Position numbers and translations under genes: made by a program. From assembly GCF_047249845.1 (NCBI RefSeq), contig NZ_JBKTWO010000005.1:15397-79396 (forward strand): a stretch of 64,000 nt of DNA, in the 5' to 3' direction. Source of the stretch: Thomasclavelia sp. Its GTDB lineage: Bacteria > Bacillota_I > Bacilli_A > Erysipelotrichales > Coprobacillaceae. Positions 1-64,000 of the stretch are shown here, piece by piece. A model generated the notes under the pieces. That model was given only the letters and a program-made list of their open reading frames with translations, made no database searches and had not been told where the DNA came from. Every line of letters begins with the position of its first letter. The stretch's first letter is position 1.

Positions 1-818
1 TTTTTACTGATATTTAAAGATTTTAAATAATATATATCATTTCTTACAGTTCTATATATATTAACTATTATACTTAATTTTCGATTAACTATTACATACT
101 GATGTAATTCATATAATCCTTTAAATTCATCATAAAACCGTGAAAAATAAGTAGTTAGTTTATAATTATGTGAATGATATACAATAGCTTTAGGACAAAA
201 TAGTTTTTTATAACCTAATTCAATCATTTTTCTTGCCCATATTTGATCTTCAGCAAAGTTCACATCATCATATGGGTATTTATTCCAAATATCCCTTCGC
301 ATACAAGAATTGTTATCTGAATAATATGCTAACAAATGTCTATATCCTTCTTCTGTCTCATACCTTTTTTTATCTTCTAACTGATAAATTGTATTCTCTT
401 GACCAAAGCCTTGAAAATGTAAAGTTATATCCCTTTTATCAAAAATATTACAATCTTCATATGGCTTATGTGCACCAAATGCTCCTACAACATCTGGATT
501 ACGCTCCATTGCAGACACTAGTTCTTCTAACCAAACTTCATTATATGGTAAAGCATCTTGTGTAATAAAAATGATATATTTTCCAGTTCCTTTTGACGCC
601 CCATAATTCCTCGTTTTTCCATGTCCAAAATCTGATGGTTTTATTTGATATAGTTTACAATTATGCTTTTTTATAATCTCAATTGTATCATCCTTAGATC
701 CAGAATCAACACAAATTATCTCATATTGATACTTTGTTACCTGCTCTTCAATCTTGGTTAAAACCTTATTTAATAGTTCACCACCATTTTTTGTTGGTAT
801 AACAATAGACACATCCAT
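1..818 (-). CDS. GT2 glycosyltransferase, probable rhamnosyltransferase (3' end runs off the window)
   Basis: Not in ORF track. Hand translation from ATG at 818 (AGGAG upstream): MDVSIVIPTKNGG...IICVDSGSKD...FGHGKTRNYGA...FITQDALP...FAEDQIWA...VYHSH; frame open to the window edge. Confidence 0.85.
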   Translation of the reverse strand, partial: MDVSIVIPTKNGGELLNKVLTKIEEQVTKYQYEIICVDSGSKDDTIEIIKKHNCKLYQIKPSDFGHGKTRNYGASKGTGKYIIFITQDALPYNEVWLEELVSAMERNPDVVGAFGAHKPYEDCNIFDKRDITLHFQGFGQENTIYQLEDKKRYETEEGYRHLLAYYSDNNSCMRRDIWNKYPYDDVNFAEDQIWARKMIELGYKKLFCPKAIVYHSHNYKLTTYFSRFYDEFKGLYELHQYVIVNRKLSIIVNIYRTVRNDIYYLKSLNISK

Positions 819-822
819 TATT

Positions 823-2916
823 TTACTCCTTTATAAATTTCAACTTCTTTAATACTTTAACAAAAAAATTATTATTATATTTAGCTAACTTATTTTGATA
901 CTCTATTTTATCATTACTTATCGCAATATTTGCTTTAGTTAATTTAATAATATTAGCTATACATCTATCATTTACATAATAAAATAATAATTCTGCCTCT
1001 ACCTTATCATAATTTCGATTATTTATATATACTTGTGCAAAATCATCAAAATAATAATTATTATTCTCTATAAGGGTAGCATTTGTTTTAAAATCAATCT
1101 CTTCTCTATTAAAATTATCCTTTATTCCTACAATACTCTTTATTTTAACAATACAGGGCATTGAACATAATAGTATTTTTATTTCATCTACTTTCTCTTT
1201 GATACTAGTAATTAATATATAATCACTAATATTATTACTTAATTTAATCTCATTTGTTTTTAAGTTATCTTCATACACTTTTATTATATGAATATCTTTA
1301 AATATATTCATATCTTTTCTAATAACTAAATTATTCATTTTATCAAGTATTTCTGACATTTTATTTCCTTCACCTGAAATATACTTTTGAAAATTTATTT
1401 CCATTTGTAAATACACATCTTTTAACTTATCCAAAATACCATATTTAATATATAATTCATCCTTTTTTTCTACTGATAATAAATTAAAAGCTTTACTATG
1501 AAAAAGTGATCTGAATATAATAAATGTCTTAGGTACTAAAAAATTATATACCCACTCATAATCAATAATATTAACAGTACCACTAGCATCAATAATCAAA
1601 TTATCTGGTATTAAATCTATATTAGGAAAACTGACAGCCTCTAAATCCTCTAATCCCTTAATATCACCAAATACCTCTTTAAATTCATTAGAATATTTAA
1701 ATTTCTCTTTTTTTTGTAAATCTATAACATCTATTAGTATTTCAATATACTTTGTTAATTCATCTTCCTTATGCTCTATAATACATTCTTTGATTAATGT
1801 TTCTAAGCTTCTACCATAAATAAAATCAAATATTACTCTATCTTCTTCTATTTTTACTGGACAATATCTGATTTTATTATTATACTTTTTACTCCTATTT
1901 ATTTCTTTATAATAATTATACATTCTTTCCAAATGTATAATAGATTTATCTGTTAATGGTTTTTTAACTACAAATTTATTTTCACCATCATTAATTATAC
2001 TAGTTAATATCTGATAATCTTCTTTTCTTTCTCTTGAAAACTTAGAATATTTGCTATTAATCTTAAAATCCTCTTTACTAGAAATAATAAAAAATGAATT
2101 ACTAAAAAAAGGAAAACTAGAACTATTAATCAATTCATTATATACTTTACTTTCATCAAATAATTCAATTCTATCAGACTCAAAATTCCAATTATTATTA
2201 TTTAAGTCTCCAAAAGTTGGTAATTTCTCATCACTATATATAGTTTCTGTAAAAAGATGATCAGGATATGGATAATAATACTTAATAAATTTGAAACCCA
2301 CTTCAGTAAGTTTATTAGCATACTCATTTTTAGAATATGTATGAGTACTTGAATCTTGACAATACCCCTCTATTCCCTCAAATAATTTTTGTGAATAAAA
2401 TTCATTTTCACCAGAAAAATATCTCAAACCAAATTTATTAAAAGAAATAATGATAATTTTACCATCAGGTCTTAATACTCTATCAACTATATGTAATAAC
2501 TCTTCAAGATTATTTGATAATTCAATAAAATAATCAACAACTACATAATCAACTTGATTTTCATATTTTTGAATGAACTTCAATTCATCTTCGCATACCC
2601 AATCTATATTTTCATAATCACTATTTAATTTTCTATTTATACTAGTTAATTTTTGATTGCTATCTATTGCTACAACCCATTTGCACTTATCTGCTAGACT
2701 TTGCGTAATAATACCTGATCCTGATCCTATATGAATAACAACTGATTCACTGTCAAAATCAAACCAATCTATTACATTCTTGCGATGATTAGATAAATGA
2801 TACAAAAGGGGAAATGAGGGATTCTTTAAAAATATATCTTGTGACATGCCATTTATAATCATATTATCAATTGATGTTAAAACATCTTCATTAAGTAATT
2901 TATCTAAAATTCCCAT
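823..2916 (-). CDS. SAM-methyltransferase-like plus kinase-like fusion (WbdD-like glycan chain terminator candidate)
   Basis: N-terminal IHIGSGSG/IDSN class I MTase motifs; central VVKK, NIDLIPDN and IIDYEW kinase-fold motifs; short C-terminal coiled coil and basic amphipathic tail. Confidence 0.65.
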   Translation of the reverse strand: MGILDKLLNEDVLTSIDNMIINGMSQDIFLKNPSFPLLYHLSNHRKNVIDWFDFDSESVVIHIGSGSGIITQSLADKCKWVVAIDSNQKLTSINRKLNSDYENIDWVCEDELKFIQKYENQVDYVVVDYFIELSNNLEELLHIVDRVLRPDGKIIIISFNKFGLRYFSGENEFYSQKLFEGIEGYCQDSSTHTYSKNEYANKLTEVGFKFIKYYYPYPDHLFTETIYSDEKLPTFGDLNNNNWNFESDRIELFDESKVYNELINSSSFPFFSNSFFIISSKEDFKINSKYSKFSRERKEDYQILTSIINDGENKFVVKKPLTDKSIIHLERMYNYYKEINRSKKYNNKIRYCPVKIEEDRVIFDFIYGRSLETLIKECIIEHKEDELTKYIEILIDVIDLQKKEKFKYSNEFKEVFGDIKGLEDLEAVSFPNIDLIPDNLIIDASGTVNIIDYEWVYNFLVPKTFIIFRSLFHSKAFNLLSVEKKDELYIKYGILDKLKDVYLQMEINFQKYISGEGNKMSEILDKMNNLVIRKDMNIFKDIHIIKVYEDNLKTNEIKLSNNISDYILITSIKEKVDEIKILLCSMPCIVKIKSIVGIKDNFNREEIDFKTNATLIENNNYYFDDFAQVYINNRNYDKVEAELLFYYVNDRCIANIIKLTKANIAISNDKIEYQNKLAKYNNNFFVKVLKKLKFIKE

Positions 2917-4087
2917 TATCTTGCGCTCCTTGAGATTTATTATAACATACGGCAGATGTTCTCCGCATCCTTATTTGTAAAATAAAAATCAAAACACTTC
3001 TCTACCTGTTATATAACTTATATATTGACCTTTTTGGAGAGTATTAAGCTATTCTCCTCTATTTTTGTTAAGAGTGTGTTTTGACATGTTTATCATAGAA
3101 CATTAGAGTTATAAAATCAATGAGATTTTATTCTCATTTGATTGTATTATAATCAAATGTTTCTTATGTAAAAGATAATGCTGCTTATATTACTTATCTT
3201 CTCCTAAAATTAATAAGAATAAACTTGCTAATGCTATTTTTGATAATGATCCTTCTGAAACTGTATTTATTATTGTCTTTTCAGCCGCTGTACTTTGTTG
3301 AACCATGACAATAGTATATATAATCACCAGACTATAAAACCGCCTTGTCAACAAACTAAATAGAAGCATTACTATTTTTATTAAAATAAAATGAGTTAGG
3401 AAATTTAAACATGCTCTCCTTATTAATCTAAAGGTTTATATTAATGATATATAATAAGCTTTTAAGGCTGTTTAATAAAAATAAGATTATCTATGAAAAT
3501 GTATCATAATTCTTTTTCCTTATTGACTATTTTGATAAAACAAAACGCTAATAATATTCCCAATAAAAAAACATCTTTATCATTTGGTGGAATGTTAAAT
3601 CTTCCTGTTATTAAACAAAGGGTCTGATATATTAATAAATGTAAATTTGCAACCAATATAAACTTCAAACAAAAAAGGGTTTATCCTTTATATACAGAAA
3701 ATTGGTAAAAACTTCATATTTTATTCTCTACTGGCAAGATATTATTTATTATTTGGTCAAAAATTTCAATATATAGTAAGGTTCAAAAGTAAGATTGTTT
3801 CTGATTTAATAAACATGGAAAAATTTTTGAATAAAAATCAAATGAATATATATAAATAATCCCAGAACTTAAATCACAACAAACAATCAGTTGAATATAA
3901 AGTTCTGAAGTGAGTCATTATGAAATCAGTAGCATAAGGTAAAAAGATAACAATCAATTTTCTGTCATATCCTGGTAAAAAATACCTAGTTAAAATAATA
4001 CTGGATTGAAGTTATGTATCGCAATAGAAACTATTATTTTCATGCATTTTCAATACAATACCATGATTTAAAACTATGCTAACTTAA

Positions 4088-4115
4088 AATAAGATAGAAT
4101 TAAATCTATCTTATT
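4088..4115 (-). terminator. Intrinsic terminator after wzt
   Basis: aataagataga/tctatcttatt 11-bp inverted repeat followed by a T-rich tract on the minus strand. Confidence 0.6.
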
Positions 4116-4121
4116 CAAAAT

Positions 4122-5414
4122 TTATTCTACTTTTACTTCTACTTGTGATTCACTATCAAAAAAACCAACTGTTCCTTTATCAGCAACTACACCAACAACA
4201 CAACAATTATAATTTCTATTATATACAACAAACTGATCACCTTCATAGCCTGTACATCCCAATGATAAAAGATATTGTCCAGGCTGCAAATATTGTTTTT
4301 GATTAAAACTAATTGTTACTATATCACCTGCTTTTATATATGCAGTGTCAATTCCTTCCAATAAAGTATTAGTTCCTGTCAACTCAGAACCTTTTACATC
4401 TCTAAGTTTATATGCAAAAATAGGCGATTTAATGTTTTCATTGATTCTTACTTTCATTCTAACTTCATAAAAATCACCTTTATATACATTATTTCCAATA
4501 TTTCCACTCATATCAAATATTCCAAAATCAATAATTTCAGCCCGTCCATCGCCATAAACTTCAATATCGGGATTAATAAGCATATTTTCTTTCCAAAGAA
4601 GAGCTTTTTTACTGACATTATTTTTATTACCTATATTTGTTTTAGATATAATTCTTTTTTCTTCATCAGATTTCCATTGTCCAACCATAATTTTTTTATA
4701 TAAATCAACCATTTCTTGAGAATTTCCTTCAGCTACCTTTTCTCCAGCATTTAATAAAACACATCTATTACAATATTTAATTACACTTCCCATATCATGA
4801 GTAACAAACAGTATTGTTTTACCACGATTTCTAAAATCTTCAAATTTACGATAACATTTATTTTGAAAAAAAACATCACCTACAGATAAAGCTTCATCAA
4901 CTATTAATATATCAGGATCTACACTTATTGCTACTGAAAACGCCAATCTTGCAAACATACCACTTGAATAAGTTTTAACTGGTTGATAAATATGTTCTCC
5001 AATATCTGCAAAAGTAACTATATCATCTAACTTTTCATCCATCTCTTCTTTAGTAAAACCTATCATTTGGCCATTTAGATAAATATTCTCTATTCCTGTA
5101 TATTCCATATTAAAACCTGCACCCAATTCTAATAATGCTGCTATTTTCCCATTAACTTTTGAAGTTCCACTAGTAGGAGTTAATACACTAGTTATAATCT
5201 TTAAAATAGTTGATTTTCCTGAACCATTTTTCCCTATTATTCCTAATATTTCTCCTTCATAAACATCAAATGAAACATTTTTTAATGCCATAAAATCTCG
5301 ATGTAATACTTTTTTTGTAATTGAAAAAGTTTCTTTTAATCTATCAACTGGTTTATTATACAATTTATACACTTTTGTTATGTTAGATATCTCTATTGCT
5401 TTATTTTGTTTCAT
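4122..5414 (-). CDS. wzt: Polysaccharide ABC exporter ATPase with C-terminal Wzt_C domain
   Basis: Walker A GKNGSGKST, YSSGM signature, ILIVDE Walker B, C-terminal extension of about 180 aa. Confidence 0.92.
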   Translation of the reverse strand: MKQNKAIEISNITKVYKLYNKPVDRLKETFSITKKVLHRDFMALKNVSFDVYEGEILGIIGKNGSGKSTILKIITSVLTPTSGTSKVNGKIAALLELGAGFNMEYTGIENIYLNGQMIGFTKEEMDEKLDDIVTFADIGEHIYQPVKTYSSGMFARLAFSVAISVDPDILIVDEALSVGDVFFQNKCYRKFEDFRNRGKTILFVTHDMGSVIKYCNRCVLLNAGEKVAEGNSQEMVDLYKKIMVGQWKSDEEKRIISKTNIGNKNNVSKKALLWKENMLINPDIEVYGDGRAEIIDFGIFDMSGNIGNNVYKGDFYEVRMKVRINENIKSPIFAYKLRDVKGSELTGTNTLLEGIDTAYIKAGDIVTISFNQKQYLQPGQYLLSLGCTGYEGDQFVVYNRNYNCCVVGVVADKGTVGFFDSESQVEVKVE

Positions 5415-5423
5415 AACACCCTC

Positions 5424-6230
5424 CTATAAAGAATCTGAAAAATGTGGTTTCATCTTTTTAAAAATTATTGTTCCAATAACAAATAAAACAATTACAAACA
5501 CCCAAAAATAAATTGTTAAAGAAATACTATTAGTTACAAACCATTGACTTTCCAAAACAACTGCTCTATAACCCTGTACTATATAATACATTGGATTTAA
5601 CTTTAAAACTATTGATAAAGGATGAGCTGCAACCATACTAAAATCCCACATAATCGGAGTTAACCACATCCCAGCTTGTAACGCTACCTGGACTAATTGA
5701 CTTAAATCACTAAAGAAAACATTAATTGATGCTGTAATATAGGCTAATGCTAATACTAATGCAATTAAACAAATAGTAAAATATAACAATTGTAAAAATT
5801 GTGGCGTTGGATAATAACCAAAAATACATGCTACTAATATTAGTAAAACAACAAAAAAACAATGTACAAATAATGATGAAATTATTTTTATTACTGGTAA
5901 AATCTCAATATCAAAAACAACCTTCTTGACTAAATAACTATATTCAATAAAACAAGTAGTTACACTATTTAAGGCATCTGAAAAGAAAAACCAAGGAATT
6001 AAACCACACATTATCCATAAAATGAAAGGATAATTTTGACCATTACTGCCAGAGGCCTTAGCTTTTAAACCAATTTCAAATACAAACCAATATATTACGA
6101 TTGTAACAATAGGTTGAATAAAAGCCCAAATCAACCCAAGATAAGAACCTGCATACTTTTTCTTGATATCATTTTTACTTAAATAAAGAACTAATTTATT
6201 GTTTTTTAAAATACTCTTAAATATTTCCAT
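5424..6230 (-). CDS. wzm: Polysaccharide ABC exporter permease
   Basis: KYAGSYLGLIWAFIQP, LVKKVVF, TPIMW and NPMYYIV..YR ABC-2 motifs; adjacent to wzt. Confidence 0.92.
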   Translation of the reverse strand: MEIFKSILKNNKLVLYLSKNDIKKKYAGSYLGLIWAFIQPIVTIVIYWFVFEIGLKAKASGSNGQNYPFILWIMCGLIPWFFFSDALNSVTTCFIEYSYLVKKVVFDIEILPVIKIISSLFVHCFFVVLLILVACIFGYYPTPQFLQLLYFTICLIALVLALAYITASINVFFSDLSQLVQVALQAGMWLTPIMWDFSMVAAHPLSIVLKLNPMYYIVQGYRAVVLESQWFVTNSISLTIYFWVFVIVLFVIGTIIFKKMKPHFSDSL

Positions 6231-6292
6231 ATATTACCTCACCATTTTATCCTATGATACAACACTATTCTATTCAAGTCAAATTGCTGAAA

Positions 6293-7156
6293 CTAATCAT
6301 CTAATGATATAGAGATTAATCCCTCATTTGCAATATAATTTTTCTTTACACCTATTTTCTTCATCCACTTTTTAGTTTCATCTGTTTTATATAATTTATC
6401 TTTATTTTCCCACAACCAATCTGTAGTTGGCCATAAGCAATAATCCGGATTAATTATCTTATAAGCCTCTTCATTTACTCCCGCTTGTCCATGATGAGCC
6501 ATTTGAACATAATCCATATTTGATATTTTATCTTTACTATTAAGTAATAATTCTTCTTGAGCTTCTACTGCTAAATCACCTAAAAATAAAATTGATTTAT
6601 TATTAACCACAACCTTATATACTGTTGAAGAATTATTACCAGCATTTTTTATAATTTTAGAATTAAATGTTCTTATTATTTCAACCGTTATACTTTCTAA
6701 ATTAATTTTATTTTCTTTTTCTACTTTTTCTTTATTATTAACTAAATCTAAACCTCTATTAATTTCAACTAAATCAACATATCTATTTTTTTCATACTTT
6801 TCTACCCATGACTCATCAGGAAAATTATAATAAATATTCTTTATTTTCAATTCATTTGTATTATCAAGTAAATAGGAAGCTAAAGCTCCTGTATGGTCTT
6901 TGTGATAATGAGTTATCAGCCATGCATCAACTACACCATCTAAACTGACTGTTTTAATCTGTTTGATTAGTTCACTCTTATCTTCCTTAGTTCCACCATC
7001 AATTACAATTGTTGTATCATCATAGTGAATTATGTAAGACATCATTTGACTATAGGATTGATTAGATAATTGATAGATATTATTTTTAGAATCTGTACAC
7101 CCCGATATAAAAATAAGTAAAGTAAAAATTAAATAGTATTTTAAAACTTTTTTCAT
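6293..7156 (-). CDS. Metallo-beta-lactamase-fold lipoprotein (ComEC/Pce-like hydrolase)
   Basis: Lipobox ISGC; IDGG, THYHKDH, NNSS, LFLGD and AHHG motifs. Confidence 0.8.
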   Translation of the reverse strand: MKKVLKYYLIFTLLIFISGCTDSKNNIYQLSNQSYSQMMSYIIHYDDTTIVIDGGTKEDKSELIKQIKTVSLDGVVDAWLITHYHKDHTGALASYLLDNTNELKIKNIYYNFPDESWVEKYEKNRYVDLVEINRGLDLVNNKEKVEKENKINLESITVEIIRTFNSKIIKNAGNNSSTVYKVVVNNKSILFLGDLAVEAQEELLLNSKDKISNMDYVQMAHHGQAGVNEEAYKIINPDYCLWPTTDWLWENKDKLYKTDETKKWMKKIGVKKNYIANEGLISISLDD

Positions 7157-7163
7157 ATATTAA

Positions 7164-9140
7164 CTACCTTTCATATACATAATATGAAACAGCCGCATTT
7201 TCATCAATTACATAATCAAATAATTCAAAGTCCATTTTTCTCATATATTTATCGTACTCTTTTGATGGTAGTACAACACAATTAATTGGAAATTTATTTA
7301 AAACAGCTTTAAATTTTTGATACGTATCTTCACTTAATGCTGATATAAAATCTTCATAACAACGTTGATCTTCTTCTGTATATTCAAAAAAAGGATTTGA
7401 TTCAACTTCACCAGCATATCTAAATTTTGCAGATACTGATGTAACAGAAGGGGCAAAAGCAGTTATACTTGTCGCTAAAGGATGAGCTGTTCCGTTCACT
7501 GCCTCTAATTCTCTAGATACAACATTTAATTGCTGATCTTTTGTTTCTGATAATCTTTTTAGAATTTCACCCAATTTTATGGTACTGTTAGGAGCAAAAT
7601 ATTTATTTTCAAGTATTATCGAAAGTGAAGCCTTCATATCTAAAGAGCTTAAAGTTCTTTGTTCATTCATAAAGAGATTACCACCTGCCATTTTAGTTGA
7701 ATAAACTGATCCTAAAAATAAGCACATAGTAACTAACAAAGATAACGTATATACTAATATACTTTTTACTTCAAAGCTACATATAAAAATATACAGCTCC
7801 ATAAAAGCAATTACAATAATCATGTAAATGATAGCTGTTCCAACTCTGCCCATAACAAAATTATAAAAAGCTGATAAAGAACTTATGTTTGATAATATTG
7901 GACAACAATATAAAAGTAGTGATACTATAACTATTATATTAAGTTTAGTAATAATTCTCTTTTTTAATATAAATGATATTAAAATTATTATAAGAGAGCC
8001 TATTATTATTGGTGATTGAATATTATTTGTAAATATTTCTAAAGCATAATTTGATACTGGTCGTATTATACTATTATTATTTAATAATAATCCACCTATA
8101 AATATTAACAATATTAATACTACTGCAAATATTTTTTCTTTTTTTTCTCCTTGAATCCAAGTTGCAATCAAATATGCAAGAGAAATTATTACAATTATAG
8201 GAATTGCAATTGTTGATTTAGAAACCAAAACTACTGCTATACAAACAACAGCACCGACATCTTTTAATCTTATTTTATCTTTAGAGATAAAGGGTACTAG
8301 TATAAGAAATGTTCCAATTACTCTTACTACAGATGAGCCATAATACATTGCATTAATAAACTGATTAGAATCTTGTAAACTCAAAATATTATTTGCCTTT
8401 AAAAACATTTCATTAAAACCAAACAATAATACTATTGCAGGAATAAATTGGAGTATTTTTTTATTAAATTTAATATCCATCTTATCAAATACTTTTTCAG
8501 CAAATGCATAAACACTACATACTAACAATAAATAATTAAACCCTGATAAAAATAACCTTGCATATAATGTAGGTGTACATTTAGTAAGATATATATAAAA
8601 CGAAGCTTCTAATTCATATGTATTAAAACTGTATGTATTTAAACTTCCTGTTCCAATAAACCCTGTTGAAGGAATAACACCAAATGGTGATTTAACATAA
8701 GGTAAGATACTCATTTTATTTATATAAAAACCATCATCTAAATGATTATTAAACCAAAGAGCTATATAACAAAACATCAATATTGATAACAACATTATTA
8801 CAATAATCATTAAAAATGAATAATTTGCAAATATTTTCTTTAATCCTTTAGGTAATATCTTTTTCTTATCTTTTTTCAATTTATATATAGTAAAACATGT
8901 CAAAATTATAAGAACAATAATCATATACCAAAAGAAACTTTCCCAGGTCAATTGAGCACACTGAATAACTATTCCACCAACAGCAACAAAAAAACTATAA
9001 CTTAGATATCCAATAACAAAACGATATGGTACACTTTCTTCGTTGTCAACTATTGCAGTCCCCAACAAATACAGACCAAATATCATTGTAAAAAATAAAC
9101 AAGATAAAACTATATATTCATTCATATCCCTTTTGTACAA
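7164..9140 (-). CDS. Polytopic membrane protein, possible GT-C glycosyltransferase
   Basis: More than 10 hydrophobic segments, HLDDGFY acidic motif in an early loop, soluble C-terminal domain, located after the flippase module. Confidence 0.5.
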   Translation of the reverse strand: MYKRDMNEYIVLSCLFFTMIFGLYLLGTAIVDNEESVPYRFVIGYLSYSFFVAVGGIVIQCAQLTWESFFWYMIIVLIILTCFTIYKLKKDKKKILPKGLKKIFANYSFLMIIVIMLLSILMFCYIALWFNNHLDDGFYINKMSILPYVKSPFGVIPSTGFIGTGSLNTYSFNTYELEASFYIYLTKCTPTLYARLFLSGFNYLLLVCSVYAFAEKVFDKMDIKFNKKILQFIPAIVLLFGFNEMFLKANNILSLQDSNQFINAMYYGSSVVRVIGTFLILVPFISKDKIRLKDVGAVVCIAVVLVSKSTIAIPIIVIISLAYLIATWIQGEKKEKIFAVVLILLIFIGGLLLNNNSIIRPVSNYALEIFTNNIQSPIIIGSLIIILISFILKKRIITKLNIIVIVSLLLYCCPILSNISSLSAFYNFVMGRVGTAIIYMIIVIAFMELYIFICSFEVKSILVYTLSLLVTMCLFLGSVYSTKMAGGNLFMNEQRTLSSLDMKASLSIILENKYFAPNSTIKLGEILKRLSETKDQQLNVVSRELEAVNGTAHPLATSITAFAPSVTSVSAKFRYAGEVESNPFFEYTEEDQRCYEDFISALSEDTYQKFKAVLNKFPINCVVLPSKEYDKYMRKMDFELFDYVIDENAAVSYYVYER

Positions 9141-9256
9141 TCAATTTGTATCTAAATCAAATACAAACTTCATACATCTCCTTCCTCAACTATATAAAAA
9201 TAAATATTTATATAATTGTAACAAAATTTACTTAATACACATATTTAAATATAAAA

Positions 9257-10228
9257 TTACCTCTTATTAATTGCAACTATTAAATCACCTATAAAAGTCT
9301 TAAACGTTCCAAACACGCTATATTTTCCTAGAATATATGATTTAAATAGTAAAAAATATTTATTATTATTCATTCCATCTAATCTCATATTTAAATAATC
9401 TAAACGTCTAGACATTAGCAAATAATCATTATAACAAAGTTCTTTAAAAGATAAAACAAATTCAGTGATTGTCTTTTCCTCACTTGTTAATTCTATTCTA
9501 TTTTTTAAACGTTTACTTTTTTCATTCATAATATCTTGTTCTAGAATAGAAGACAAACCTATTGTATTATTATCGTGAATTCTATAATCAATAAGTGCCT
9601 CATCTAAATAATAACAACTGCCATTAATTGCTCCGATTAAATTTATCTCCCAATCATGAGGATGTAATCCTATGCTATTATTTAAAAAACTTTGTTTTAC
9701 ACTTTTATCAAATGCCATTGTACAACCTTGTGCAAAATTATTCATAATAACTATTTCTAAATCTATTTTTGTAAGTTTTTTTTCTACACAAATTGGTAAT
9801 AAATTATTATTTGACATACCTGCTCTTTTTTCAATATCAATAATCTCATCATCTTGATTAATAAAATTACAGCTAGAAGCTAATGTAAGTATTTGATTTT
9901 TTTTCATTATATCTGACATTTTTTCAATTTTATCTAAATGCCATATATCATCTTGATCAGCAAAAAAAATTATATCTCCTGTGCATAATGTTAAACCTTT
10001 ACGAAAATTCTTTTTATACCCAAGATTAACTTCATTTTCTACTAATTTCCAATTATCAAGATGCTTTTCCTTTATAAACGACGTAACGATTTTTTTTGAA
10101 TCATCACTAGAACAATCATCTACAATTATCACTTCATCAATTTTCTTTGTTTGCATATTTATTGATTCTAACTGTTTTAATAAGTACATACTTCCATTGT
10201 AAACAGCCATCACTACTGAAATCTTCAT
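9257..10228 (-). CDS. GT2 glycosyltransferase (RgpB-like)
   Basis: ISVVMAVYNG, VDDCSSD, FADQDDIW, HDW and YRIH motifs. Confidence 0.9.
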   Translation of the reverse strand: MKISVVMAVYNGSMYLLKQLESINMQTKKIDEVIIVDDCSSDDSKKIVTSFIKEKHLDNWKLVENEVNLGYKKNFRKGLTLCTGDIIFFADQDDIWHLDKIEKMSDIMKKNQILTLASSCNFINQDDEIIDIEKRAGMSNNNLLPICVEKKLTKIDLEIVIMNNFAQGCTMAFDKSVKQSFLNNSIGLHPHDWEINLIGAINGSCYYLDEALIDYRIHDNNTIGLSSILEQDIMNEKSKRLKNRIELTSEEKTITEFVLSFKELCYNDYLLMSRRLDYLNMRLDGMNNNKYFLLFKSYILGKYSVFGTFKTFIGDLIVAINKR

Positions 10229-10240
10229 TTAATCACCTTT

Positions 10241-11374
10241 TTAATCTTTATTATAACTTTCAATAAATTCTATATATCTTACTTTAAACCTAGATGTTGT
10301 GAAATTTTCATAACTATTTAATGAATTAATAGATAATTGTTTTAATTGTTCTGTATTTGTGATCATCTCATTTATCTTCTCTTCAAATTCTTTATTATCT
10401 TTAACAATATAACCATCTACGCCATTATTAACAACTTCATTAGTTGAATCACCCCATGGTAAAACTATTGCTGGTACACCATAACGTTTTGCTTCTAAAA
10501 TACTAAGAGGTAAGCCTTCATTTATTGAAGCAGAAACAATTGCTGAATAATTATTATAAACTGTCTTATCAGTAGTAAAACCTTTTAAAGAAATAAAATT
10601 TTCTAACCTATTTTCTTCTATATATTTTTTAATATTCTTTTCTAATTCTCCAATTCCATAGATATCTAATTTTACATTTTTACCTTCTTTTTTTACAGAT
10701 TCAAATATTTTTATTAATCTTATTGGATCTTTATTTTTATCAAGCCGTCCCATAAAAATAAATTTTCCTATTCTATTTTCAACATTAACTTTTCTTATAA
10801 TTTTTTCACCAGCAAAATTATAAATATAATCTGTTTTATATTTATTACATTTTGCTTTTTTAGCATCTATTTTAGTTCTAAAAACAACTAAACTAGGGTC
10901 AGTCATTAATTTAACCTGTAGCTTAGAAGCAATGCTACCTTTCCAAAAATACTCATATTTAGTATGAATTTCTAAAATAAAACGATTATCTTTACTCATA
11001 TAAATTGCTGCAGCTGGAGAAGTAACGATAATTTTATCATTATCATAAAAATAATTTTTTAGCTTTATTCGACATATAGGTATAAATAAAAAAAACAAAA
11101 TGCCACTATAAATCGCCTTAAAAACTTTCTTTAGCTCCCTATTTTTTAAATACTTAACAATTCTAAAAAAACGATTATCTATATTATAATTGTTTAGTAT
11201 AATAATTTGATAATCAGAAAATTCCTTTTTATAACTTTCCTCACAATTATATATAGATACCAATTTAATATTATAATCTTTTTTCAGTTCTTGAAAAATA
11301 TTTCTATATACCCCTATCAATCCCCCGCTTTGTGGTGGGGGAATTTGATCAAAAACAAAGTAAAGACTCTTCAT
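10241..11374 (-). CDS. GT4 (GT-B) glycosyltransferase
   Basis: FMGRL..NKD and EGLPLSILEA (EX7E) motifs. Confidence 0.9.
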   Translation of the reverse strand: MKSLYFVFDQIPPPQSGGLIGVYRNIFQELKKDYNIKLVSIYNCEESYKKEFSDYQIIILNNYNIDNRFFRIVKYLKNRELKKVFKAIYSGILFFLFIPICRIKLKNYFYDNDKIIVTSPAAAIYMSKDNRFILEIHTKYEYFWKGSIASKLQVKLMTDPSLVVFRTKIDAKKAKCNKYKTDYIYNFAGEKIIRKVNVENRIGKFIFMGRLDKNKDPIRLIKIFESVKKEGKNVKLDIYGIGELEKNIKKYIEENRLENFISLKGFTTDKTVYNNYSAIVSASINEGLPLSILEAKRYGVPAIVLPWGDSTNEVVNNGVDGYIVKDNKEFEEKINEMITNTEQLKQLSINSLNSYENFTTSRFKVRYIEFIESYNKD

Positions 11375-12798
11375 TATAACCCTCCTTTATTTTTATTAGA
11401 TAAAATTTTTAACAATGAATCTTTTGTTACTACTAGTAATAAAAGATACACAAATATTGCACAAACGATTTGAATAACAGTAGTATATATATGTATTTCT
11501 AAAATTATTCCAATAAAATAACAAGGTATTACTGCTATAATTGCAAATAATAAATATTTAAAAGATATTTTCCATAACCCCTTTAAGTTAATAACTTTAG
11601 CCATAAAATAATACTGTATAATAGTGACACTAAACTCAGCAAGTATCGTACCTAAAACTGCACCATATACACCCCAAACTGGTATTGTAATATAATTTAT
11701 GATTACATTTAAAATTGCAGAAATCACACTTGATAATGTTAAATATTTAGTATTTTTTGTTGGTATAAGATATTGAGCACTAGAAATACTTGATAAGCCT
11801 CTAGCAATTATCACTGGTGATAAAGCAATAATTATTGGTGCCACCTCATCATATCCTTTTCCATAAAACCAAGGTACAAAGCCATATGAAATAGCAATTA
11901 TACCTAAAGTCATTGGCATAATTAATAAAATAGTATATTTAGCAGTCATCCTTATACTTTCATTTAAAGCGTTACTATCATTATTTACAAACAAATTAGA
12001 ACTTCTAGGTAACATTACTGAAGAAACGGCAGATATTGCTGTTACTGGTATTTTTACAATTTTATCTGCCTGATCATAAAATGCTATTAAAGCAGAATCA
12101 TGAGTAAAATATTCCAACATAACTTTATCCATTTGATAATAAATAAGAATAACAATTTGTGGTAAAGCAATTTTTACTGTTGCTTTTAAATGTCTAAATA
12201 CATGCAGCTCTTTTAAATTAATGCCAGAAACTAATTTTGAAATACTTGGATAACATATAAGAACTCCAAATACTTGGCATCCCCCCATTATAAGGATATA
12301 TTTCCAAATATCATTAGGATTTTTAATAAATAAAAATATTAATATAACACATACTGTTTTTACCAAACTAGTTCTTAATACAACGGTTTTAAAATCTTCT
12401 ATTCCATTATAAAACCAAATAATCTCACCAAATGATCCTACAAACCAAATCAATTGATAAAAAGAATAAACCTCGTATTTTGTTCCATTCATAAACCAAT
12501 AATATAGTATAAACGTAAAAATTAATAGTATTACCCTTAAGATCAGCAATTCATAAAAAATATTTGATCTTTCTTTTTTATTATTCTTAACATATGCTAT
12601 TTCTCGTATTCCATAATTAGTAAGCCCCAAAGCTCCAACCACTGCAAATATTTGACTAACAGAATCAATATAACTATAAACTCCCAAATTTTGTGGTCCT
12701 AATACTCTTGAAATATATGGGGATGTTATTAACGGAACAATTATGGCTAATAACTGAGATGCACAATTATAAAATATATTTGATATTGTTTTCTTCAT
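11374..12798 (-). CDS. wzx: Wzx-type oligosaccharide flippase
   Basis: PLITSPYISRVLG, YGIREIA, DKVML and VMLPR motifs; about 14 TM segments. Confidence 0.9.
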   Translation of the reverse strand: MKKTISNIFYNCASQLLAIIVPLITSPYISRVLGPQNLGVYSYIDSVSQIFAVVGALGLTNYGIREIAYVKNNKKERSNIFYELLILRVILLIFTFILYYWFMNGTKYEVYSFYQLIWFVGSFGEIIWFYNGIEDFKTVVLRTSLVKTVCVILIFLFIKNPNDIWKYILIMGGCQVFGVLICYPSISKLVSGINLKELHVFRHLKATVKIALPQIVILIYYQMDKVMLEYFTHDSALIAFYDQADKIVKIPVTAISAVSSVMLPRSSNLFVNNDSNALNESIRMTAKYTILLIMPMTLGIIAISYGFVPWFYGKGYDEVAPIIIALSPVIIARGLSSISSAQYLIPTKNTKYLTLSSVISAILNVIINYITIPVWGVYGAVLGTILAEFSVTIIQYYFMAKVINLKGLWKISFKYLLFAIIAVIPCYFIGIILEIHIYTTVIQIVCAIFVYLLLLVVTKDSLLKILSNKNKGGL

Positions 12799-12799
12799 T

Positions 12800-13795
12800 T
12801 TATTTATCCCTATTAGACAATGCTATTGCTTTAATAAAATCTTTAATTAATGGTTTATTAGTATTCCTGTTATTTATCTGATCGTGATGAATTGCTCCTT
12901 TTAAAACAACTAAAAGATTCTTTATTATTCCTTGCTTTGAAAAATTTTTCCTTTTATCCCAGAATACAATTGATTCTTTTAGTGATAAATAGTATTCTGG
13001 ATTTAAATTTCTATTTTCCATATATTTATATAAATATCGTAACAACGGCAATCTTAATTCTGCATACTGATTTTCACGATTACCTTTAGTTTGTGATTTT
13101 GAAAATAATTGCTTTATCTTAGTTACTCCATATTTTTTACCTATTCCAATCGTATTGCTACTATGTTGACGATAATATATCAAAGGTTCTTCAATAGATA
13201 CCAATCCTCCATATAAAGCAGCTACTATCGCAAACCAATAATCATGTGCCCAGCCATTTTGTAAATCACCAACAAAATCTAATAATTCTCTTTTAATCGC
13301 TGATGTGGCTCCCGTAACATAATTATCATTTAAAAGTTTTTTAAAAGCATTTTCTTGATTTTTTAAAAATTCATTTTTAAACCCTAGACTGTTATACAAA
13401 TCACCTTTTATATTTAAATCTTCATCAGTCACATAAGCATTAGAAAATACAAGTAACGCATCTTGATTATTCATAAAAACTTTAATCATTTCTTTTGTTT
13501 TATTGGTTAGCCATATATCATCTTGATCACAAAAGAATATTATATCTCCTGTACATAAAGATATAGCCTGATAAAAATTTCTCGCAAATCCCATATTTAC
13601 TTCATTACAAACTATTTTATATGATAAATTACTTTTTTCTAATATAGATTGGCAAATTTTGATTGTGCTGTCTGTCGAACAATCATCACAAATAATTATT
13701 TCATCAACTCCTAATTCCTGCTCTAAAATACTATTAAGTTGTTGTGTAATATATCTCTCTCCTCTATATGTACACATTGCCACTGATATCTTCAT
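12800..13795 (-). CDS. GT2 glycosyltransferase (RgpB-like), paralogue of 9257..10228
   Basis: ISVAMCTY, CDDCSTD, FCDQDDIW, HDYW and YRQH motifs. Confidence 0.9.
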   Translation of the reverse strand: MKISVAMCTYRGERYITQQLNSILEQELGVDEIIICDDCSTDSTIKICQSILEKSNLSYKIVCNEVNMGFARNFYQAISLCTGDIIFFCDQDDIWLTNKTKEMIKVFMNNQDALLVFSNAYVTDEDLNIKGDLYNSLGFKNEFLKNQENAFKKLLNDNYVTGATSAIKRELLDFVGDLQNGWAHDYWFAIVAALYGGLVSIEEPLIYYRQHSSNTIGIGKKYGVTKIKQLFSKSQTKGNRENQYAELRLPLLRYLYKYMENRNLNPEYYLSLKESIVFWDKRKNFSKQGIIKNLLVVLKGAIHHDQINNRNTNKPLIKDFIKAIALSNRDK

Positions 13796-14145
13796 TAAAG
13801 TTCCTCTTTATCTTTAAGTTTTTTTTCTAATATCGCTGTATATTGAATCAAATTTTTTAACTTTTCTTCTAACATTGATACTCTTAAAAATAATGTAAAT
13901 ACTACAATAATAAGTAAGAAAATTATAAAAGCAAAAATCATATTAGCTGTAGATATAACCCCTATAAAGTTTGCTGCTACATATGCAATTTCAGGAAATA
14001 TAGCAATTACTATTAACAAAAGTGAACAAATAATCCAAATTATTGCATAATCAGATCTTAGCTTTCCTTTTTTTACATTTTTAATCAATATTAGAAATAA
14101 AAAAATAGATAATATGATTAAAATAACCTTTAAACTAAGTGACAT
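13795..14145 (-). CDS. DUF2304 membrane protein (GacJ/WpsB-like activator)
   Basis: 116 aa, three TM helices plus coiled-coil tail, AIFP motif; directly follows a polyprenol-phosphate GT2. Confidence 0.8.
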   Translation of the reverse strand: MSLSLKVILIILSIFLFLILIKNVKKGKLRSDYAIIWIICSLLLIVIAIFPEIAYVAANFIGVISTANMIFAFIIFLLIIVVFTLFLRVSMLEEKLKNLIQYTAILEKKLKDKEEL

Positions 14146-14154
14146 AAACTCCTC

Positions 14155-14826
14155 CTAATTAAAAAATATAATAGTAACTAATACTTTCATCATATATGAT
14201 ATTGAACTGCCAATACCTGTATAAATGCTTGTACCTGCTACTCTATCTTCCATTTTTACTTGTATTTCTTTAACTCTATAACCTTTTTTTATTTGATAAG
14301 CTAATGTATCCGGTTCTGGTTTTCTATTAACTTCATATGCATAATCCTTAATTAACTCCCTATTAATAATTCGCATTCCACTAGTTGGATCGTTTATTTT
14401 TTTACCAGTAGTTAACTTTATCATAAAAGTTATCAATCTACTTCCTAACATTCTTGCAGACATATGTTTTTTTTCATTTACAAATCTAGAACCAATTACA
14501 ATATCATAACCATTTTCTATTTCCGTAACCATTGCTTCTATATATTCAGGAAGATGTTGTCCATCTCCATCAAATTGAATTGCAGCATCATAGCCATTTT
14601 CATATGCATATTTATAACCAGTTTGTACTGCTCCTGTTAATCCTAGATTTACTGGCAAATCAATATGATTAATATTGTTTTCATCTAATATTAATGGTGT
14701 TTTATCCTTAGAACAATCATTAATAACTATATAATCACAATTAGTGTTCTCCTTTTCTAGTCTTTTTACTACTCTTAATATATTCTCTTCTTCATTATAA
14801 GCAGGAATTATTACAAGTACTTTCAT
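14155..14826 (-). CDS. Polyprenol-phosphate glycosyltransferase, GT2 (GacI/WpsA-like)
   Basis: IIPAYNEE, NLGLTGAVQTG, QFDGDGQH, VIGSRF and DPTSGMR DPM1-like motifs; paired with DUF2304. Confidence 0.85.
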   Translation of the reverse strand: MKVLVIIPAYNEEENILRVVKRLEKENTNCDYIVINDCSKDKTPLILDENNINHIDLPVNLGLTGAVQTGYKYAYENGYDAAIQFDGDGQHLPEYIEAMVTEIENGYDIVIGSRFVNEKKHMSARMLGSRLITFMIKLTTGKKINDPTSGMRIINRELIKDYAYEVNRKPEPDTLAYQIKKGYRVKEIQVKMEDRVAGTSIYTGIGSSISYMMKVLVTIIFFN

Positions 14827-14880
14827 CTTAATCTCCTTTATACAATATTTTCTTATAAAAATAAACTTAATTTTTATTAA

Positions 14881-15810
14881 TTAACTATTAATTGTAACCA
14901 TAAAAAAGCGATATATTTTTTTTAAATAGTCTTTAGAAGTAAATAATAATAATATTCCCTCTTTTATAAATTCTAAATATTTTTTGTGCTCAAAAGCTTT
15001 TAACACATTATTAAATCTATTATTTGCATTCAAATATCGCTTAGCCTTTTTTTGTGTATTGTGCATATTTGTAAACTTTCTTGCTTTATTTATATCACTT
15101 ATTTTACCTAATGAATATTGATTAGTTATATAATAAGCAAACAAATACTGCTCATATAAATTAGAACGTGATAAGCTTTGGGTTGTCATTCTATATTTTA
15201 GAACTGTTTTATTGATATTTGATATTTTATAGCCATTTAATATTGCTCTTAGAGTAAAATCATAATCTTCACATAAAGGTATCTCCCTATATCCTGATAG
15301 AGTATCAAAAACTATCTTTTTTCCAAACCATGTAGGATGAGAAATTACTTGATTATACCTTATACATTTTTTTATTTTTTCAAAATCACTAGGCACTTTT
15401 TTTATCGAATAAATTGCATTTCCATCTTCATCGATCATTTGTGATATACCACCAATTAAATCATAATTATTACTCTCCAAATACTCTTTTTGAATCTCTA
15501 TACGATTACTAATTGATATATCATCAGCATCCATTCTACAAATATATTTACCTTTTGCAAGTAAAATAGCCTTATTTAAAGTCTTAGTTAAACCTAAATT
15601 ATATTCATTAATATAAAATCTAATTCTGTGATCTTTTTTAGCATAATCTGAAATTAAATTTATATGAATATTATTATCAGGGTTATCTAATACAATTATA
15701 AATTCAAAATCATTAAAACTTTGATTTAAGATTGATTCAATAGATTGCCTTAAAAACAGTTCACTTTCTTTATATGTGGACATAATTACTGATACAAGAC
15801 ACATATCCAT
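14881..15810 (-). CDS. GT2 glycosyltransferase
   Basis: VSVIMSTY, RMDADDIS, HPT and EDYDF motifs. Confidence 0.9.
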   Translation of the reverse strand: MDMCLVSVIMSTYKESELFLRQSIESILNQSFNDFEFIIVLDNPDNNIHINLISDYAKKDHRIRFYINEYNLGLTKTLNKAILLAKGKYICRMDADDISISNRIEIQKEYLESNNYDLIGGISQMIDEDGNAIYSIKKVPSDFEKIKKCIRYNQVISHPTWFGKKIVFDTLSGYREIPLCEDYDFTLRAILNGYKISNINKTVLKYRMTTQSLSRSNLYEQYLFAYYITNQYSLGKISDINKARKFTNMHNTQKKAKRYLNANNRFNNVLKAFEHKKYLEFIKEGILLLFTSKDYLKKIYRFFMVTINS

Positions 15811-15900
15811 TGCTCCTTTCTACTTATTTTTTATACTTTCCAAGGTAATACTACTACAAATATAAATTAAATCAATAACTAATAAACTTTTATATTTTAA

Positions 15901-16543
15901 TTATAGTGATCCTTTTCCGTATACAACACTTCTATTTCCTTTATTATAATTATAAAACCTATCACATACCACTATAACTAATTAGTAAAAGCAAAATAAC
16001 GGGCCATATGTTCTTATTCTCATGGTAATTATGGTCCAGGTACTATATCTAATCCATTTATCCTTTTAATATATTTACAAATTCAAGTCATTTATCTTAA
16101 GATATTTTTCTAAAAAAATGACCAATAGAAGTAATTCTAAGATCATTTTTTTATTTTTTATTTAAAGGATACTCCTCTTTTGTCTTAGATACCTTTTTAT
16201 TAACCTCTCTAATTCAGCTTCAGTAATAGGAATATTAATCTAAACTTATATATTTTATTTTAACTTTCCATTCTTGATAATTTTTCTTGAAATCTTCACT
16301 TGTAACAAATTTATATTTCACAAGTAATACTAATAGCAATATGCTATGTAAAAATAGAAACTTGATTTAACAAGCTATTTAATTTCATTCTATATTAAAA
16401 CATGTACTTAATGAACAATGACTATTTATAAATATAAAATTCCTGAACTCAATATTAAATCTACATTTATATAAATATATGGTCATACAAAAAGATACAT
16501 CACAATTCATTATTTAATAACATAATTAGCATTATTTATTCAT
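15901..16543 (-). pseudogene. Decayed, internally deleted second copy of the priming sugar transferase at 24501..25865
   Basis: 3' end encodes the same SVVYGKGSL* (15901-15930); 16001-16276 and 16321-16557 align by eye with the 3' and 5' parts of the intact gene; frameshifts and stops throughout. Confidence 0.85.
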
Positions 16544-16664
16544 AAATACACCTCAACAATCTTAGGATAATTATACATTAATAACACTTTTAATACCATC
16601 ATTTTATTGTTATGGTCAAAAAATTACTATAACTTGTATTAATATTTTTAATTATAACAACTCA

Positions 16665-16703
16665 AAAAGGTGTAAAATGCTAGCTAGTACCATTTCACAC
16701 CTT
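16665..16703 (-). terminator. Intrinsic terminator after the ChW glucosaminidase
   Basis: aaaggtgt...acaccttt inverted repeat next to the stop codon. Confidence 0.55.
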
Positions 16704-16708
16704 TATTA

Positions 16709-19700
16709 CTATTTTTTTATAAAGCTATTAATCATATTTCCTGGTGCCTTTCCACCCTTTTCCACTAATTCTATCTTTATTGCCTCAATTCTTTTACTAA
16801 ATCCTTCTGATCCTGCTTTTTCTCCATTTCTAGCCCAGCCTAACCAGCCATTTTCTTCTATACACACTTGATAATATATATCATATTGTTTTGACATTTC
16901 ATCAGTTAATCTTATTTGAATGGCTTCTAATTGTTTTGCTCTTCCTACTGTTCCTGACAATTCCCCATTTGCTTTCCAATCACTTTCCCAGCCATAATCT
17001 TCTATATGTGATCTATACTCAACGCTTCCTTCATATCCAGGATTTTCTAATGTTATCTTTATTGCTTCTAACTGTTTTGCTTTTCCACTAGTTCCTGATA
17101 ACTCTCCATCATATACTTTTTTCTGCCAACCATAATCTTCCACATGCCCACTATATCCTATATAGTACTTTTGTGTATACGGTCTTTGCATTGATCCTGG
17201 TGCTTCTTCTCCCTTTTCTACTAATTTTATTTCCATTGCTTCAATTCTATATGCATACCCTGCTGTTCCTGCTTTCTCTCCATTTTTAGCCCAGTCAAGC
17301 CAGCCAAGATTCTCTACATGCACCCGATAGTATATGTCATACTGGATAGACATTTCACCAGTTAACCTTATTTGAATAGCCTCTAATTGTTTTGCTCTTC
17401 CACTAGTTCCTGATATTTGACCATTTGACTTCCAATCATTTTCCCAGCCATAATCTTCTATATGTGATCTATATTCAATATTTCCACTGTATTTCTGACT
17501 TTCTAATGTTATTTTTATTGCCTCAAGTTGTTTTGTCTTACCAGTTGTTCCAGACATTGCTCCATCATAAACTTTTGATTGCCAACCATAATCCTCTACA
17601 TGACTTGTATAACCTATATATCTTTGAATGTATGGTGTATTAGTATTACCTGGTGCACTTTCATTATTTTGAACAAGCTTTATCTCTATAGATTCTATTC
17701 TATATGAATAGCCTGATGTTCCAGCACTATCACCATTTTTAGCCCAGTCTAGCCAGCCTAATTTTTCTACATAAACCCGATAATAAACATTATATATATT
17801 AGCCATTTGACCAGTTAATTTTATCCTTATTGCCTCAATTCGTTTTGATAATCCTTCTGTACCTGATAAACCACCTTCATTAACCCAATTTTGCCAACCA
17901 TAATCTTGCACATGACTTTGGTATTGAATACTTCCATTATTGATCTCATTATTATCTAAAAATATTTTTATAGCTTCTATTTTCTTTCCATTTATCCCAC
18001 CAGATGTTTGTCCATTTGATTTAGAACTTTGCCAACCAATATCTTGAATATGTGTTGAATAAATAATATCTGGTTTATTTACAACAACTGAATTATCTTT
18101 TACCAATCGAAAATCAATTGCCTGAATATTCTTTCCACTTGTTCCAGCATTATTTTCTTGATCGACCCAAGGTTGCCAGCCAATATCTTCACTATGTACT
18201 CGATATTGTAATTTATAGCCAGATTGATTTTTTAGTGTAAAATTGACAAGTTGTAAAGCACTATTTGAATTTCCAATTATAGTAGAAGCTGTAATATTAT
18301 TATAATTTAACCATGAACCATTACTATAAACTCTTCCGGATAATACAGCAGATTTGACTGCATTTTTAAGATTAATTTTAATTTGATATAACTGCAAAGA
18401 ACGTCCTGTTGTTCCTGCCGTATTTGGTTCATTTACCTCATCTAACCAGCCAACATTTTGACTATTGGCTGAATAATATAAAGTTGGTTCATTTATATCT
18501 TTACCTGTAGGTTTCCCAGTAACATTTTCTGTATTTTGATCATTAGTACTACTTGTTGAATTATTTCCTTCACATACCACTGTTACACTTGATTTTGGAA
18601 TATAGCCATAATCTGTATCAAAATTATATTCTGATTGACTTGGGTTTTGAATTATTCCAGTTCGGTTACTATTAACAGCTCCATCCGATTGAATCTTGTA
18701 ATAATTATTTTTATCTCCATTTTTTAATACTATAAAAGCATAGTTTGAAGGTGCATAGGTGCTATATGTACTTTTAGAACTAATAGGATATGTTGAATAT
18801 AATGTATTAGAATTGCTATTAGCATCACTTTTTATATTAATAATTGAATGATTAGTATTTAAAGTATCTTTTATTGCAATAGTATATTTTGATGCATCTT
18901 TTGTACCTAAATAATTATCTATTCTCCAGCAAACAGCTGCAGCTTTTTCACCCCAGTATGGATCTGAAGCATATTTAACATTCATACCACTTGCTTTATC
19001 TCCTAAATTAGCGCCATAATAACGACTATCAGTAACAGGATCTAAATACCCTTTAGAAACAAAATTTGCTGCATGATAATAAATACTATATTCTACAGAA
19101 GAATACCCATTAGCACTCCCGTTAGGATCACTATCATATGCTGCATGACCAAACAAATTATTTTTTTGTGCAGCAATATTACTACATCCCCATGCACTTT
19201 CATTTGCAGCTACAGATAACATCAATAATGCATTTGTACCATATTTGTTTTGATTTGAAATAAAACTATCTCCTAAGTTTCTTAGTTTTGAAGTTCTTCC
19301 ATAACTTTTTTCAGATGTACCAACTAATGATGCTATAGCATCATTTAATTCTTTTGCTGTATATGTTGTAGTACTTCGATGTGATAAATATAAATAGTAA
19401 TTATAATATGGTGAAGAACTATTAATTGCATTTGTTCTTCTGTTATTTCGATAATCACTTAACATTCTAGCATAACTTGATGCATTACTTCCTTCATAAA
19501 AATAATGCCCATCATAACTATAATAATCATAACCCTCTTTTAAATATGATGGTGCCGCACCAGCCTCTAATGAAGAGCTATAATTACTGTTTGATAAATT
19601 AGTAGAAATCCCATGATATAACTTACCATTTTTCACATAATATTTACTTAAAGTATTAACTTTAGCATCAGTATAATTTAATACCTCTACTTTATTAATA

Positions 19701-20167
19701 TCAACCCATCCAACAACACCTGCCTGCATAAATTTAACTTTAGTAGGCTTTGATTCATTATCATAACCTAAAAAAGCTCCATCAGCTGCATAATATCCAT
19801 TTGTATATCCCTCTCTATTTGTTCCTTCTTCAGAATATGAAGTATTAGTAGTTGCAGAGCTATATATTCTAAAATTGACCACAGCTGTAGATGAATTAGT
19901 AATTCTTTCATTACTTCGATCTTGAATTTTTTTAACCTTATTATTTTCAGACATATTTTTCTCAACATCTTCTAATAAATATACATTACCCTCTTCATCC
20001 ATTGTTGTAACTTCTTCATCATCTTTTAAGAAATCTTCCGCAACAAACTTTTCATCTTTTGCCTCTTCTTGTGCAAATACTCCATTTAAAGGTGTACCGA
20101 TAGATAAACTCATAGCTAAAACAACAAACGAAATAAACATACTCTTTATTTTATTACTCATCTTCAA
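16709..20167 (-). CDS. Secreted GH73 glucosaminidase (autolysin) with C-terminal ChW repeats
   Basis: Signal peptide; AANESAWG, KNNLFG and YASDPYW GH73 motifs; about 12 repeats of H..xxGW...G..AGT.G....EAI.I.L. Confidence 0.88.
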   Translation of the reverse strand: MKMSNKIKSMFISFVVLAMSLSIGTPLNGVFAQEEAKDEKFVAEDFLKDDEEVTTMDEEGNVYLLEDVEKNMSENNKVKKIQDRSNERITNSSTAVVNFRIYSSATTNTSYSEEGTNREGYTNGYYAADGAFLGYDNESKPTKVKFMQAGVVGWVDINKVEVLNYTDAKVNTLSKYYVKNGKLYHGISTNLSNSNYSSSLEAGAAPSYLKEGYDYYSYDGHYFYEGSNASSYARMLSDYRNNRRTNAINSSSPYYNYYLYLSHRSTTTYTAKELNDAIASLVGTSEKSYGRTSKLRNLGDSFISNQNKYGTNALLMLSVAANESAWGCSNIAAQKNNLFGHAAYDSDPNGSANGYSSVEYSIYYHAANFVSKGYLDPVTDSRYYGANLGDKASGMNVKYASDPYWGEKAAAVCWRIDNYLGTKDASKYTIAIKDTLNTNHSIINIKSDANSNSNTLYSTYPISSKSTYSTYAPSNYAFIVLKNGDKNNYYKIQSDGAVNSNRTGIIQNPSQSEYNFDTDYGYIPKSSVTVVCEGNNSTSSTNDQNTENVTGKPTGKDINEPTLYYSANSQNVGWLDEVNEPNTAGTTGRSLQLYQIKINLKNAVKSAVLSGRVYSNGSWLNYNNITASTIIGNSNSALQLVNFTLKNQSGYKLQYRVHSEDIGWQPWVDQENNAGTSGKNIQAIDFRLVKDNSVVVNKPDIIYSTHIQDIGWQSSKSNGQTSGGINGKKIEAIKIFLDNNEINNGSIQYQSHVQDYGWQNWVNEGGLSGTEGLSKRIEAIRIKLTGQMANIYNVYYRVYVEKLGWLDWAKNGDSAGTSGYSYRIESIEIKLVQNNESAPGNTNTPYIQRYIGYTSHVEDYGWQSKVYDGAMSGTTGKTKQLEAIKITLESQKYSGNIEYRSHIEDYGWENDWKSNGQISGTSGRAKQLEAIQIRLTGEMSIQYDIYYRVHVENLGWLDWAKNGEKAGTAGYAYRIEAMEIKLVEKGEEAPGSMQRPYTQKYYIGYSGHVEDYGWQKKVYDGELSGTSGKAKQLEAIKITLENPGYEGSVEYRSHIEDYGWESDWKANGELSGTVGRAKQLEAIQIRLTDEMSKQYDIYYQVCIEENGWLGWARNGEKAGSEGFSKRIEAIKIELVEKGGKAPGNMINSFIKK

Positions 20168-20265
20168 CCTCCATATTTATAAATTCTATTCCTACAAAAT
20201 TATAACATAATATTGCTAAATTACTAGCAAAACTACAATTAAAAAAGAGCAGTCCTTACACTGCC

Positions 20266-23200
20266 CTAATTAGTAATTTTAATTTTTTCTAATTTTATTT
20301 CTATTGCTTCTACATGCTTAGATAACCCTGTTGTTCCTGCAATTTCTCCATTTTTAGCCCAATCAAGCCAGCCATAGTCTTCTACATGAACCCGATAATA
20401 TATATCATAATTATTTGCCATTTCCCCTGTTAATTTAATTTGCATTGCTTCCAATGGCATTGATTGTCCTGTTGTTCCCACGGTCACACCATCACTTTGC
20501 CAATTTTGCCAACCTATACCTTGAATATATGTACGATATTGAACTGAACCTGTAAATAATTGATTCTCTAATGCAATTTTAATCGCTTCTAATTGTTTTG
20601 CTCTTCCTACTGTTCCTGACATTGCTCCATCATACTTTTTTGCCTGCCAGCCAATATCTTGTATGTGCGTTGAATATGATATATACCTTTGAATATGTGG
20701 TCTTTCTGTATTTCCTGGAGCTTCTCCTCCCCTTTTTACTAATTTTATTTCTATTGCTTCTAATTGTTTTGCTAATCCTGTTGTTCCTGCAATTTCTCCA
20801 TTTTTAGCCCAATCAAGCCAGCCGTAGTCTTCTACATGAACTCGATAGTATATATCATAATGAGCACTCATCTCATCAGTTAATTTTATTTGAACAGCTT
20901 CTAATTGTTTTGCTTTTCCACTTGTTCCAGATATTTCACCGCTGGATTTCCAATCCTTTTCCCAGCCATAATCTTCTATATGAGATTTGTATTGAACACT
21001 TCCATTATATTCTGGATTCTCTAATATTATTTTTATTGCCTCAAGCTGCTTTACTTTTCCTACTGTTCCTGACATTGCTCCATCATATTTTTTTGCCTGC
21101 CAGCCAATATCTTGTATGTGCGTTGAATATGATATATACCTTTGAATATGTGGTCTTTCTGTATTTCCTGGAGCTTCTCCTCCCCTTTTTACTAATTTTA
21201 TTTCTATTGCTTCTAATTGTTTTGCTAATCCTGTTGTTCCTGCAATTTCTCCATTTTTAGCCCAATCAAGCCAGCCGTAGTCTTCTACATGAACTCGATA
21301 GTATATATCATAATGAGCACTCATCTCATCAGTTAATTTTATTTGAACAGCTTCTAATTGTTTTGCTTTTCCACTTGTTCCAGATATTTCACCGCTGGAT
21401 TTCCAATCCTTTTCCCAGCCATAATCTTCTATATGAGATTTGTATTGAACACTTCCATTATATTCTGGATTCTCTAATATTATTTTTATTGCCTCAAGCT
21501 GCTTTACTTTTCCTACTGTTCCTGACATTGCTCCATCATATTTTTTTGCCTGCCAGCCAATATCTTGTATGTGCGTTGAATATGATATTGATGAATTAGG
21601 GTTAGAAACTGTTACAAAACATTTAGCAATAATCCCATTAATTGTTGTTGCTGTAATCGTAGCAATACCAGCAGATACACCAGTCACTCTTCCATCACTA
21701 TCCACTTTTGCCACATTACTATTACTTGTTTTCCATGTTAATATTTTATTATTTGTAGTATTAGATGGTTCAATTTGTGCATTTAATAACATAGATTGAT
21801 TTACATTTAAAGTTAAATATGATTTATCCAATGTAATCCCAGTTATTGGAATGTTAGTACTACTTGATGGTATAGTAACATTAAATGTAATACTATTATC
21901 ATTACTGCTTACAACATTTATTACAATACCACTATTGCTACCATCACTATAAAATAGTGTATCATTATCCCATTTATTTGTTGAAACTCTAGGTTTGCCA
22001 AACCTATTACGATTATATTTGTTTAATACTGCATTTCTAAGATCTCCCTCGCCTTTACCAAGCTGAGATTCCTCAGGTCTAAAAATATATAAGTAATCTT
22101 TTCTTCCATCATCAGAATTTGAAATATTACCATCTTTAATTTCACTATTTATGCGATATACTATTAAGCCATCATTATTGCTCGTTGCATCTCCTCGTAC
22201 ATCATTTCGTTTTTCATAAAATTCCACTACAAAAAATTCCTTATTATTATAGGGTGAATATAATTTAACTGCTCTTTTTTCACCTGGATTTGCATATTGA
22301 GGACGATTTAAAGTAATTGTCCCTGATGTCATTATTTCAGGTAATTTATTGCTCCATCCTAAATTATTATATTCACTACTCATGTATGCTAATATTCCCT
22401 GCGGATTATAATACGTTGTTTCTGCCATAACATCATAAAAGCCAACTGGATTACCATTATTATTATAACGATATAAATCAGGTAATCCTAAAATATGCAT
22501 ATACTCATGAATTATTGTTCCATAAGTACTTTGATTTAATGAAAAAACCCCTCCAGCATGCATACTATCGTATGTATTGATTAAATTATAAGTATCAACT
22601 GTCTTACCATGTAATTTAACATTAGGATTCATACCACTAATTTTATGTGACCATAGTAAATCAGACCATTGTACTTTATCCTCTGTTGCGCTATCTGCCT
22701 CAACAAAAAATGATATAGCGTCAATATATCCATCATTATTTTTATCTAAATCTCCTGCTGATAATACTCTTTCAATACTCTCTTTTGATTTAGAAAGAAC
22801 TTCATTAATCAATTCCTTTTCTCTTTGTGACTTTTGACTATTAGAAGTATAACCTTCTTTATTACTATTACTCCACTTCATGTAATAACTTCTATTCTTT
22901 GAAAGCTTTACAGAAGTTACCTTTCCATTTATATCTTGTGGGAAAAAACTAGTTGTTGTAGTCATTTTATTATATGTATATTTTTCAACATACTGTTTCA
23001 TTGATAATACAGGTACTTTATCATTTACAATATCCATATTTACATTGCCAGTATTCATTAAAGAATTTGCTTTGCTTAATGTTAGACTATCATCTAAACT
23101 AGTTGTTGGTTTATCTGGAAACTCCACTAGAATAGCTAAATAATTATTTTCCTGGGTTGCTGTAGATCTTTGAAATCTATTATAGGTGATTGGTTTAGAC

Positions 23201-23376
23201 TTGCTTTTTTCTAATCCATACATTTCAGTATAATCAACAAATCCCCCTTTATGTTCTTCTAATAATGGTGTATCCATTACATTATTTTGTGCATTTACTG
23301 ATATTAATGTGTAATTTCCTATTACTAGTATATTTATTAATAACATCATCAGTATTTTTCTTAATCTTTGATGCAT
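20266..23376 (-). CDS. Secreted M6-family (immune inhibitor A-like) metalloprotease with Big_2 domain and ChW repeats
   Basis: Signal peptide, LAILVEFPD, DKNNDGYID, HEYMHILGLPDLY zincin motif, WKTSNSNVAKV..G.VT Ig-like motif, nine ChW repeats. Confidence 0.88.
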   Translation of the reverse strand: MHQRLRKILMMLLINILVIGNYTLISVNAQNNVMDTPLLEEHKGGFVDYTEMYGLEKSKSKPITYNRFQRSTATQENNYLAILVEFPDKPTTSLDDSLTLSKANSLMNTGNVNMDIVNDKVPVLSMKQYVEKYTYNKMTTTTSFFPQDINGKVTSVKLSKNRSYYMKWSNSNKEGYTSNSQKSQREKELINEVLSKSKESIERVLSAGDLDKNNDGYIDAISFFVEADSATEDKVQWSDLLWSHKISGMNPNVKLHGKTVDTYNLINTYDSMHAGGVFSLNQSTYGTIIHEYMHILGLPDLYRYNNNGNPVGFYDVMAETTYYNPQGILAYMSSEYNNLGWSNKLPEIMTSGTITLNRPQYANPGEKRAVKLYSPYNNKEFFVVEFYEKRNDVRGDATSNNDGLIVYRINSEIKDGNISNSDDGRKDYLYIFRPEESQLGKGEGDLRNAVLNKYNRNRFGKPRVSTNKWDNDTLFYSDGSNSGIVINVVSSNDNSITFNVTIPSSSTNIPITGITLDKSYLTLNVNQSMLLNAQIEPSNTTNNKILTWKTSNSNVAKVDSDGRVTGVSAGIATITATTINGIIAKCFVTVSNPNSSISYSTHIQDIGWQAKKYDGAMSGTVGKVKQLEAIKIILENPEYNGSVQYKSHIEDYGWEKDWKSSGEISGTSGKAKQLEAVQIKLTDEMSAHYDIYYRVHVEDYGWLDWAKNGEIAGTTGLAKQLEAIEIKLVKRGGEAPGNTERPHIQRYISYSTHIQDIGWQAKKYDGAMSGTVGKVKQLEAIKIILENPEYNGSVQYKSHIEDYGWEKDWKSSGEISGTSGKAKQLEAVQIKLTDEMSAHYDIYYRVHVEDYGWLDWAKNGEIAGTTGLAKQLEAIEIKLVKRGGEAPGNTERPHIQRYISYSTHIQDIGWQAKKYDGAMSGTVGRAKQLEAIKIALENQLFTGSVQYRTYIQGIGWQNWQSDGVTVGTTGQSMPLEAMQIKLTGEMANNYDIYYRVHVEDYGWLDWAKNGEIAGTTGLSKHVEAIEIKLEKIKITN
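20604..21588. repeat. Near-perfect 453-bp tandem repeat (about 2.2 copies) encoding a ChW triplet
   Basis: ttcctactgttcctgacattgctcc recurs at 20604, 21057 and 21510; the 151-aa unit is identical in the protein. Confidence 0.95.
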
Positions 23377-23433
23377 TTTATTTTCCCCCTTTTTATTATT
23401 ATAATAATATATATTTTATCATAATAAGCCCTT

Positions 23434-23475
23434 AAAAACTATTAAAAATCAATATATTGATTTTTAATAGTTTTT
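23434..23475. repeat. Perfect 42-bp palindrome upstream of the M6 protease gene
   Basis: aaaaactattaaaaatcaata followed directly by its reverse complement tattgatttttaatagttttt. Confidence 0.9.
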
Positions 23476-23714
23476 ATTTACTAATTATAAAAAAAGAAAT
23501 CTTACTTTTGTAAGCTTTCCCTATTTTTTGAATGTATTTAATTGTTAGAGCTTATATATTTGAGTTATTATCAGATAAGATGTAAAATAATTTTCTATTA
23601 TATTCGATTGGCTTCATCCTACCATTTTCTTCTTTATCTATATGAATCTACTTTGACATTCTACTATATTATTATTAATAAGTTACTCTAAAATATTAGA
23701 TAATATTCTCAAGT

Positions 23715-24262
23715 AATAAAATTGTTTTGAAAATAGTGATTCCCATTTGACAATTCTAAATACCAATTTAATTAAAAAATATAAACTCTTTTTTCGATTT
23801 TTGCCATTATAAGCATATAGAATGGTGTTTTATTTCACTATAAAATTAAAACAGGTATTAAGAACATTACAGTACTTCCTACTCGCAAACTTATGTCAAA
23901 TCTTTATATAATTTTTTATAATCTCATTTGCATCTATACTATTGCATATTTAATAAAATCATTATCAAGCTCCCACCATGAACTTCCAAAATCAAACCCT
24001 AATCTTGCTGTGTTTTTCTCTTAAAAATTATTACTTTATACATCCCTCCTGTAATCAGGATGTATGGATGCTTTAAAATAGTTATTCCAATAGATTGATT
24101 AGTAATAAAATGCCTCTTTAATTAAATTAATAGTAGCATGTATCATTTGACTTTATCCCCATTTAATATCAAAAGTTTTACTATCCGGTAAAAGAAAAAT
24201 ATTATCTTTTTTTATTATTTCGCTTGTTATATCACATTTCTAATCTACATGTAAATAAAAAT
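23715..24262 (-). pseudogene. GT14 (core-2/I-branching beta-1,6-GlcNAc transferase-like) pseudogene
   Basis: Minus strand reads NFYLHVD*K...DIKWG*SQMIHATINLIKEA and later DFGSSWWELDNDFIKYA, matching GT14 motifs (HVDKK, WG.S...AT, GSxWW) with in-frame stops; ends approximate. Confidence 0.75.
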
Positions 24263-24500
24263 TTCTAGTTACTATTCAATGTATATCTCCACAATACCTT
24301 TATACTTTAAATATCAATATTATGTCTATTTTTCTAAACTTAAAAGATTCATTCACCATTACTTTCTATATTTAGTTATAGTAAAATCTTTCTTATAATT
24401 CTAATAACTTGTATACTTCCTTTTAGAAAAATCAAAATCTCATAGTTTAGATTTCCTAATGAAATACCGTAATATACTTATACATTACTGTTATCTGTCT

Positions 24501-25865
24501 CTATAATGATCCTTTTCCATAAACCACACTCTTAATAGTCTTATAAATAATTGTAAAATCTAGCCAAATTGACCAGTTATGATAATAATAATCATCTAAC
24601 TTACAACGATAATTAAACTCCACATCACTTCTTCCGTTTGCTTGCCACATTCCTGTAACTCCTGGTTTTAATTTTATTATTGTGTCATAGTATTGTCCCA
24701 TATCTTCTTTTTCACGAGGTAAATACGGTCTCGGACCAATAAAACTCATTTCCCCTTTTAATACATTTATAAACTGTGGCCATTCATCTAAAGAAGTTTT
24801 TCTCAAAAATTCTCCTACTGTTGTAATTCTAGGATCATCTTTCAATTTTTTATTAGTTAAATACTCTTCTTTTATTTTAGGATCTTCTTCCATCATTCTT
24901 TCAAGTTCTGCCTCAGCATTAGGAATCATTGATCTAAATTTATATATTTTAATCATCCTCCCATTTTTGCCAATCCGATCTTGCGAAAACATGATATTAT
25001 CATGATCTCCACTTTTTACATATTTATATTTTACATAAATCATTAGTGGTAATAGCGTAATAACACCTGCAATACCTGCTAAAATATCTATTAAACGCTT
25101 TAGAATTCTGTCTAGTGTCCCCATCTCATCATTTGATGTTGCAATTAATAATTGACCATCAAAATCTTGCACTTCTGATGAAAAAGTCATTGTACCATTA
25201 ACATTTGGTAAATATTTTACAGCCTCTACTTTACCGTATATATCACTCATCACTTTATCGGTTACCCTTTGACTTGCTTCTGGTAATGCAATTATTATCT
25301 GTTCTATTTTTAAAGTATTTATAGCCTCATCAATTTTACAATAATCATATACTCTACTATGTTTAATAACATTTTCTTGTTTAAACCCATATAATTCATT
25401 AGTTTTATTTACATCTACATAACCTTTTACATCAGTTAATGCAAAACGGTTATTATTAGAAATTTTTCCTAGTCTAGCCGCTTCATATCCCGTTCCTATA
25501 ACCAATGTTCTTCTAGCAAACTGTTCTCTAAAAGCTATTCTTAAAAATCTTGAAGCTAATAAACTAATTATAAACATTGAAACAACCATTAATGTTAAAT
25601 GCATCCTACGCTCATAACCAGTTGCTTTTGGTACTAATACTAGTAAAGCAATAAAGAAACAAAAACTTGATTTAACTAATTGCTGTATTTCATTCCAAAT
25701 CAAACATGTATTTAATGAATAATGACCATATATAAATAAGAATAAAAAATATAATGTCCCTGAACCAAGTATTAAATCAATATCCATATGAAAATATAAA
25801 CAGATGAAATAATACATAACTGCCTCAATCCCAAATAACATAAACGGCATTATTTTCCTATTCAT
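24501..25865 (-). CDS. Priming polyprenyl-phosphate sugar phosphotransferase (CpsE/WcaJ/WbaP family)
   Basis: N-terminal TMs, KRLIDI, KFRSM, DPRIT.VG.FLRKTSLDEWPQ, GPRP and KPGVTGMWQ motifs. Confidence 0.93.
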   Translation of the reverse strand: MNRKIMPFMLFGIEAVMYYFICLYFHMDIDLILGSGTLYFLFLFIYGHYSLNTCLIWNEIQQLVKSSFCFFIALLVLVPKATGYERRMHLTLMVVSMFIISLLASRFLRIAFREQFARRTLVIGTGYEAARLGKISNNNRFALTDVKGYVDVNKTNELYGFKQENVIKHSRVYDYCKIDEAINTLKIEQIIIALPEASQRVTDKVMSDIYGKVEAVKYLPNVNGTMTFSSEVQDFDGQLLIATSNDEMGTLDRILKRLIDILAGIAGVITLLPLMIYVKYKYVKSGDHDNIMFSQDRIGKNGRMIKIYKFRSMIPNAEAELERMMEEDPKIKEEYLTNKKLKDDPRITTVGEFLRKTSLDEWPQFINVLKGEMSFIGPRPYLPREKEDMGQYYDTIIKLKPGVTGMWQANGRSDVEFNYRCKLDDYYYHNWSIWLDFTIIYKTIKSVVYGKGSL

Positions 25866-26007
25866 AAACTCACCTCAACATTCATAGAACAATTATACCC
25901 CAATATACTATTTATTTCTATCTTTTATAATTTTAAACATTATTATTAATTGTTTAAAATTATAAATATAGTATAATATTTATATATCTTTATGATGGAG
26001 GCAAAAA

Positions 26008-26484
26008 ATGAAAAAGTTTTACACTAGTATAAATAAATTCATGTGGACTCATCCATTTATTAAATCATGCACTCACTTTTTATCAAGATTTTGTCCTTAT
26101 ATGGTTGCAATATTTTATATGTTATTTTTACTAAAGATTTATTTAGACAGACCTAATAATTTATTTATTTTAGCTGCTGAACCAATTGGAGTTATTTCAA
26201 TTACATTGATTCTAAGAATCATAATAAACCGCCAGCGTCCATCAGAAAAATATAATTTACTTCCTATTGATGGAAGTAAAAAAACTGGACACTCTTTTCC
26301 TAGTATTCATGTTGCAACTTCATTATCAATTGCCCTAGCAGTTTTAAGGTATGGTCCAAATATGGGATTATTATTATTTACACTTACTATTTTTATAACC
26401 ATAGCAAGATTACTTTCAGGAGTTCATTATATAAGTGATATTATTGCAAGCATTTCAATTGCTCTTATCATTAATATAATCTAA
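26008..26484 (+). CDS. PAP2-family phosphatase (possible undecaprenyl-PP phosphatase)
   Basis: R....RP, SFPSIH and RLLSGVHY..D motifs. Confidence 0.85.
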   Translation: MKKFYTSINKFMWTHPFIKSCTHFLSRFCPYMVAIFYMLFLLKIYLDRPNNLFILAAEPIGVISITLILRIIINRQRPSEKYNLLPIDGSKKTGHSFPSIHVATSLSIALAVLRYGPNMGLLLFTLTIFITIARLLSGVHYISDIIASISIALIINII

Positions 26485-26656
26485 TATTAATTTTAGAATC
26501 ACGAATTAATATAAGTGATTCTTTTTATTTTAATTAGTATTTTTTAGATTCAATACTGATTTTGTTTTTATTTTTTTACAAAAACAAACATCTAAAACCA
26601 CAAAATGTGATACTTATGATATAATAATGTCAAAACTATAGAAAGGAGCGATAACT

Positions 26657-27436
26657 ATGGCAACAATTACTTGCCCATCATGTGGTAAAGAATTAAGCGA
26701 TGATGCGTCTTTTTGTCCAAAATGTGGAGCCCCAATCAAAACAGATTTATCAGAAAAGACAACTGATTCATCTCAAGAAAAAATAACTGAAACGGAGGAC
26801 TTAACAGAATTAAAAAATACTGAAAAACAAAAAAAGAAACCAACTAAAAAAACAATTATTATAATATCAGTTATTGCACTGGTTGTAATTATTGTTAGTA
26901 TCTTTGGTATTAAATCATATACGGATAAGAAAGAACGCCAAGAATATGTTGAATCATACAATACATATATAGATGATATTGATGATTTAAGTGACTTAAT
27001 GTTAAAAGGTGCTGCAAGTTCTGAAGCCCTTTGCAACTTAACAACCAAAGTATGGTATAACTCTATTTGGGAAAAAGCAGATGATGAAACTGATAAATTT
27101 ACTCAAACTAATGGTATATTTGTATCTGATTTTAATGATGCATTATTTAATTTAAGTATTGATTCAGATACTATTATTAAAATTAAAGAAATAAATACTA
27201 ATGTTGATGACGTAAAAGTTAAATTTAAAAAAATGAAAAATTATCCAGAAGAATTAAAAAGTGAATATGAAACACTTGAAAAGATGTATGATAGTTATAT
27301 AAGTTTTACTAATTTGGCTATTGATCCTACTGGATCATATAAAACATATAATGATAAATTTATTGAGATAGATTCAGAATTTATGGATTTATATAAAAAA
27401 GTAAAAGATTTTGATCTTTCACATTTAACTGAGTAA
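26657..27436 (+). CDS. Zinc-ribbon membrane-anchored protein
   Basis: CPSCG...FCPKCG, single TM, acidic helical ectodomain; AGGAG RBS. Confidence 0.8.
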   Translation: MATITCPSCGKELSDDASFCPKCGAPIKTDLSEKTTDSSQEKITETEDLTELKNTEKQKKKPTKKTIIIISVIALVVIIVSIFGIKSYTDKKERQEYVESYNTYIDDIDDLSDLMLKGAASSEALCNLTTKVWYNSIWEKADDETDKFTQTNGIFVSDFNDALFNLSIDSDTIIKIKEINTNVDDVKVKFKKMKNYPEELKSEYETLEKMYDSYISFTNLAIDPTGSYKTYNDKFIEIDSEFMDLYKKVKDFDLSHLTE

Positions 27437-27520
27437 AGTAGATATTATATTTTTAAACAAAAATGACAACTAATCTAAAACATAAAAAATTAAATATATT
27501 ATAAACTTATTTTAAATAAT

Positions 27521-27554
27521 AAAGGATTTTCTCAAAAAATAGAGAAAGTCCTTT
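27521..27554 (+). terminator. Intrinsic terminator
   Basis: aaaggattttctc...gagaaagtccttt stem followed by a T-rich tract. Confidence 0.55.
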
Positions 27555-27881
27555 ATTTCTAGATAAGATATATCTTGTTTACTTCATTTCTTTTATTATT
27601 TCAATCTTAACTTTTCTTTATATGATCAGATAAATATATTTTTTAAATAAAAAATATATTTAAACATACAAAATAGATTTATTTAGTTTTGATCATTTTG
27701 ATCCATAATAATTCAAATGAGCTTTTTCATCAACTTCTATATTTCATTAAAAGACATATATCTTTTATTCTAAATCAGCTCTCTGTTTTATTATCACTTT
27801 AGCTGCGACATCTAGCTATCAATACTTAATTTTTGATTTCATTTTATTTCCTTTTTAAAATTATTCTGTATTAATATTTTT

Positions 27882-28691
27882 TTAATAATTATTCATCTTA
27901 TTTATCAATCGTTTCATATGTCCTTCAAACATTACATACATCCCAATATATATAACTTCTGCAACTAAAGTAAAAGAAATCATAATTACTACAAACGATG
28001 CTAATGGACCATAAACAGTTGTATAATCAGCTATACTAAAATATAGTTCTAATCCTGATAATAATATCAACATCAACAAACTTGCAAATGCCGCTCCTTT
28101 TACAATATCTACTACATGAACCTTAACATCAGGTATTATTTTATAAAGTAAAAATAAAATAATAAACATAATTAAAAATAAATATATTTCATCAAAAATA
28201 AATATGTTACTTAAATTCATGAAAACATTAATTACTGGAACGATAGTTAATAATGAAATAATTAGTAACAACAGTACAAACACAGCCAATGTTTTAAATA
28301 ACATAATTATTTGTTCAATAATAAAGTTTCTTTGGTGAGTTGAAGGAAAAAGGTTTTTTGATATCCCATATAATTGATTTATTCCCCTACTTACAACAAA
28401 TAAAGAAGTAATTATTGCTATTATCGAAGAAATACTAATATGACTAGATTTTAAAGATACAATTATAATACTAGAAAACTCAGGTGTTAAATATCTTTTT
28501 AATAACTCTTCTAGTGATGTTAAATCAACGTTAAATATTGATGCTAAAAAAGCACATAAAGAACAAATTGGAATAATTGACATAATTAAGTAATATGCAA
28601 AACATATTCCTGCATTTTTATTTACTTTATAACGATAATCTAAAACCCGATTATTTATTCTATTATATAACTTAACAATTATTTTACTCAT
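27882..28691 (-). CDS. YihY/BrkB family membrane protein
   Basis: AYY..MSIIP, LYKIIP and Y...YGPLAS motifs. Confidence 0.85.
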   Translation of the reverse strand: MSKIIVKLYNRINNRVLDYRYKVNKNAGICFAYYLIMSIIPICSLCAFLASIFNVDLTSLEELLKRYLTPEFSSIIIVSLKSSHISISSIIAIITSLFVVSRGINQLYGISKNLFPSTHQRNFIIEQIIMLFKTLAVFVLLLLIISLLTIVPVINVFMNLSNIFIFDEIYLFLIMFIILFLLYKIIPDVKVHVVDIVKGAAFASLLMLILLSGLELYFSIADYTTVYGPLASFVVIMISFTLVAEVIYIGMYVMFEGHMKRLINKMNNY

Positions 28692-28857
28692 ATTTCTTCA
28701 CCTAAGTACCTTTTATTTAAGTATATCTTAGATAACTTGAATTGCATAGCACTCGAACTAAATTTAGCTCTTATTTCATCAAAATACTTTATATACTTAG
28801 AATTGTATTTCAATTCTAAAACAAAAATAACTTACTAAATTTGTTTATATTCACAAA

Positions 28858-28891
28858 AAAGTAATGATTGGAATATTCCAATCATCACTTT
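28858..28891 (-). terminator. Terminator closing the phage-tail operon
   Basis: atgattggaat/attccaatcat palindrome right after the amidase stop, T-run on the minus strand. Confidence 0.7.
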
Positions 28892-28892
28892 C

Positions 28893-29729
28893 TTAATATT
28901 TTTCACCACTTAATAAATATTTCCATGTATTTTTTCCAACTATACCATCTTGTTTTAAATCACGATTTTTTTGAAATACCTTTACTGCATTTTTAGTTTT
29001 AGTCCCAAAGATTCCATCTTCTACAATATTAAAACCAACACTATTTAACCTCTCTTGAATTAGTTTAGTTATATTACCACATGCATTTAATTTTACCATT
29101 GGACAAGCTATTAAAATATTAATAGAATTTATACCATTAACTATTAGGTTACTTGAATATTGTCTATTTAATTCCTCTTGTAATCTAGCAATCCAATCAT
29201 CATATTTACCACTTGGATTTTCATTACAAATTCCTCGATAAATTGCTTCTGCAAATTTATCAGAACCTAGCATTAGATATCTATTAGCATCCTCACTATC
29301 AACAAAACAAACTTCAACTAAGATACTTTTAGCTTTAGTTTTCTTGATCACGTATAAATTACTTCCATCTTTAACTCCACGATTATTAAAATCTAATAAT
29401 TGAATATTTTTACATATATTTAAAGCTGGTTGTAATTTCTTACCCTTATATGTATATACTTCAATGCCCTTTCCACCACCTGCATTAAAATGAACTGATA
29501 TAAAATAATCCACATCCTCTCTATTAGCAAGTTCAACACTTTTCTTTAAATATTCTACTTGAGTATTAGCTTTATCAACTGTACAGTTAATTACTTTATG
29601 TCCACTATTTTCTAATAGTCTTATTAACTTTTCTCCTACTTTGCGTGTTTCAATGCTTTCTTCTATGATTCCTACAGCACCACTTCCCGGCCCTTTTAGT
29701 GTATGACCACAGTTAATTGCAATTTTCAT
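28893..29729 (-). CDS. Endolysin: Amidase_3 with C-terminal PG-binding domain
   Basis: INCGH, E, SVHFNA and LVEVCFVD zinc-amidase motifs; DGIFG..T..AVK.FQ....L..DGIVG..TW. Confidence 0.92.
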   Translation of the reverse strand: MKIAINCGHTLKGPGSGAVGIIEESIETRKVGEKLIRLLENSGHKVINCTVDKANTQVEYLKKSVELANREDVDYFISVHFNAGGGKGIEVYTYKGKKLQPALNICKNIQLLDFNNRGVKDGSNLYVIKKTKAKSILVEVCFVDSEDANRYLMLGSDKFAEAIYRGICNENPSGKYDDWIARLQEELNRQYSSNLIVNGINSINILIACPMVKLNACGNITKLIQERLNSVGFNIVEDGIFGTKTKNAVKVFQKNRDLKQDGIVGKNTWKYLLSGEKY

Positions 29730-29976
29730 ATAATCTTCTATCTTTCAATCCAGGGGTTGTTGGGTCATTAATTGCATTAAACACACTAACAAATACCAAA
29801 CTTAATACATAGGGATTTTTAAAAGCATCAATTAATAAATTGATTAGAGTACCCCAAGTAGTTATATCTTCTGCTCTTAATCCAGCATATGCTAAAATTG
29901 GCGTTAAGACAGCTAATATCATTTGTACTAGAAAAACAGGATTCTTTAATCTGACTCTTAAATTTATATTTTTCAT
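29713..29976 (-). CDS. Phage holin (phi LC3-like)
   Basis: INLRVRLKNPVF and DPTT.G motifs, two TMs, immediately upstream of the amidase. Confidence 0.85.
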   Translation of the reverse strand: MKNINLRVRLKNPVFLVQMILAVLTPILAYAGLRAEDITTWGTLINLLIDAFKNPYVLSLVFVSVFNAINDPTTPGLKDRRLYENCN

Positions 29977-29988
29977 AATATTATTTTA

Positions 29989-31269
29989 TTAAGCCGTTCT
30001 TTTCCACATATAACAAGTAATATAAGGTTGTACCTTTGATGGAGTTCCACCATTTGCTTCCAATACTACTGTACTATGATTTACAGCAAATGAGGAAGTA
30101 GTAGTTGCATGTAAGTTCAAATTATACTCTCCATGACCTGGAACTGGATTGGAAGCTTGATATCCTATTTTATTTGTATCTCCACCTATTGCTCCAATTA
30201 ATGCTCTTAATTCAACACTTTTTGAGCCGCCTGTTTTTTCTACATAACTAAAATCATTATCACTAGAATCTACACCAACTGGAACTCTACCATTACCCCA
30301 TCTAATCCATGTACCACCAAAAGTTGTTTGAGGTGATACAGAAGATGTACTCATATATATACAACCGATAGGATGCATTAATAAAAATAATTGTTTTGTT
30401 AGAGCTGTTACAGAATTAAAAGCATTTTTTAATTCTGTTATTTGATCTAAAGCAATCATATTAAATTTTTTATTCCAAGCTGTATTACTTTTTAGATAAA
30501 AATCTCCATTAGCTGTATTAACATAAAAGTCACCATTTTTACCTAAAGAAGATGCTGGAGTTGTAGTTCCATTTCTAATAATCACGACACTATTAGCTGC
30601 ATCATTTGCTCTTTGAGTAGCCTGATTGGCATTAGTTGTTGCAACTTTTGCATCATTGGATGCATCTTGAGCATTTTTAGCTCCCTGGGTAGCTAATATA
30701 GTAGCATTTCTTGTGTTACTTGTAGCACTTATTGAATCTGCTACTGCTGAAGTAATTTCATTTTGTTGGGTTATCGCTCTTTCAATTAATTTATTCACTT
30801 CGTTTTGATGATGATTAGATGTGCTAAGTAATTCGCTAACTACATCTTTTACATTTAAATCAATATAATCATCGGCCACTTTAATTACCAGATCCTGCCA
30901 AGTATTTTCTTCAGGTAAAATATTACCCTTACCAGCAGTAGCTTTTACTTTATAGATAATAGGATTAGTCTGTATTGTTTCACTTCCATTTGAAAGTGAA
31001 AAAGCTATTGCTAGATAACCATCTAACTCAAAAGCTTGGGGTGGTAATTTAAAAATATCATTATTTATCATTAATTGATATGTTTTAGAATCCCTATTAT
31101 TTTCTAAAAAACGATTATTTAAATACTTATAGTGTGGTACCACAACATAATTTTCATATTTACCATCTTTTATAAATCTGAATTCAATATCTCCACTAAA
31201 CTGTGCTGGAATATCAGTAATATCACATGATAAATCATACCCTATTTGGGTAATTGTTGATACAATCAT
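29989..31269 (-). CDS. Baseplate-upper / receptor-binding tail fibre protein
   Basis: BppU-like N-terminus, Ala-rich coiled coil, G..GDFY motif, C-terminal PIG.IYMS...P...FGGTW...GRVPVG...QPYITCYMWKRTA; last structural gene before the holin. Confidence 0.75.
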   Translation of the reverse strand: MIVSTITQIGYDLSCDITDIPAQFSGDIEFRFIKDGKYENYVVVPHYKYLNNRFLENNRDSKTYQLMINNDIFKLPPQAFELDGYLAIAFSLSNGSETIQTNPIIYKVKATAGKGNILPEENTWQDLVIKVADDYIDLNVKDVVSELLSTSNHHQNEVNKLIERAITQQNEITSAVADSISATSNTRNATILATQGAKNAQDASNDAKVATTNANQATQRANDAANSVVIIRNGTTTPASSLGKNGDFYVNTANGDFYLKSNTAWNKKFNMIALDQITELKNAFNSVTALTKQLFLLMHPIGCIYMSTSSVSPQTTFGGTWIRWGNGRVPVGVDSSDNDFSYVEKTGGSKSVELRALIGAIGGDTNKIGYQASNPVPGHGEYNLNLHATTTSSFAVNHSTVVLEANGGTPSKVQPYITCYMWKRTA

Positions 31270-33165
31270 TTAATTATTTCCTCCTTCTATTTTTTCATTT
31301 AACTCCTGAATTGCTTTATAGACAATTGCTAAAGCATTAATAATATTAATCTTTTTTTTATCGCTACTAAGTAGCTTATCTGATATTTGATAATTATTGC
31401 CTGTTAAAAAACTAATCTGATTATCATTATCTTGTTGATAAGTATAAATATTTGTATTAATTATTTCATTTAAAGCATTTTCATTAAATAATTTAATATC
31501 TTGATTTATTTTTTCTTCCTGATTTAAATAAACATTATTAATATCAATTTTATTTACCATTAGTTCATCTGGTTTTAGATGACCGTTCTTATAACTATTT
31601 CCATCTGGTAAAATTACTTTCCAATCTAAAATACTAGTCGAATTACTATTCATATTAAAAGATAGTTTTCCTTCTTTAGGATTATCATTAACCTGATAAT
31701 CACTTGTACTTTGTAATCCTCTATCAGTTATCTTCCAGCCACCAATAAATCCATCATTACATTCAATCATTATATCTTTTAAACATCCTTTTTTTATATA
31801 TGAAGCATCTAATTCTTTATTTATTCCCCAGGCAATATTAAACGGTCCTTCCTTACCACTATTACTAAAGGCTATTCCACTAGCATCAATTCTTAAAATA
31901 TTTTGAGCCGAATTAATATCATCACTATCCATATAATAAGTAGCTCTTGGTTTACCAAAGCTATCAGTTTTAGTATATACATAACCACCATTAGTACCAT
32001 TTATTAAATCTACTTTGTCTTGTACCAGTTCTTGAAATAACTGTGTATTCAAATTGAGATTATTATTTACTTTTGATATATCTCGATTAGTCGTAATTGC
32101 TAAATCTGAACTTGTTGCAATAGTTTTATCTAAAGTTATTTTTGAATTAGAGGGATCAAGATAATCTTTTTCTAAAACTACACATAAAAAATAATCATCT
32201 ATTTTATGTTCTTTTGAGACACACTTTAAATTATCCCCTAATCTAATCTTTTCAATATCAACTTCAACTAATGATAAGTCAATAGCTGTAATTGTTAATG
32301 ATAAAGACATTTTAGTAAGCTGGGATAAATCCTGTTTTGCCCTTTCCAACAAATCATCAGGATCACTGATTTTAGGATATTCTCTAACCCCATAGATCCA
32401 GCCATATTTTAATATGGCATCTTCATCATAGATATACTCTTTACCATCATTTACTTTTTCTATTGTTATTGGTAAATCTGTTTTTGGATCCTTTTCACCT
32501 AACGGAATCAGAGCTGTTATTAGATCTACAGATGTTATGTATTGTTCTAAGTCTAGAATATTTTTCTTAAACTTTATTTCTTGCGAATTTAAATGATTAT
32601 AGTAGTAGTTATAATCAAGATAATTTTTATTATCTTCTTCTCTTATTGATATATAACCTCCACATTGATCAATTAATATATCTTGAATACTACTCATTGT
32701 AGTTGTTCTTTTTTTATCCATATTAGAGATACAAATTCCATTATCAAATACATCTCCAACATATATATTTTTTTCTTTTTCAACCATCTGATTATGCTTA
32801 TCCAAACACACTTTTAAATATTCATTAACACTAATATTTTCTCCTGTCTTTAATAGCTGAATAGTATCATTTAAGTATCCTAATACTCCTTCACAAATAA
32901 AAGTCCTAATGCCATCAATAGTATCAGTACTTTCAATTACACGCCCCTTAAACATTAATTCTTGACCATCCTGATTTATCTCAATAAGTCTTATTATTGA
33001 AACGAGTTTATTAATTTTATTATAATTAGGATGATTGGGTAATATAGTAAAAATTAATGTATTTGATGTATTAATTTTTTGTTTTAAATTAAGCTTAACA
33101 CAACGATAATCATAATCTGAAGTATCATGAATAATATAATCATCACTTAACAATTTAACTATCAT
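31270..33165 (-). CDS. Tal / tail spike (prophage tail endopeptidase-like) with S74-like C-terminus
   Basis: F.ILPNHP, CEG.LGYLND, TALIPLG and YGWI motifs; C-terminal KAIQEL; follows Dit. Confidence 0.8.
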   Translation of the reverse strand: MIVKLLSDDYIIHDTSDYDYRCVKLNLKQKINTSNTLIFTILPNHPNYNKINKLVSIIRLIEINQDGQELMFKGRVIESTDTIDGIRTFICEGVLGYLNDTIQLLKTGENISVNEYLKVCLDKHNQMVEKEKNIYVGDVFDNGICISNMDKKRTTTMSSIQDILIDQCGGYISIREEDNKNYLDYNYYYNHLNSQEIKFKKNILDLEQYITSVDLITALIPLGEKDPKTDLPITIEKVNDGKEYIYDEDAILKYGWIYGVREYPKISDPDDLLERAKQDLSQLTKMSLSLTITAIDLSLVEVDIEKIRLGDNLKCVSKEHKIDDYFLCVVLEKDYLDPSNSKITLDKTIATSSDLAITTNRDISKVNNNLNLNTQLFQELVQDKVDLINGTNGGYVYTKTDSFGKPRATYYMDSDDINSAQNILRIDASGIAFSNSGKEGPFNIAWGINKELDASYIKKGCLKDIMIECNDGFIGGWKITDRGLQSTSDYQVNDNPKEGKLSFNMNSNSTSILDWKVILPDGNSYKNGHLKPDELMVNKIDINNVYLNQEEKINQDIKLFNENALNEIINTNIYTYQQDNDNQISFLTGNNYQISDKLLSSDKKKINIINALAIVYKAIQELNEKIEGGNN

Positions 33166-33599
33166 AACTTTTTGTCCTCATCATTTAAATAATGTTTTTT
33201 AAAAGGTTCAGCAAGAATATTAATTGTTATCTGATTAACTAAATTATTATCTCGATTATCCACCTCTATTGATACTCTGCCTTCATAATAATATTCACTA
33301 TCACTAGTTATAACCGCTTTAACTTTTTGACCATGAAATAAATTAAATAATTCTTCAATATATTTATGCCATAATTCTGTTTTTTCAACACTATCAACAT
33401 TAATACTAATTACTCTTTGCTGGTATGTTGGCTTACCATACACCTCAGTTAAATCTACATAATTATTTGAATATGGAATTGCAACAATATTAGTTATTAC
33501 TTCAGGCGCACCAATATGATAACTAAGAATTCTCATTTTAAAATCATCTCTTAATGAATAACTTTTTTTCTCATCTTGATATAAAATCAAATCTATCAT
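33162..33599 (-). CDS. Distal tail protein (Dit)
   Basis: IP......DLTE..G...Y..R, HGQ, YYYEGR and AEPFK motifs; lies between TMP and Tal. Confidence 0.75.
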   Translation of the reverse strand: MIDLILYQDEKKSYSLRDDFKMRILSYHIGAPEVITNIVAIPYSNNYVDLTEVYGKPTYQQRVISINVDSVEKTELWHKYIEELFNLFHGQKVKAVITSDSEYYYEGRVSIEVDNRDNNLVNQITINILAEPFKKHYLNDEDKKL

Positions 33600-35437
33600 G
33601 CCCCATGTCTCCCCCTTCGGCTAGTTTCTCTACCTAATTCAATATCTACAGTTGGGGTAACGATTTTACCAACTGCTGTTTTATCCATATATACATCCAT
33701 TTTAATTTTTGCCATACTAGTTGCCAGCTTATCATAATCAATTAAATCTTCATTAGCAGTATTTTGTTTACTAAACTCTAAAGATATGTCATTACTAAAC
33801 CATCTAGCAGAAGATCTAGCTGACTGTCTTAATTTCTTAAATCCTGAATCAGTAACATTTATCATATCTTTTGTTGCTGAGGGCATTGCTAATTCAAAGC
33901 CAACTGCAATACCACTTGGTAAATATCTACCAATTTCATCACGCATCTTATGTGATGGCGAAAAAATATCAAAGAAACCGGTTATTGCATCCATTACCCC
34001 TTTACAAGCTTCCATTGCTATGTCTAATAGACCACCAATCCCTTTTTTAAATCCATCAATAATTCCACTAATGATATCTTTTCCTAATTGCAGCCAATTA
34101 GTATTGACGATCGTATCTTTTATATTTGATACAATTGTTTTAGCTAATTCTTTTATATTATTGATTAAATTAGAAATACCATTTAAAATAAACGTCATTA
34201 CATCTTTACCTAACTGATACCAGTCTATTTCTTTAATTTTAGCCATAAAGTTGCTCATTAACTCATATCCAACTTCAATTAAACTACCAACTAAATTTTT
34301 TATTCCATCAATAATATTTTGTAAAATCTGTTTACCACTTTCTAATAACTCTGGTCCTTTTTCAATTAATGCCATAATAAACTGAGATATTATTTCTGGT
34401 ACCCTTTCAATTAAACCTGGTAAAGCATTAAAGATACCGGTTATTAAACCATCTAATAAATTCATTCCAGTTTCTAAAATTGCTGGTAAATTTACAATTA
34501 ATCCCTCAATTAAAGCCATTACCATATCTAATGCAGCTGGTATAAGTACAGGAAGCTGGGCAGCTAAACCATCAACTAAACTCAAAATAAGAGTTAACGC
34601 TGTTTCTGCCAACATAGGTAAATTTTCCATTATCCCTAATAATAATTGACTAATTATTCCAAATCCAACTTCTGATAATTGTGGAGTTAGTTGGTTAATC
34701 GTTTCACATACTGTTGTTAATATCCCACTTGCAGTATCAATAATCCCAGGTAAAGCTGCTATTATTCCTTCCATCATTTGGGTTAATAAGTTTGATCCGG
34801 TTTCTAACATTGCATCAGTCCCGCCACTATTAAACGACTCTTGCAATTGTGCTACGGCATCAATTCCAAAATCTGCCATTTCATTAAGCGGAGCTTCAAG
34901 ACCAGCAACTAAACTTTGACCTAAAGCATTTACACCTTGATCAATCGTTTTCATCTTTCCTGAAAAACTCTCAAATGAATTACCTATTTTTAATACCTGT
35001 TCAATACCACCTTTAGCCATATTGATGATTGAACTTCCAACCCCTTTTATAACACTGCCAATACTCTTAGCTACACTTCCAATTTGCTTAACACTTTGGC
35101 TCCAATTTTTAGACTGTTTATCCGCTGATTCCCTAGTGACTTTATTAGCTTTTTCATTACTACTAGTCAATATATTTAAAGCATTGCTATTAACTGAATT
35201 AATTACTTTACCTGTTGCATCCACAATTCCACTCGATGCAGTTGCTATTCCTGAGGCTATATCTGAAATAGTACTTCCTAAAGTTTTAGCAAGATTTCCA
35301 ATTGTTTCACCTAGTGCACTAGCAATATCGCTAATCATATCCATGATTGCCCCACTTGCTTCTTTAACAACTGTGGGAATTACTTTAATTGCAATCTTTA
35401 ATTTATCTATCTTACTGCCTTGATCTTTTTTATCCAT
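33596..35437 (-). CDS. Tape measure protein (613 aa)
   Basis: Long amphipathic Ala/Gly/Ile repeats with periodic Pro/Trp; GKDII.GII.G and FFDIFSPS...RDEIG..L..GIAVG TMP C-terminal motif. Confidence 0.88.
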   Translation of the reverse strand: MDKKDQGSKIDKLKIAIKVIPTVVKEASGAIMDMISDIASALGETIGNLAKTLGSTISDIASGIATASSGIVDATGKVINSVNSNALNILTSSNEKANKVTRESADKQSKNWSQSVKQIGSVAKSIGSVIKGVGSSIINMAKGGIEQVLKIGNSFESFSGKMKTIDQGVNALGQSLVAGLEAPLNEMADFGIDAVAQLQESFNSGGTDAMLETGSNLLTQMMEGIIAALPGIIDTASGILTTVCETINQLTPQLSEVGFGIISQLLLGIMENLPMLAETALTLILSLVDGLAAQLPVLIPAALDMVMALIEGLIVNLPAILETGMNLLDGLITGIFNALPGLIERVPEIISQFIMALIEKGPELLESGKQILQNIIDGIKNLVGSLIEVGYELMSNFMAKIKEIDWYQLGKDVMTFILNGISNLINNIKELAKTIVSNIKDTIVNTNWLQLGKDIISGIIDGFKKGIGGLLDIAMEACKGVMDAITGFFDIFSPSHKMRDEIGRYLPSGIAVGFELAMPSATKDMINVTDSGFKKLRQSARSSARWFSNDISLEFSKQNTANEDLIDYDKLATSMAKIKMDVYMDKTAVGKIVTPTVDIELGRETSRRGRHGA

Positions 35438-35481
35438 ATTATCATCTCCTTTAACAAGAAAATGTAATGGCTCAAAGGCTC
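35438..35481 (-). promoter_or_regulatory. Putative RNA switch: GAGCC-ttt-GAGCC plus hairpin occluding the TMP Shine-Dalgarno
   Basis: Minus strand GAGCCTTTGAGCC then ATTA-CATTTTCTT-gtta-AAGGAGATG-a-TAAT-ATG, which can pair over the SD. Confidence 0.55.
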
Positions 35482-35483
35482 GA

Positions 35484-35648
35484 TTAAATTACTTTTCCAT
35501 TTTTAATTTCTATTTTATTTTCATAACCACATTTTTTACATTTAATAAATAGTCCCCCACAATTGGCTTTATTGTCATATAATAAAATCTTTTTATTGCA
35601 ATGATAGCAACGAAACCAGTCTTTTCTCATTGGTGGTATTTTTATCAT
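35484..35648 (-). CDS. 54-aa C4 zinc-finger protein, Mu Com-like
   Basis: Not in ORF track. GGAG RBS; MIKIPPMRKDWFRCYHCNKKILLYDNKANCGGLFIKCKKCGYENKIEIKNGKVI with RCxxCxK...IKCxxCxxxN pattern. Confidence 0.75.
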   Translation of the reverse strand: MIKIPPMRKDWFRCYHCNKKILLYDNKANCGGLFIKCKKCGYENKIEIKNGKVI

Positions 35649-35660
35649 CTATCTATCTCC

Positions 35661-36227
35661 TTACCATAAAACCTGAGCAATCATTTCATCATTTATCTCA
35701 ATTTTATCTAGACTTAATTCATGTTGAATTTTACGGATTCTTGCTCGTTCTTTTTTATCACTTATGTTAGATAAATCTATTCCCCGATAATACATTCTCT
35801 GTTTTAATTCACAATCACCTAAACCATGAAATAATGCTAAAAAATGAAACCAGTGCATATTTTCTTTTAAAAGATTTATTTGATAATGTTGTTGAAAAGC
35901 GGCAATAAAATAACCACTATCTATTTTGTAATCATAAATTCTTTTTTTACTACTTAATTTATTATTTGTTGATAATTGTTCTTTTTTATTATCAACATTC
36001 CCAATTAAAAAATCTTTTATTGCTACAAAAACTTCATGATCAAATTTTTCAGGTATTTCATCATAAAAAATATTCATTAAAACATTAGCCAAATATTCTT
36101 TATTGCAATTAGGGATATTTAAAGCATCGCTCAACTCAATCCAATATTTAAAATCTGTATTGATTAAAAAGTCTTTGTTCCTAACAGCGATGCTGTTAGG
36201 TAAAGACTCATATAATAGATTAATCAT
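35661..36227 (-). CDS. Gp15-like tail assembly chaperone (A118 type)
   Basis: LP.......INTDF..WI, D..ID...I.AAFQQ.Y.I.L....MHW..F.ALF.GL motifs. Confidence 0.8.
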   Translation of the reverse strand: MINLLYESLPNSIAVRNKDFLINTDFKYWIELSDALNIPNCNKEYLANVLMNIFYDEIPEKFDHEVFVAIKDFLIGNVDNKKEQLSTNNKLSSKKRIYDYKIDSGYFIAAFQQHYQINLLKENMHWFHFLALFHGLGDCELKQRMYYRGIDLSNISDKKERARIRKIQHELSLDKIEINDEMIAQVLW

Positions 36228-36594
36228 TTATTGTAGATAATTTACGACGTTGGGCTCTGTTTTTTGGTTGTAAAGACATTCTTCTTAAAGTCATTTCTTC
36301 ATTTGCTTTTTTATTCATATTTACTAAGCTGATAAAAGCTTCTTCATACAATCTTAGATTACGTTTATTTTTGAATAATTTTTGTGATGTTCCTTTGCCA
36401 AATACACTATCAAAAAATCTGTGATAACATGTACATAACTCTTTTATTCGATCCATATCTCTGCCATCCTTGGGCATATCTTTACAATTATCGCTTAGCT
36501 CATACATTGCTTTACTATAAGACTCTAAAAAGTCTACATCCTCAAAATCTGCATTCAATTCGATTTCATTATATTTCCATTTTACTTGGCTCAT
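36220..36594 (-). CDS. Tail assembly chaperone
   Basis: FFD.VFGKG...KLF and C-terminal NRAQRR motifs; lies between MTP and gp15. Confidence 0.7.
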   Translation of the reverse strand: MSQVKWKYNEIELNADFEDVDFLESYSKAMYELSDNCKDMPKDGRDMDRIKELCTCYHRFFDSVFGKGTSQKLFKNKRNLRLYEEAFISLVNMNKKANEEMTLRRMSLQPKNRAQRRKLSTIND

Positions 36595-36610
36595 AGGCTC
36601 CTCCTTTATT

Positions 36611-37096
36611 TTATTTAAATGTTACTGATGCTCCTTCAGCATCTAAAGTGGCAATACCTTTAATACTACTTGATTTAGATTTTAAAGTTCCAGTGTAAGA
36701 ATACGTATCTGCATTATCTCCATCAGTTCCCGGAATAATTGCAAATAATCGTTTTCTTGCTTCAAATTCATTATTATTTTCACCTACTGGTGATGTCATA
36801 TCAACAATTACGATTTCACGTACAGCAGCACTTCCTGTTTTTTCGTCTTCAGTAATTTCTATAATATCCTTATGTACCTCATTATTTGTATATTGATCAA
36901 AGGTATATTCAATTGATGGACTATATCCTGTAACATCTGTGATTTCTCCAGTTTCATCAACATACTGACGAGCATATTCTTTTGGATTTGCACTTTTAGA
37001 CATAGCTGTAAACCCTGTCATTCTAATAAATTTTTCCCCTACTTTATAAAAAGCAACTTTTTTATTTCTTGTTACTAATGTTTGTTCTCCTGCCAT
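36611..37096 (-). CDS. Major tail (tube) protein
   Basis: S.NP....RQYVDE......TGYSP motif, strong AGGAGG RBS, position in the tail module. Confidence 0.75.
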   Translation of the reverse strand: MAGEQTLVTRNKKVAFYKVGEKFIRMTGFTAMSKSANPKEYARQYVDETGEITDVTGYSPSIEYTFDQYTNNEVHKDIIEITEDEKTGSAAVREIVIVDMTSPVGENNNEFEARKRLFAIIPGTDGDNADTYSYTGTLKSKSSSIKGIATLDAEGASVTFK

Positions 37097-37098
37097 GA

Positions 37099-37509
37099 TT
37101 AATTCCTCCTATATAAAATTCTTAACTTTACTTGGTATTTCGCTGTATTTGTTTCTCTAGTAATTTGATTACTATTTTCAATAACCTCAATTGCATAAAC
37201 TTCTTCTTGAAGATTAGGATAATTACCAATTGTATTTTGCGTTTGAATCCATTTTTCAAACATTTCATAAAATTCAATATTTTTTTGATTAATACTATAA
37301 TCATTACTATATGATTCTATTGAAGTTATAGCAAACTGATATTGTTGAATTGATGATCCATCTACATACTGTTTTACAACTGGTTCACATGGTATTTTAT
37401 CAACAGAATATTCATTTGCTTCATTTCCAAGATAATCAATATTTATATTTTTCTGACTTAGATAAGGACATGTATACAAATACTCCCTTACTGCTTTAAT
37501 TACACTCAT
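37099..37509 (-). CDS. Tail terminator / completion protein
   Basis: YVDGS...QYQF, N..FYE.F..WI..QN..G..P and AKYQ motifs; directly precedes the MTP. Confidence 0.65.
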   Translation of the reverse strand: MSVIKAVREYLYTCPYLSQKNINIDYLGNEANEYSVDKIPCEPVVKQYVDGSSIQQYQFAITSIESYSNDYSINQKNIEFYEMFEKWIQTQNTIGNYPNLQEEVYAIEVIENSNQITRETNTAKYQVKLRILYRRN

Positions 37510-37553
37510 ATTAATACTCCTTTTGTTTTACACCTAATTTAGATATTACTTTT

Positions 37554-37976
37554 TTAATTAAATAAACACGGGTGTAACTGTTTTATTAGTTTGATTTGTT
37601 CATCTAAACCATATAACTTTCCATTTTGATAAGATATTTTATTCATATCTATTAATTTTTTTAATAAATTAATATCTTTGACATTATAATTATTTGTTTT
37701 TTCTATAAATGTATATTTAAAGTTAATCTCTTTAATATCTTTTTGATATTTACTTTTCCAATATTTTAGCTCTTGTTCAAGTTTTCCGATATTAATCTCA
37801 TTTATTCCGCTCTTTAAATATCCTAAGTCTTCTTTTAATTTTTTTATTTGACTATCCTTTACACTCATTTTCCTTTTCCATTCAATAATATCCAGTTGAT
37901 GTAAAAGCATGATATCTTCCATTTGCTTCTTTGTTAAATTATTAACTCTTTTTAAATCTTTTCTTTTCATATTCAA
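37554..37976 (-). CDS. GP20-like capsid scaffolding protein, diverged vestige
   Basis: MKR..L....LT..Q...IM..H N-terminus, coiled coil, KL.GLDEQIK.IK..HP.LF GP20-like motif; ends right after that motif. Confidence 0.6.
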   Translation of the reverse strand: MNMKRKDLKRVNNLTKKQMEDIMLLHQLDIIEWKRKMSVKDSQIKKLKEDLGYLKSGINEINIGKLEQELKYWKSKYQKDIKEINFKYTFIEKTNNYNVKDINLLKKLIDMNKISYQNGKLYGLDEQIKLIKQLHPCLFN

Positions 37977-37980
37977 TTTT

Positions 37981-38057
37981 ACCTTTTATCTACGCTTTAT
38001 TAATGTGAGTTGCTCTCACTTGACGGCTTGCCTTTTTACGCCTTGCGCTATGGCTTA
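37981..38057 (-). ncRNA. Candidate structured cis-regulatory leader upstream of the GP20-like gene
   Basis: GC-rich island with GCC-N9-GGC-GTAAAA and GTGAG-agcaa-CTCAC hairpins, then AAAGCGTAG before the RBS. Confidence 0.4.
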
Positions 38058-38103
38058 GATAATATGCATATTATTTTTAGTAGCCATCACTGACTACACT
38101 CAT

Positions 38104-38150
38104 ATCTTATCATTTAAATTAACTAATTTAGTCCCAAATAAATCCCAATA
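38104..38150 (-). promoter_or_regulatory. Activator-dependent late promoter of the tail operon
   Basis: TTGGGA direct repeats 11 bp apart in place of a -35 (38132-38137, 38143-38148); extended -10 TGaTAAGAT (38104-38112). Confidence 0.55.
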
Positions 38151-38151
38151 T

Positions 38152-38577
38152 TTATAATTCCTTAGTGCTATGTTTATTCGCAATTGGTGCTAATACCTTG
38201 TCAAGTTTATTACATGCATTACTTAGTATCTTATAATATGTTGTTCTTGAAATGCCTTTTTCTAAAGCGTTATATTCACGTTTTGAGGAATTATCTGGAT
38301 CATTTGCGTATATTAAAACACAATTTTTTTCTTCTTCATTAAGTAAATCATTTATTGAATGCTCTAATCTTTCTATAAAAAATTGATAATAAAATATAAT
38401 TTCATCATACTGCTTACATTCTTCTATTAAATTATTTGTTTTTTCTATTATTTCACTATGGTCATCGTTTACCAAACTAGTCTTTTTAATTTCTACTTGT
38501 TCTTTAGTATTATTTAATAACATTAATGTATGTTTCCATCTTTTCCAATTCTTTAATTCATATTTACTTTCCTTCAT
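38152..38577 (-). CDS. ArpU/RinA-like late transcriptional activator
   Basis: 141 aa, coiled coil then L.EEE...V...Y and ISRTTYYKI...A..KL C-terminal HTH; directly upstream of the structural genes. Confidence 0.65.
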   Translation of the reverse strand: MKESKYELKNWKRWKHTLMLLNNTKEQVEIKKTSLVNDDHSEIIEKTNNLIEECKQYDEIIFYYQFFIERLEHSINDLLNEEEKNCVLIYANDPDNSSKREYNALEKGISRTTYYKILSNACNKLDKVLAPIANKHSTKEL

Positions 38578-38595
38578 CCCTTACCGCCTTTCTTT

Positions 38596-38815
38596 GTAGA
38601 CAATTTATCTACTTATAGTTAAAAAAACATAAAGCATCTCTGCTTTATTCTTCTCTAATTATACTTATTATTGTTCTAATTAAATCACCTTTCCTCCCCC
38701 TTTTATTGCAGAACCAACTTCTACATTAAATATCTTAATATTTTGTAGAAAAATTGTCAACACATTAAGATATAAACATTGATTTGTTGAAAAAAAGGAT
38801 ACAAAATGTTAAAAT
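38596..38815. promoter_or_regulatory. Divergent promoters with four GTAGA-N7-TCTAC operator-like sites
   Basis: Sites at 38596, 38708, 38745 and 38786; leftward TTGACA-17-TAAGAT (38760-38732); rightward TTGAAA-17-TAAAAT (38787-38815). Confidence 0.75.
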
Positions 38816-38837
38816 ATTATTACTATGATAAAAGGAA

Positions 38838-39476
38838 GTGAAAATCATGTCACATATGGGAAATAGAATAAAAAAACTAAGAGAACAGCATAAAATGACT
38901 CAGGATGATCTTGCTCAACAGTTAGGATACTCCTCTCGCTCATCAATTAATAAAATAGAAATTGGAAGAAGTGACCTTCCACAATCAAAGATTCCTTTAG
39001 CTGCTAAAATTCTTCATACTACTCCTGCCTATATCTTAGGGTGGCAAGAATCACTTAAACCAATAGATCATGAATTTGAAAAGATTCCTGTCTATCCTCC
39101 CCTATGTTGTGGTGATGGATGGTTTACAGAGGATAATATTATAGATTATATATCTATTCCTAAAAAAATGCTGCAACCCCACAAACAATATTTTGCAAAC
39201 TATGCTATGGGTGATTCCATGAAAGATGAAAATATTAATGATGGTGATCTTGTAATATTTGAACATACTAATCTTATAAATAATGGTGAAATTGGATGTT
39301 TTAATATTGACAACAATGAAGCTACATGTAAGATATTTAAACGTGATCCAAAAACTTCAATTATTATGCTTTTACCTGCAAATAATAATTATCAACCAAT
39401 TATTATTACCTCACAAAATATTGGTTTTAAGGTTATTGGTAAATTAGCTCTTGTTATAAATAATCGTCAACGATAA
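38838..39476 (+). CDS. CI/LexA-like repressor (XRE HTH plus S24 peptidase)
   Basis: MTQDDLAQQLGY.SRSSINKIE HTH; LCCG cleavage site; GDSM Ser and ATCK Lys dyad. Confidence 0.92.
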   Translation: MKIMSHMGNRIKKLREQHKMTQDDLAQQLGYSSRSSINKIEIGRSDLPQSKIPLAAKILHTTPAYILGWQESLKPIDHEFEKIPVYPPLCCGDGWFTEDNIIDYISIPKKMLQPHKQYFANYAMGDSMKDENINDGDLVIFEHTNLINNGEIGCFNIDNNEATCKIFKRDPKTSIIMLLPANNNYQPIIITSQNIGFKVIGKLALVINNRQR

Positions 39477-39505
39477 AAGGGACAACACATTAGTGAAGTC
39501 CCTTT
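39476..39505. terminator. Bidirectional terminator between repressor and GH20 genes
   Basis: aaagggac...gtcccttt stem between convergent genes. Confidence 0.65.
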
Positions 39506-39535
39506 ATATATTTAAACTTAAAACTCTTTATTAAA

Positions 39536-41236
39536 TTAACCTCTTTTTTTACGTAAAACTTGTACCCCTAAACCACCTGAGATTATTAATAATAACATCA
39601 TAGGTACTAAATTAATTGTATCTCCTGTATTTGGATTTGGTTTACTTTCGTTTTGTTCAGGTTTTTTATCTTCTTTTAATACTAATGCTGCGACTGCATC
39701 TTGAATTGATTTTGCCATAGCATTAACTTCATTTTGTTTAGTTATATCTAAACCATATACAACTGCTGCTTTAGCATCATTTAAAAGTTTAACAGTTTCT
39801 TCAGTATAAATAGTTAAATCATTTGGAATTGAGGAAATTGCTTCTTCTACTTTTGTATAATCTGCTGATTTAATTACTAACTCTTTAATTGCACTTTCAA
39901 TAGCTATTGCATATCCATCTACAATATCTTGTTCAGTAACTCTTTTATTTCTAATAACTGCATTAATAGCATTATTTAATTTTGCTACTGTTTCCTGCGT
40001 ATAGATTTCTAAGTTTGTTGGAACTGAAGCAATTACTTCATCTACTCTAGTATAATCTGCAGGACGAATTAAATAGTCAGCATGTTTAGTTGAAAACTGA
40101 TCCATTAAAGCAAATATTCTATCAAAATCATGCTCTTTGCTTGGATCATCACACCAAACACATTGCATACTTCCAATAATATTTATTTTACTAGTTGCTC
40201 CAGTTACATCAGTAAATTCTTTTTGATCAATATTGACAGTAGTATTTTCATATTTATATCCACCGTCTGTAACGTTTCCTAATACCCAATACCAGGCATC
40301 ATTAGTATTAAGAATTTTATGTCCTTTTTCTGCTAAATATTCTGGTTTAGCAACATAGAATCCCCACCATCCAGCAGTCCAATAAGAAATAATAATATCT
40401 TTGTCAAAAGTACCAAAATTATCTTTACTATTATAGTAGATACCATCATTGAAACACATTGGTTCCATTCCAGCGTCTTTAATAATTTTTGCATTTTCAT
40501 TTACATATGCAATAAATTCATCATATAATCCTAAATCTTGTAAATAGCTCCATCCTGGATTTCCAAATACATCATTTGCATATTCATCTGCACCAAAGTT
40601 AAAGATTTCAGATGCTCCAGAGTTTCCAAAATAAGTAGCATATTTTTTTACTAATTCATGTGTAAATTTAACTGCTACATCATTTTCAATATTAACAGTA
40701 CGCTCAGATACTTTATTGTCATGTGTAAAACGTACATCTTCTAATCCTAACTCTTCCATTGCAACTAGAATAGAATCCATGTGTCCTGGACTATTAATAA
40801 CAGGAACTACACTTAAACCTCTCTCTTTTGCATAAGCAAGAATACGGTCCATTTCAGCTTCTGTTAAAGCATTACCATTAGGATCATCATAATAATGTTT
40901 ATTACCTTTTGTTAAAGCTGCTTTTACATCATCACTAGAATATGTAATCCCATTTACTTCCATTGTCATATCAGCTAAAAAGAATCTTAACGCATCATTA
41001 CCTAATAAAATCTGTACATCTGTATATCCATTTTTATAAGCTTTATCAATTATCGACTTTAGTTGTTCTTCAGAAAAATACTTTCTACCTGCATCAATAG
41101 AAAATATGCTTTTTAATTGTTGTGTTTCATTTTCTTGTGCTTGAATTTTAGTAACCCCACCAACTGTAAATACAGCACCAAAAATCATTGTACAACAAAG
41201 TACAAATGATATAACTTTATTAAATATTTTTTTCAT
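39536..41236 (-). CDS. Cell-wall-anchored GH20 beta-N-acetylhexosaminidase (StrH-like)
   Basis: SIDAGRKYFS, NSPGHMD and FNFGADEY motifs; two ADYT.V helical repeats; NPNTG + hydrophobic + RKKR sorting signal. Confidence 0.88.
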   Translation of the reverse strand: MKKIFNKVISFVLCCTMIFGAVFTVGGVTKIQAQENETQQLKSIFSIDAGRKYFSEEQLKSIIDKAYKNGYTDVQILLGNDALRFFLADMTMEVNGITYSSDDVKAALTKGNKHYYDDPNGNALTEAEMDRILAYAKERGLSVVPVINSPGHMDSILVAMEELGLEDVRFTHDNKVSERTVNIENDVAVKFTHELVKKYATYFGNSGASEIFNFGADEYANDVFGNPGWSYLQDLGLYDEFIAYVNENAKIIKDAGMEPMCFNDGIYYNSKDNFGTFDKDIIISYWTAGWWGFYVAKPEYLAEKGHKILNTNDAWYWVLGNVTDGGYKYENTTVNIDQKEFTDVTGATSKINIIGSMQCVWCDDPSKEHDFDRIFALMDQFSTKHADYLIRPADYTRVDEVIASVPTNLEIYTQETVAKLNNAINAVIRNKRVTEQDIVDGYAIAIESAIKELVIKSADYTKVEEAISSIPNDLTIYTEETVKLLNDAKAAVVYGLDITKQNEVNAMAKSIQDAVAALVLKEDKKPEQNESKPNPNTGDTINLVPMMLLLIISGGLGVQVLRKKRG

Positions 41237-41371
41237 AATATTTCCTTTCTTTATTTAATAATTTATTTATGATATATTTAGCTATACTCACCTACTTTCA
41301 ATATCGAATTTAAAAGCAATTAGTAAAATATCTAATTGCTACTAATTATAATAATATAAAGGATGATACTA

Positions 41372-41385
41372 TGCAAGCACTTTCC
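41372..41385. promoter_or_regulatory. cre/LacI-type operator-like site upstream of GH20
   Basis: TGCAAGCACTTTCC resembles TGWAANCGNTNWCA and overlaps a minus-strand TTGCAT -35 candidate. Confidence 0.35.
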
Positions 41386-41484
41386 TACCTAATCAGTAGT
41401 AATTCTAATACGAAATAAATATCTGATACTAGAATTAAATTTCCTGGGGAATATCTTTTTTTTCTTAACTAAATATTTTATAAT

Positions 41485-42654
41485 ATGTACATGGAAAAAT
41501 TATACTCAACCGGTGAATTTGCTAAAATAGCAGGTGTCACACTAAGAACAATTAGATATTATGATAAAATTGGTCTTTTAAAACCAACAAAGATTCTTGA
41601 TAATGGATATCGTAAATACTGTAATAATGATCTTATTACTCTTCAAAAAATACTTTCTTTAAAAGAATTAGGTTTTTCTTTAGAAGAAATCCATCCTTTA
41701 ATTCAAGATGACGATAAAGACAGTTTTAAAAAATCAATAAATATGCAAACTAATTTAATAGATCAAAAAATACAAAAGCTTACCGCCTTAAAAGAATCAT
41801 TAAAGGCAACAAAAAAAATCTTAACAAAAAATGAAATAGCTTGGGATAAAATAATTGAACTTATCAAACTTTCATCAATTAATGAAGAAGTAATTAATCA
41901 CTATATGAATGCCAAAAACCTTGAAACTCGTATTACACTTCACGATAAATTTTCTATCAATAAACAAGGATGGTTCCCCTGGTTATTTGAACAAATTGAT
42001 TTTTCAACTGTTTATCGTTTACTTGAAATAGGTTGCGGTAATGGCAAGTTATGGAATTATAATCCATATAATTTACGTAATCGGGAAATATTCTTATCTG
42101 ATATTTCAAGCGGTATGCTTGAAAAAGCAAAACATAATTTAGGTAATGATTATAATTATTTAAACATTAACTGTCAAAATATACCGTTTAAGAATAATTA
42201 TTTTGATACAATAGTTGCAAATCATGTTATTTTTTATTTAAAAGACCCACATCAAGGTTTATCAGAAATAACAAGAGTATTAAAAAAATCAGGTATTTTC
42301 TATTGTAGTACTTATAGTAAAAATCATATGAAAGAAATTAGTAATATTGTTAAAGGTTTTGATGAACGTATTAATTTATCATCAAACTCTTTAGCTGAAC
42401 TTTTTGGTTTAGAGAATGGTAAGGATATTTTATCCAACTACTTTAGTTTTGTTGATATTCGAAAATATAAAGACGCATTAATAGTTGATCAGGCGCAACC
42501 ATTAATTGATTATATTTTAAGTTGTCATGGGAATCAAAATGAATATATATTAAGTCATTTAAAAGAATTTAAATGTTATATAAATGATTTAATTAAACAA
42601 TCTAATGGAATAAAAATAACTAAAGACTCAGGTTTATTTATTTGTATAAAATAA
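41485..42654 (+). CDS. MerR-family regulator fused to a class I SAM methyltransferase
   Basis: TGEFAK.AGVT.RTIRYYDKIGLL HTH; LLEIGCGNG and DIS.GML motifs. Confidence 0.88.
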   Translation: MYMEKLYSTGEFAKIAGVTLRTIRYYDKIGLLKPTKILDNGYRKYCNNDLITLQKILSLKELGFSLEEIHPLIQDDDKDSFKKSINMQTNLIDQKIQKLTALKESLKATKKILTKNEIAWDKIIELIKLSSINEEVINHYMNAKNLETRITLHDKFSINKQGWFPWLFEQIDFSTVYRLLEIGCGNGKLWNYNPYNLRNREIFLSDISSGMLEKAKHNLGNDYNYLNINCQNIPFKNNYFDTIVANHVIFYLKDPHQGLSEITRVLKKSGIFYCSTYSKNHMKEISNIVKGFDERINLSSNSLAELFGLENGKDILSNYFSFVDIRKYKDALIVDQAQPLIDYILSCHGNQNEYILSHLKEFKCYINDLIKQSNGIKITKDSGLFICIK

Positions 42655-42665
42655 ACCTGAGTCTT
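42622..42665. terminator. Bidirectional terminator
   Basis: aaagactcaggtttattt/aaataaacctgagtcttt 18-bp stem between convergent genes. Confidence 0.75.
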
Positions 42666-42670
42666 TTTAT

Positions 42671-43696
42671 CTATTTTACTTTTCCAGCATACATTTTTTC
42701 AAAATAATTTTGATATTCTCCAGAAAGAATATTTTGCCACCATTCTTTGTTATCTAAATACCACTGAATCGTTTGTTGAATACCAGTATCAAAGTTATAT
42801 TTTGGCTTCCATCCAAGTTCAGTTTCTAACTTAGTTGGATCAATTGCATATCTTCTATCATGCCCTTTACGATCTTCAACATATTTAATTAAAGATTCAG
42901 GTTTATCTAATGCTTTTAAGATTGTTTGAACAACTTCTAAATTAGTTCTTTCATTATGTCCACCAACATTATATACTTCACCAACGCGACCATTTCTAAT
43001 AATTAGATCGATTGCAACACAGTGATCATATACATGTAACCAGTCACGAACATTATCACCTTTACCATATACTGGTAATTCTTCATCAGCTAAAGCTCTT
43101 GAAATCATTAATGGAATTAACTTTTCAGGGAAATGATATGGACCATAGTTATTTGAACATCTAGAAATAGTTACTGGTAATCCAAAAGTACGATGATAAG
43201 CTAAAACAAATAAATCTGCAGAAGCTTTTGATGAACTATAAGGACTAGATGTGTGTAATGGTGTTGTTTCAGTAAAGAACAAATCAGGTCGATCTAAAGG
43301 TAGGTCACCATATACTTCATCAGTAGATACTTGATGATATCTTTTTACTCCAAATTCTTTAGCTGCATCTAATAAAGTAGTTGTTCCCATAACATTTGTT
43401 TTAACGAAGATTTCAGGATCAGTAATACTTCTATCAACATGTGATTCTGCTGCGAAGTTAACAACAACATCAAATTTTTCTTCTTCAAATAACTTAAAGA
43501 TGAATTCACGGTCAGCAATATCACCTTTAACAAATTTATAATTCGGTTTACCTTCAACTGGTTTACAAGTCTCTAAGTTTCCAGCATAAGTTAATAAATC
43601 TAAGTTAACGATCATATCTTCTGGATAAGTTTCAACCATATAGTGAACAAAGTTTCCACCGATGAAACCTGCTCCACCTGTTACTAAAATTTTCAT
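42671..43696 (-). CDS. rmlB: dTDP-glucose 4,6-dehydratase
   Basis: TGGAGFIG, AAESHVDRSI, STDEVYG and YSSSK motifs. Confidence 0.97.
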   Translation of the reverse strand: MKILVTGGAGFIGGNFVHYMVETYPEDMIVNLDLLTYAGNLETCKPVEGKPNYKFVKGDIADREFIFKLFEEEKFDVVVNFAAESHVDRSITDPEIFVKTNVMGTTTLLDAAKEFGVKRYHQVSTDEVYGDLPLDRPDLFFTETTPLHTSSPYSSSKASADLFVLAYHRTFGLPVTISRCSNNYGPYHFPEKLIPLMISRALADEELPVYGKGDNVRDWLHVYDHCVAIDLIIRNGRVGEVYNVGGHNERTNLEVVQTILKALDKPESLIKYVEDRKGHDRRYAIDPTKLETELGWKPKYNFDTGIQQTIQWYLDNKEWWQNILSGEYQNYFEKMYAGKVK

Positions 43697-44272
43697 TTAT
43701 TTATCTCCTTCGAATTTAAAATTACAATCACTTTCATCTAATGTAGGACCATTTTTATCTTTATCTGATAAGATTGGTTCAATTCCATTTAATAATCCGC
43801 CCCAATCAACATTGACCGAAGGATCATCGTAACGAATTCCCCGATCATGTTCTTTAGAGTATAAATTATCTACTTTGTATCTAAATTCAACATTATCAGT
43901 TAATGTTAAGAAACCATGAGCAAATCCTCGAGGAATAAAGAACATCTTCTTATTTTCTTCACTCAACTCTACTGCAACCCATTGTTTATAAGTTGGAGAA
44001 CCTTTACGAATATCAACAGCGACATCAATAACAGTTCCTTTAGTACAGCTAACTAATTTAGCTTGGGCCATTGGATCATTTTGAAAATGCAAGCCTCTTA
44101 AAGTTCCTTTTTTTGCTGTAAATGACATATTATCTTGAACAAAAACATTATCAATTCCTAATTCATGAAAATTACTAGTTGAATAAGTTTCCATGAAATA
44201 ACCACGATGATCACCATGAACATCTGGTTCTATAATAACAACACCTGGGATCTTAGTTTCAATTTTTTTCAT
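43697..44272 (-). CDS. rmlC: dTDP-4-dehydrorhamnose 3,5-epimerase
   Basis: D.RGYF.E, LRGLHFQ, DIRKGSPT and GFAHGF motifs. Confidence 0.97.
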   Translation of the reverse strand: MKKIETKIPGVVIIEPDVHGDHRGYFMETYSTSNFHELGIDNVFVQDNMSFTAKKGTLRGLHFQNDPMAQAKLVSCTKGTVIDVAVDIRKGSPTYKQWVAVELSEENKKMFFIPRGFAHGFLTLTDNVEFRYKVDNLYSKEHDRGIRYDDPSVNVDWGGLLNGIEPILSDKDKNGPTLDESDCNFKFEGDK

Positions 44273-44283
44273 TTTTCTACCTC

Positions 44284-45165
44284 TTATTGATCTATAAATT
44301 TACCATCTAATACATCTTTTAAATATTTACCATATTGGTTCTTCTTATACAATTCATATGAAGTATTAAGCTGATCTTTAGAAATCCAACCGTTATTATA
44401 AGCTATTTCCTCAAGACATGCAATCTTCCGGTTTTGATGTGTTTCTACAGTTTTAACAAAGTTAGTTGCATCGACTAAACTTTCATGAGTTCCTGTATCT
44501 AACCAGGTAAATCCTTGTCCTAATAAAGTTACATCTAAAGTTCCATTATCTAGATAGATTTTATTTAAATCAGTAATTTCTAATTCACCACGAGCACTTG
44601 GTTTAATACTTTTAGCAAACTCTACAACATTTTTATCATAGAAATATAAACCTGTTACTGCGTAATTAGATTTAGGATTAGCTGGTTTTTCTTCTAAAGA
44701 AACAGCTTTTCCATTCTCATCAAATTCAACTACTCCAAATCGTTCAGGATCATCAACATAATAACCAAATACAGTTGCTCCACTAAACTTGTTTGCAGCT
44801 GCTCTTAATCTCTTACCTAACCCATGACCATGAAAAATATTATCACCTAAAACCATGGCACAAGCTTCACCATCTATAAATTCTTCACCTAAAATAAATG
44901 CTTGAGCTAAACCATCTGGGGATGGCTGTACTTTATATTGAAGGGTAATTCCAAATTGACTACCATCACCTAATAATTCTTCAAATCTTGGTGTGTCATC
45001 AGGAGTAGAAATAATTAATATATCTTTAATTCCTGCCTCCATTAATATGCTCAATGGGTAATATATCATTGGTTTATCGTAGATTGGTAATAGTTGTTTA
45101 CTTGTTACTTGAGTTAGAGGATATAGTCTTGTTCCTGATCCTCCTGCTAATACAATGCCTTTCAT
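44284..45165 (-). CDS. rmlA: Glucose-1-phosphate thymidylyltransferase
   Basis: [27 protein letters not shown] and RGELEITD motifs. Confidence 0.97.
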
Positions 45166-45312
45166 CTTAAAAAGCCTCCTTATTTACATAATTATATTAA
45201 ACCCTAACGTTACGTAATGGTCAAGTGTTAATTTTAAATATACACTTTATTGTATTGAATAGAAAACAATAATAAGCTAAAATATATTAAATTATATTTC
45301 TAAGAAAAGAGA

Positions 45313-46167
45313 GTGTTTATGAAAAATATTCAAAATATTATTGGCATATTATTAGGCAATACCTTATATGCCTTAGCTGTAGCAATGTTTATTATACCAA
45401 ATAACCTTATTACTGGTGGTACAACAGGAATGGCATTATTATTAGAGACCACTATTAATATACCAATTACTATTTTTGTATCTATTTTTAATATTACTAT
45501 GTTTATACTTGGTTGGAAAGTTTTAGGTAGGAAGTTCGCATTAACCACATTAATCAGCTCATTTTATTATCCAATGATATTAGGAGTATTTGAAAAACTT
45601 TTTGAACATGAGATAATGAGTACTGATACTTTATTATGTGTCATCCTTGCTGGATTAATGATTGGTTTAGCAATTGGCTTAGTTATTCGCTGTGGAGCAA
45701 GTACAGGAGGTATGGATATTCCTCCACTAATTTTAAATAAGAAATTAGGGTTTCCTATTTCTGTTAGTATGTATGGATTTGACTTTTTAATATTACTTGG
45801 ACAAATGATTATTCGAGAACGTGAAATGATTTTTTATGGTATATTATTAGTTCTTATATATACGATCGTACTAGATAAGGTATTAGTTATTGGTAAATCA
45901 CAAATACAGATTAAAATTATAAGTAAAAATTATGAAGAAATTAATGCAATGATTATTAATAGATTAGATCGTGGAACAACTTTGATCCATGGAGAAACTG
46001 GTTATAAACATAATAAATATCCTGTTGTATTAACTGTAGTAAATAATCGTGAATTAACACATTTAAACAATTATGTATATGATATAGACCCTGATGCTTT
46101 CATGATCATTAATAAAGTTAACGAAGTCAGAGGTAAAGGATTCTCATCTGCTAAAAAATATGAATAA
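45313..46167 (+). CDS. YitT family membrane protein
   Basis: L.TGG.TG, GASTGG.DI, RG.T...GETGY and IDPDAF motifs. Confidence 0.88.
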   Translation: MFMKNIQNIIGILLGNTLYALAVAMFIIPNNLITGGTTGMALLLETTINIPITIFVSIFNITMFILGWKVLGRKFALTTLISSFYYPMILGVFEKLFEHEIMSTDTLLCVILAGLMIGLAIGLVIRCGASTGGMDIPPLILNKKLGFPISVSMYGFDFLILLGQMIIREREMIFYGILLVLIYTIVLDKVLVIGKSQIQIKIISKNYEEINAMIINRLDRGTTLIHGETGYKHNKYPVVLTVVNNRELTHLNNYVYDIDPDAFMIINKVNEVRGKGFSSAKKYE

Positions 46168-46171
46168 AATT

Positions 46172-46200
46172 AAACCGTGTACAAAATCTGTACACGGTTT
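46172..46200. terminator. Bidirectional terminator
   Basis: aaaccgtgtaca/tgtacacggttt stem between convergent genes. Confidence 0.75.
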
Positions 46201-46204
46201 TCTA

Positions 46205-47707
46205 TCAATAATGAATAAACACTGGATCACCAGTTTTGACAAGTTCATACAAAGTTTTTGCATCATCATATTGCAAGTTAATACACCCATGTGAACCTTT
46301 TGTTAAATAAAGTGTTGGTGACCAATTTGCCCAATCACTACGCTCAAGATAATGATATCCTGTACCAGTCCACATTATTCGAACCCAAAACTTTGATGGA
46401 GTTCTATAATCTTCTCCAACTAATAGTTTTTCAGGCATCTTTTCTTTAACATACCAAACTCCTGTACGAGTAATTCGATCTTCGGTTGGTGGCATACCCG
46501 TCACACATTTACTTGAAAATACTAGTTGTCCATCTTTATATACATATACCATCTGTTCAGTTATATCTATTTCACTATAGTTTTGAGTATCCCAGTCATT
46601 TTCAAAATTTTTATAATCTTTTTTATAGCCTTTATTACTATAAACTGGTTCTAATTGAGTAGTCAAAGCTTTTATATTCTCTTTACTGTGATCACTTATA
46701 TATGCATTAATAAGTTTACTATTGGTTTTATCAGTTATAATATCATATACTTGATCAACAATTTTTTCATAATCAAGTCGCCAGCCATAATCTCCTCCTG
46801 ATATTTCAATTACTTGTCCAGAATGAGTAGTAAAATTTCGTTTTTTTCCAACTGTTTTATATTTTAAACAAAAGTCTTCAATCCATTCACTCATACTATC
46901 TTTATCAATAGTTACTTTACCTTCTTCATCTATTTTGATCCAATCTTTTATATTATCAGGTGTAATACTTTCTGTTACACCTTCTCCCATATCCCAGATA
47001 ATCCAATTTAGAAGGTAATTGTTATAAGTTTCAAGTTGTTTTTTCAGTTTCTTTTTATCAATTTCAGCAGACGACTTCTTATATATATTTGGATAAGTTT
47101 TAGTATCGTTTAAATCAATTTTAGGAGTAATTTTTTTCAATGCTTTCTTAACTAACGAATTAAATTTTTCTGAATCTAATTCATTACCTTCAATTTCATC
47201 AACAATTTTACCACTTTTAGTTTCATTATTATATTCTACATGAGCACTCACTGATTTCTTAATCTGATATGCTTCACTACCTGTTATCAAGATTGATTCA
47301 TTTATTAACTTATCTACTCTATCTTGATCATATGAAACTTTTAAGTTAATTTCATGATCATGATTTGAAAATATACTAAATATACTTCTGTTATTTTTAT
47401 GACTTGAAAAGTCTTTTTCTAGATTACTTTTAAAATCAACTAATAAATCAATATCTTTACCATTTATTTTAAATGATATATCATCTTTACCTACAATTTC
47501 TAAAGTATAATTTTTAATAGTCTTATCAAATAATTTTTTTGACTCTGTATAGGTCATGTTAGATACATTTATACCATTGATACTAGTATTTGGATACCAT
47601 TTATCCTGGTAATACATAGATACTGTAAAATACAATAAAACATATCCAAAAATAACAGCTCCTATAACCTTTATTTTCTTTTTAACTCTTCTTCTTTTTC
47701 TTTTCAT
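46205..47707 (-). CDS. L,D-transpeptidase (Ldtfm-like, YkuD domain)
   Basis: N-terminal anchor, GGDYGW, CVTG and H...GSHGCINL catalytic motif. Confidence 0.9.
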   Translation of the reverse strand: MKRKRRRVKKKIKVIGAVIFGYVLLYFTVSMYYQDKWYPNTSINGINVSNMTYTESKKLFDKTIKNYTLEIVGKDDISFKINGKDIDLLVDFKSNLEKDFSSHKNNRSIFSIFSNHDHEINLKVSYDQDRVDKLINESILITGSEAYQIKKSVSAHVEYNNETKSGKIVDEIEGNELDSEKFNSLVKKALKKITPKIDLNDTKTYPNIYKKSSAEIDKKKLKKQLETYNNYLLNWIIWDMGEGVTESITPDNIKDWIKIDEEGKVTIDKDSMSEWIEDFCLKYKTVGKKRNFTTHSGQVIEISGGDYGWRLDYEKIVDQVYDIITDKTNSKLINAYISDHSKENIKALTTQLEPVYSNKGYKKDYKNFENDWDTQNYSEIDITEQMVYVYKDGQLVFSSKCVTGMPPTEDRITRTGVWYVKEKMPEKLLVGEDYRTPSKFWVRIMWTGTGYHYLERSDWANWSPTLYLTKGSHGCINLQYDDAKTLYELVKTGDPVFIHY

Positions 47708-47864
47708 GATTTTTGAACAATATACTCCTCTTTACACTTTACTCTATCCCTATATTTATTTTACGACCATTATATCATAAAAATCAATTGATTCAATTAA
47801 TTCGATTAATTAACAATAAAAACAATATTTATTACTAATTTAAAAGTCGACTTTATATAGTCGA

Positions 47865-49367
47865 CTAGTTTAATCCTTTTACATCACTATCTGTAAGTTT
47901 CTTACCATTCTCTATTTTATCAATTACTTTAATAATTTTATTTAAAACTTTTTTATCTGGAATTGTAATATATGTTTTTTTACCCTTTTGTGAATAGGTA
48001 TCATAGCTTTTATCACCTTCTCCAGTAATTTGAACATTAAAAATTTCCCAATTAGCCATATCATCTAACTGCATATTAACTAGAGATTTAATATCGTCAC
48101 TAGTCATATCTGTTTCAAAACTACCTTCAACAGCAGACAATATATTATTATAATTAGTTATAATCTTTGGAGACATAGCTTTTTTAAGCATTGCTTTTAA
48201 TAATCTTTGCTGATTTTTACCACGATCAAAATCGCCACCAGGTAAAGCATACCTTTCTCTTACAAAACATAATGCTTTATCCCCACTCATCTCATTAATA
48301 CCCTTTTTAATTTTATAGTTACCATGCAAAGTTGTAAATTCATATGGTGATTCTACTTCAACACCACCTAATGCATCAATAATGTTGGTAATTCCGCTAA
48401 AATTAGTTTTTGCATAATAATTAACTTTTAATTTTAAGAAATCTTCTAGTGTTTGTATCGTTTCATTGATTCCATACATTGCAGAATGAGTTATTTTATC
48501 CATCTTTCCATTTTTATGTAAATTTATTTGTGTATCACGTGGAACACTAACCATTAAAACTTGTTTTTCAATTGGATTGACACAAACTACTAAATTAACA
48601 TCTGCCCTTGATATTGTAGATACTGATCCATATGTATCTATCCCTGTTAAATATACAATAAATGGGTTTTCTGTCACATCAGTTTTTGTAGTTACTGTTT
48701 CCAATTTTTCTTGAACTTCCATTTTATAAACTAATCTAGTTTCATCTGTAAAACTTTCATGATTTGTTTCTAATACTCCTAAATATGATTGATCAGCAAC
48801 AATACAATCAACTTCTCCTTCATATAATGCATCAGCCAATTCTGCATAATCATCATAATTTTTCTTTTCCGGTTCTTTATCAATCTTATCCTGAATTTGT
48901 GCTAAAGCATTTGTAATATCAGAAATACTAGTCTTATTTTCAATACCAAAAGTCTTTCCCTTCAAATCTGTGACTTTTTGTATATCACCATTTTTCATAG
49001 CATATACAGCAATAACTCGAGTTTGCATAAAAGCACTCGTTATATTGCTGATAAAATTATCACCAATCGATGCATATACACTTCCAGTTATAAATAAAGC
49101 AGATAATAATATACTGACTAGTTTACTTATAAATATTCTTTTATACGATCCTGTACGTCTTTTCTTTCTAGCTCCAGAAGTTATCCAAATCATTTCTATA
49201 AATAACAATAACAACAATATAACTACTAAGCTAAAATAATATTTAACTGGTACCATCTTTAATACATAAATATATCTTAAAAATATAATTGTAGTAATTA
49301 ATTGTATTGTTAATATTACCCCTTTTGAAGTAAATTTAGAAAATAAACTTTTTTTCTTTTTTCTCAC
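47865..49367 (-). CDS. LCP (LytR-CpsA-Psr) glycopolymer ligase
   Basis: Three TMs; GID, RADVN, PRD, DKITH, FVRERY and DRGKNQ motifs. Confidence 0.92.
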   Translation of the reverse strand: MRKKKKSLFSKFTSKGVILTIQLITTIIFLRYIYVLKMVPVKYYFSLVVILLLLLFIEMIWITSGARKKRRTGSYKRIFISKLVSILLSALFITGSVYASIGDNFISNITSAFMQTRVIAVYAMKNGDIQKVTDLKGKTFGIENKTSISDITNALAQIQDKIDKEPEKKNYDDYAELADALYEGEVDCIVADQSYLGVLETNHESFTDETRLVYKMEVQEKLETVTTKTDVTENPFIVYLTGIDTYGSVSTISRADVNLVVCVNPIEKQVLMVSVPRDTQINLHKNGKMDKITHSAMYGINETIQTLEDFLKLKVNYYAKTNFSGITNIIDALGGVEVESPYEFTTLHGNYKIKKGINEMSGDKALCFVRERYALPGGDFDRGKNQQRLLKAMLKKAMSPKIITNYNNILSAVEGSFETDMTSDDIKSLVNMQLDDMANWEIFNVQITGEGDKSYDTYSQKGKKTYITIPDKKVLNKIIKVIDKIENGKKLTDSDVKGLN

Positions 49368-49471
49368 TATTTTTCACCTCATAATCACTTTTTATCTTAG
49401 CACACTAACAAGTCATATCAAAGGGCTTTTTGTCTAATATATTGAAAGAGCTTCATATAGAAGCTCTTCTT

Positions 49472-50968
49472 TTAATTACCTAATCCTTCTAAATCATCCT
49501 CACTGATTGTTCCACCTTGTTCAACTGTATCAATAAGTTTCTTTATTTTTTTAACTTGTTTAACATTTGGTTTCATTACATATACTTCAGTTCCCCACAT
49601 AGAATAAGTTTTACTTGTTTGATAACCATTTCCTTGAACTTGAACATTGTACATTGTCCAATCTGACATATCATTTAATTGCATATTCAGTAAAGATTTA
49701 ATTTCCTTACTCGACATATCTGTTTCAAAACTACCTTCGATTGCACTTAAGATATTATTAAAATTTGTAATAATTTTAGGAGACATAGCTTTATCCAACA
49801 TTGCTTTTAATATCTTCTGTTGATTTCTACCACGATCAAAATCTCCATTAGGTAATGAATATCGCTCTCTTACAAAGCATAATGCTTTATCACCATTCAT
49901 TTCATTTATACCTTTTTCTATTTGATAATTACCATGTAATGTTTTAAATTTATAATCAGAATCTACCGTTATGCCACCTAAAGCATCAACAATATTTGTC
50001 ATTCCACTAAAATTAGTTCTTGCAAAATAATTTATTTGAACATCCAAGAAATCCTCAATTGTACTAATTGTTTCACTAGTTCCATAAATTCCTGTATGTG
50101 TTAATTTATCCATTTTGCCATTTTTGTTTAATTTTATTTCACAGTCACGAGGAATACTTGTCATTAATATCTGTTTAGATTTAGGATTAACAGTTACAAT
50201 CAAATTAACATCACTACGTGCTACTGTATTAACACTACCATATGTATCTATTCCTGTTACATAAACTGTAAACGGTTTTTCTGTTACATCAGTTTGTTTT
50301 GTTGTAACATGTAGCTTTGCATCATACTCATAAGATTTGATAATTTTTGTCTCGTCATCAAAACCTTCATGATTTGCTTCTAACATAGATTTATATTCTT
50401 GTCCTACGACTATAGCATCTACTTCATCATTATATAAAGCATCAGCCAAAGTTGAATAGTCATCAAATTTTGTAAGCTCTTGTTCTCCTATCTCTTCTTC
50501 CAAATCAGAAATAGCTTTAGCAATAGTAGTCGTATCGTGCTGATATGAAACTCCAAATTTTTTTCCATTTAATTGACTTAATTTTGTTATACTGTTTTTT
50601 TTCATAGTAATTACAGAAATTAAATACTTTTGATTCTTAGCATCAGATACATTATCAAAAAAATCATTACCTCTTATAGTATATGTTGTCCCTACCATCA
50701 ATAATATACTTATTAGTAAACTTACAATTTTTGTTATTACTGAACGTTTACTTCGTAATCCTTCTTTTTGTTTTTTTTGTCCACTTAACATTATCAAGAA
50801 AAATATAATAATTAAAATTGCTAATGTAACAGTTATTGGGGTTAGGTATTTTAAAGGCACTAAATCTAATTTAAATATAAAATATGTAAACACTGCAGTT
50901 GATATCAATTGCACTGTTAAAATCAAATATTTAGAAGTAATAAATTTTATAAACTTATTTTCTTTCAT
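49472..50968 (-). CDS. LCP glycopolymer ligase, tandem paralogue
   Basis: RSDVN, IPRD, DKLTH, FVRERY and DRGRNQ motifs. Confidence 0.92.
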   Translation of the reverse strand: MKENKFIKFITSKYLILTVQLISTAVFTYFIFKLDLVPLKYLTPITVTLAILIIIFFLIMLSGQKKQKEGLRSKRSVITKIVSLLISILLMVGTTYTIRGNDFFDNVSDAKNQKYLISVITMKKNSITKLSQLNGKKFGVSYQHDTTTIAKAISDLEEEIGEQELTKFDDYSTLADALYNDEVDAIVVGQEYKSMLEANHEGFDDETKIIKSYEYDAKLHVTTKQTDVTEKPFTVYVTGIDTYGSVNTVARSDVNLIVTVNPKSKQILMTSIPRDCEIKLNKNGKMDKLTHTGIYGTSETISTIEDFLDVQINYFARTNFSGMTNIVDALGGITVDSDYKFKTLHGNYQIEKGINEMNGDKALCFVRERYSLPNGDFDRGRNQQKILKAMLDKAMSPKIITNFNNILSAIEGSFETDMSSKEIKSLLNMQLNDMSDWTMYNVQVQGNGYQTSKTYSMWGTEVYVMKPNVKQVKKIKKLIDTVEQGGTISEDDLEGLGN

Positions 50969-51243
50969 GTGACCTCCTCAGATTTACATTTATTTTGTTA
51001 AATAATACCATATTATTTTTTATAATACAAATTAATGATTGATTTAGAAGAAAAATTAAGATTTTTGTAAGAATCATTAATATTTCAAGTATATATTTTT
51101 AAAATTTAAACAAATATTTATTATTCCTTATTATATCTGCTTTTTAAAGTGTTATACTATAAAAAGGGAGGGGTAAAGATAAAACCACTAATTTTATAAT
51201 TCTGATTAGGTAAGTAAGATCGATTTTTCTATAAATAACTTGA

Positions 51244-51293
51244 TTCGACAACACTCGTGATAAACCCTTAAAATTCGTTAATTTTTAACGAAT
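51244..51293. promoter_or_regulatory. 0A boxes upstream of spo0A
   Basis: TTCGACA (= TGTCGAA on the minus strand) at 51244-51250; inverted near-matches attcgttaa/ttaacgaat at 51273-51293. Confidence 0.6.
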
Positions 51294-51433
51294 AAACACG
51301 AAACTTTTATCAATATAGAAAACTTCATTCCCTACTTTTCTAAATCTCCAAATTTATATAAATAAAGCCTTTTCTCTTTGTTACTGTATAAATATAATAA
51401 ATTTTGTCACTAAAACGAAAGGGGAATACAAAG

Positions 51434-52249
51434 ATGACAGATGTAAAAAAATACACAGTGTATATTTTAGAAGAAAACAAAGAATTATTAAATAATATTA
51501 AAGAGAGCTTAATTAAAACTACAAATTTTACTGTAGTTGGTACTAGTGATAATGCTACTAGTTGCCTTAACTATTTATCAACTAATAATTGTGATTTATT
51601 AATTATTGACCTAATGCTAACTAATATTGATGGAATAGGTGTTTTAAACAAATTAAAAGAAGTTAATAGTCGTGCGTATAATAAAGTAGTTTGTATTACA
51701 AGTTTTACAAATCCATTAATTTGTGAAAGTTTAGAAAAATTAAATGTAAGTTATTGTTTTAAGCAACCATTTGATATTAATTATTTTACTACTACTTTAA
51801 ATTCCATTATGAAAGTAACATTAGAAGACATAAAAGACATGTCACAAAACGAATCTGAAAAGTATAAAAAAATAAAATTAGAGAATGAAATTACAGAAAT
51901 ATTACATGAAGTTGGCATTCCTGCCCATATTAAAGGATACATGTATTTAAGAACAGCAATATTATCTACTTATTACAATATTGAGTTATTAGGTCAAGTT
52001 ACCAAAGTTCTTTATCCTGACATTGCACGTCAATATAGTACAACTGCTTCAAGAGTTGAAAGAGCTATTCGTCATGCAATTGAAGTTGCTTGGAATCGCG
52101 GTAATACTGACGCAATTGATGACATTTTTGGTTATACTGTTAGTGCTACAAAATCTAAACCTACAAACTCTGAATTTATTGCTATGATTGCTGATAAGTT
52201 ACGTTTGGAACATCAAACCAAGGCTGCTAGCCGTCACAGTTATTTATAA
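51434..52249 (+). CDS. spo0A: Sporulation master regulator Spo0A
   Basis: Receiver domain plus [36 protein letters not shown] and [12 protein letters not shown] at 51434 follows an AGGGG RBS. Confidence 0.95.
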
Positions 52250-52280
52250 TTATATTTTTAGTAAAAAAATCACGAGACAA

Positions 52281-52304
52281 AGAGACCGCAAAATGACGGT
52301 CTCT
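52281..52304 (+). terminator. Terminator after spo0A
   Basis: agagaccg...cggtctct stem. Confidence 0.55.
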
Positions 52305-52665
52305 TCATTTATATATAAGATTTGATTATGTATGAGATTTATAAGTTTTAATAATTATTTACGTGTTATTTATATAAATTGATAAAAAAAAAGTCTGATT
52401 TTTTCATATTAGTGAAAGCTCTGACTTTTTTAGTACCTTTTTGATCAGGTGTTTTTTTATTTAATTTGTAATTATCTATATCAATTTAAAATATTACGAT
52501 TTATTGTTAAAACATTTTTAAAGATAGTTATAAACTTATCTTATAATAATTTAACTTTTAATTAGTTAAATATTTGTTATATATTCACTCATAAGATCAA
52601 AAAGGTCTTTCACCTTCTTACACCATAAATTAAATAACTATAACTCACTTAACTGTGTTTAATCA

Positions 52666-53412
52666 TTAGTATTTATATTTTGATAATACAATATCTACAA
52701 TCTTTGAAATAAATTCAGAATTGCAAGGTTTATATTTTGCTCTATATCCAAATAATTTTTGTAATACATCCTGATTTCCATTTAACCATGTAACTTTTAT
52801 TAGATGTCTGATTGCCTGTTCTACTCTTGACGATGTAGTTCCATATTCTCTAGCTATACTTGGATATAACCCTTTTGTTACCTCATTTAATAAATTAATA
52901 TTATTACAAACATTATAAATACCTGTAACTACATAATTATATCCTTTTAAATGACGCGGTGCTCCCATTTCTATAAAAAGATTATTTATTTCAGTTTTTA
53001 TTGCTAACTCTATATTATCTTTGTTATTATGTGAATTACTTTTAGATATTCTATCTATTATCTCCATAAAATATTCTACATTGAAAGGTTTTCTTAAACA
53101 ATAATCCATTGGTAAATTGTCTAACATCTCAAATACTAATGAATTAAAATCGCTAATACATACCAATTGCTTAAATGCTTCAAGATTACTTTTTCTCAAA
53201 TGATTTATAATTCCAATCGCATCAATATTAGTTAGCATTAAATCTACTATAAACATATCAGTTTCATGATTTAGCAAATAATTTAAACACTGTATCCCAC
53301 TTTCAAAAGACGCTACAACTTCATATTTTTTATTACTATTTATTTTATTTACTAAACTTTCATTTAATAAATAATCCTCTATTAAAACTACAATGCGTAC
53401 TCTCTCATTCAT
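52666..53412 (-). CDS. Diverged Spo0A paralogue
   Basis: Receiver VDLMLTNID..., RKPF; Spo0A_C GAPRHLKGY, LYPSIA, SRVEQAIRH and KPCNSEFI. Confidence 0.88.
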   Translation of the reverse strand: MNERVRIVVLIEDYLLNESLVNKINSNKKYEVVASFESGIQCLNYLLNHETDMFIVDLMLTNIDAIGIINHLRKSNLEAFKQLVCISDFNSLVFEMLDNLPMDYCLRKPFNVEYFMEIIDRISKSNSHNNKDNIELAIKTEINNLFIEMGAPRHLKGYNYVVTGIYNVCNNINLLNEVTKGLYPSIAREYGTTSSRVEQAIRHLIKVTWLNGNQDVLQKLFGYRAKYKPCNSEFISKIVDIVLSKYKY

Positions 53413-53622
53413 TTCTTAACTACTAAGTGTTTTTTGTACACTTCTCCTCCCCTTTTTATCTTTATCCCTCAATTAATATTATAAGTTAATTAACACCGTA
53501 TTCTTTTAATAATTCTTATATTTTTTTCAAAATAATAAAATAATTTATCAACATTAAATACATATTTAATTACAATTTTTATTTCAAAACACTGTAAAAT
53601 AAATCATGCTAGTCCCATCTTA

Positions 53623-54264
53623 CTATTTAAATAAAGCGCTACCAATTCTTATCATTGTTGCTCCATATTCAAGAGCTATTTGGTAATCATTTGACATTCC
53701 CATTGATAATTCATTTAATGAATATTCTGGAAATTCTAATTTCAATTTATCTAATAATTCCTTAGTTTGTTTAAAATACTTTCGAGTTTTTTCAGGTTCA
53801 ATATTTGGTGCCATCATCATCAATCCCTCTACTTTAATATGAGGATAATTTTTTAGACATCTTAATACATCTTCAACTTCTTCAATTTCAAATCCATGCT
53901 TGCTCTCCTCTTTTGCTACATTAACCTGAATTAAAATTCTTGCTACGATATCATGTTTTTTAGCTTGTTTTTCAATCTCCTTTATTAAAGAATAACTATC
54001 GACTGAATGAATTAAACTAACTTTATCAATAATATATTTTACTTTATTTGCCTGCAATGTTCCTATCATATGAAATTCACAGTTGCCCTCATATTTTTCA
54101 TATTTTTCTAATAATGCTTGTACCCTATTTTCTCCAAAATATTTTACTCCTAATTCTTCTAACTTATTAATTTCATCTATACCTACATACTTAGTTGCTG
54201 CAACCAATTTTACACTTTTAAGTTCATTTACTAATTTTTCTACCTCTAATTCATTTACCTCCAT
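53623..54264 (-). CDS. yggS: PLP homeostasis protein YggS
   Basis: VAATK, FGENRVQ, HMIGTLQ.NK, LSMGMSNDY and RIGS motifs. Confidence 0.95.
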   Translation of the reverse strand: MEVNELEVEKLVNELKSVKLVAATKYVGIDEINKLEELGVKYFGENRVQALLEKYEKYEGNCEFHMIGTLQANKVKYIIDKVSLIHSVDSYSLIKEIEKQAKKHDIVARILIQVNVAKEESKHGFEIEEVEDVLRCLKNYPHIKVEGLMMMAPNIEPEKTRKYFKQTKELLDKLKLEFPEYSLNELSMGMSNDYQIALEYGATMIRIGSALFK

Positions 54265-54660
54265 TATATTCCCCTTCTTTCATTTTCCTCTAATATACTA
54301 TATCCCCTATTCGTTTCATTCCTTATAAAAAATAGACACCTACAATATATTATCATTAATCATCACCTTTTCTCAACACATTTTTCAATTATTTATAATT
54401 TTGTGACAATTTTGTGATATTTAAATCATCTTATCCATATTTTTTCTTATTTTAATGATTTAAATTGACTATATGAGAAAAAGCTATAACATTAGTTAAA
54501 ATTTTTATTAGTTCAATAAATATACTCTATTTAACAAATTAAAGTCATTAATATCTAGAAAATACTGCACTAAATTACTAAAATAATTAATAACATATTT
54601 CATTATGCTATCATAAATCAAATTTAACCAATACAATAGCCATAATATATTTTATTATGT

Positions 54661-54696
54661 TTTTTAAAACTCACAATAAATTGTGAGTTTTAAAAA
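54661..54696. terminator. Hairpin downstream of metG, probable terminator
   Basis: tttttaaaactcacaat/attgtgagttttaaaaa inverted repeat. Confidence 0.55.
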
Positions 54697-54857
54697 TACA
54701 ATTAAAAAAAATCTGTAAATTAATCTTAAATTAGTTTATTTCTTTACAGACTTTTCATCTTTTAAATAATATTATAAAAAACACATAGTATTAGAATTGG
54801 TTACCCACAATATATAGTTAGAGCTAGTTATTTTTCTAATTTATTACATTATCTTTT

Positions 54858-56792
54858 CTAATGTATCTTTGTTCCATTTGGTAAATCTCTAATATTAACA
54901 ACTTCCATTATTCCTTTTTTATCTCCTGCTAAAATCATTCCCTGTGATTCAATTCCACGCAACTTTGCAGGTTTTAAATTAGCCACTACAATTACCTTTT
55001 TTCCAACAAACTCTTCTGGTGTAAAATAGTCTGCTATACCACTAACAATTTGTCTTGTTTCTTTACCTATATTAATTTTAGATATTAAAAGCTTATCAGC
55101 ATCAGGATGTTTTTTACATTCCTCAACTGTACCAACAATTAATTCTACTTTTTTAAATTCTTCAATCGTTATTAAATTATCTTCTTTTTTCTCTTTTGTA
55201 GATTTTTTTACAGAATATAATTCCTCAACTTTTTTTTGTATTTCTTTTGAATCCAAACGTGCAAATAACATTTCTGGTTTTTCAACAACTTTAGTTCCAA
55301 CTTGATATAAACCAAATTTATTTAATGCTAATAAATCTCTTTGATCCGTATTTAACTGATCCAAAATCTTATTTGCTGTTGAAGGCATAAATGGAATTAG
55401 TGCAACAGCTGCAAAACGTATACTCTCAACTAAATTATACAGTACAGTTGCTAAACGTTCCTTCTTATCCTCATCTTTTGCTAATAACCAAGGAGTTGTT
55501 TCATCAATATATTTATTTGTTCTTCTAAGAAGTGTAAAGATTTCATCTAAAGCATCTGAAGATTTAAATTCATTCATTTTTGCAATAACTTTTTTTGGCA
55601 TTGCTAAAGCAACTTCTATTAGATCCTCATCAACAGCTTCTTTAATTTCTGGATTATTAACTAATCCTCCAAAATATTTATTTGACATTGCAATTGTTCT
55701 ATTAACTAAATTACCAAGAATATTAGCTAAATCAGAGTTTATTCTTTCTACTAATAAATCCCAAGTAATACTACCATCATTATCATATGGTATCTCATGC
55801 AAGACATAATATCTAACTGCATCAACACCAAAAATATCAACTAAATCATCAGCATAAATTACATTTCCTTTTGATTTAGACATTTTACTTTCACCTTGTA
55901 ACAACCAAGGATGACCAAATACTTGTTTTGGTAAAGGAATGTCCAAAGCCATTAGCATAATTGGCCAATAAATCGTATGAAAACGAACAATATCTTTACC
56001 AATTAAATGCAAGTCTGCTGGCCAATATTTTTTATATAAATCACCATGATTTCCATCAACATCGTAACCTAATCCTGTTATATAGTTACTTAGTGCATCA
56101 ATCCATACATAAACAACATGTTTTGGATCAAAATCCACTGGAATTGACCAACTAAACGAAGTTCTAGAAACACATAAATCTTGTAATCCTGGCTTTAAAA
56201 AATTATTCATCATTTCATTTTTACGTGACACCGGTTGAATAAATTCAGGATGTGTTTCAATATGCTCAATCAATCGATCAGCATATTTTGAAAGTTTGAA
56301 GAAATATGCTTCTTCTTTAGCATCATGTACCTCTCCATCACAGTCAGGACATTTGCCATCTACTAATTGTGACTCAGTAAAAAAGGATTCACAGGCAGTA
56401 CAATATTTTCCTTCATAGTGACCTAAATATATATCACCCTGATCAAAAAGTTTTTTAAATATTTTTTGGACTTGTAATTTATGATAGTCATTTGTTGTTC
56501 TCATAAACTTATCGTATGTTGTATCCATCAAATCCCAAATTCTTTTTACCTCAGCAGCTTTTTCATCAACAAACTGCTTTGGTTCTATACCTGCTTCTTT
56601 TGCTTTTAATTCTATTTTTTGTCCATGTTCATCTGTTCCCGTTTGAAAATATACATTATATCCTTGTTGACGTTTAAAACGAGCAATAGCATCGGCTAAA
56701 ATAATCTCATAGGTATTTCCAATATGAGGTTTACCTGAAGTATAAGTAATAGCTGTAGTTAAATAATAATCTTTTTCATTTTTCATTTGCAT
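54858..56792 (-). CDS. metG: Methionyl-tRNA synthetase with C-terminal tRNA-binding domain
   Basis: HIGN, GTDEHG, YVWIDAL and KMSKS motifs; C-terminal HPDADKL...SQGM. Confidence 0.97.
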   Translation of the reverse strand: MQMKNEKDYYLTTAITYTSGKPHIGNTYEIILADAIARFKRQQGYNVYFQTGTDEHGQKIELKAKEAGIEPKQFVDEKAAEVKRIWDLMDTTYDKFMRTTNDYHKLQVQKIFKKLFDQGDIYLGHYEGKYCTACESFFTESQLVDGKCPDCDGEVHDAKEEAYFFKLSKYADRLIEHIETHPEFIQPVSRKNEMMNNFLKPGLQDLCVSRTSFSWSIPVDFDPKHVVYVWIDALSNYITGLGYDVDGNHGDLYKKYWPADLHLIGKDIVRFHTIYWPIMLMALDIPLPKQVFGHPWLLQGESKMSKSKGNVIYADDLVDIFGVDAVRYYVLHEIPYDNDGSITWDLLVERINSDLANILGNLVNRTIAMSNKYFGGLVNNPEIKEAVDEDLIEVALAMPKKVIAKMNEFKSSDALDEIFTLLRRTNKYIDETTPWLLAKDEDKKERLATVLYNLVESIRFAAVALIPFMPSTANKILDQLNTDQRDLLALNKFGLYQVGTKVVEKPEMLFARLDSKEIQKKVEELYSVKKSTKEKKEDNLITIEEFKKVELIVGTVEECKKHPDADKLLISKINIGKETRQIVSGIADYFTPEEFVGKKVIVVANLKPAKLRGIESQGMILAGDKKGIMEVVNIRDLPNGTKIH

Positions 56793-56804
56793 CTCTCCTT
56801 TAAA

Positions 56805-57013
56805 TAAAAAAACGCCCCATAAAAGGACGAATTATCGCGGTACCACCTTTTTTACACAAATGTGTCACTCAAAACTTTTAACGCAAGTTAAACGTTTATC
56901 TTTAACTATTCAAGATAACAGCTCCGGGGCCATCACATAAAGTTTAACTCTTAGTTTCCACCTGCCACTAAGTCTCTATAAGCGCCACTTTAACATTTTC
57001 CCATCTATGCTTT
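56805..57013 (-). ncRNA. T-box riboswitch (Met specifier)
   Basis: AAGGTGGTACCGCG T-box (56836-56849), terminator plus U-tract, stem I AGAGA/GGTGGAA motifs, ATG specifier; TTGACA-17-TAAAGT promoter at 57050-57022. Confidence 0.9.
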
Positions 57014-57125
57014 TCTATTTTACTTTAACAAACTATGAAACTAATGTCAAACTAATTTTAATTACTAAACATAATTTTATTATATACCTATTGAGTATAT
57101 TATATTCTTATAATTTATGTAAGTT

Positions 57126-57141
57126 TGTTTCACGTGAAACA
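57126..57141. other. parS site
   Basis: TGTTTCACGTGAAACA, perfect consensus. Confidence 0.93.
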
Positions 57142-57144
57142 AAC

Positions 57145-57780
57145 TTATGCTTTCCATGTTTGATTTAATTCCATATATATTTTTTGCATTTCCATATCTG
57201 TTTCTGCCATCAAATCAGCACATCTTTTTAGCCTTTTTTGAATATCCCCATTAGTTTCCTTAGCTCCCTTATATGCTAATTCATGCTCCAATGATGCCCA
57301 ACAATCCATTGCAATTGTTCTAATTTGTATTTCAACTGGAATAAATATCACCCCACTCTTTTGATATACGGGAACTTTTATTATTAAATGTAAACTACGA
57401 TAACCATTATTTTTAGGATATTGAATATAATTAGATTGCTTTATTTGGATAACATCATCATGTAAAACTAATAACTGAGCAATATATTGAATATCATTAA
57501 TATAATTACATATTACTCTTAATCCTGCAATATCATTTAATTGACACATTCCTCGATAATTTTGTTTTAATCCTTTTCTTTTCATTTTCTCTAAAATGCT
57601 TGCAGGTGATTTAATTCTACTTTGAATATTATGAATAGGACTATATTCACATTTCAGCTTTAATTCTTCATCTATTATTTCTAACTTAGTTTTAACTATT
57701 TTTATTGCTGCTTTATATGGCTGCATTAATAAATTAAAATCTGTCTGATACTGATAATTATTAACTATATCTTTATTCAT
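57145..57780 (-). CDS. Small alarmone synthetase (RelP/RelQ-like)
   Basis: SRIKS..SI, DIAGLR, PK.NGYRSLH and EIQIRT.AMD.WASLEH motifs. Confidence 0.92.
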   Translation of the reverse strand: MNKDIVNNYQYQTDFNLLMQPYKAAIKIVKTKLEIIDEELKLKCEYSPIHNIQSRIKSPASILEKMKRKGLKQNYRGMCQLNDIAGLRVICNYINDIQYIAQLLVLHDDVIQIKQSNYIQYPKNNGYRSLHLIIKVPVYQKSGVIFIPVEIQIRTIAMDCWASLEHELAYKGAKETNGDIQKRLKRCADLMAETDMEMQKIYMELNQTWKA

Positions 57781-57936
57781 TTTGTTAGCCGAGAAGAAAT
57801 CTCGGCCCTCCTTTCATATATTAATAATTTAATTGAGTATTATCTATACTCTCTCCATTGATAATTATATTATTAACTTTAATCATTAATACATCAAAAT
57901 TATGGATATTTATGTTAAAAAAAACGCTAGTAGTGT

Positions 57937-59256
57937 CTAGCGTATAACATTCTTTAATTCAAAATATTGGCTCAAAGTATCTAAAGTAACAAATTGATAT
58001 CCACGTTTATCCAATTCCTCTAATGCCATTTCTAATCCATCTATTGTAAATGTATGGATATCATGGATTAATATAACTGCACCATTGAATGCATTATTTA
58101 CTATAGCATCTTTTATCTTATTGGCATCTTTTAATTTCCAATCCTCAGTATCCAAATTCCATAATGCAATTTTCATACCATTATTAGCAATAGCTTCTTT
58201 TGATACACTATTAGTAGCTCCATATGGAGGTCTAATAATTTTAGGTTCAAAACCAGTAATCCTAAATATTTCATTTTGTGTATCAATAATTTGTTTATTT
58301 ACACCATTTATATCTAGTTTTCTTAAATCAGGATGATCCCAAGAATGGCTACCAATTTCAAACCCATGTTCATAAACTGTTTTAACTACATCGGGATATA
58401 ATTTAACATTTTTTCCTAACATTAAAAATGTTGCACGTCCATTATATTTTTCAAATAATTCAATTGTCCTTTGTGTATTTGTTTTATGTGGTCCATCATC
58501 TAGGGTTATTGCAACCATCTTTTTATTTGGATCTATTTTAGGTTGCGCAGCAGGTTTAGCTACATCTAATGGTGCATAAGAAGGAATGTTTTTATTTGCT
58601 AATTTAATAAAATCTTTATTTTCCTCATAATTTATTTCTACCTTTTCTTTTAAGGTTTCATCTGTATAAATAACTAATTTTGACTTTTCAACTCTTATAT
58701 TTGAATTATCAGAATTTATTTTATCAATTCCATTTATACCTATTAATGAAGTTTTATATAGATTTCTTAAACAATCATCAACTGTTAATACTGTATTATT
58801 TTTCAAATCATAGGAAAACAATTTATTTGTAGTTGATATAAGCTTTTCATCTTCATTAAATTTCTCAATTTTCAAATTTAAATTAACAAATTGATTATAT
58901 ACTTCATCTATTGAATAATCCATATACAAAATATCTTTACTATTTTTATTAACTTTTTGCTGTTTTATGTAATTTTTATAATACTGATTTATTATATTAT
59001 TAAAACTTTTATTCTCAGTTTTAGGATAATATAACGATATATACATACTCTCAGTTTCATCTTTATAATGTTCTACATTTCCAACACCTTTATTTTTCTC
59101 ATCATATACATTGTATTTATCATATACATTATCTTTGTTTATAAACCAAAATAATCCTCCTATAATAATTGTTAGTACGACTATAATTATTATTATGAAA
59201 ACCATTCTTTTTTTATTAAAATTATCTCTCTTTATTGTATACTCATATTTCATCAA
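57937..59256 (-). CDS. Membrane-anchored CE4 polysaccharide/peptidoglycan deacetylase (PgdA-like)
   Basis: TLDDGP, HSWDH, RPPYG, DTEDW and LIHD motifs. Confidence 0.9.
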   Translation of the reverse strand: MMKYEYTIKRDNFNKKRMVFIIIIIVVLTIIIGGLFWFINKDNVYDKYNVYDEKNKGVGNVEHYKDETESMYISLYYPKTENKSFNNIINQYYKNYIKQQKVNKNSKDILYMDYSIDEVYNQFVNLNLKIEKFNEDEKLISTTNKLFSYDLKNNTVLTVDDCLRNLYKTSLIGINGIDKINSDNSNIRVEKSKLVIYTDETLKEKVEINYEENKDFIKLANKNIPSYAPLDVAKPAAQPKIDPNKKMVAITLDDGPHKTNTQRTIELFEKYNGRATFLMLGKNVKLYPDVVKTVYEHGFEIGSHSWDHPDLRKLDINGVNKQIIDTQNEIFRITGFEPKIIRPPYGATNSVSKEAIANNGMKIALWNLDTEDWKLKDANKIKDAIVNNAFNGAVILIHDIHTFTIDGLEMALEELDKRGYQFVTLDTLSQYFELKNVIR

Positions 59257-59342
59257 ATTTCCCTATCCTTTCATTATTATATAATACTTTATTTCACAAA
59301 TTAAATCAAATTAATAAACTATTTTAAAATCTTAATTCTTAA

Positions 59343-59358
59343 TGTTTCACGTGAAACA
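59343..59358. other. parS site
   Basis: TGTTTCACGTGAAACA inside a 34-bp perfect palindrome (59334-59367). Confidence 0.93.
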
Positions 59359-59389
59359 TTAAGAATTTATTTTAATTGAAAAAGACGAT

Positions 59390-60259
59390 TTATTCGTCTT
59401 TTTGATGATATGCTGCATATACTTCATTTTTCTTAAGATTCCTTAATTTAGCTACTTCTTTAATTGAATCTTTAACAGACATTCCTTTACTTACATATTC
59501 ATCAATGTGTTCAATAATAGTCTGCTCAAAAATTTGTTCTTTTATTACATTATTATTACCAGAAACAACTATAACCATTTCTCCCTTTAAATCATTTGAT
59601 ACGTCTATCACTTCACTTAAAAGACCTCTTATTACTTCTTCATGTTTTTTACTTATTTCCCTACATAAAGCAATTTGACGATCCCCAAATATCTCTAACA
59701 TCAACTTTAATGTTTTAGTAATTCGATGCGGAGATTCATAAAATATAATTGTTTCTACATAATTTTTTAACATTTCTAATTCTTTTTTCTTTTTTTTATC
59801 TAAGTGATCTAAAAAACCATAAAATAAGAAAGGTTGTGGAGCTATACCTGAAATAACTAGAGCATTGAGACAAGCACTTGCACCACTTATTGGAATTACA
59901 TTTATATTGTTATTAATTGCTTCTTTGACTAATTCATATCCCGGATCAGAAATAGCCGGATAACCAGCATCACTAACTAATGCTATATTATGTCCTTCCA
60001 ATAATAAATTTATTAATTTTGGTATAGATTGCATTATATTATGCTCATGATGAGAAATTAATTTTGTTTTTATATTAAAGTGGTTTAATAATTTAATTGT
60101 ATTTCTAGTATCTTCTGCACCAATATAGTCTACCTCTTGTAAAATTTTAATTGCACGAAATGTTATCTCATCTAAGTTACCAATTGGTGTGGCTACTAAA
60201 TATAAACATGGTTGTTTATTTTCAAAACTTTTTTGTCTATTCATCAATATTTTCTCCAA
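59390..60259 (-). CDS. rsmI: 16S rRNA C1402 2'-O-methyltransferase
   Basis: LVATPIGNL, AEDTR, SDAG.P.ISDPG and YESPHR motifs. Confidence 0.96.
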   Translation of the reverse strand: MEKILMNRQKSFENKQPCLYLVATPIGNLDEITFRAIKILQEVDYIGAEDTRNTIKLLNHFNIKTKLISHHEHNIMQSIPKLINLLLEGHNIALVSDAGYPAISDPGYELVKEAINNNINVIPISGASACLNALVISGIAPQPFLFYGFLDHLDKKKKKELEMLKNYVETIIFYESPHRITKTLKLMLEIFGDRQIALCREISKKHEEVIRGLLSEVIDVSNDLKGEMVIVVSGNNNVIKEQIFEQTIIEHIDEYVSKGMSVKDSIKEVAKLRNLKKNEVYAAYHQKDE

Positions 60260-60974
60260 ACATTTTTCTTACTTCATTACTATAACTTCCATCTTCATTA
60301 TGTGCATATAATGGAGGCTCAATTCTTAAACCTTTCTTTCCCTTATACATTCCCTCTACTAATAATACATTACTTTCACGACCTATCTTAGGATAAACAA
60401 ACCTCATTCGTTTTGGCTCTATTTCATATTTCTGCATCAAATTTAAAATTTCAATCATTCGATCTGGTCGATGAACCATTGAAAATCTACCTCGATTATC
60501 TAAAATAACAGACGCAGATTTTATAATTTTTTCTAAATCTATCTTTATTTCATGACGAGCAATTGTTAAAAATTCATTTTCATTTAAATTACTTTCCTCA
60601 TCTACTTTAAAAAAGGGAGGATTACAAATAACCAACCCAACTTTTGAAGCATTTTTTACATATTCATTTATATCAGCATGTATAATTTCAATTTGATTAT
60701 CAAGTTTATTTAAAATAATATTTTTCTTTGCTAATTCAACAGCTTCTTTTTGTATTTCAATTCCGATAATATCCTTACTTGTTCTGTTTGATAAGAGTAA
60801 AGGAATAGCTGCATTATTAGTCCCGAAATCAACTATTTTTTTTACATCTTTAGTAATTGTACAAAAATTTGCTAACAAAACTGTATCTAAAGAAAAATTA
60901 AACATATCTTTTCTTTGAATTATTTGCAAATTGTTATAAGCTAATAAATAATTTACTACTTCCATATCTGACAT
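60237..60974 (-). CDS. tRNA1(Val) A37 N6-methyltransferase (YabB-like)
   Basis: FSLDTVLL, CNPPFF, IARHEI and VHRPDR motifs; synteny with yaaT and rsmI. Confidence 0.88.
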   Translation of the reverse strand: MSDMEVVNYLLAYNNLQIIQRKDMFNFSLDTVLLANFCTITKDVKKIVDFGTNNAAIPLLLSNRTSKDIIGIEIQKEAVELAKKNIILNKLDNQIEIIHADINEYVKNASKVGLVICNPPFFKVDEESNLNENEFLTIARHEIKIDLEKIIKSASVILDNRGRFSMVHRPDRMIEILNLMQKYEIEPKRMRFVYPKIGRESNVLLVEGMYKGKKGLRIEPPLYAHNEDGSYSNEVRKMFGENIDE

Positions 60975-61786
60975 TATTTACCACCATTTAAATTAAAAGT
61001 TATTTCATCTAATCCTACAAAAATAACTGCACCATTATTATCAATTTTTATTAAATCATTTATAACATTTAGTCCAAGAACTTTAACATCTTTACCTTCA
61101 TACTTTACACGACTTCCAATTTTAGGAAAACGCTGCTTTTCAATAGTATAAACTTCATCCTCATACTTTAAACAACACATTAATCTTCCACATGCTCCAG
61201 ATATTTTTTCTATATTTATAGCTAACATTTGATTTTTAGCCATATTAATTGATACACCATTAAATTCTCCTAGCAAAGAGGTACAACATAAGGGTAATCC
61301 ACATGTTCCAATTCCTCCAACGACTTTTGCTTTATCTCGAGGTCCAATTTGTCGTAATTCTATACGGCAACGGAAAACAGTAGCTAATTCTTTTAATAAT
61401 TCCCTAAAATCTACTCTTTCATCTGAAGTATACATAAATATTACTTTTGCTTTATCTAAAGTAAACTCACAATTAGTTAATTGCATATCAACTTCATAAC
61501 GAGAAACAATATCTCGACATGTTATCAAAGCTTCTTGAGCATCCATTAAATTTTTTTCATAATCTTCTATATCTTTTAGTGTTGCTTTTCGAGAAATAGA
61601 TTTTAACTCAGTATCAAGATTAAACTCTTCTATAGACATTAATTCTTGAGATATTTCTCCTAATTCAACTCCTCTAGCAGTTTCAACGACAACATGCTCT
61701 CCTTTTTCAAGTTCTAAATCTGTAGAAAAATAATAAACTTTTCCTGCACTTTTAAACTTTACACTTGCTAATTTAAGTTCTTCCAT
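60974..61786 (-). CDS. yaaT: PSP1-domain protein YaaT/RicT
   Basis: RVDFRELLKEL, RIELRQIG.RD, G.CG..LCC and SG.CGRLMCCL.YE motifs. Confidence 0.94.
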   Translation of the reverse strand: MEELKLASVKFKSAGKVYYFSTDLELEKGEHVVVETARGVELGEISQELMSIEEFNLDTELKSISRKATLKDIEDYEKNLMDAQEALITCRDIVSRYEVDMQLTNCEFTLDKAKVIFMYTSDERVDFRELLKELATVFRCRIELRQIGPRDKAKVVGGIGTCGLPLCCTSLLGEFNGVSINMAKNQMLAINIEKISGACGRLMCCLKYEDEVYTIEKQRFPKIGSRVKYEGKDVKVLGLNVINDLIKIDNNGAVIFVGLDEITFNLNGGK

Positions 61787-61799
61787 AACTAAATCCTTT

Positions 61800-62741
61800 C
61801 TATAATCTATACATCAAGCTATCCATTAATAACGCTACATTTGCATTACTTTCTATTACATAAATTGTTTCTAATACTAGTTCAATTTGTTTTATTAAAT
61901 CATCCACAGATACATCTATAGATTTGAATAAATCAATATTTTTTGAATATAAGATTTTTTGATGATGTTTCACGTGAAACACATCTTTCATTGCTAATAC
62001 TAACATATTTAAAAATAGTTTAATATCATTACGCTCTTTATATTTTTTTAATAAATTGGTTTGTGTATTAATAATTAAATTATTACGTTTAAAATACAAG
62101 TCTTCTATAAAATTAATAACTTGTACTTGCATAAATTCAAATCTTTCATCATATAAATCTATAGCTTCAGTAAGATCTACAGTTAAAAATGATAATATAT
62201 TTGCAGCATCAACTGGAATGTTGTCGTTTATAAGTTGTTCAACAATTATTTCTTTACTATCAGGTTTAATATCTATTACTTGACAACGTGATAAAATTGT
62301 TGGTAATACTCTATTTATATTTTTAGCAGTAAACAAAGCATAGATTCCCTCTCCAGGTTCCTCTAACATCTTTAATAATGAATTCATAGCTTCTTTAGTA
62401 GAATATTCAATATTTTCAATTATATATATTTTTGCTTTTCCCTCCAATGAGGATTTTTTAAAAGTATCTTGAATTAGTTCAATATCACTTTTTTTTATTG
62501 ATACAACTTTCCCATTAAATTTTATTATATCACCATACTTATTCTCTAAAACTTTTCGACAATCATTACACTTCATACAAGCTAAAGTTTCATCACAAAT
62601 CAAAGACATCGCTAAAAAATTTAAAGGCTTATCTGTATTATTTCCTACCAATAAAAATGCATGTGGAATTTTCCCTTGTGAAAATTCATTATTTATTAAG
62701 TTATAAAAAATTGGCTGATATTTTTCTAGATATTCTTTCAT
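61800..62741 (-). CDS. holB: DNA polymerase III delta prime subunit
   Basis: HAFLL, C..C..C, NSLLKMLEEP and LPTILSRC motifs; between tmk and yaaT. Confidence 0.92.
   Translation of the reverse strand: MKEYLEKYQPIFYNLINNEFSQGKIPHAFLLVGNNTDKPLNFLAMSLICDETLACMKCNDCRKVLENKYGDIIKFNGKVVSIKKSDIELIQDTFKKSSLEGKAKIYIIENIEYSTKEAMNSLLKMLEEPGEGIYALFTAKNINRVLPTILSRCQVIDIKPDSKEIIVEQLINDNIPVDAANILSFLTVDLTEAIDLYDERFEFMQVQVINFIEDLYFKRNNLIINTQTNLLKKYKERNDIKLFLNMLVLAMKDVFHVKHHQKILYSKNIDLFKSIDVSVDDLIKQIELVLETIYVIESNANVALLMDSLMYRL
61966..61981. other. parS site within holB
   Basis: TGTTTCACGTGAAACA, within the VFHVKH codons. Confidence 0.9.
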
Positions 62742-63361
62742 AATTTACTCTTTATAACATCAATAACTTGATTTGTAACTTCCTCAATTGTTTTATTAGC
62801 ATCAATTTTAGTAATTCTATCAGAATATTTATTACAAATAATCATATATCCATCATATACCTTTTTATGAAAATCTTTTGATTCTAAATCTAGTCTATCT
62901 ACAACTCTAGCATTCTTTTTAATTCTAGCTAATCCAATTTCATAAGGAATATCAAAAAAAACTGTTAAATCAGGCATAATATCCCCAATGGCAAATAAAT
63001 TCATTTGATAAACTTCATCTATACCAATTCCCCTTGCTATACCTTGATATACTAGTGAACTATCTACAAATCTATCACAAATTACAATATAATCATCCTC
63101 TAAAGCTGGTTTTACTTTTTCAATTAAATGTTGTCTTCTTGCTGCAGCATACAATAATGCTTCAGTTCTAGCTTCCATAGTAATATTTTTTTTGTCCAAA
63201 ATTATATTTCTAATTTGTTCTGATATATCAATCCCACCAGGCTCTCTTGTCAATAAAACTTTATATCCTTCTTTTCTTAGTCTATCATATACTATTTTTG
63301 AAATAGTGGTTTTGCCACTACCATCAGGTCCTTCTAGTGTAATGAATTTTCCTTTCATCAT
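62738..63361 (-). CDS. tmk: Thymidylate kinase
   Basis: EGPDGSGKTT, TREPGG and DRFVDSS..YQG motifs. Confidence 0.97.
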   Translation of the reverse strand: MMKGKFITLEGPDGSGKTTISKIVYDRLRKEGYKVLLTREPGGIDISEQIRNIILDKKNITMEARTEALLYAAARRQHLIEKVKPALEDDYIVICDRFVDSSLVYQGIARGIGIDEVYQMNLFAIGDIMPDLTVFFDIPYEIGLARIKKNARVVDRLDLESKDFHKKVYDGYMIICNKYSDRITKIDANKTIEEVTNQVIDVIKSKL

Positions 63362-63442
63362 ATTTTCCTTTCACATTATTATTCAAAATAATCTATAGTA
63401 AATTATAACATATGTGTTACTTTGATACAATTTAATACTTTT

Positions 63443-63485
63443 TTAGCACTCTAATATTGACAGTGCTAAAAATTAAGTTTATAAT
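63443..63485 (+). promoter_or_regulatory. CIRCE element overlapping a consensus sigma-A promoter
   Basis: TTAGCACTC-N9-CAGTGCTAA (63443-63469); TTGACA (63457-63462), 17 bp, TATAAT (63480-63485). Confidence 0.9.
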
Positions 63486-63567
63486 AATAGTGTAATCAGA
63501 TAGGTATACTGATTACACCCTTATTAGTAATTTCAAATTAACAATTTATTGGAAAGAGGCGATAGAT

Positions 63568-63984
63568 ATGAAATTACTTCCTGGATTTAGTACTTTTGAT
63601 GATGTTTTTAATAATATGTTCAATGATTCTTTCCTTAAAAGTACTAGTAACTATATGCGAACAGATGTTAAAGAAGTTGATAATAACTATGTACTGGAAA
63701 TGGAATTAGCAGGTTTCAACAAAGAAGATATTTCAATTGAATTACATGAAGGTTATTTAACTATTACAGGTAATAAATCTTCAAATGTTGATAAAAAAGA
63801 TAATGATGGAAATATTATTCGTCAAGAAAGATATTCTGGATCTTGCAGCCGTAGTTTTTATGTAGGTGAAGATTTAAAACAAGAAGATATTAAGGCTAGT
63901 TATAGCAATGGTGAGTTAAAAATTATTTTACCTAAAATAGCATCCAAACAAGTTGAAAATCGTAAATATATTCAAATCGATTAA
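63568..63984 (+). CDS. Hsp20/alpha-crystallin small heat-shock protein
   Basis: MRTDVKE, G..KEDI, RQERY.G...RSF and A.Y.NG.L.I motifs. Confidence 0.95.
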   Translation: MKLLPGFSTFDDVFNNMFNDSFLKSTSNYMRTDVKEVDNNYVLEMELAGFNKEDISIELHEGYLTITGNKSSNVDKKDNDGNIIRQERYSGSCSRSFYVGEDLKQEDIKASYSNGELKIILPKIASKQVENRKYIQID

Positions 63985-64000
63985 TAAAAACAACTGTATG

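What the first reader, a model, noticed from the sequence alone, without database searches (positions are those of the whole stretch)
28893..39476. Intact headless siphophage tail cassette: candidate F-type tailocin in a gut Firmicute
Seen: in 10.6 kb, a repressor, late activator, tail terminator, tube, two chaperones, TMP, Dit, Tal, RBP, holin and amidase, all with open frames, bounded by terminators and by ordinary genes (yihY, GH20). There is no capsid, portal, terminase, head-tail adaptor, integrase or replication gene, and no sheath. Known: a tail-plus-lysis-plus-regulator layout is that of flexible tail bacteriocins such as F-pyocins and Listeria monocins. Inference: this is a domesticated, DNA-damage-inducible killing particle. 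Glycan pseudogenes nearby are full of stops while these genes are clean, which suggests selection. At about 0.15 nm per residue the 613-aa TMP predicts a tail of roughly 90 nm. I do not know of a described tailocin in this lineage but cannot check that.
Basis: partly seen in the sequence, partly recalled or inferred. Interest (0 to 1): 0.92.

Follow-up and report, generated by a model that had tools for sequence, protein, structure and literature searches.

The report
Headless phage-tail weapon in Thomasclavelia
A gut bacterium related to Thomasclavelia cocleata keeps a complete phage tail gene set without a head, with its own switch and cell-bursting genes; it is most likely a tail-shaped bacteriocin for killing rival strains, a kind of weapon already known from Listeria, Enterococcus and Clostridium histolyticum.

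Summary
Window 28893-39476 carries 14 intact genes: XRE-S24 repressor, putative activator, tail completion protein, tube, two chaperone-position genes, TMP, Dit, Tal, RBP, holin and amidase. It has no capsid, portal, terminase, connector, integrase or sheath gene. The organism is close to Thomasclavelia cocleata.

The same cassette is intact in 4 of 11 species of the genus. In a five-marker tree these species form one clade, with one clean 10.7-kb loss in a sister species. Every gene gives dN/dS of 0.06-0.35. Neutral drift of 0.1 substitutions per site would add about 75 stops.

Complete relatives show that exactly two head blocks are missing. Within one lineage, variation concentrates in the RBP C-terminal domain. 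The tube matches the solved tube of the C. histolyticum F-type tailocin.

Verdict: a domesticated F-type tailocin, probably SOS-inducible (confidence 0.7; particles and killing untested). It is a new member of a known kind. Unusual features are a minimal 145-aa Dit, the retained scaffold-like gene, and a position inside a hypervariable rhamnose cell-wall-polysaccharide locus.

The parts
38838..39476 (+). XRE-HTH / peptidase S24 repressor (212 aa), CI/LexA-like and self-cleaving type
   Evidence: Pfam Peptidase_S24 1.5e-22 and HTH_3 1.1e-10; phrog_4 5e-36. The Cys-Gly site (PLCCGDG), the Ser of the G-D/N-S-M motif and a Lys 38 residues later are invariant in 5 of 5 orthologues. dN/dS is 0.06-0.09.
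38578..38837 (.). Divergent control region between the repressor and the activator gene
   Evidence: 260-bp gap with promoter-like hexamers on both strands (minus 38760-38732, plus 38787-38815). These are consensus matches only. 93% nucleotide identity between G000 and T. cocleata.
38152..38577 (-). Putative late-gene transcriptional activator (141 aa)
   Evidence: phrog_36 'transcriptional regulator' in 3 of 5 orthologues (best E 9e-7), phrog_248 'transcriptional activator' in 2 of 5, phrog_351 sigma factor in 2 of 5. The Atlas gives a lead to ArpU/DUF722 regulators. The AF2 model (pLDDT 85) is a helical hairpin plus three short helices. No Pfam family matched and the fold searches were inconclusive.
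37977..38151 (-). Conserved late-promoter region upstream of the structural genes: direct repeat TTGGGA-N5-TTGGGA (38130-38148) and palindrome AATATGCATATT (38061-38072)
   Evidence: Alignment of 7 loci. These blocks are invariant, although synonymous sites of neighbouring genes are near saturation between the same species.
37554..37976 (-). Head-scaffold-family ORF (140 aa), a relic of the lost head module
   Evidence: PF06810 5.9e-15, above the gathering score; phrog_194 5.3e-15. It is intact in G000, G070 and G076 with dN/dS 0.12-0.35. It is cleanly absent in G074 and in metagenome contig L041.
37099..37509 (-). Tail completion / terminator protein (136 aa)
   Evidence: phrog_3266 'tail completion' 4.1e-39; 39% identical to RG-TP1 gp30 'tail completion'.
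36611..37096 (-). Tail tube protein (161 aa)
   Evidence: PDB 11OK, the tube of the C. histolyticum F-type tailocin: E 2.4e-10 with one sequence and 4.5e-12 with the profile. phrog_3099 1.1e-37. It is the most conserved structural gene (86-87% amino-acid identity, dN/dS 0.06-0.18).
36220..36594 (-). DUF6673 protein (124 aa), first gene in the tail-assembly-chaperone position
   Evidence: PF20378 5.5e-16; phrog_4450. It has the same position between tube and TMP in RG-TP1, L046 and L047. The chaperone role is inferred from position.
35661..36227 (-). Gp15-family protein (188 aa), second gene in the chaperone position; overlaps the previous ORF by 8 nt
   Evidence: PF06854 7e-32; phrog_706 2.8e-39. 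The overlap was read. The role is inferred from position.
35484..35648 (-). 54-aa Zn-ribbon protein (CxxC...CxxC)
   Evidence: phrog_6417 'translational regulator' 1.4e-5. It is conserved in all four species with dN/dS 0.12-0.24, and is present but unannotated in RG-TP1 (43% identity). Function unknown.
33596..35437 (-). Tape measure protein (613 aa)
   Evidence: phrog_5493 1.2e-51, phrog_58 5.7e-44. Hydrophobic core at residues 225-323. Lengths in the four species are 613, 569, 617 and 615 aa, with in-frame indels.
33162..33599 (-). Minimal distal tail protein Dit (145 aa), N-terminal ring domain only
   Evidence: phrog_33 9.2e-10. The AF2 model (pLDDT 66) best matches the monocin Dit 9j1k_K (probability 1.00, E 4.8e-3, TMq 0.59), then SPP1 Dit 2x8k and TP901-1 4v96, all chains of 241-272 residues. 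It has some of the lowest dN/dS values among the structural genes (0.06-0.15).
31270..33165 (-). Tal / baseplate hub protein (631 aa)
   Evidence: PF06605 Prophage_tail 1.5e-16; phrog_3558 4.2e-95. 90%, 74% and 73% identity in three sister species.
29989..31269 (-). Receptor-binding protein (426 aa) with a variable C-terminal head domain
   Evidence: PF21939 Gp10_C 1.4e-22 at residues 295-425; phrog_24267. The C-terminal domain is 42.5% identical to the RBP of the resident C15 prophage. It is the only variation hotspot within the T. cocleata-like lineage (86-88% nucleotide identity in two of three pairs, with indels, against 93-100% elsewhere).
29713..29976 (-). Holin (87 aa)
   Evidence: PF04531 Phage_holin_1 4.7e-19. 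The scan found a hydrophobic stretch at residues 10-34.
28893..29729 (-). Endolysin: N-acetylmuramoyl-L-alanine amidase with a PG_binding_1 domain (278 aa)
   Evidence: PF01520 5.9e-29, PF01471 5.2e-17, phrog_435 9e-59.
28855..28885 (-). Intrinsic-terminator-like hairpin (9-bp stem, 4-nt loop) followed by T6, 8 nt after the amidase stop
   Evidence: Read directly. The stem was found by the scan, which listed it on the plus strand.

Best explanation
The cassette is a domesticated, chromosomally inherited F-type (non-contractile) phage tail-like bacteriocin. It derives from an RG-TP1-like temperate siphophage that lost two head blocks (terS to minor head protein, and capsid plus connectors), and also its integrase and replication genes.

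Proposed working:
1. In the uninduced cell, the XRE-S24 repressor shuts off the divergent activator gene. (Inferred.)
2. DNA damage activates RecA, which stimulates self-cleavage of the repressor at its Cys-Gly site by the Ser-Lys dyad. (The motifs are shown; cleavage is inferred.)
3. The 141-aa activator turns on the conserved promoter with the TTGGGA direct repeat upstream of the structural operon. (Conservation is shown; binding is inferred.)
4. Assembly takes place. The TMP (613 aa), held by the two chaperone-position proteins, sets a tube of roughly 22-25 hexameric rings, about 90-100 nm long. The tube is capped by the completion protein and closed at the tip by a minimal Dit ring and a Tal trimer that carries the RBP. 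(Parts are shown; assembly is inferred by analogy with monocin.)
5. Holin and amidase lyse the producer cell and release the particles.
6. The RBP head domain binds a cell-wall glycopolymer on related strains. The tip then opens and the hydrophobic TMP forms or seeds a membrane channel, which kills the target without DNA transfer. (Inferred; the killing step is unresolved even for the model F-type systems.)
For: - **Parts list.** It is complete for a siphovirus tail plus switch plus lysis, with no capsid, portal, terminase, connector, integrase or sheath family.
- **Complete relatives.** Phage RG-TP1, IMG/VR contigs L046 and L047, and the genome's own C15 prophage as far as annotated, share one module order. 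The cassette lacks exactly the blocks on either side of the scaffold gene.
- **Conservation.** The same headless order is found with every ORF full length in G000, G070 (= T. cocleata DSM 1551), G076 and G074, and wherever covered in 5 of 5 metagenome loci and 1 of 3 IMG/VR loci. The other two IMG/VR loci are complete-looking phages.
- **Shared junctions.** The junctions and the promoter region are shared across species, so head loss predates the species splits.
- **Selection.** dN/dS is 0.06-0.35 in all pairs while dS reaches 0.3 to more than 1; flanking genes give 0.08-0.17. A neutral simulation at d = 0.1 gives a mean of 75 premature stops, with 0 of 200 runs intact. A neighbouring pseudogene shows what decay looks like in this window.
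- **Phylogeny.** The four carriers form one clade (support 80/85) with cassette-free G073 nested inside it. G073 lacks exactly the repressor-to-amidase stretch (10.66 kb) between flanks that are 94% identical, and keeps about 12 nt of the repressor's 3' end.
- **RBP hotspot.** Variation within one lineage falls on the RBP C-terminal domain, as reported for efagin ef1291.
- **Link to known tailocins.** The tube is homologous to the tube of a tailocin seen by cryo-EM and mass spectrometry. The Dit fold is closest to the monocin Dit.
- **Heads elsewhere.** The only head module found in the genome belongs to a prophage that has its own full tail set.
Against: - No particle, expression or killing data exist, and no RNA run was listed.
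- The cassette occurs in only 4 of 11 species of the genus, and G073 lost it cleanly, so it is dispensable.
- A head-scaffold-family gene is retained under constraint in 3 of 4 species, which a pure tail weapon does not obviously need.
- The Dit lacks the C-terminal galectin/rod-holder domain that anchors the fibres in monocin, so RBP attachment is unexplained.
- dS is mosaic. Between G070 and G076 the chaperone/Zn-ribbon block has dS 0.06-0.35, against 1.29-1.30 for the repressor and Dit. Blocks are therefore exchanged between lineages, possibly with live phages, and part of the purifying selection may have acted in phage genomes.
- The own genome is only 80.6% complete, so a further head module cannot be excluded.
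- The activator assignment rests on weak profile matches.
Confidence: 0.7

Rival explanations
1. The cassette is a tail donor. Its tails are made to complete tail-less capsids encoded elsewhere, such as a capsid-forming satellite or a tail-deficient phage. The selected function would then be gene transfer, not killing.
For: A head-scaffold-family ORF is kept under constraint. A sibling prophage of the same phage family lives in the same genome, with a related RBP head domain at 42.5% identity. The genome is 80.6% complete. Capsid-only satellites that borrow helper tails are known from the literature; this is recalled and no paper was read here.
Against: The cassette lacks the head-tail adaptor and connector genes that all the complete relatives place between capsid and tail completion. 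The only terminase, portal and capsid genes found lie in the C15 prophage, which has its own completion protein, tube, TMP, Dit and RBP. The cassette carries its own repressor, activator and lysis genes, so it fires on its own.
Confidence: 0.08
2. The cassette is a non-functional prophage remnant that has simply not decayed yet.
For: It clearly derives from a prophage by deletion, with a scaffold relic. It is absent from 7 of 11 species, and G073 lost it without visible consequence. It has no integrase or att repeats.
Against: Fourteen ORFs (13 in G074) are intact in four species that have diverged to dS 0.3 to more than 1, with dN/dS 0.06-0.35. Neutral drift at d = 0.1 already gives about 75 stops, with 0 of 200 simulations intact. 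The TMP length changes are in frame. The promoter region is conserved. A real pseudogene 13 kb away is frame-broken.
Confidence: 0.07
3. The cassette is a regulated lysis module whose selected function is SOS-triggered autolysis, for example release of public goods, DNA or vesicles. On this view the tail genes are carried along.
For: Repressor, activator, holin and amidase form a complete inducible lysis circuit.
Against: The tail genes, about 8 kb, are under constraint as strong as or stronger than the lysis genes: tube 0.06-0.18 and Dit 0.06-0.15, against amidase 0.16-0.27. The RBP tip is a diversification hotspot, which implies selection on target recognition.
Confidence: 0.05
4. The cassette is part of an active split prophage, or the headless appearance is an assembly artefact and the head genes lie next to it in the real chromosome.
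For: The assemblies are draft, and the G074 and G076 contigs break in ChW repeats next to the cassette.
Against: In G000 (95-kb contig), T. cocleata DSM 1551 and the 78.6-kb metagenome contig L042, the cassette is contiguous with host genes on both sides. The place where heads sit in relatives, between activator and tail completion, is covered in every copy and holds only the scaffold-like ORF or nothing.
Confidence: 0.02

Closest known systems
[quoted passage not shown]
   Same: Both have a regulatory region, terminator, tube, two chaperones, TMP (622 aa in monocin, 613 aa here), Dit, hub protein, RBP, then holin and lysin, with no head genes. Monocin is 103 nm long with 22 tube rings (passages read). 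The Dit fold here is closest to monocin FtbK, 9j1k_K.
   Different: PDB sequence searches with Tal, RBP, terminator and Dit found no monocin chain. The Dit here lacks the galectin/rod-holder domain. There is no counterpart of the three-protein side-fibre set FtbN/O/P; a single 426-aa RBP takes its place. The ancestor resembles RG-TP1, not TP901-1. The repressor carries its own S24 cleavage domain.
F-type tailocin of Clostridium (Hathewaya) histolyticum, locus NCTC503_02168-02181, tube PDB 11OK
   Same: The tube proteins are homologous (E 4.5e-12 with the profile, over residues 11-148 of 161). Those particles are headless and sheathless, and were seen by EM and LC-MS/MS (passages read).
   Different: The organisms belong to different classes. 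Tube identity is low (HMMER alignment; not computed as a percentage). The rest of that locus was not fetched, so gene-by-gene correspondence is untested.
Efagin of Enterococcus faecalis (ef1276-ef1293)
   Same: Both are chromosomal headless phage-tail clusters with conserved neighbourhoods. In both, variation is concentrated in the C-terminal targeting domain. The efagin receptor is a variable cell-wall carbohydrate (abstract and sections 5-6 read).
   Different: Efagin is core to one species and absent elsewhere. This cassette spans several species but is patchy. It lies inside the polysaccharide locus rather than elsewhere in the chromosome; that the epa locus lies elsewhere is recalled, not checked. 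No efagin sequence was compared here.
F-pyocin of Pseudomonas aeruginosa
   Same: Both are non-contractile tail bacteriocins. In F-pyocin the TMP acts as the central assembly scaffold (abstract read).
   Different: F-pyocin has lambda-like ancestry and a Gram-negative target, and its regulation is different. No sequence relation was tested.
RG-TP1-like temperate siphophages: Ruminococcus phage RG-TP1, IMG/VR contigs L046 and L047, and the resident C15 prophage
   Same: They belong to the same PHROG families and have the same order for completion protein, tube, DUF6673, Gp15, Zn-ribbon and TMP (the Zn-ribbon match was seen in RG-TP1 only). Identity to RG-TP1 is 43% for the tube, 39% for the completion protein and 35% for Gp15. 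The RG-TP1 TMP is 618 aa.
   Different: These phages have terS, terL, portal, minor head protein, capsid and three connector genes, RG-TP1 also an integrase, and longer Dits (279-513 aa, taking the unmatched ORFs after the TMP in L046 and L047 as Dit by position).

Membership tests
F-type (non-contractile) phage tail-like bacteriocin | Complete siphovirus-type tail module: terminator, tube, chaperones, TMP, Dit, hub and RBP | tested here: met
   Every part was assigned by Pfam, PHROG, PDB sequence match or fold. The chaperone roles are inferred from position only.
F-type (non-contractile) phage tail-like bacteriocin | No sheath | tested here: met
   No sheath family matched any of the 14 cassette ORFs in Pfam or PHROGs. 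The gene directly after the completion protein is the tube.
F-type (non-contractile) phage tail-like bacteriocin | No capsid, portal, terminase, replication or integration genes in the cluster | tested here: met
   None was found. There is one exception of a related kind: a head-scaffold-family ORF at 37554-37976, which is missing in G074.
F-type (non-contractile) phage tail-like bacteriocin | Own regulatory genes and own lysis cassette | tested here: met
   S24 repressor, putative activator, holin and amidase.
F-type (non-contractile) phage tail-like bacteriocin | Maintained by selection in the host chromosome, not a decaying remnant | tested here: met
   dN/dS is 0.06-0.35 across four species. 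The neutral simulation gave 0 of 200 intact runs. The carriers form a clade with one loss.
F-type (non-contractile) phage tail-like bacteriocin | Headless tail particles are produced on induction | not testable with these tools
   This needs induction, EM and mass spectrometry. No RNA run was listed.
F-type (non-contractile) phage tail-like bacteriocin | Particles kill sensitive strains without forming plaques | not testable with these tools
   This needs spot and dilution assays with wild type and a cassette deletion.
Monocin (ftb) family | Sequence homology of the structural proteins to FtbF-FtbP | tested here: not met
   phmmer of Tal, RBP, terminator and Dit against all PDB chains, which include 9j1j and 9j1k, gave no monocin hit at E up to 0.1-5. 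The tube hit only 11OK. Only the Dit fold resembles monocin.
Monocin (ftb) family | Dit with a C-terminal galectin/rod-holder domain that carries three side fibres | tested here: not met
   The Dit is 144-153 aa in the four species. Its model aligns with the monocin, SPP1 and TP901-1 Dit chains of 241-272 residues, so it can match only part of them, read here as the N-terminal ring domain.
C. histolyticum F-type tailocin | Homologous tube protein | tested here: met
   11OK at E 2.4e-10 (single sequence) and 4.5e-12 (profile).
C. histolyticum F-type tailocin | Collinear homologous locus for the other 13 genes | not tested
[quoted passage not shown] | Capsid, portal and terminase genes that package DNA | tested here: not met
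   They are absent from the cassette. The only such genes found in the genome are on the C15 prophage. The genome is 80.6% complete.
Intact temperate prophage | Integrase, att repeats, replication module and head module | tested here: not met
   There is no integrase or replication family and no flanking direct repeat. The head module is absent.
LexA/CI/UmuD-type self-cleaving S24 repressors | Ser-Lys catalytic dyad and an Ala-Gly or Cys-Gly cleavage site between the DNA-binding and S24 domains | tested here: met
   The Peptidase_S24 domain scores 1.5e-22. Cys-Gly, the G-D/N-S-M serine and a Lys 38 residues later are invariant in 5 of 5 orthologues. The motif positions of LexA and UmuD are recalled, not taken from a call. 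Cleavage itself is untested.
ArpU/RinA/sigma-like phage late activators | Family profile match or sigma region-4-like fold | tested here: inconclusive
   phrog_36 at 9e-7, phrog_248 at 1.9e-4 and phrog_351 at 0.009 in some orthologues. The Atlas gives a lead. There is no Pfam match. Foldseek found nothing at E 0.001 or below. The VIA sigma-H hit 3mzy at Z 7.0 is tied with generic helical hairpins.

The most novel reading that the evidence does not exclude
The tailocin and its receptor locus form one linked 'weapon and shield' unit. In all four species the cassette sits inside the rhamnose-type cell-wall-polysaccharide locus. On one side are rmlA/C/B, LCP ligases and an L,D-transpeptidase. On the other are the initiating sugar transferase, PAP2, glycosyltransferases, a flippase, Wzm/Wzt and ChW wall proteins.

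The variable genes of that locus are only 40-51% identical between G000 and its sister G070, while the flanks are 87-98% identical. The RBP tip is the cassette's own hotspot.

If the polysaccharide is the receptor, physical linkage would let killing specificity and self-resistance be inherited and exchanged together. The retained scaffold-like gene and the minimal Dit would mark a distinct, stripped-down baseplate solution.
Probability: 0.2. Interest if true: 0.75.

Novelty: new member of a known kind. Interest (0 to 1): 0.5.

Why it matters
Tail-shaped bacteriocins of Gram-positive bacteria are few: monocin, efagin, diffocin and the recently seen C. histolyticum particle. They are wanted as narrow-spectrum antibacterials.

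This cassette would extend the F-type to Erysipelotrichales gut commensals. A cultured type strain, T. cocleata DSM 1551, carries it and could be induced tomorrow.

It is compact, with 14 genes in 10.6 kb and the smallest Dit among the relatives examined here. That could make it a convenient model for how a non-contractile tail kills, a step the 2025-2026 structural papers call unresolved.

Its position inside a hypervariable cell-wall-polysaccharide locus suggests a testable link between weapon specificity and self-protection. It also provides a natural sister pair, with and without the cassette, for competition experiments in the gut.

Tried and rejected
- **RNA evidence.** No RNA holder was listed for window 29000-38800.
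- **Activator family.** Pfam on 5 orthologues gave only noise. Foldseek against PDB gave no match at E 0.001 or below. VIA-wide gave Z of at most 7.7, dominated by generic helical hairpins, with sigma-H 3mzy at Z 7.0 not standing out.
- **Monocin by sequence.** PDB sequence searches with Tal, RBP, terminator and Dit gave nothing relevant.
- **Large terminase and capsid families.** PF03354, PF03237, PF05065, phrog_10 and phrog_12 have no match in the own genome. The genome is 80.6% complete, so this is 'not found', not 'absent'.
- **att-like repeats.** None bracket the cassette.
- **Remnants in cassette-free G078.** None were found at the corresponding site; all hits have E above 0.3.
- **G071 as a decay control.** Its Tal-like fragment belongs to an unrelated, fragmented HK97-type prophage. 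I did not use it as a control, because that one-contig genome scores 51% complete and even its yihY carries stops, which suggests assembly errors.
- **Code 4 or other genetic codes.** I considered these because of the 26% GC content, and dropped the idea because all genes are open under table 11.
- **Promoter and terminator scan.** It was not above chance overall, so only the two hairpins that I read directly are reported.
- **Complex prediction for RBP attachment.** It was not run. Domain boundaries and trimer stoichiometry are unknown, and the size limit would force arbitrary cuts.

Full report
**1. What is there**

The window has about 26% GC. It lies in a 95-kb contig of a 3.11-Mb draft genome that is 80.6% complete. 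The nearest named relative is Thomasclavelia cocleata DSM 1551, whose Tal protein is 90% identical.

At 28893-39476 the ORF list matches the finding base for base. Pfam and PHROGs assign these genes:
- an amidase endolysin with a peptidoglycan-binding domain
- a Phage_holin_1 holin
- a 426-aa RBP with a Gp10_C head domain
- a 631-aa Tal (Prophage_tail, phrog_3558)
- a 145-aa Dit (phrog_33)
- a 613-aa TMP
- a Gp15-family protein and a DUF6673 protein in the chaperone position
- a 161-aa tube
- a 136-aa tail completion protein (phrog_3266)
- a 141-aa regulator
- a divergently transcribed XRE-HTH/S24 repressor

One is a 140-aa member of the head-scaffold family (PF06810, 56 bits against a cut-off of 35; phrog_194). 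The other is a 54-aa Zn-ribbon protein.

No capsid, portal, terminase, adaptor, integrase, replication or sheath family matched any cassette ORF. The flanks are yihY/BrkB and a GH20 hexosaminidase, as stated. A hairpin plus T6 follows the amidase stop, and a weaker hairpin follows the repressor. The generic promoter and terminator scan was not above chance.

**2. What it came from**

The closest complete phage by tube protein is Ruminococcus phage RG-TP1. Identities are 43% for the tube, 39% for the completion protein, 35% for Gp15, 31% for DUF6673 and 43% for the Zn-ribbon.

Four relatives show one module order: RG-TP1's annotated map, IMG/VR contigs L046 and L047 (29 of 46 ORFs scanned), and the prophage on contig C15 of the same genome (36 of 66 ORFs scanned). 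Where annotated, the order is: regulator, terS, terL, portal, minor head protein, scaffold, capsid, three connector genes, tail completion, tube, DUF6673, Gp15, TMP, Dit, Tal/RBP, holin, lysin, and in RG-TP1 an integrase.

The cassette lacks exactly the block before the scaffold gene, the block between scaffold and tail completion, and the integrase. The scaffold-like ORF is therefore a relic stranded between two deletions. RG-TP1's TMP is 618 aa, so the tail length is that of the parent phage family.

**3. Is it maintained?**

Tal and a tube profile both find the cassette in 4 of 11 species of the genus: G000, G070 (= T. cocleata), G074 and G076. G071 has only a Tal-like fragment, inside an unrelated broken HK97-type prophage (45 of 84 ORFs scanned).

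In the four carriers the order is identical and every ORF is full length. TMP lengths are 613, 569, 617 and 615 aa. The scaffold-like ORF is absent only in G074.

Five metagenome loci and one IMG/VR contig add further copies, and wherever they cover the region they are headless. Among them is a 78.6-kb contig that reproduces the G000/G070 flanks.

Nei-Gojobori dN/dS is 0.06-0.35 for every cassette gene in every pair, while dS ranges from about 0.3 to saturation. The flanking host genes give 0.08-0.17. In a neutral simulation on the 10,050 coding bases, 0.1 substitutions per site already produced a mean of 75 premature stops, and 0 of 200 runs stayed intact.

A real pseudogene lies nearby. Window 15811-16708 is a frame-broken copy of the sugar transferase at 24501-25865.

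The promoter region between the regulator and the structural genes aligns across all copies. Its TTGGGA-N5-TTGGGA repeat and AATATGCATATT palindrome are invariant. Head loss therefore predates the divergence of the four species, and selection has acted on the headless form.

**4. History and position**

I built a tree from five flanking host proteins for 8 of the 11 genomes. G071, G072 and G079 were left out because I had not collected that block for them. G070 is represented by the near-identical contig L042.

The tree is ((G000, G070), (G076, (G074, G073))), with support 80/85 for the clade and 100/99 for G074+G073. G073 is 100% complete and has no cassette. The fewest changes are therefore one gain and one loss.

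G073's contig aligns to G074's at 94% on both sides but lacks L022:1451-12111, which runs from the repressor to just past the amidase. It keeps about 12 nt that match the last four repressor codons. I read this as a deletion scar, with moderate confidence.

The site is not strictly fixed. In cassette-free G073, G075, G077 and G078, MerR-methyltransferase and yihY are adjacent, about 110 bp apart. In G000 and G070, GH20 plus the cassette lie between them. In G074 and G076 the cassette lies between a ChW wall-protein gene and PAP2, while MerR-MT and yihY stay adjacent. In all four it lies between MerR-MT and PAP2 in the same orientation.

No att-like repeats flank it. dS is mosaic. Between G070 and G076 the DUF6673/Gp15/Zn-ribbon block has dS 0.06-0.35, against 1.29-1.30 for the repressor and Dit, so blocks recombine between lineages.

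**5. Signs of a targeting function**

Among three T. cocleata-like copies (L001, L042, L045), nucleotide identity is 96-100% in nearly every region (93% at worst, in the repressor-activator gap). The exception is the RBP C-terminal domain, at 86-88% in two of three pairs and with indels. The efagin paper reports the same pattern for ef1291.

That domain is 42.5% identical to the RBP head of the resident C15 prophage. Its likely receptors are therefore surface structures of the same group of bacteria.

**6. Links to proven tailocins**

The tube matches PDB 11OK at E 2.4e-10, and at 4.5e-12 with a profile. A 2026 preprint assigns 11OK to the tube of an F-type tailocin of C. histolyticum, seen by cryo-EM, negative stain and LC-MS/MS (passages read).

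The Dit model (pLDDT 66) best matches the monocin Dit 9j1k_K, then the SPP1 and TP901-1 Dits. At 145 aa against their 241-272 residues it can match only part of each, read here as the N-terminal ring domain. This Dit is thus a minimal form without the galectin/rod-holder domain where monocin fibres attach.

Sequence searches of Tal, RBP, terminator and Dit against the PDB found no monocin chain. This is a functional analogue of independent origin, not a member of the ftb family.

Monocin's 622-aa TMP goes with 22 rings and 103 nm.

**7. The switch**

The repressor has a Cys-Gly site (PLCCGDG), the serine of the G-D/N-S-M motif and a lysine 38 residues downstream. All are invariant in five orthologues. 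This matches the LexA/UmuD self-cleavage design as I recall it.

For the 141-aa protein, 3 of 5 orthologues match phrog_36 (best E 9e-7), 2 of 5 match phrog_248 'transcriptional activator', and 2 of 5 match a sigma-factor PHROG. The Atlas points to ArpU/DUF722 regulators. Pfam and the fold searches were inconclusive. SOS inducibility is therefore a well-founded inference and has not been shown.

**8. Heads elsewhere?**

In the own genome, the only matches to terminase (phrog_2), capsid (phrog_422) and portal (phrog_533) lie on C15, apart from one marginal phrog_2 hit on C26 (E 8.7e-4). That prophage has its own tube, TMP, Dit, RBP, holin and lysin. PF03354, PF03237, PF05065, phrog_10 and phrog_12 found nothing. 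With 80.6% completeness this is 'not found'.

Outside the genus, the distant Tal relatives examined sit in complete prophages (L024 and L026).

**9. Context**

The cassette is embedded in a rhamnose-type cell-wall-polysaccharide locus: rmlB/C/A, two LCP ligases, an L,D-transpeptidase, the initiating sugar transferase, PAP2, five glycosyltransferases (four GT2, one GT1), a Wzx-like flippase, Wzm/Wzt and two ChW wall proteins.

The variable genes of that locus are only 40% and 51% identical between G000 and its sister G070, and one is undetected in 8 of 10 other species. Flanking genes are 87-98% identical. This hypervariability is what one expects of a phage or tailocin receptor. The linkage is the basis of the novel reading.

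**10. Novelty**

- Full-text searches for Thomasclavelia plus tailocin, and for Erysipelotrichaceae plus 'phage tail-like bacteriocin', returned 0 papers each.
- Searches with Erysipelatoclostridium or cocleatum returned no listed paper that holds the taxon term (10 rows shown each).
- In a wider search, 12 of 593 papers were listed and none holds 'tailocin'.

The lineage appears undescribed in that library. The kind itself is known: monocin, efagin, the C. histolyticum tailocin and F-pyocin.

**Verdict**

This is a new member of a known kind, with three unusual features: a minimal Dit, a retained scaffold-like gene, and a position inside the polysaccharide locus. Confidence that it is a functional F-type tailocin is 0.7. 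Interest is 0.5.

Noticed in passing
G000 contig C15, about 29-55 kb (loci L036, L037): A complete-looking RG-TP1-like prophage lies in the same genome: terS, terL, portal, minor head protein, scaffold, capsid, adaptor, tube, Gp15-like protein, 725-aa TMP, 284-aa Dit, RBP, holin and endolysin, plus DNA methyltransferases and an HNH endonuclease. Its RBP head domain is 42.5% identical to the cassette's. The contig ends before its lysogeny module. Co-regulation with the cassette, as described for the Listeria phage/monocin pair (abstract of PMC9043618, seen in the listing), is possible but untested.
   Followed up: partly
window 4122-15810, 24501-26484 and 42671-50968: A rhamnose-type cell-wall-polysaccharide locus surrounds the cassette: Wzm/Wzt, a Wzx-like flippase, four GT2, one GT1, DUF6077, DUF2304, Bac_transf, PAP2, rmlA/C/B, two LCP ligases and an L,D-transpeptidase. 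The DUF6077 gene and one GT2 gene are only 40% and 51% identical in the sister species G070.
   Followed up: partly
window 15811-16708: A frame-broken paralogue of the initiating sugar transferase (24501-25865) lies next to the two ChW wall-protein genes. This suggests that a duplication-mediated rearrangement moved the ChW genes in the G000/G070 lineage.
   Followed up: partly
window 16709-20167 and 20266-23376: Two very large ChW-repeat cell-wall proteins: 1152 aa with a glucosaminidase domain, and 1036 aa with a Big_2 domain. Their repeats break the assemblies of G074, G076 and G073 right next to the cassette.
   Followed up: no
window 35484-35648: A 54-aa CxxC...CxxC Zn-ribbon ORF between the chaperone-position genes and the TMP is conserved in all four cassettes (dN/dS 0.12-0.24). 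It is also present but unannotated in phage RG-TP1 (L035:16977-17117). It has a weak match to a 'translational regulator' PHROG. Its function in tail assembly or expression is unknown.
   Followed up: partly
L022:2214-2423 (G074) and L021:1765-1905 (G076): Small ORFs of 69 and 46 aa lie between the repressor and activator genes in G074 and G076. They have no counterpart of 50 aa or more in the window. They could be Cro-like genes or chance ORFs.
   Followed up: no
L023 (G071:C1:1255500-1275499): An unrelated HK97-type prophage has TMP, Dit, Tal, capsid and portal split into pieces. That one-contig genome scores only 51% complete and has stops even in yihY, so the breaks may be assembly errors, not decay.
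   Followed up: partly
window 39536-41236: A secreted-looking GH20 hexosaminidase lies between the cassette and MerR-MT, only in G000 and G070. G072 has a 65% identical copy elsewhere, and the other 8 species have none at E 1e-50 or below. It appears to have arrived at this junction separately from the cassette.
   Followed up: partly
G000 contig C51, about 9.0-9.6 kb: A paralogue of the cassette repressor (47.8% identity over 205 aa) lies elsewhere in the genome. It may belong to another mobile element or to the missing lysogeny module of the C15 prophage.
   Followed up: no

Follow-up and report, generated by a model that had tools for sequence, protein, structure and literature searches.

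The window analyzed here, a stretch of 64,000 nucleotides from Thomasclavelia sp., contains a run of phage tail genes between positions 28893 and 39476, in the order CI-like repressor, activator, scaffold remnant, tail completion protein, tube, chaperone, Gp15, zinc finger, tape measure protein (TMP), Dit, Tal, baseplate/receptor-binding gene, holin, and amidase. The CI-like HTH/S24 repressor (38838-39476, plus strand) is divergent from the late-activator-like gene (38152-38577, minus strand), the pair lying within 38152-39476, and all remaining genes are on the minus strand. These comprise the scaffold remnant (PF06810), tail completion protein, and major tail protein (36611-37976), a tail assembly chaperone-like gene whose role is suggested by its position (DUF6673; 36220-36594), gp15 (PF06854, E 7e-32; 35661-36227), a Com-like C4 zinc-ribbon ORF of 54 aa (35484-35648), the TMP gene (613 aa; 33596-35437), which matches TMP families of PHROG at E values down to 1e-51, the Dit, Tal, and baseplate/receptor-binding genes (29989-33599), and the holin and amidase endolysin (28893-29976). 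Dit and Tal each share 4 nt with the preceding gene, and the baseplate/receptor-binding gene abuts its neighbor, an arrangement in which these genes may be translationally coupled. Ahead of the scaffold remnant, positions 37991-38055 (minus strand) yield a sub-threshold match to Rfam GP20-b (28.3 bits, cut-off 36.2, E 0.009).

Within 28893-39476, no terminase, portal, capsid, or integrase gene was found by ORF mapping and family searches, and the SPP1-type portal, the one portal family searched, was found in none of the four genomes that hold the cluster, the window's own genome being 81% complete. The headless state, which the earlier note on this DNA had not mentioned, is shared with three congeners; four of the 11 genomes of the genus hold the cluster. 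Both flanks of the locus are common to congener G001 and one is common to congener G009, in which the scaffold ORF was not seen. For all cluster genes with computable dS, dN is well below dS, and the tube proteins of two relatives carry the labels Thomasclavelia cocleata and T. saccharogumia. Judged from its genes, the cluster is a conserved headless tail locus in Thomasclavelia and a candidate F-type tailocin. No literature on a headless tail cluster of Thomasclavelia was present among the best 10 of 156 entries listed. Monocin of Listeria (PMC11830787) and efagin of Enterococcus (10.64898/2025.12.13.693970) are F-type tailocins with a similar layout, namely a chromosomal headless cluster with regulators, terminator, tube, two chaperones, a TMP close to 620 aa in length, Dit, hub, receptor-binding gene, and lysis cassette. 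The present cluster, as a candidate of this kind, differs in its host lineage and in its scaffold remnant and zinc-finger switch. The window's own genome also has a second gp15-TMP junction (G000:C15:37673-38110), where neither the zinc finger nor the repeat described below is found.

In phage lambda, the G/GT system relies on a programmed frameshift before the tape-measure gene. The genes considered here occupy the same genomic slot and would likewise set chaperone supply relative to TMP; unlike G/GT, the chaperone gene and gp15 are separate ORFs, overlapping by 8 nt, and control is predicted to be exerted by a trans-acting RNA-binding protein. A stop codon immediately 5′ of the gp15 ATG makes a chaperone-gp15 frameshift fusion impossible at this locus, and a G/GT-type frameshift was rejected here for that reason.

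The small ORF between gp15 and the TMP gene, described in the earlier note as encoding 54 aa with four cysteines, is confirmed at 35648-35484 (minus strand). It has the pattern CxxC-x19-CxxC, and its own AAGGAG overlaps the gp15 stop. Compared with three congeners, its dN/dS of 0.16-0.26, at a dS near saturation, indicates purifying selection, and its predicted fold is a four-strand zinc ribbon (pLDDT 90). Single-sequence searches retrieved four proteins, all 87-100% identical, together with one false locus (L001); because such searches are nearly blind, profiles were needed, and these gave a family of 242 representatives at E<=0.001. Cysteines C14, C17, C37, and C40 are invariant in 24 of 24 family members. 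The ORF matches PHROG 5602 and 6417, searches of NCBIfam and PDB sequences retrieved generic zinc ribbons alone, and none of the entries listed holds RNA. The zinc finger of phage RG-TP1 is unannotated. At two loci (L030 and L033), the zinc finger lies directly 5′ of an integrase-like ORF, and in L030 the repeats are located farther downstream.

Two nucleotides past the TAA stop of this ORF lies GAGCC-TTT-GAGCC (35481-35469, minus strand; hereafter site A), as the earlier note had described. The pattern GAGCC-N2-4-GAGCC occurs at three sites in the 3.11-Mb genome, as against 0.43 expected from the single-unit frequency, and two of the three are within the tail cluster. Its distribution was assessed in a gp15-selected sample of 94 loci, of which 89 were scorable; at 70% identity these form 46 clusters, counting that of the window itself. 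Zinc-finger loci supplied the gp15 query, so loci of that class are enriched, although the motif played no part in the selection. The strict repeat lies 3′ of gp15 in 20 of the 23 zinc-finger clusters and in none of the 23 others, and thus the conservation beside homologues that had been proposed as a check is found; two of the three exceptions have GAGCC-N3-GCGCC and one has none. On a gp15 tree of 58 of 62 clusters (four short rows were dropped), there are 11 state changes of the zinc finger, and the repeat tracks it in a mean of 5.7 of 7 independent pairs and never changes in the opposite direction (median p 0.03). When loci were selected by the protein alone (68 fetched, one not re-found), a tandem repeat was located near the stop in 56 of 67 genome loci, non-tandem units alone in five, and none in six. 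Rfam has nothing at site A or at the second site described below, with no match in 20 related loci. Several variants were noted within the family. In L124, one GCGCC unit replaces GAGCC at both sites, possibly a concerted change of specificity. Visual inspection of L006/L011, L034, L043, L044, L046-L050, and L274-L278 showed the zinc finger and GAGCC repeat ahead of a terminator-like stem that has the second unit in its 5′ arm and is followed by prohead protease or scaffold genes, suggestive of antitermination.

The last CC of site A lies within a stem over the TMP start (35434-35470, minus strand). The earlier note had proposed that a hairpin in an ATTA/TAAT register, placed after the repeat, buries the TMP Shine-Dalgarno up to the ATG. 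A hairpin (35464-35443) does cover the AAGGAG (35451-35446) ahead of the AUG (35437-35435), but the ATTA/TAAT register has a probability of 0.13 in context. In the preferred register (probability 0.83-0.93 in context), the one conserved in the family, CC-AU from the second repeat pairs with AUG-G; the stem thus takes in part of this repeat and buries the start codon as well. When folded by itself with flanking sequence, the hairpin has z-scores of -1.3 to -1.6, and 0.0 for the longest piece, whereas a trimmed 31-mer has -4.2; as this hairpin alone is unremarkable, the case rests on comparison rather than on a single fold.

For this comparison, leaders were definable in 38 of 39 zinc-finger clusters, with leaders defined by the motif and start codons picked by script, and were set against 22 of 23 TMP starts lacking the zinc finger. 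The median cost of opening the Shine-Dalgarno and start is 17.8 kcal/mol in the 38 zinc-finger leaders and 4.4 kcal/mol in the 22 others; blocking the motif lowers the former to 7.0 kcal/mol, whereas blocking an equal adjacent stretch leaves it at 17.7 kcal/mol. In the conserved register, GCC-R-Y from the second unit is matched to the start codon plus the following G(C). Pairing holds in 85% of cells, compared with 74.9% after shuffling (0/500), a test that relatedness inflates, and in 23-43% for slid registers. The stem covaries across homologues, a check that the earlier note had also suggested, and it follows the start codon, one pair being U-A where the start is AUG (27 leaders) and C-G where it is GUG (six); two of five covariation measures (pairs with two-sided change and further pair types) do not exceed shuffles. 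In a duplex test, cognate arms pair better on average, at -6.5 versus -3.8 (0/10000 permutations), but rank best in only six of 38. A stable mini-hairpin formed by GAGCC itself is not supported, as its flanks pair inconsistently. A promoter and terminator scan did not rise above shuffles, and no terminator was found in the TMP leader. In L226-L260, from Clostridia MAGs, the repeat seems by eye to have its pairing partner, GGCTC, among the first TMP codons and not in a long leader stem.

These features resemble the Com system of phage Mu. Mu Com recognizes CC(N)2-3GAG, its SELEX consensus is GAG(N)2CC twice, and the motif adjoins a stem holding the mom GUG start (PMC6483171); known homologues sit before mom or methyltransferases (PMC3299994). 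Both systems have a small C4 zinc finger and a tandem GAG..CC motif containing CC(N)3GAG, the CC-to-GAG spacer being 3 in 37 of the 38 zinc-finger leaders. In both, the motif overlaps an inhibitory stem with the Shine-Dalgarno and start codon, and in Mu CCCAC pairs with GUGGG in what appears by eye to be the same register as in the TMP leaders. By contrast, the unit here is GAGCC, not GAG(N)2CC, and lacks the two variable bases, leaving a mini-stem of 2 bp alone (3-4 bp for Com); the CxxC pairs are 19 residues apart rather than 16; the gated gene encodes TMP rather than mom or a DNA-modifying enzyme; and a second site occupies an upstream start codon. Furthermore, the site lies past the zinc-finger stop, whereas in Mu the target is within the com reading frame and does not follow the gene as the earlier note had it.

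The sequence kinship of the two proteins is weak. The zinc finger scores 14.3 bits against Pfam Com (PF10122, Zn_ribbon_Com), below the cut-off of 22.9, and PF10122 is absent among the best 25 of 54 families listed for 24 family members. No Com occurs among the named entries of the best 50 fold matches, and none was found at E<=0.001. An hhalign profile score of 93.8% against Mu Com was rejected as evidence, since an unrelated control zinc ribbon reached 92.8%. phrog_6417 is matched by Mu Com (3e-10) and by six of the seven family members tested, with no match for the control ribbon. The protein would thus work like Com without being filed as a member of the Com family. The earlier proposal that a Com-like protein opens the TMP hairpin is thus partly supported: by sequence, membership of the Com family is weak, but in many gut phages the repeat and stem accompany the zinc finger, and loci that lack it lack them too. 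From sequences, co-occurrence, covariation, and computed accessibility, we infer a protein that binds these sites: the zinc ribbon is, with good probability, a Com-like RNA-binding protein, a likely activator of the TMP gene and a predicted repressor of the chaperone genes and of itself. The sign of its action differs in certainty between the sites; activation at site A is highly probable, and repression at the second site has somewhat better than an even chance.

That second site (site B; 36588-36606, minus strand), which the earlier note had also overlooked, is another GAGCC-N3-GAGCC (36600-36588) and covers the last base of the Shine-Dalgarno, the spacer, and the AUG (36594) of the chaperone gene; the first unit lies outside the coding sequence. 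Among the gp15-selected clusters that could be scored, 14 of 22 with the zinc finger and none of 23 without it have site B, and phage RG-TP1 has exactly sites A and B as tandem repeats in 36 kb. The chaperone begins ATG-AGC-C in 28 of 37 clusters with the zinc finger versus none of 21 without it, residue 3 being variable. On independent pairs, site B changes the same way in 3.5 of 7 and the opposite way in none (p 0.25, not significant). Decayed remnants of site B alone were seen at the chaperone start of L066 and L067, zinc-finger-less relatives of L069/L071, and L067 retains Met-Ser-Gln with a synonymous change of the Ser codon. The protein may instead act in one direction only, activating TMP, with site B neutral, a sink, or stimulatory. 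Such a role would accord with the absence of site B from 13 of 37 zinc-finger clusters overall (24 have it), with its degeneracy in the three congeners, where the first unit is GAGTC, and with Com being known solely as an activator (PMC6483171, PMC3299994). It is nevertheless unlikely, given that site B keeps its place on the Shine-Dalgarno-AUG spacer and AUG in distant phages, is present in none of the clusters lacking the zinc finger, and has no occluding structure (4.6 vs 4.7 kcal/mol), so that binding there would have nothing to melt.

Under the preferred dual role, the late transcript would first yield chaperone, Gp15, and zinc finger, with the TMP start still paired. Accumulated zinc finger would then occupy site A, pull GCC out of the stem, and free the TMP start codon; TMP would be made into a ready chaperone pool, followed, through coupling, by Dit, Tal, and the baseplate gene, as the 4-nt overlaps of TMP, Dit, and Tal would extend the gating as far as the tail-tip genes. 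On site B, the zinc finger would block 30S loading at the chaperone gene, and because of the 8-nt chaperone-gp15 overlap and the Shine-Dalgarno on the gp15 stop this block would reach gp15 and the zinc finger, throttling all three in a negative feedback. The predicted net outcome is that chaperones precede TMP, with feedback. The earlier wording that TMP is kept "off until late" is loose, as the zinc finger sits in TMP's own late gene run.

Plain translational coupling, with ribosomes that finish the small ORF melting the stem and the peptide itself inactive, would suit the short distance from the zinc-finger stop to the motif start, which is at most 17 nt in 34 of 38 leaders and 2 nt in this window. 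It is improbable, as it fails for leaders in which site A keeps to the TMP start 95, 338, or 869 nt from that stop, two of them with a whole gene between, a persistence that argues for action in trans; the invariant GAGCC units, conserved cysteines, and site B are also left unexplained. The protein might also bind and repress at both sites, stabilizing the TMP stem as a late shut-off, since the sign is unreadable from sequence alone and site B looks repressive. This is very improbable: GCC of the second unit is within the stem in 31-38 of the 38 leaders, so that binding competes with pairing, the stem is closed even when free, and the Mu precedent is one of activation.

A different doubt concerns the Thomasclavelia copy, which may be a decaying relic of a genuine family switch with TMP no longer gated. 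Its stems are the weakest of the set (8.3-8.4 kcal/mol), and the GCC:GGC pair is lost because its TMP starts Met-Asp, in addition to the degenerate site B of the congeners. In this window's leader, second lowest of the 38, the value falls from 8.4 to 5.3 kcal/mol, and blocking the 13-nt motif frees the AUG, the Shine-Dalgarno core remaining paired as it slips into the ATTA/TAAT register. Against decay, the ORF, repeat, and stem are retained in all four congeners with the cluster at a dN/dS of about 0.2, and we consider it very unlikely. That the GAGCC repeats are DNA operators of a small transcription factor, to which their 8-bp period as direct repeats and the possibility of DNA binding by zinc ribbons lend some color, is hardly credible, as the tandem matches listed for 44 loci are all on the sense strand of the zinc finger, adjoin covarying RNA stems, and overlap ribosome sites.

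In a wider reading, which we offer tentatively and at somewhat less than even confidence, an RNA-binding protein of ~50 residues would serve as an assembly timer for the long non-contractile tails of gut Bacillota phages: the same GAGCC repeat would repress the chaperone, gp15, and zinc-finger genes and activate TMP and tail-tip genes, replacing the G/GT frameshift in setting chaperone-to-TMP order and ratio, and the module would also have been put to use for antitermination ahead of head genes and have persisted in Thomasclavelia as part of a domesticated tailocin. In literature queries, the broad ones covering the best 10-30 of up to 587 entries, no listed entry described a switch built from GAGCC and a zinc ribbon at the TMP gene or the chaperone genes. 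The frameshift model has so far been the main account of how phages balance abundant chaperones against few TMP copies, and the proposed switch adds a second mechanism, open to direct testing, in a gene that is widespread and routinely unannotated. If true, Com-type control would no longer be confined to one Mu operon but would also govern virion assembly, and it would gain a repressor role, and a 13-nt site with a 50-aa protein of position-dependent sign would constitute a compact regulatory part. The zinc-finger gene would then have to be included when such tails or tailocins are expressed.
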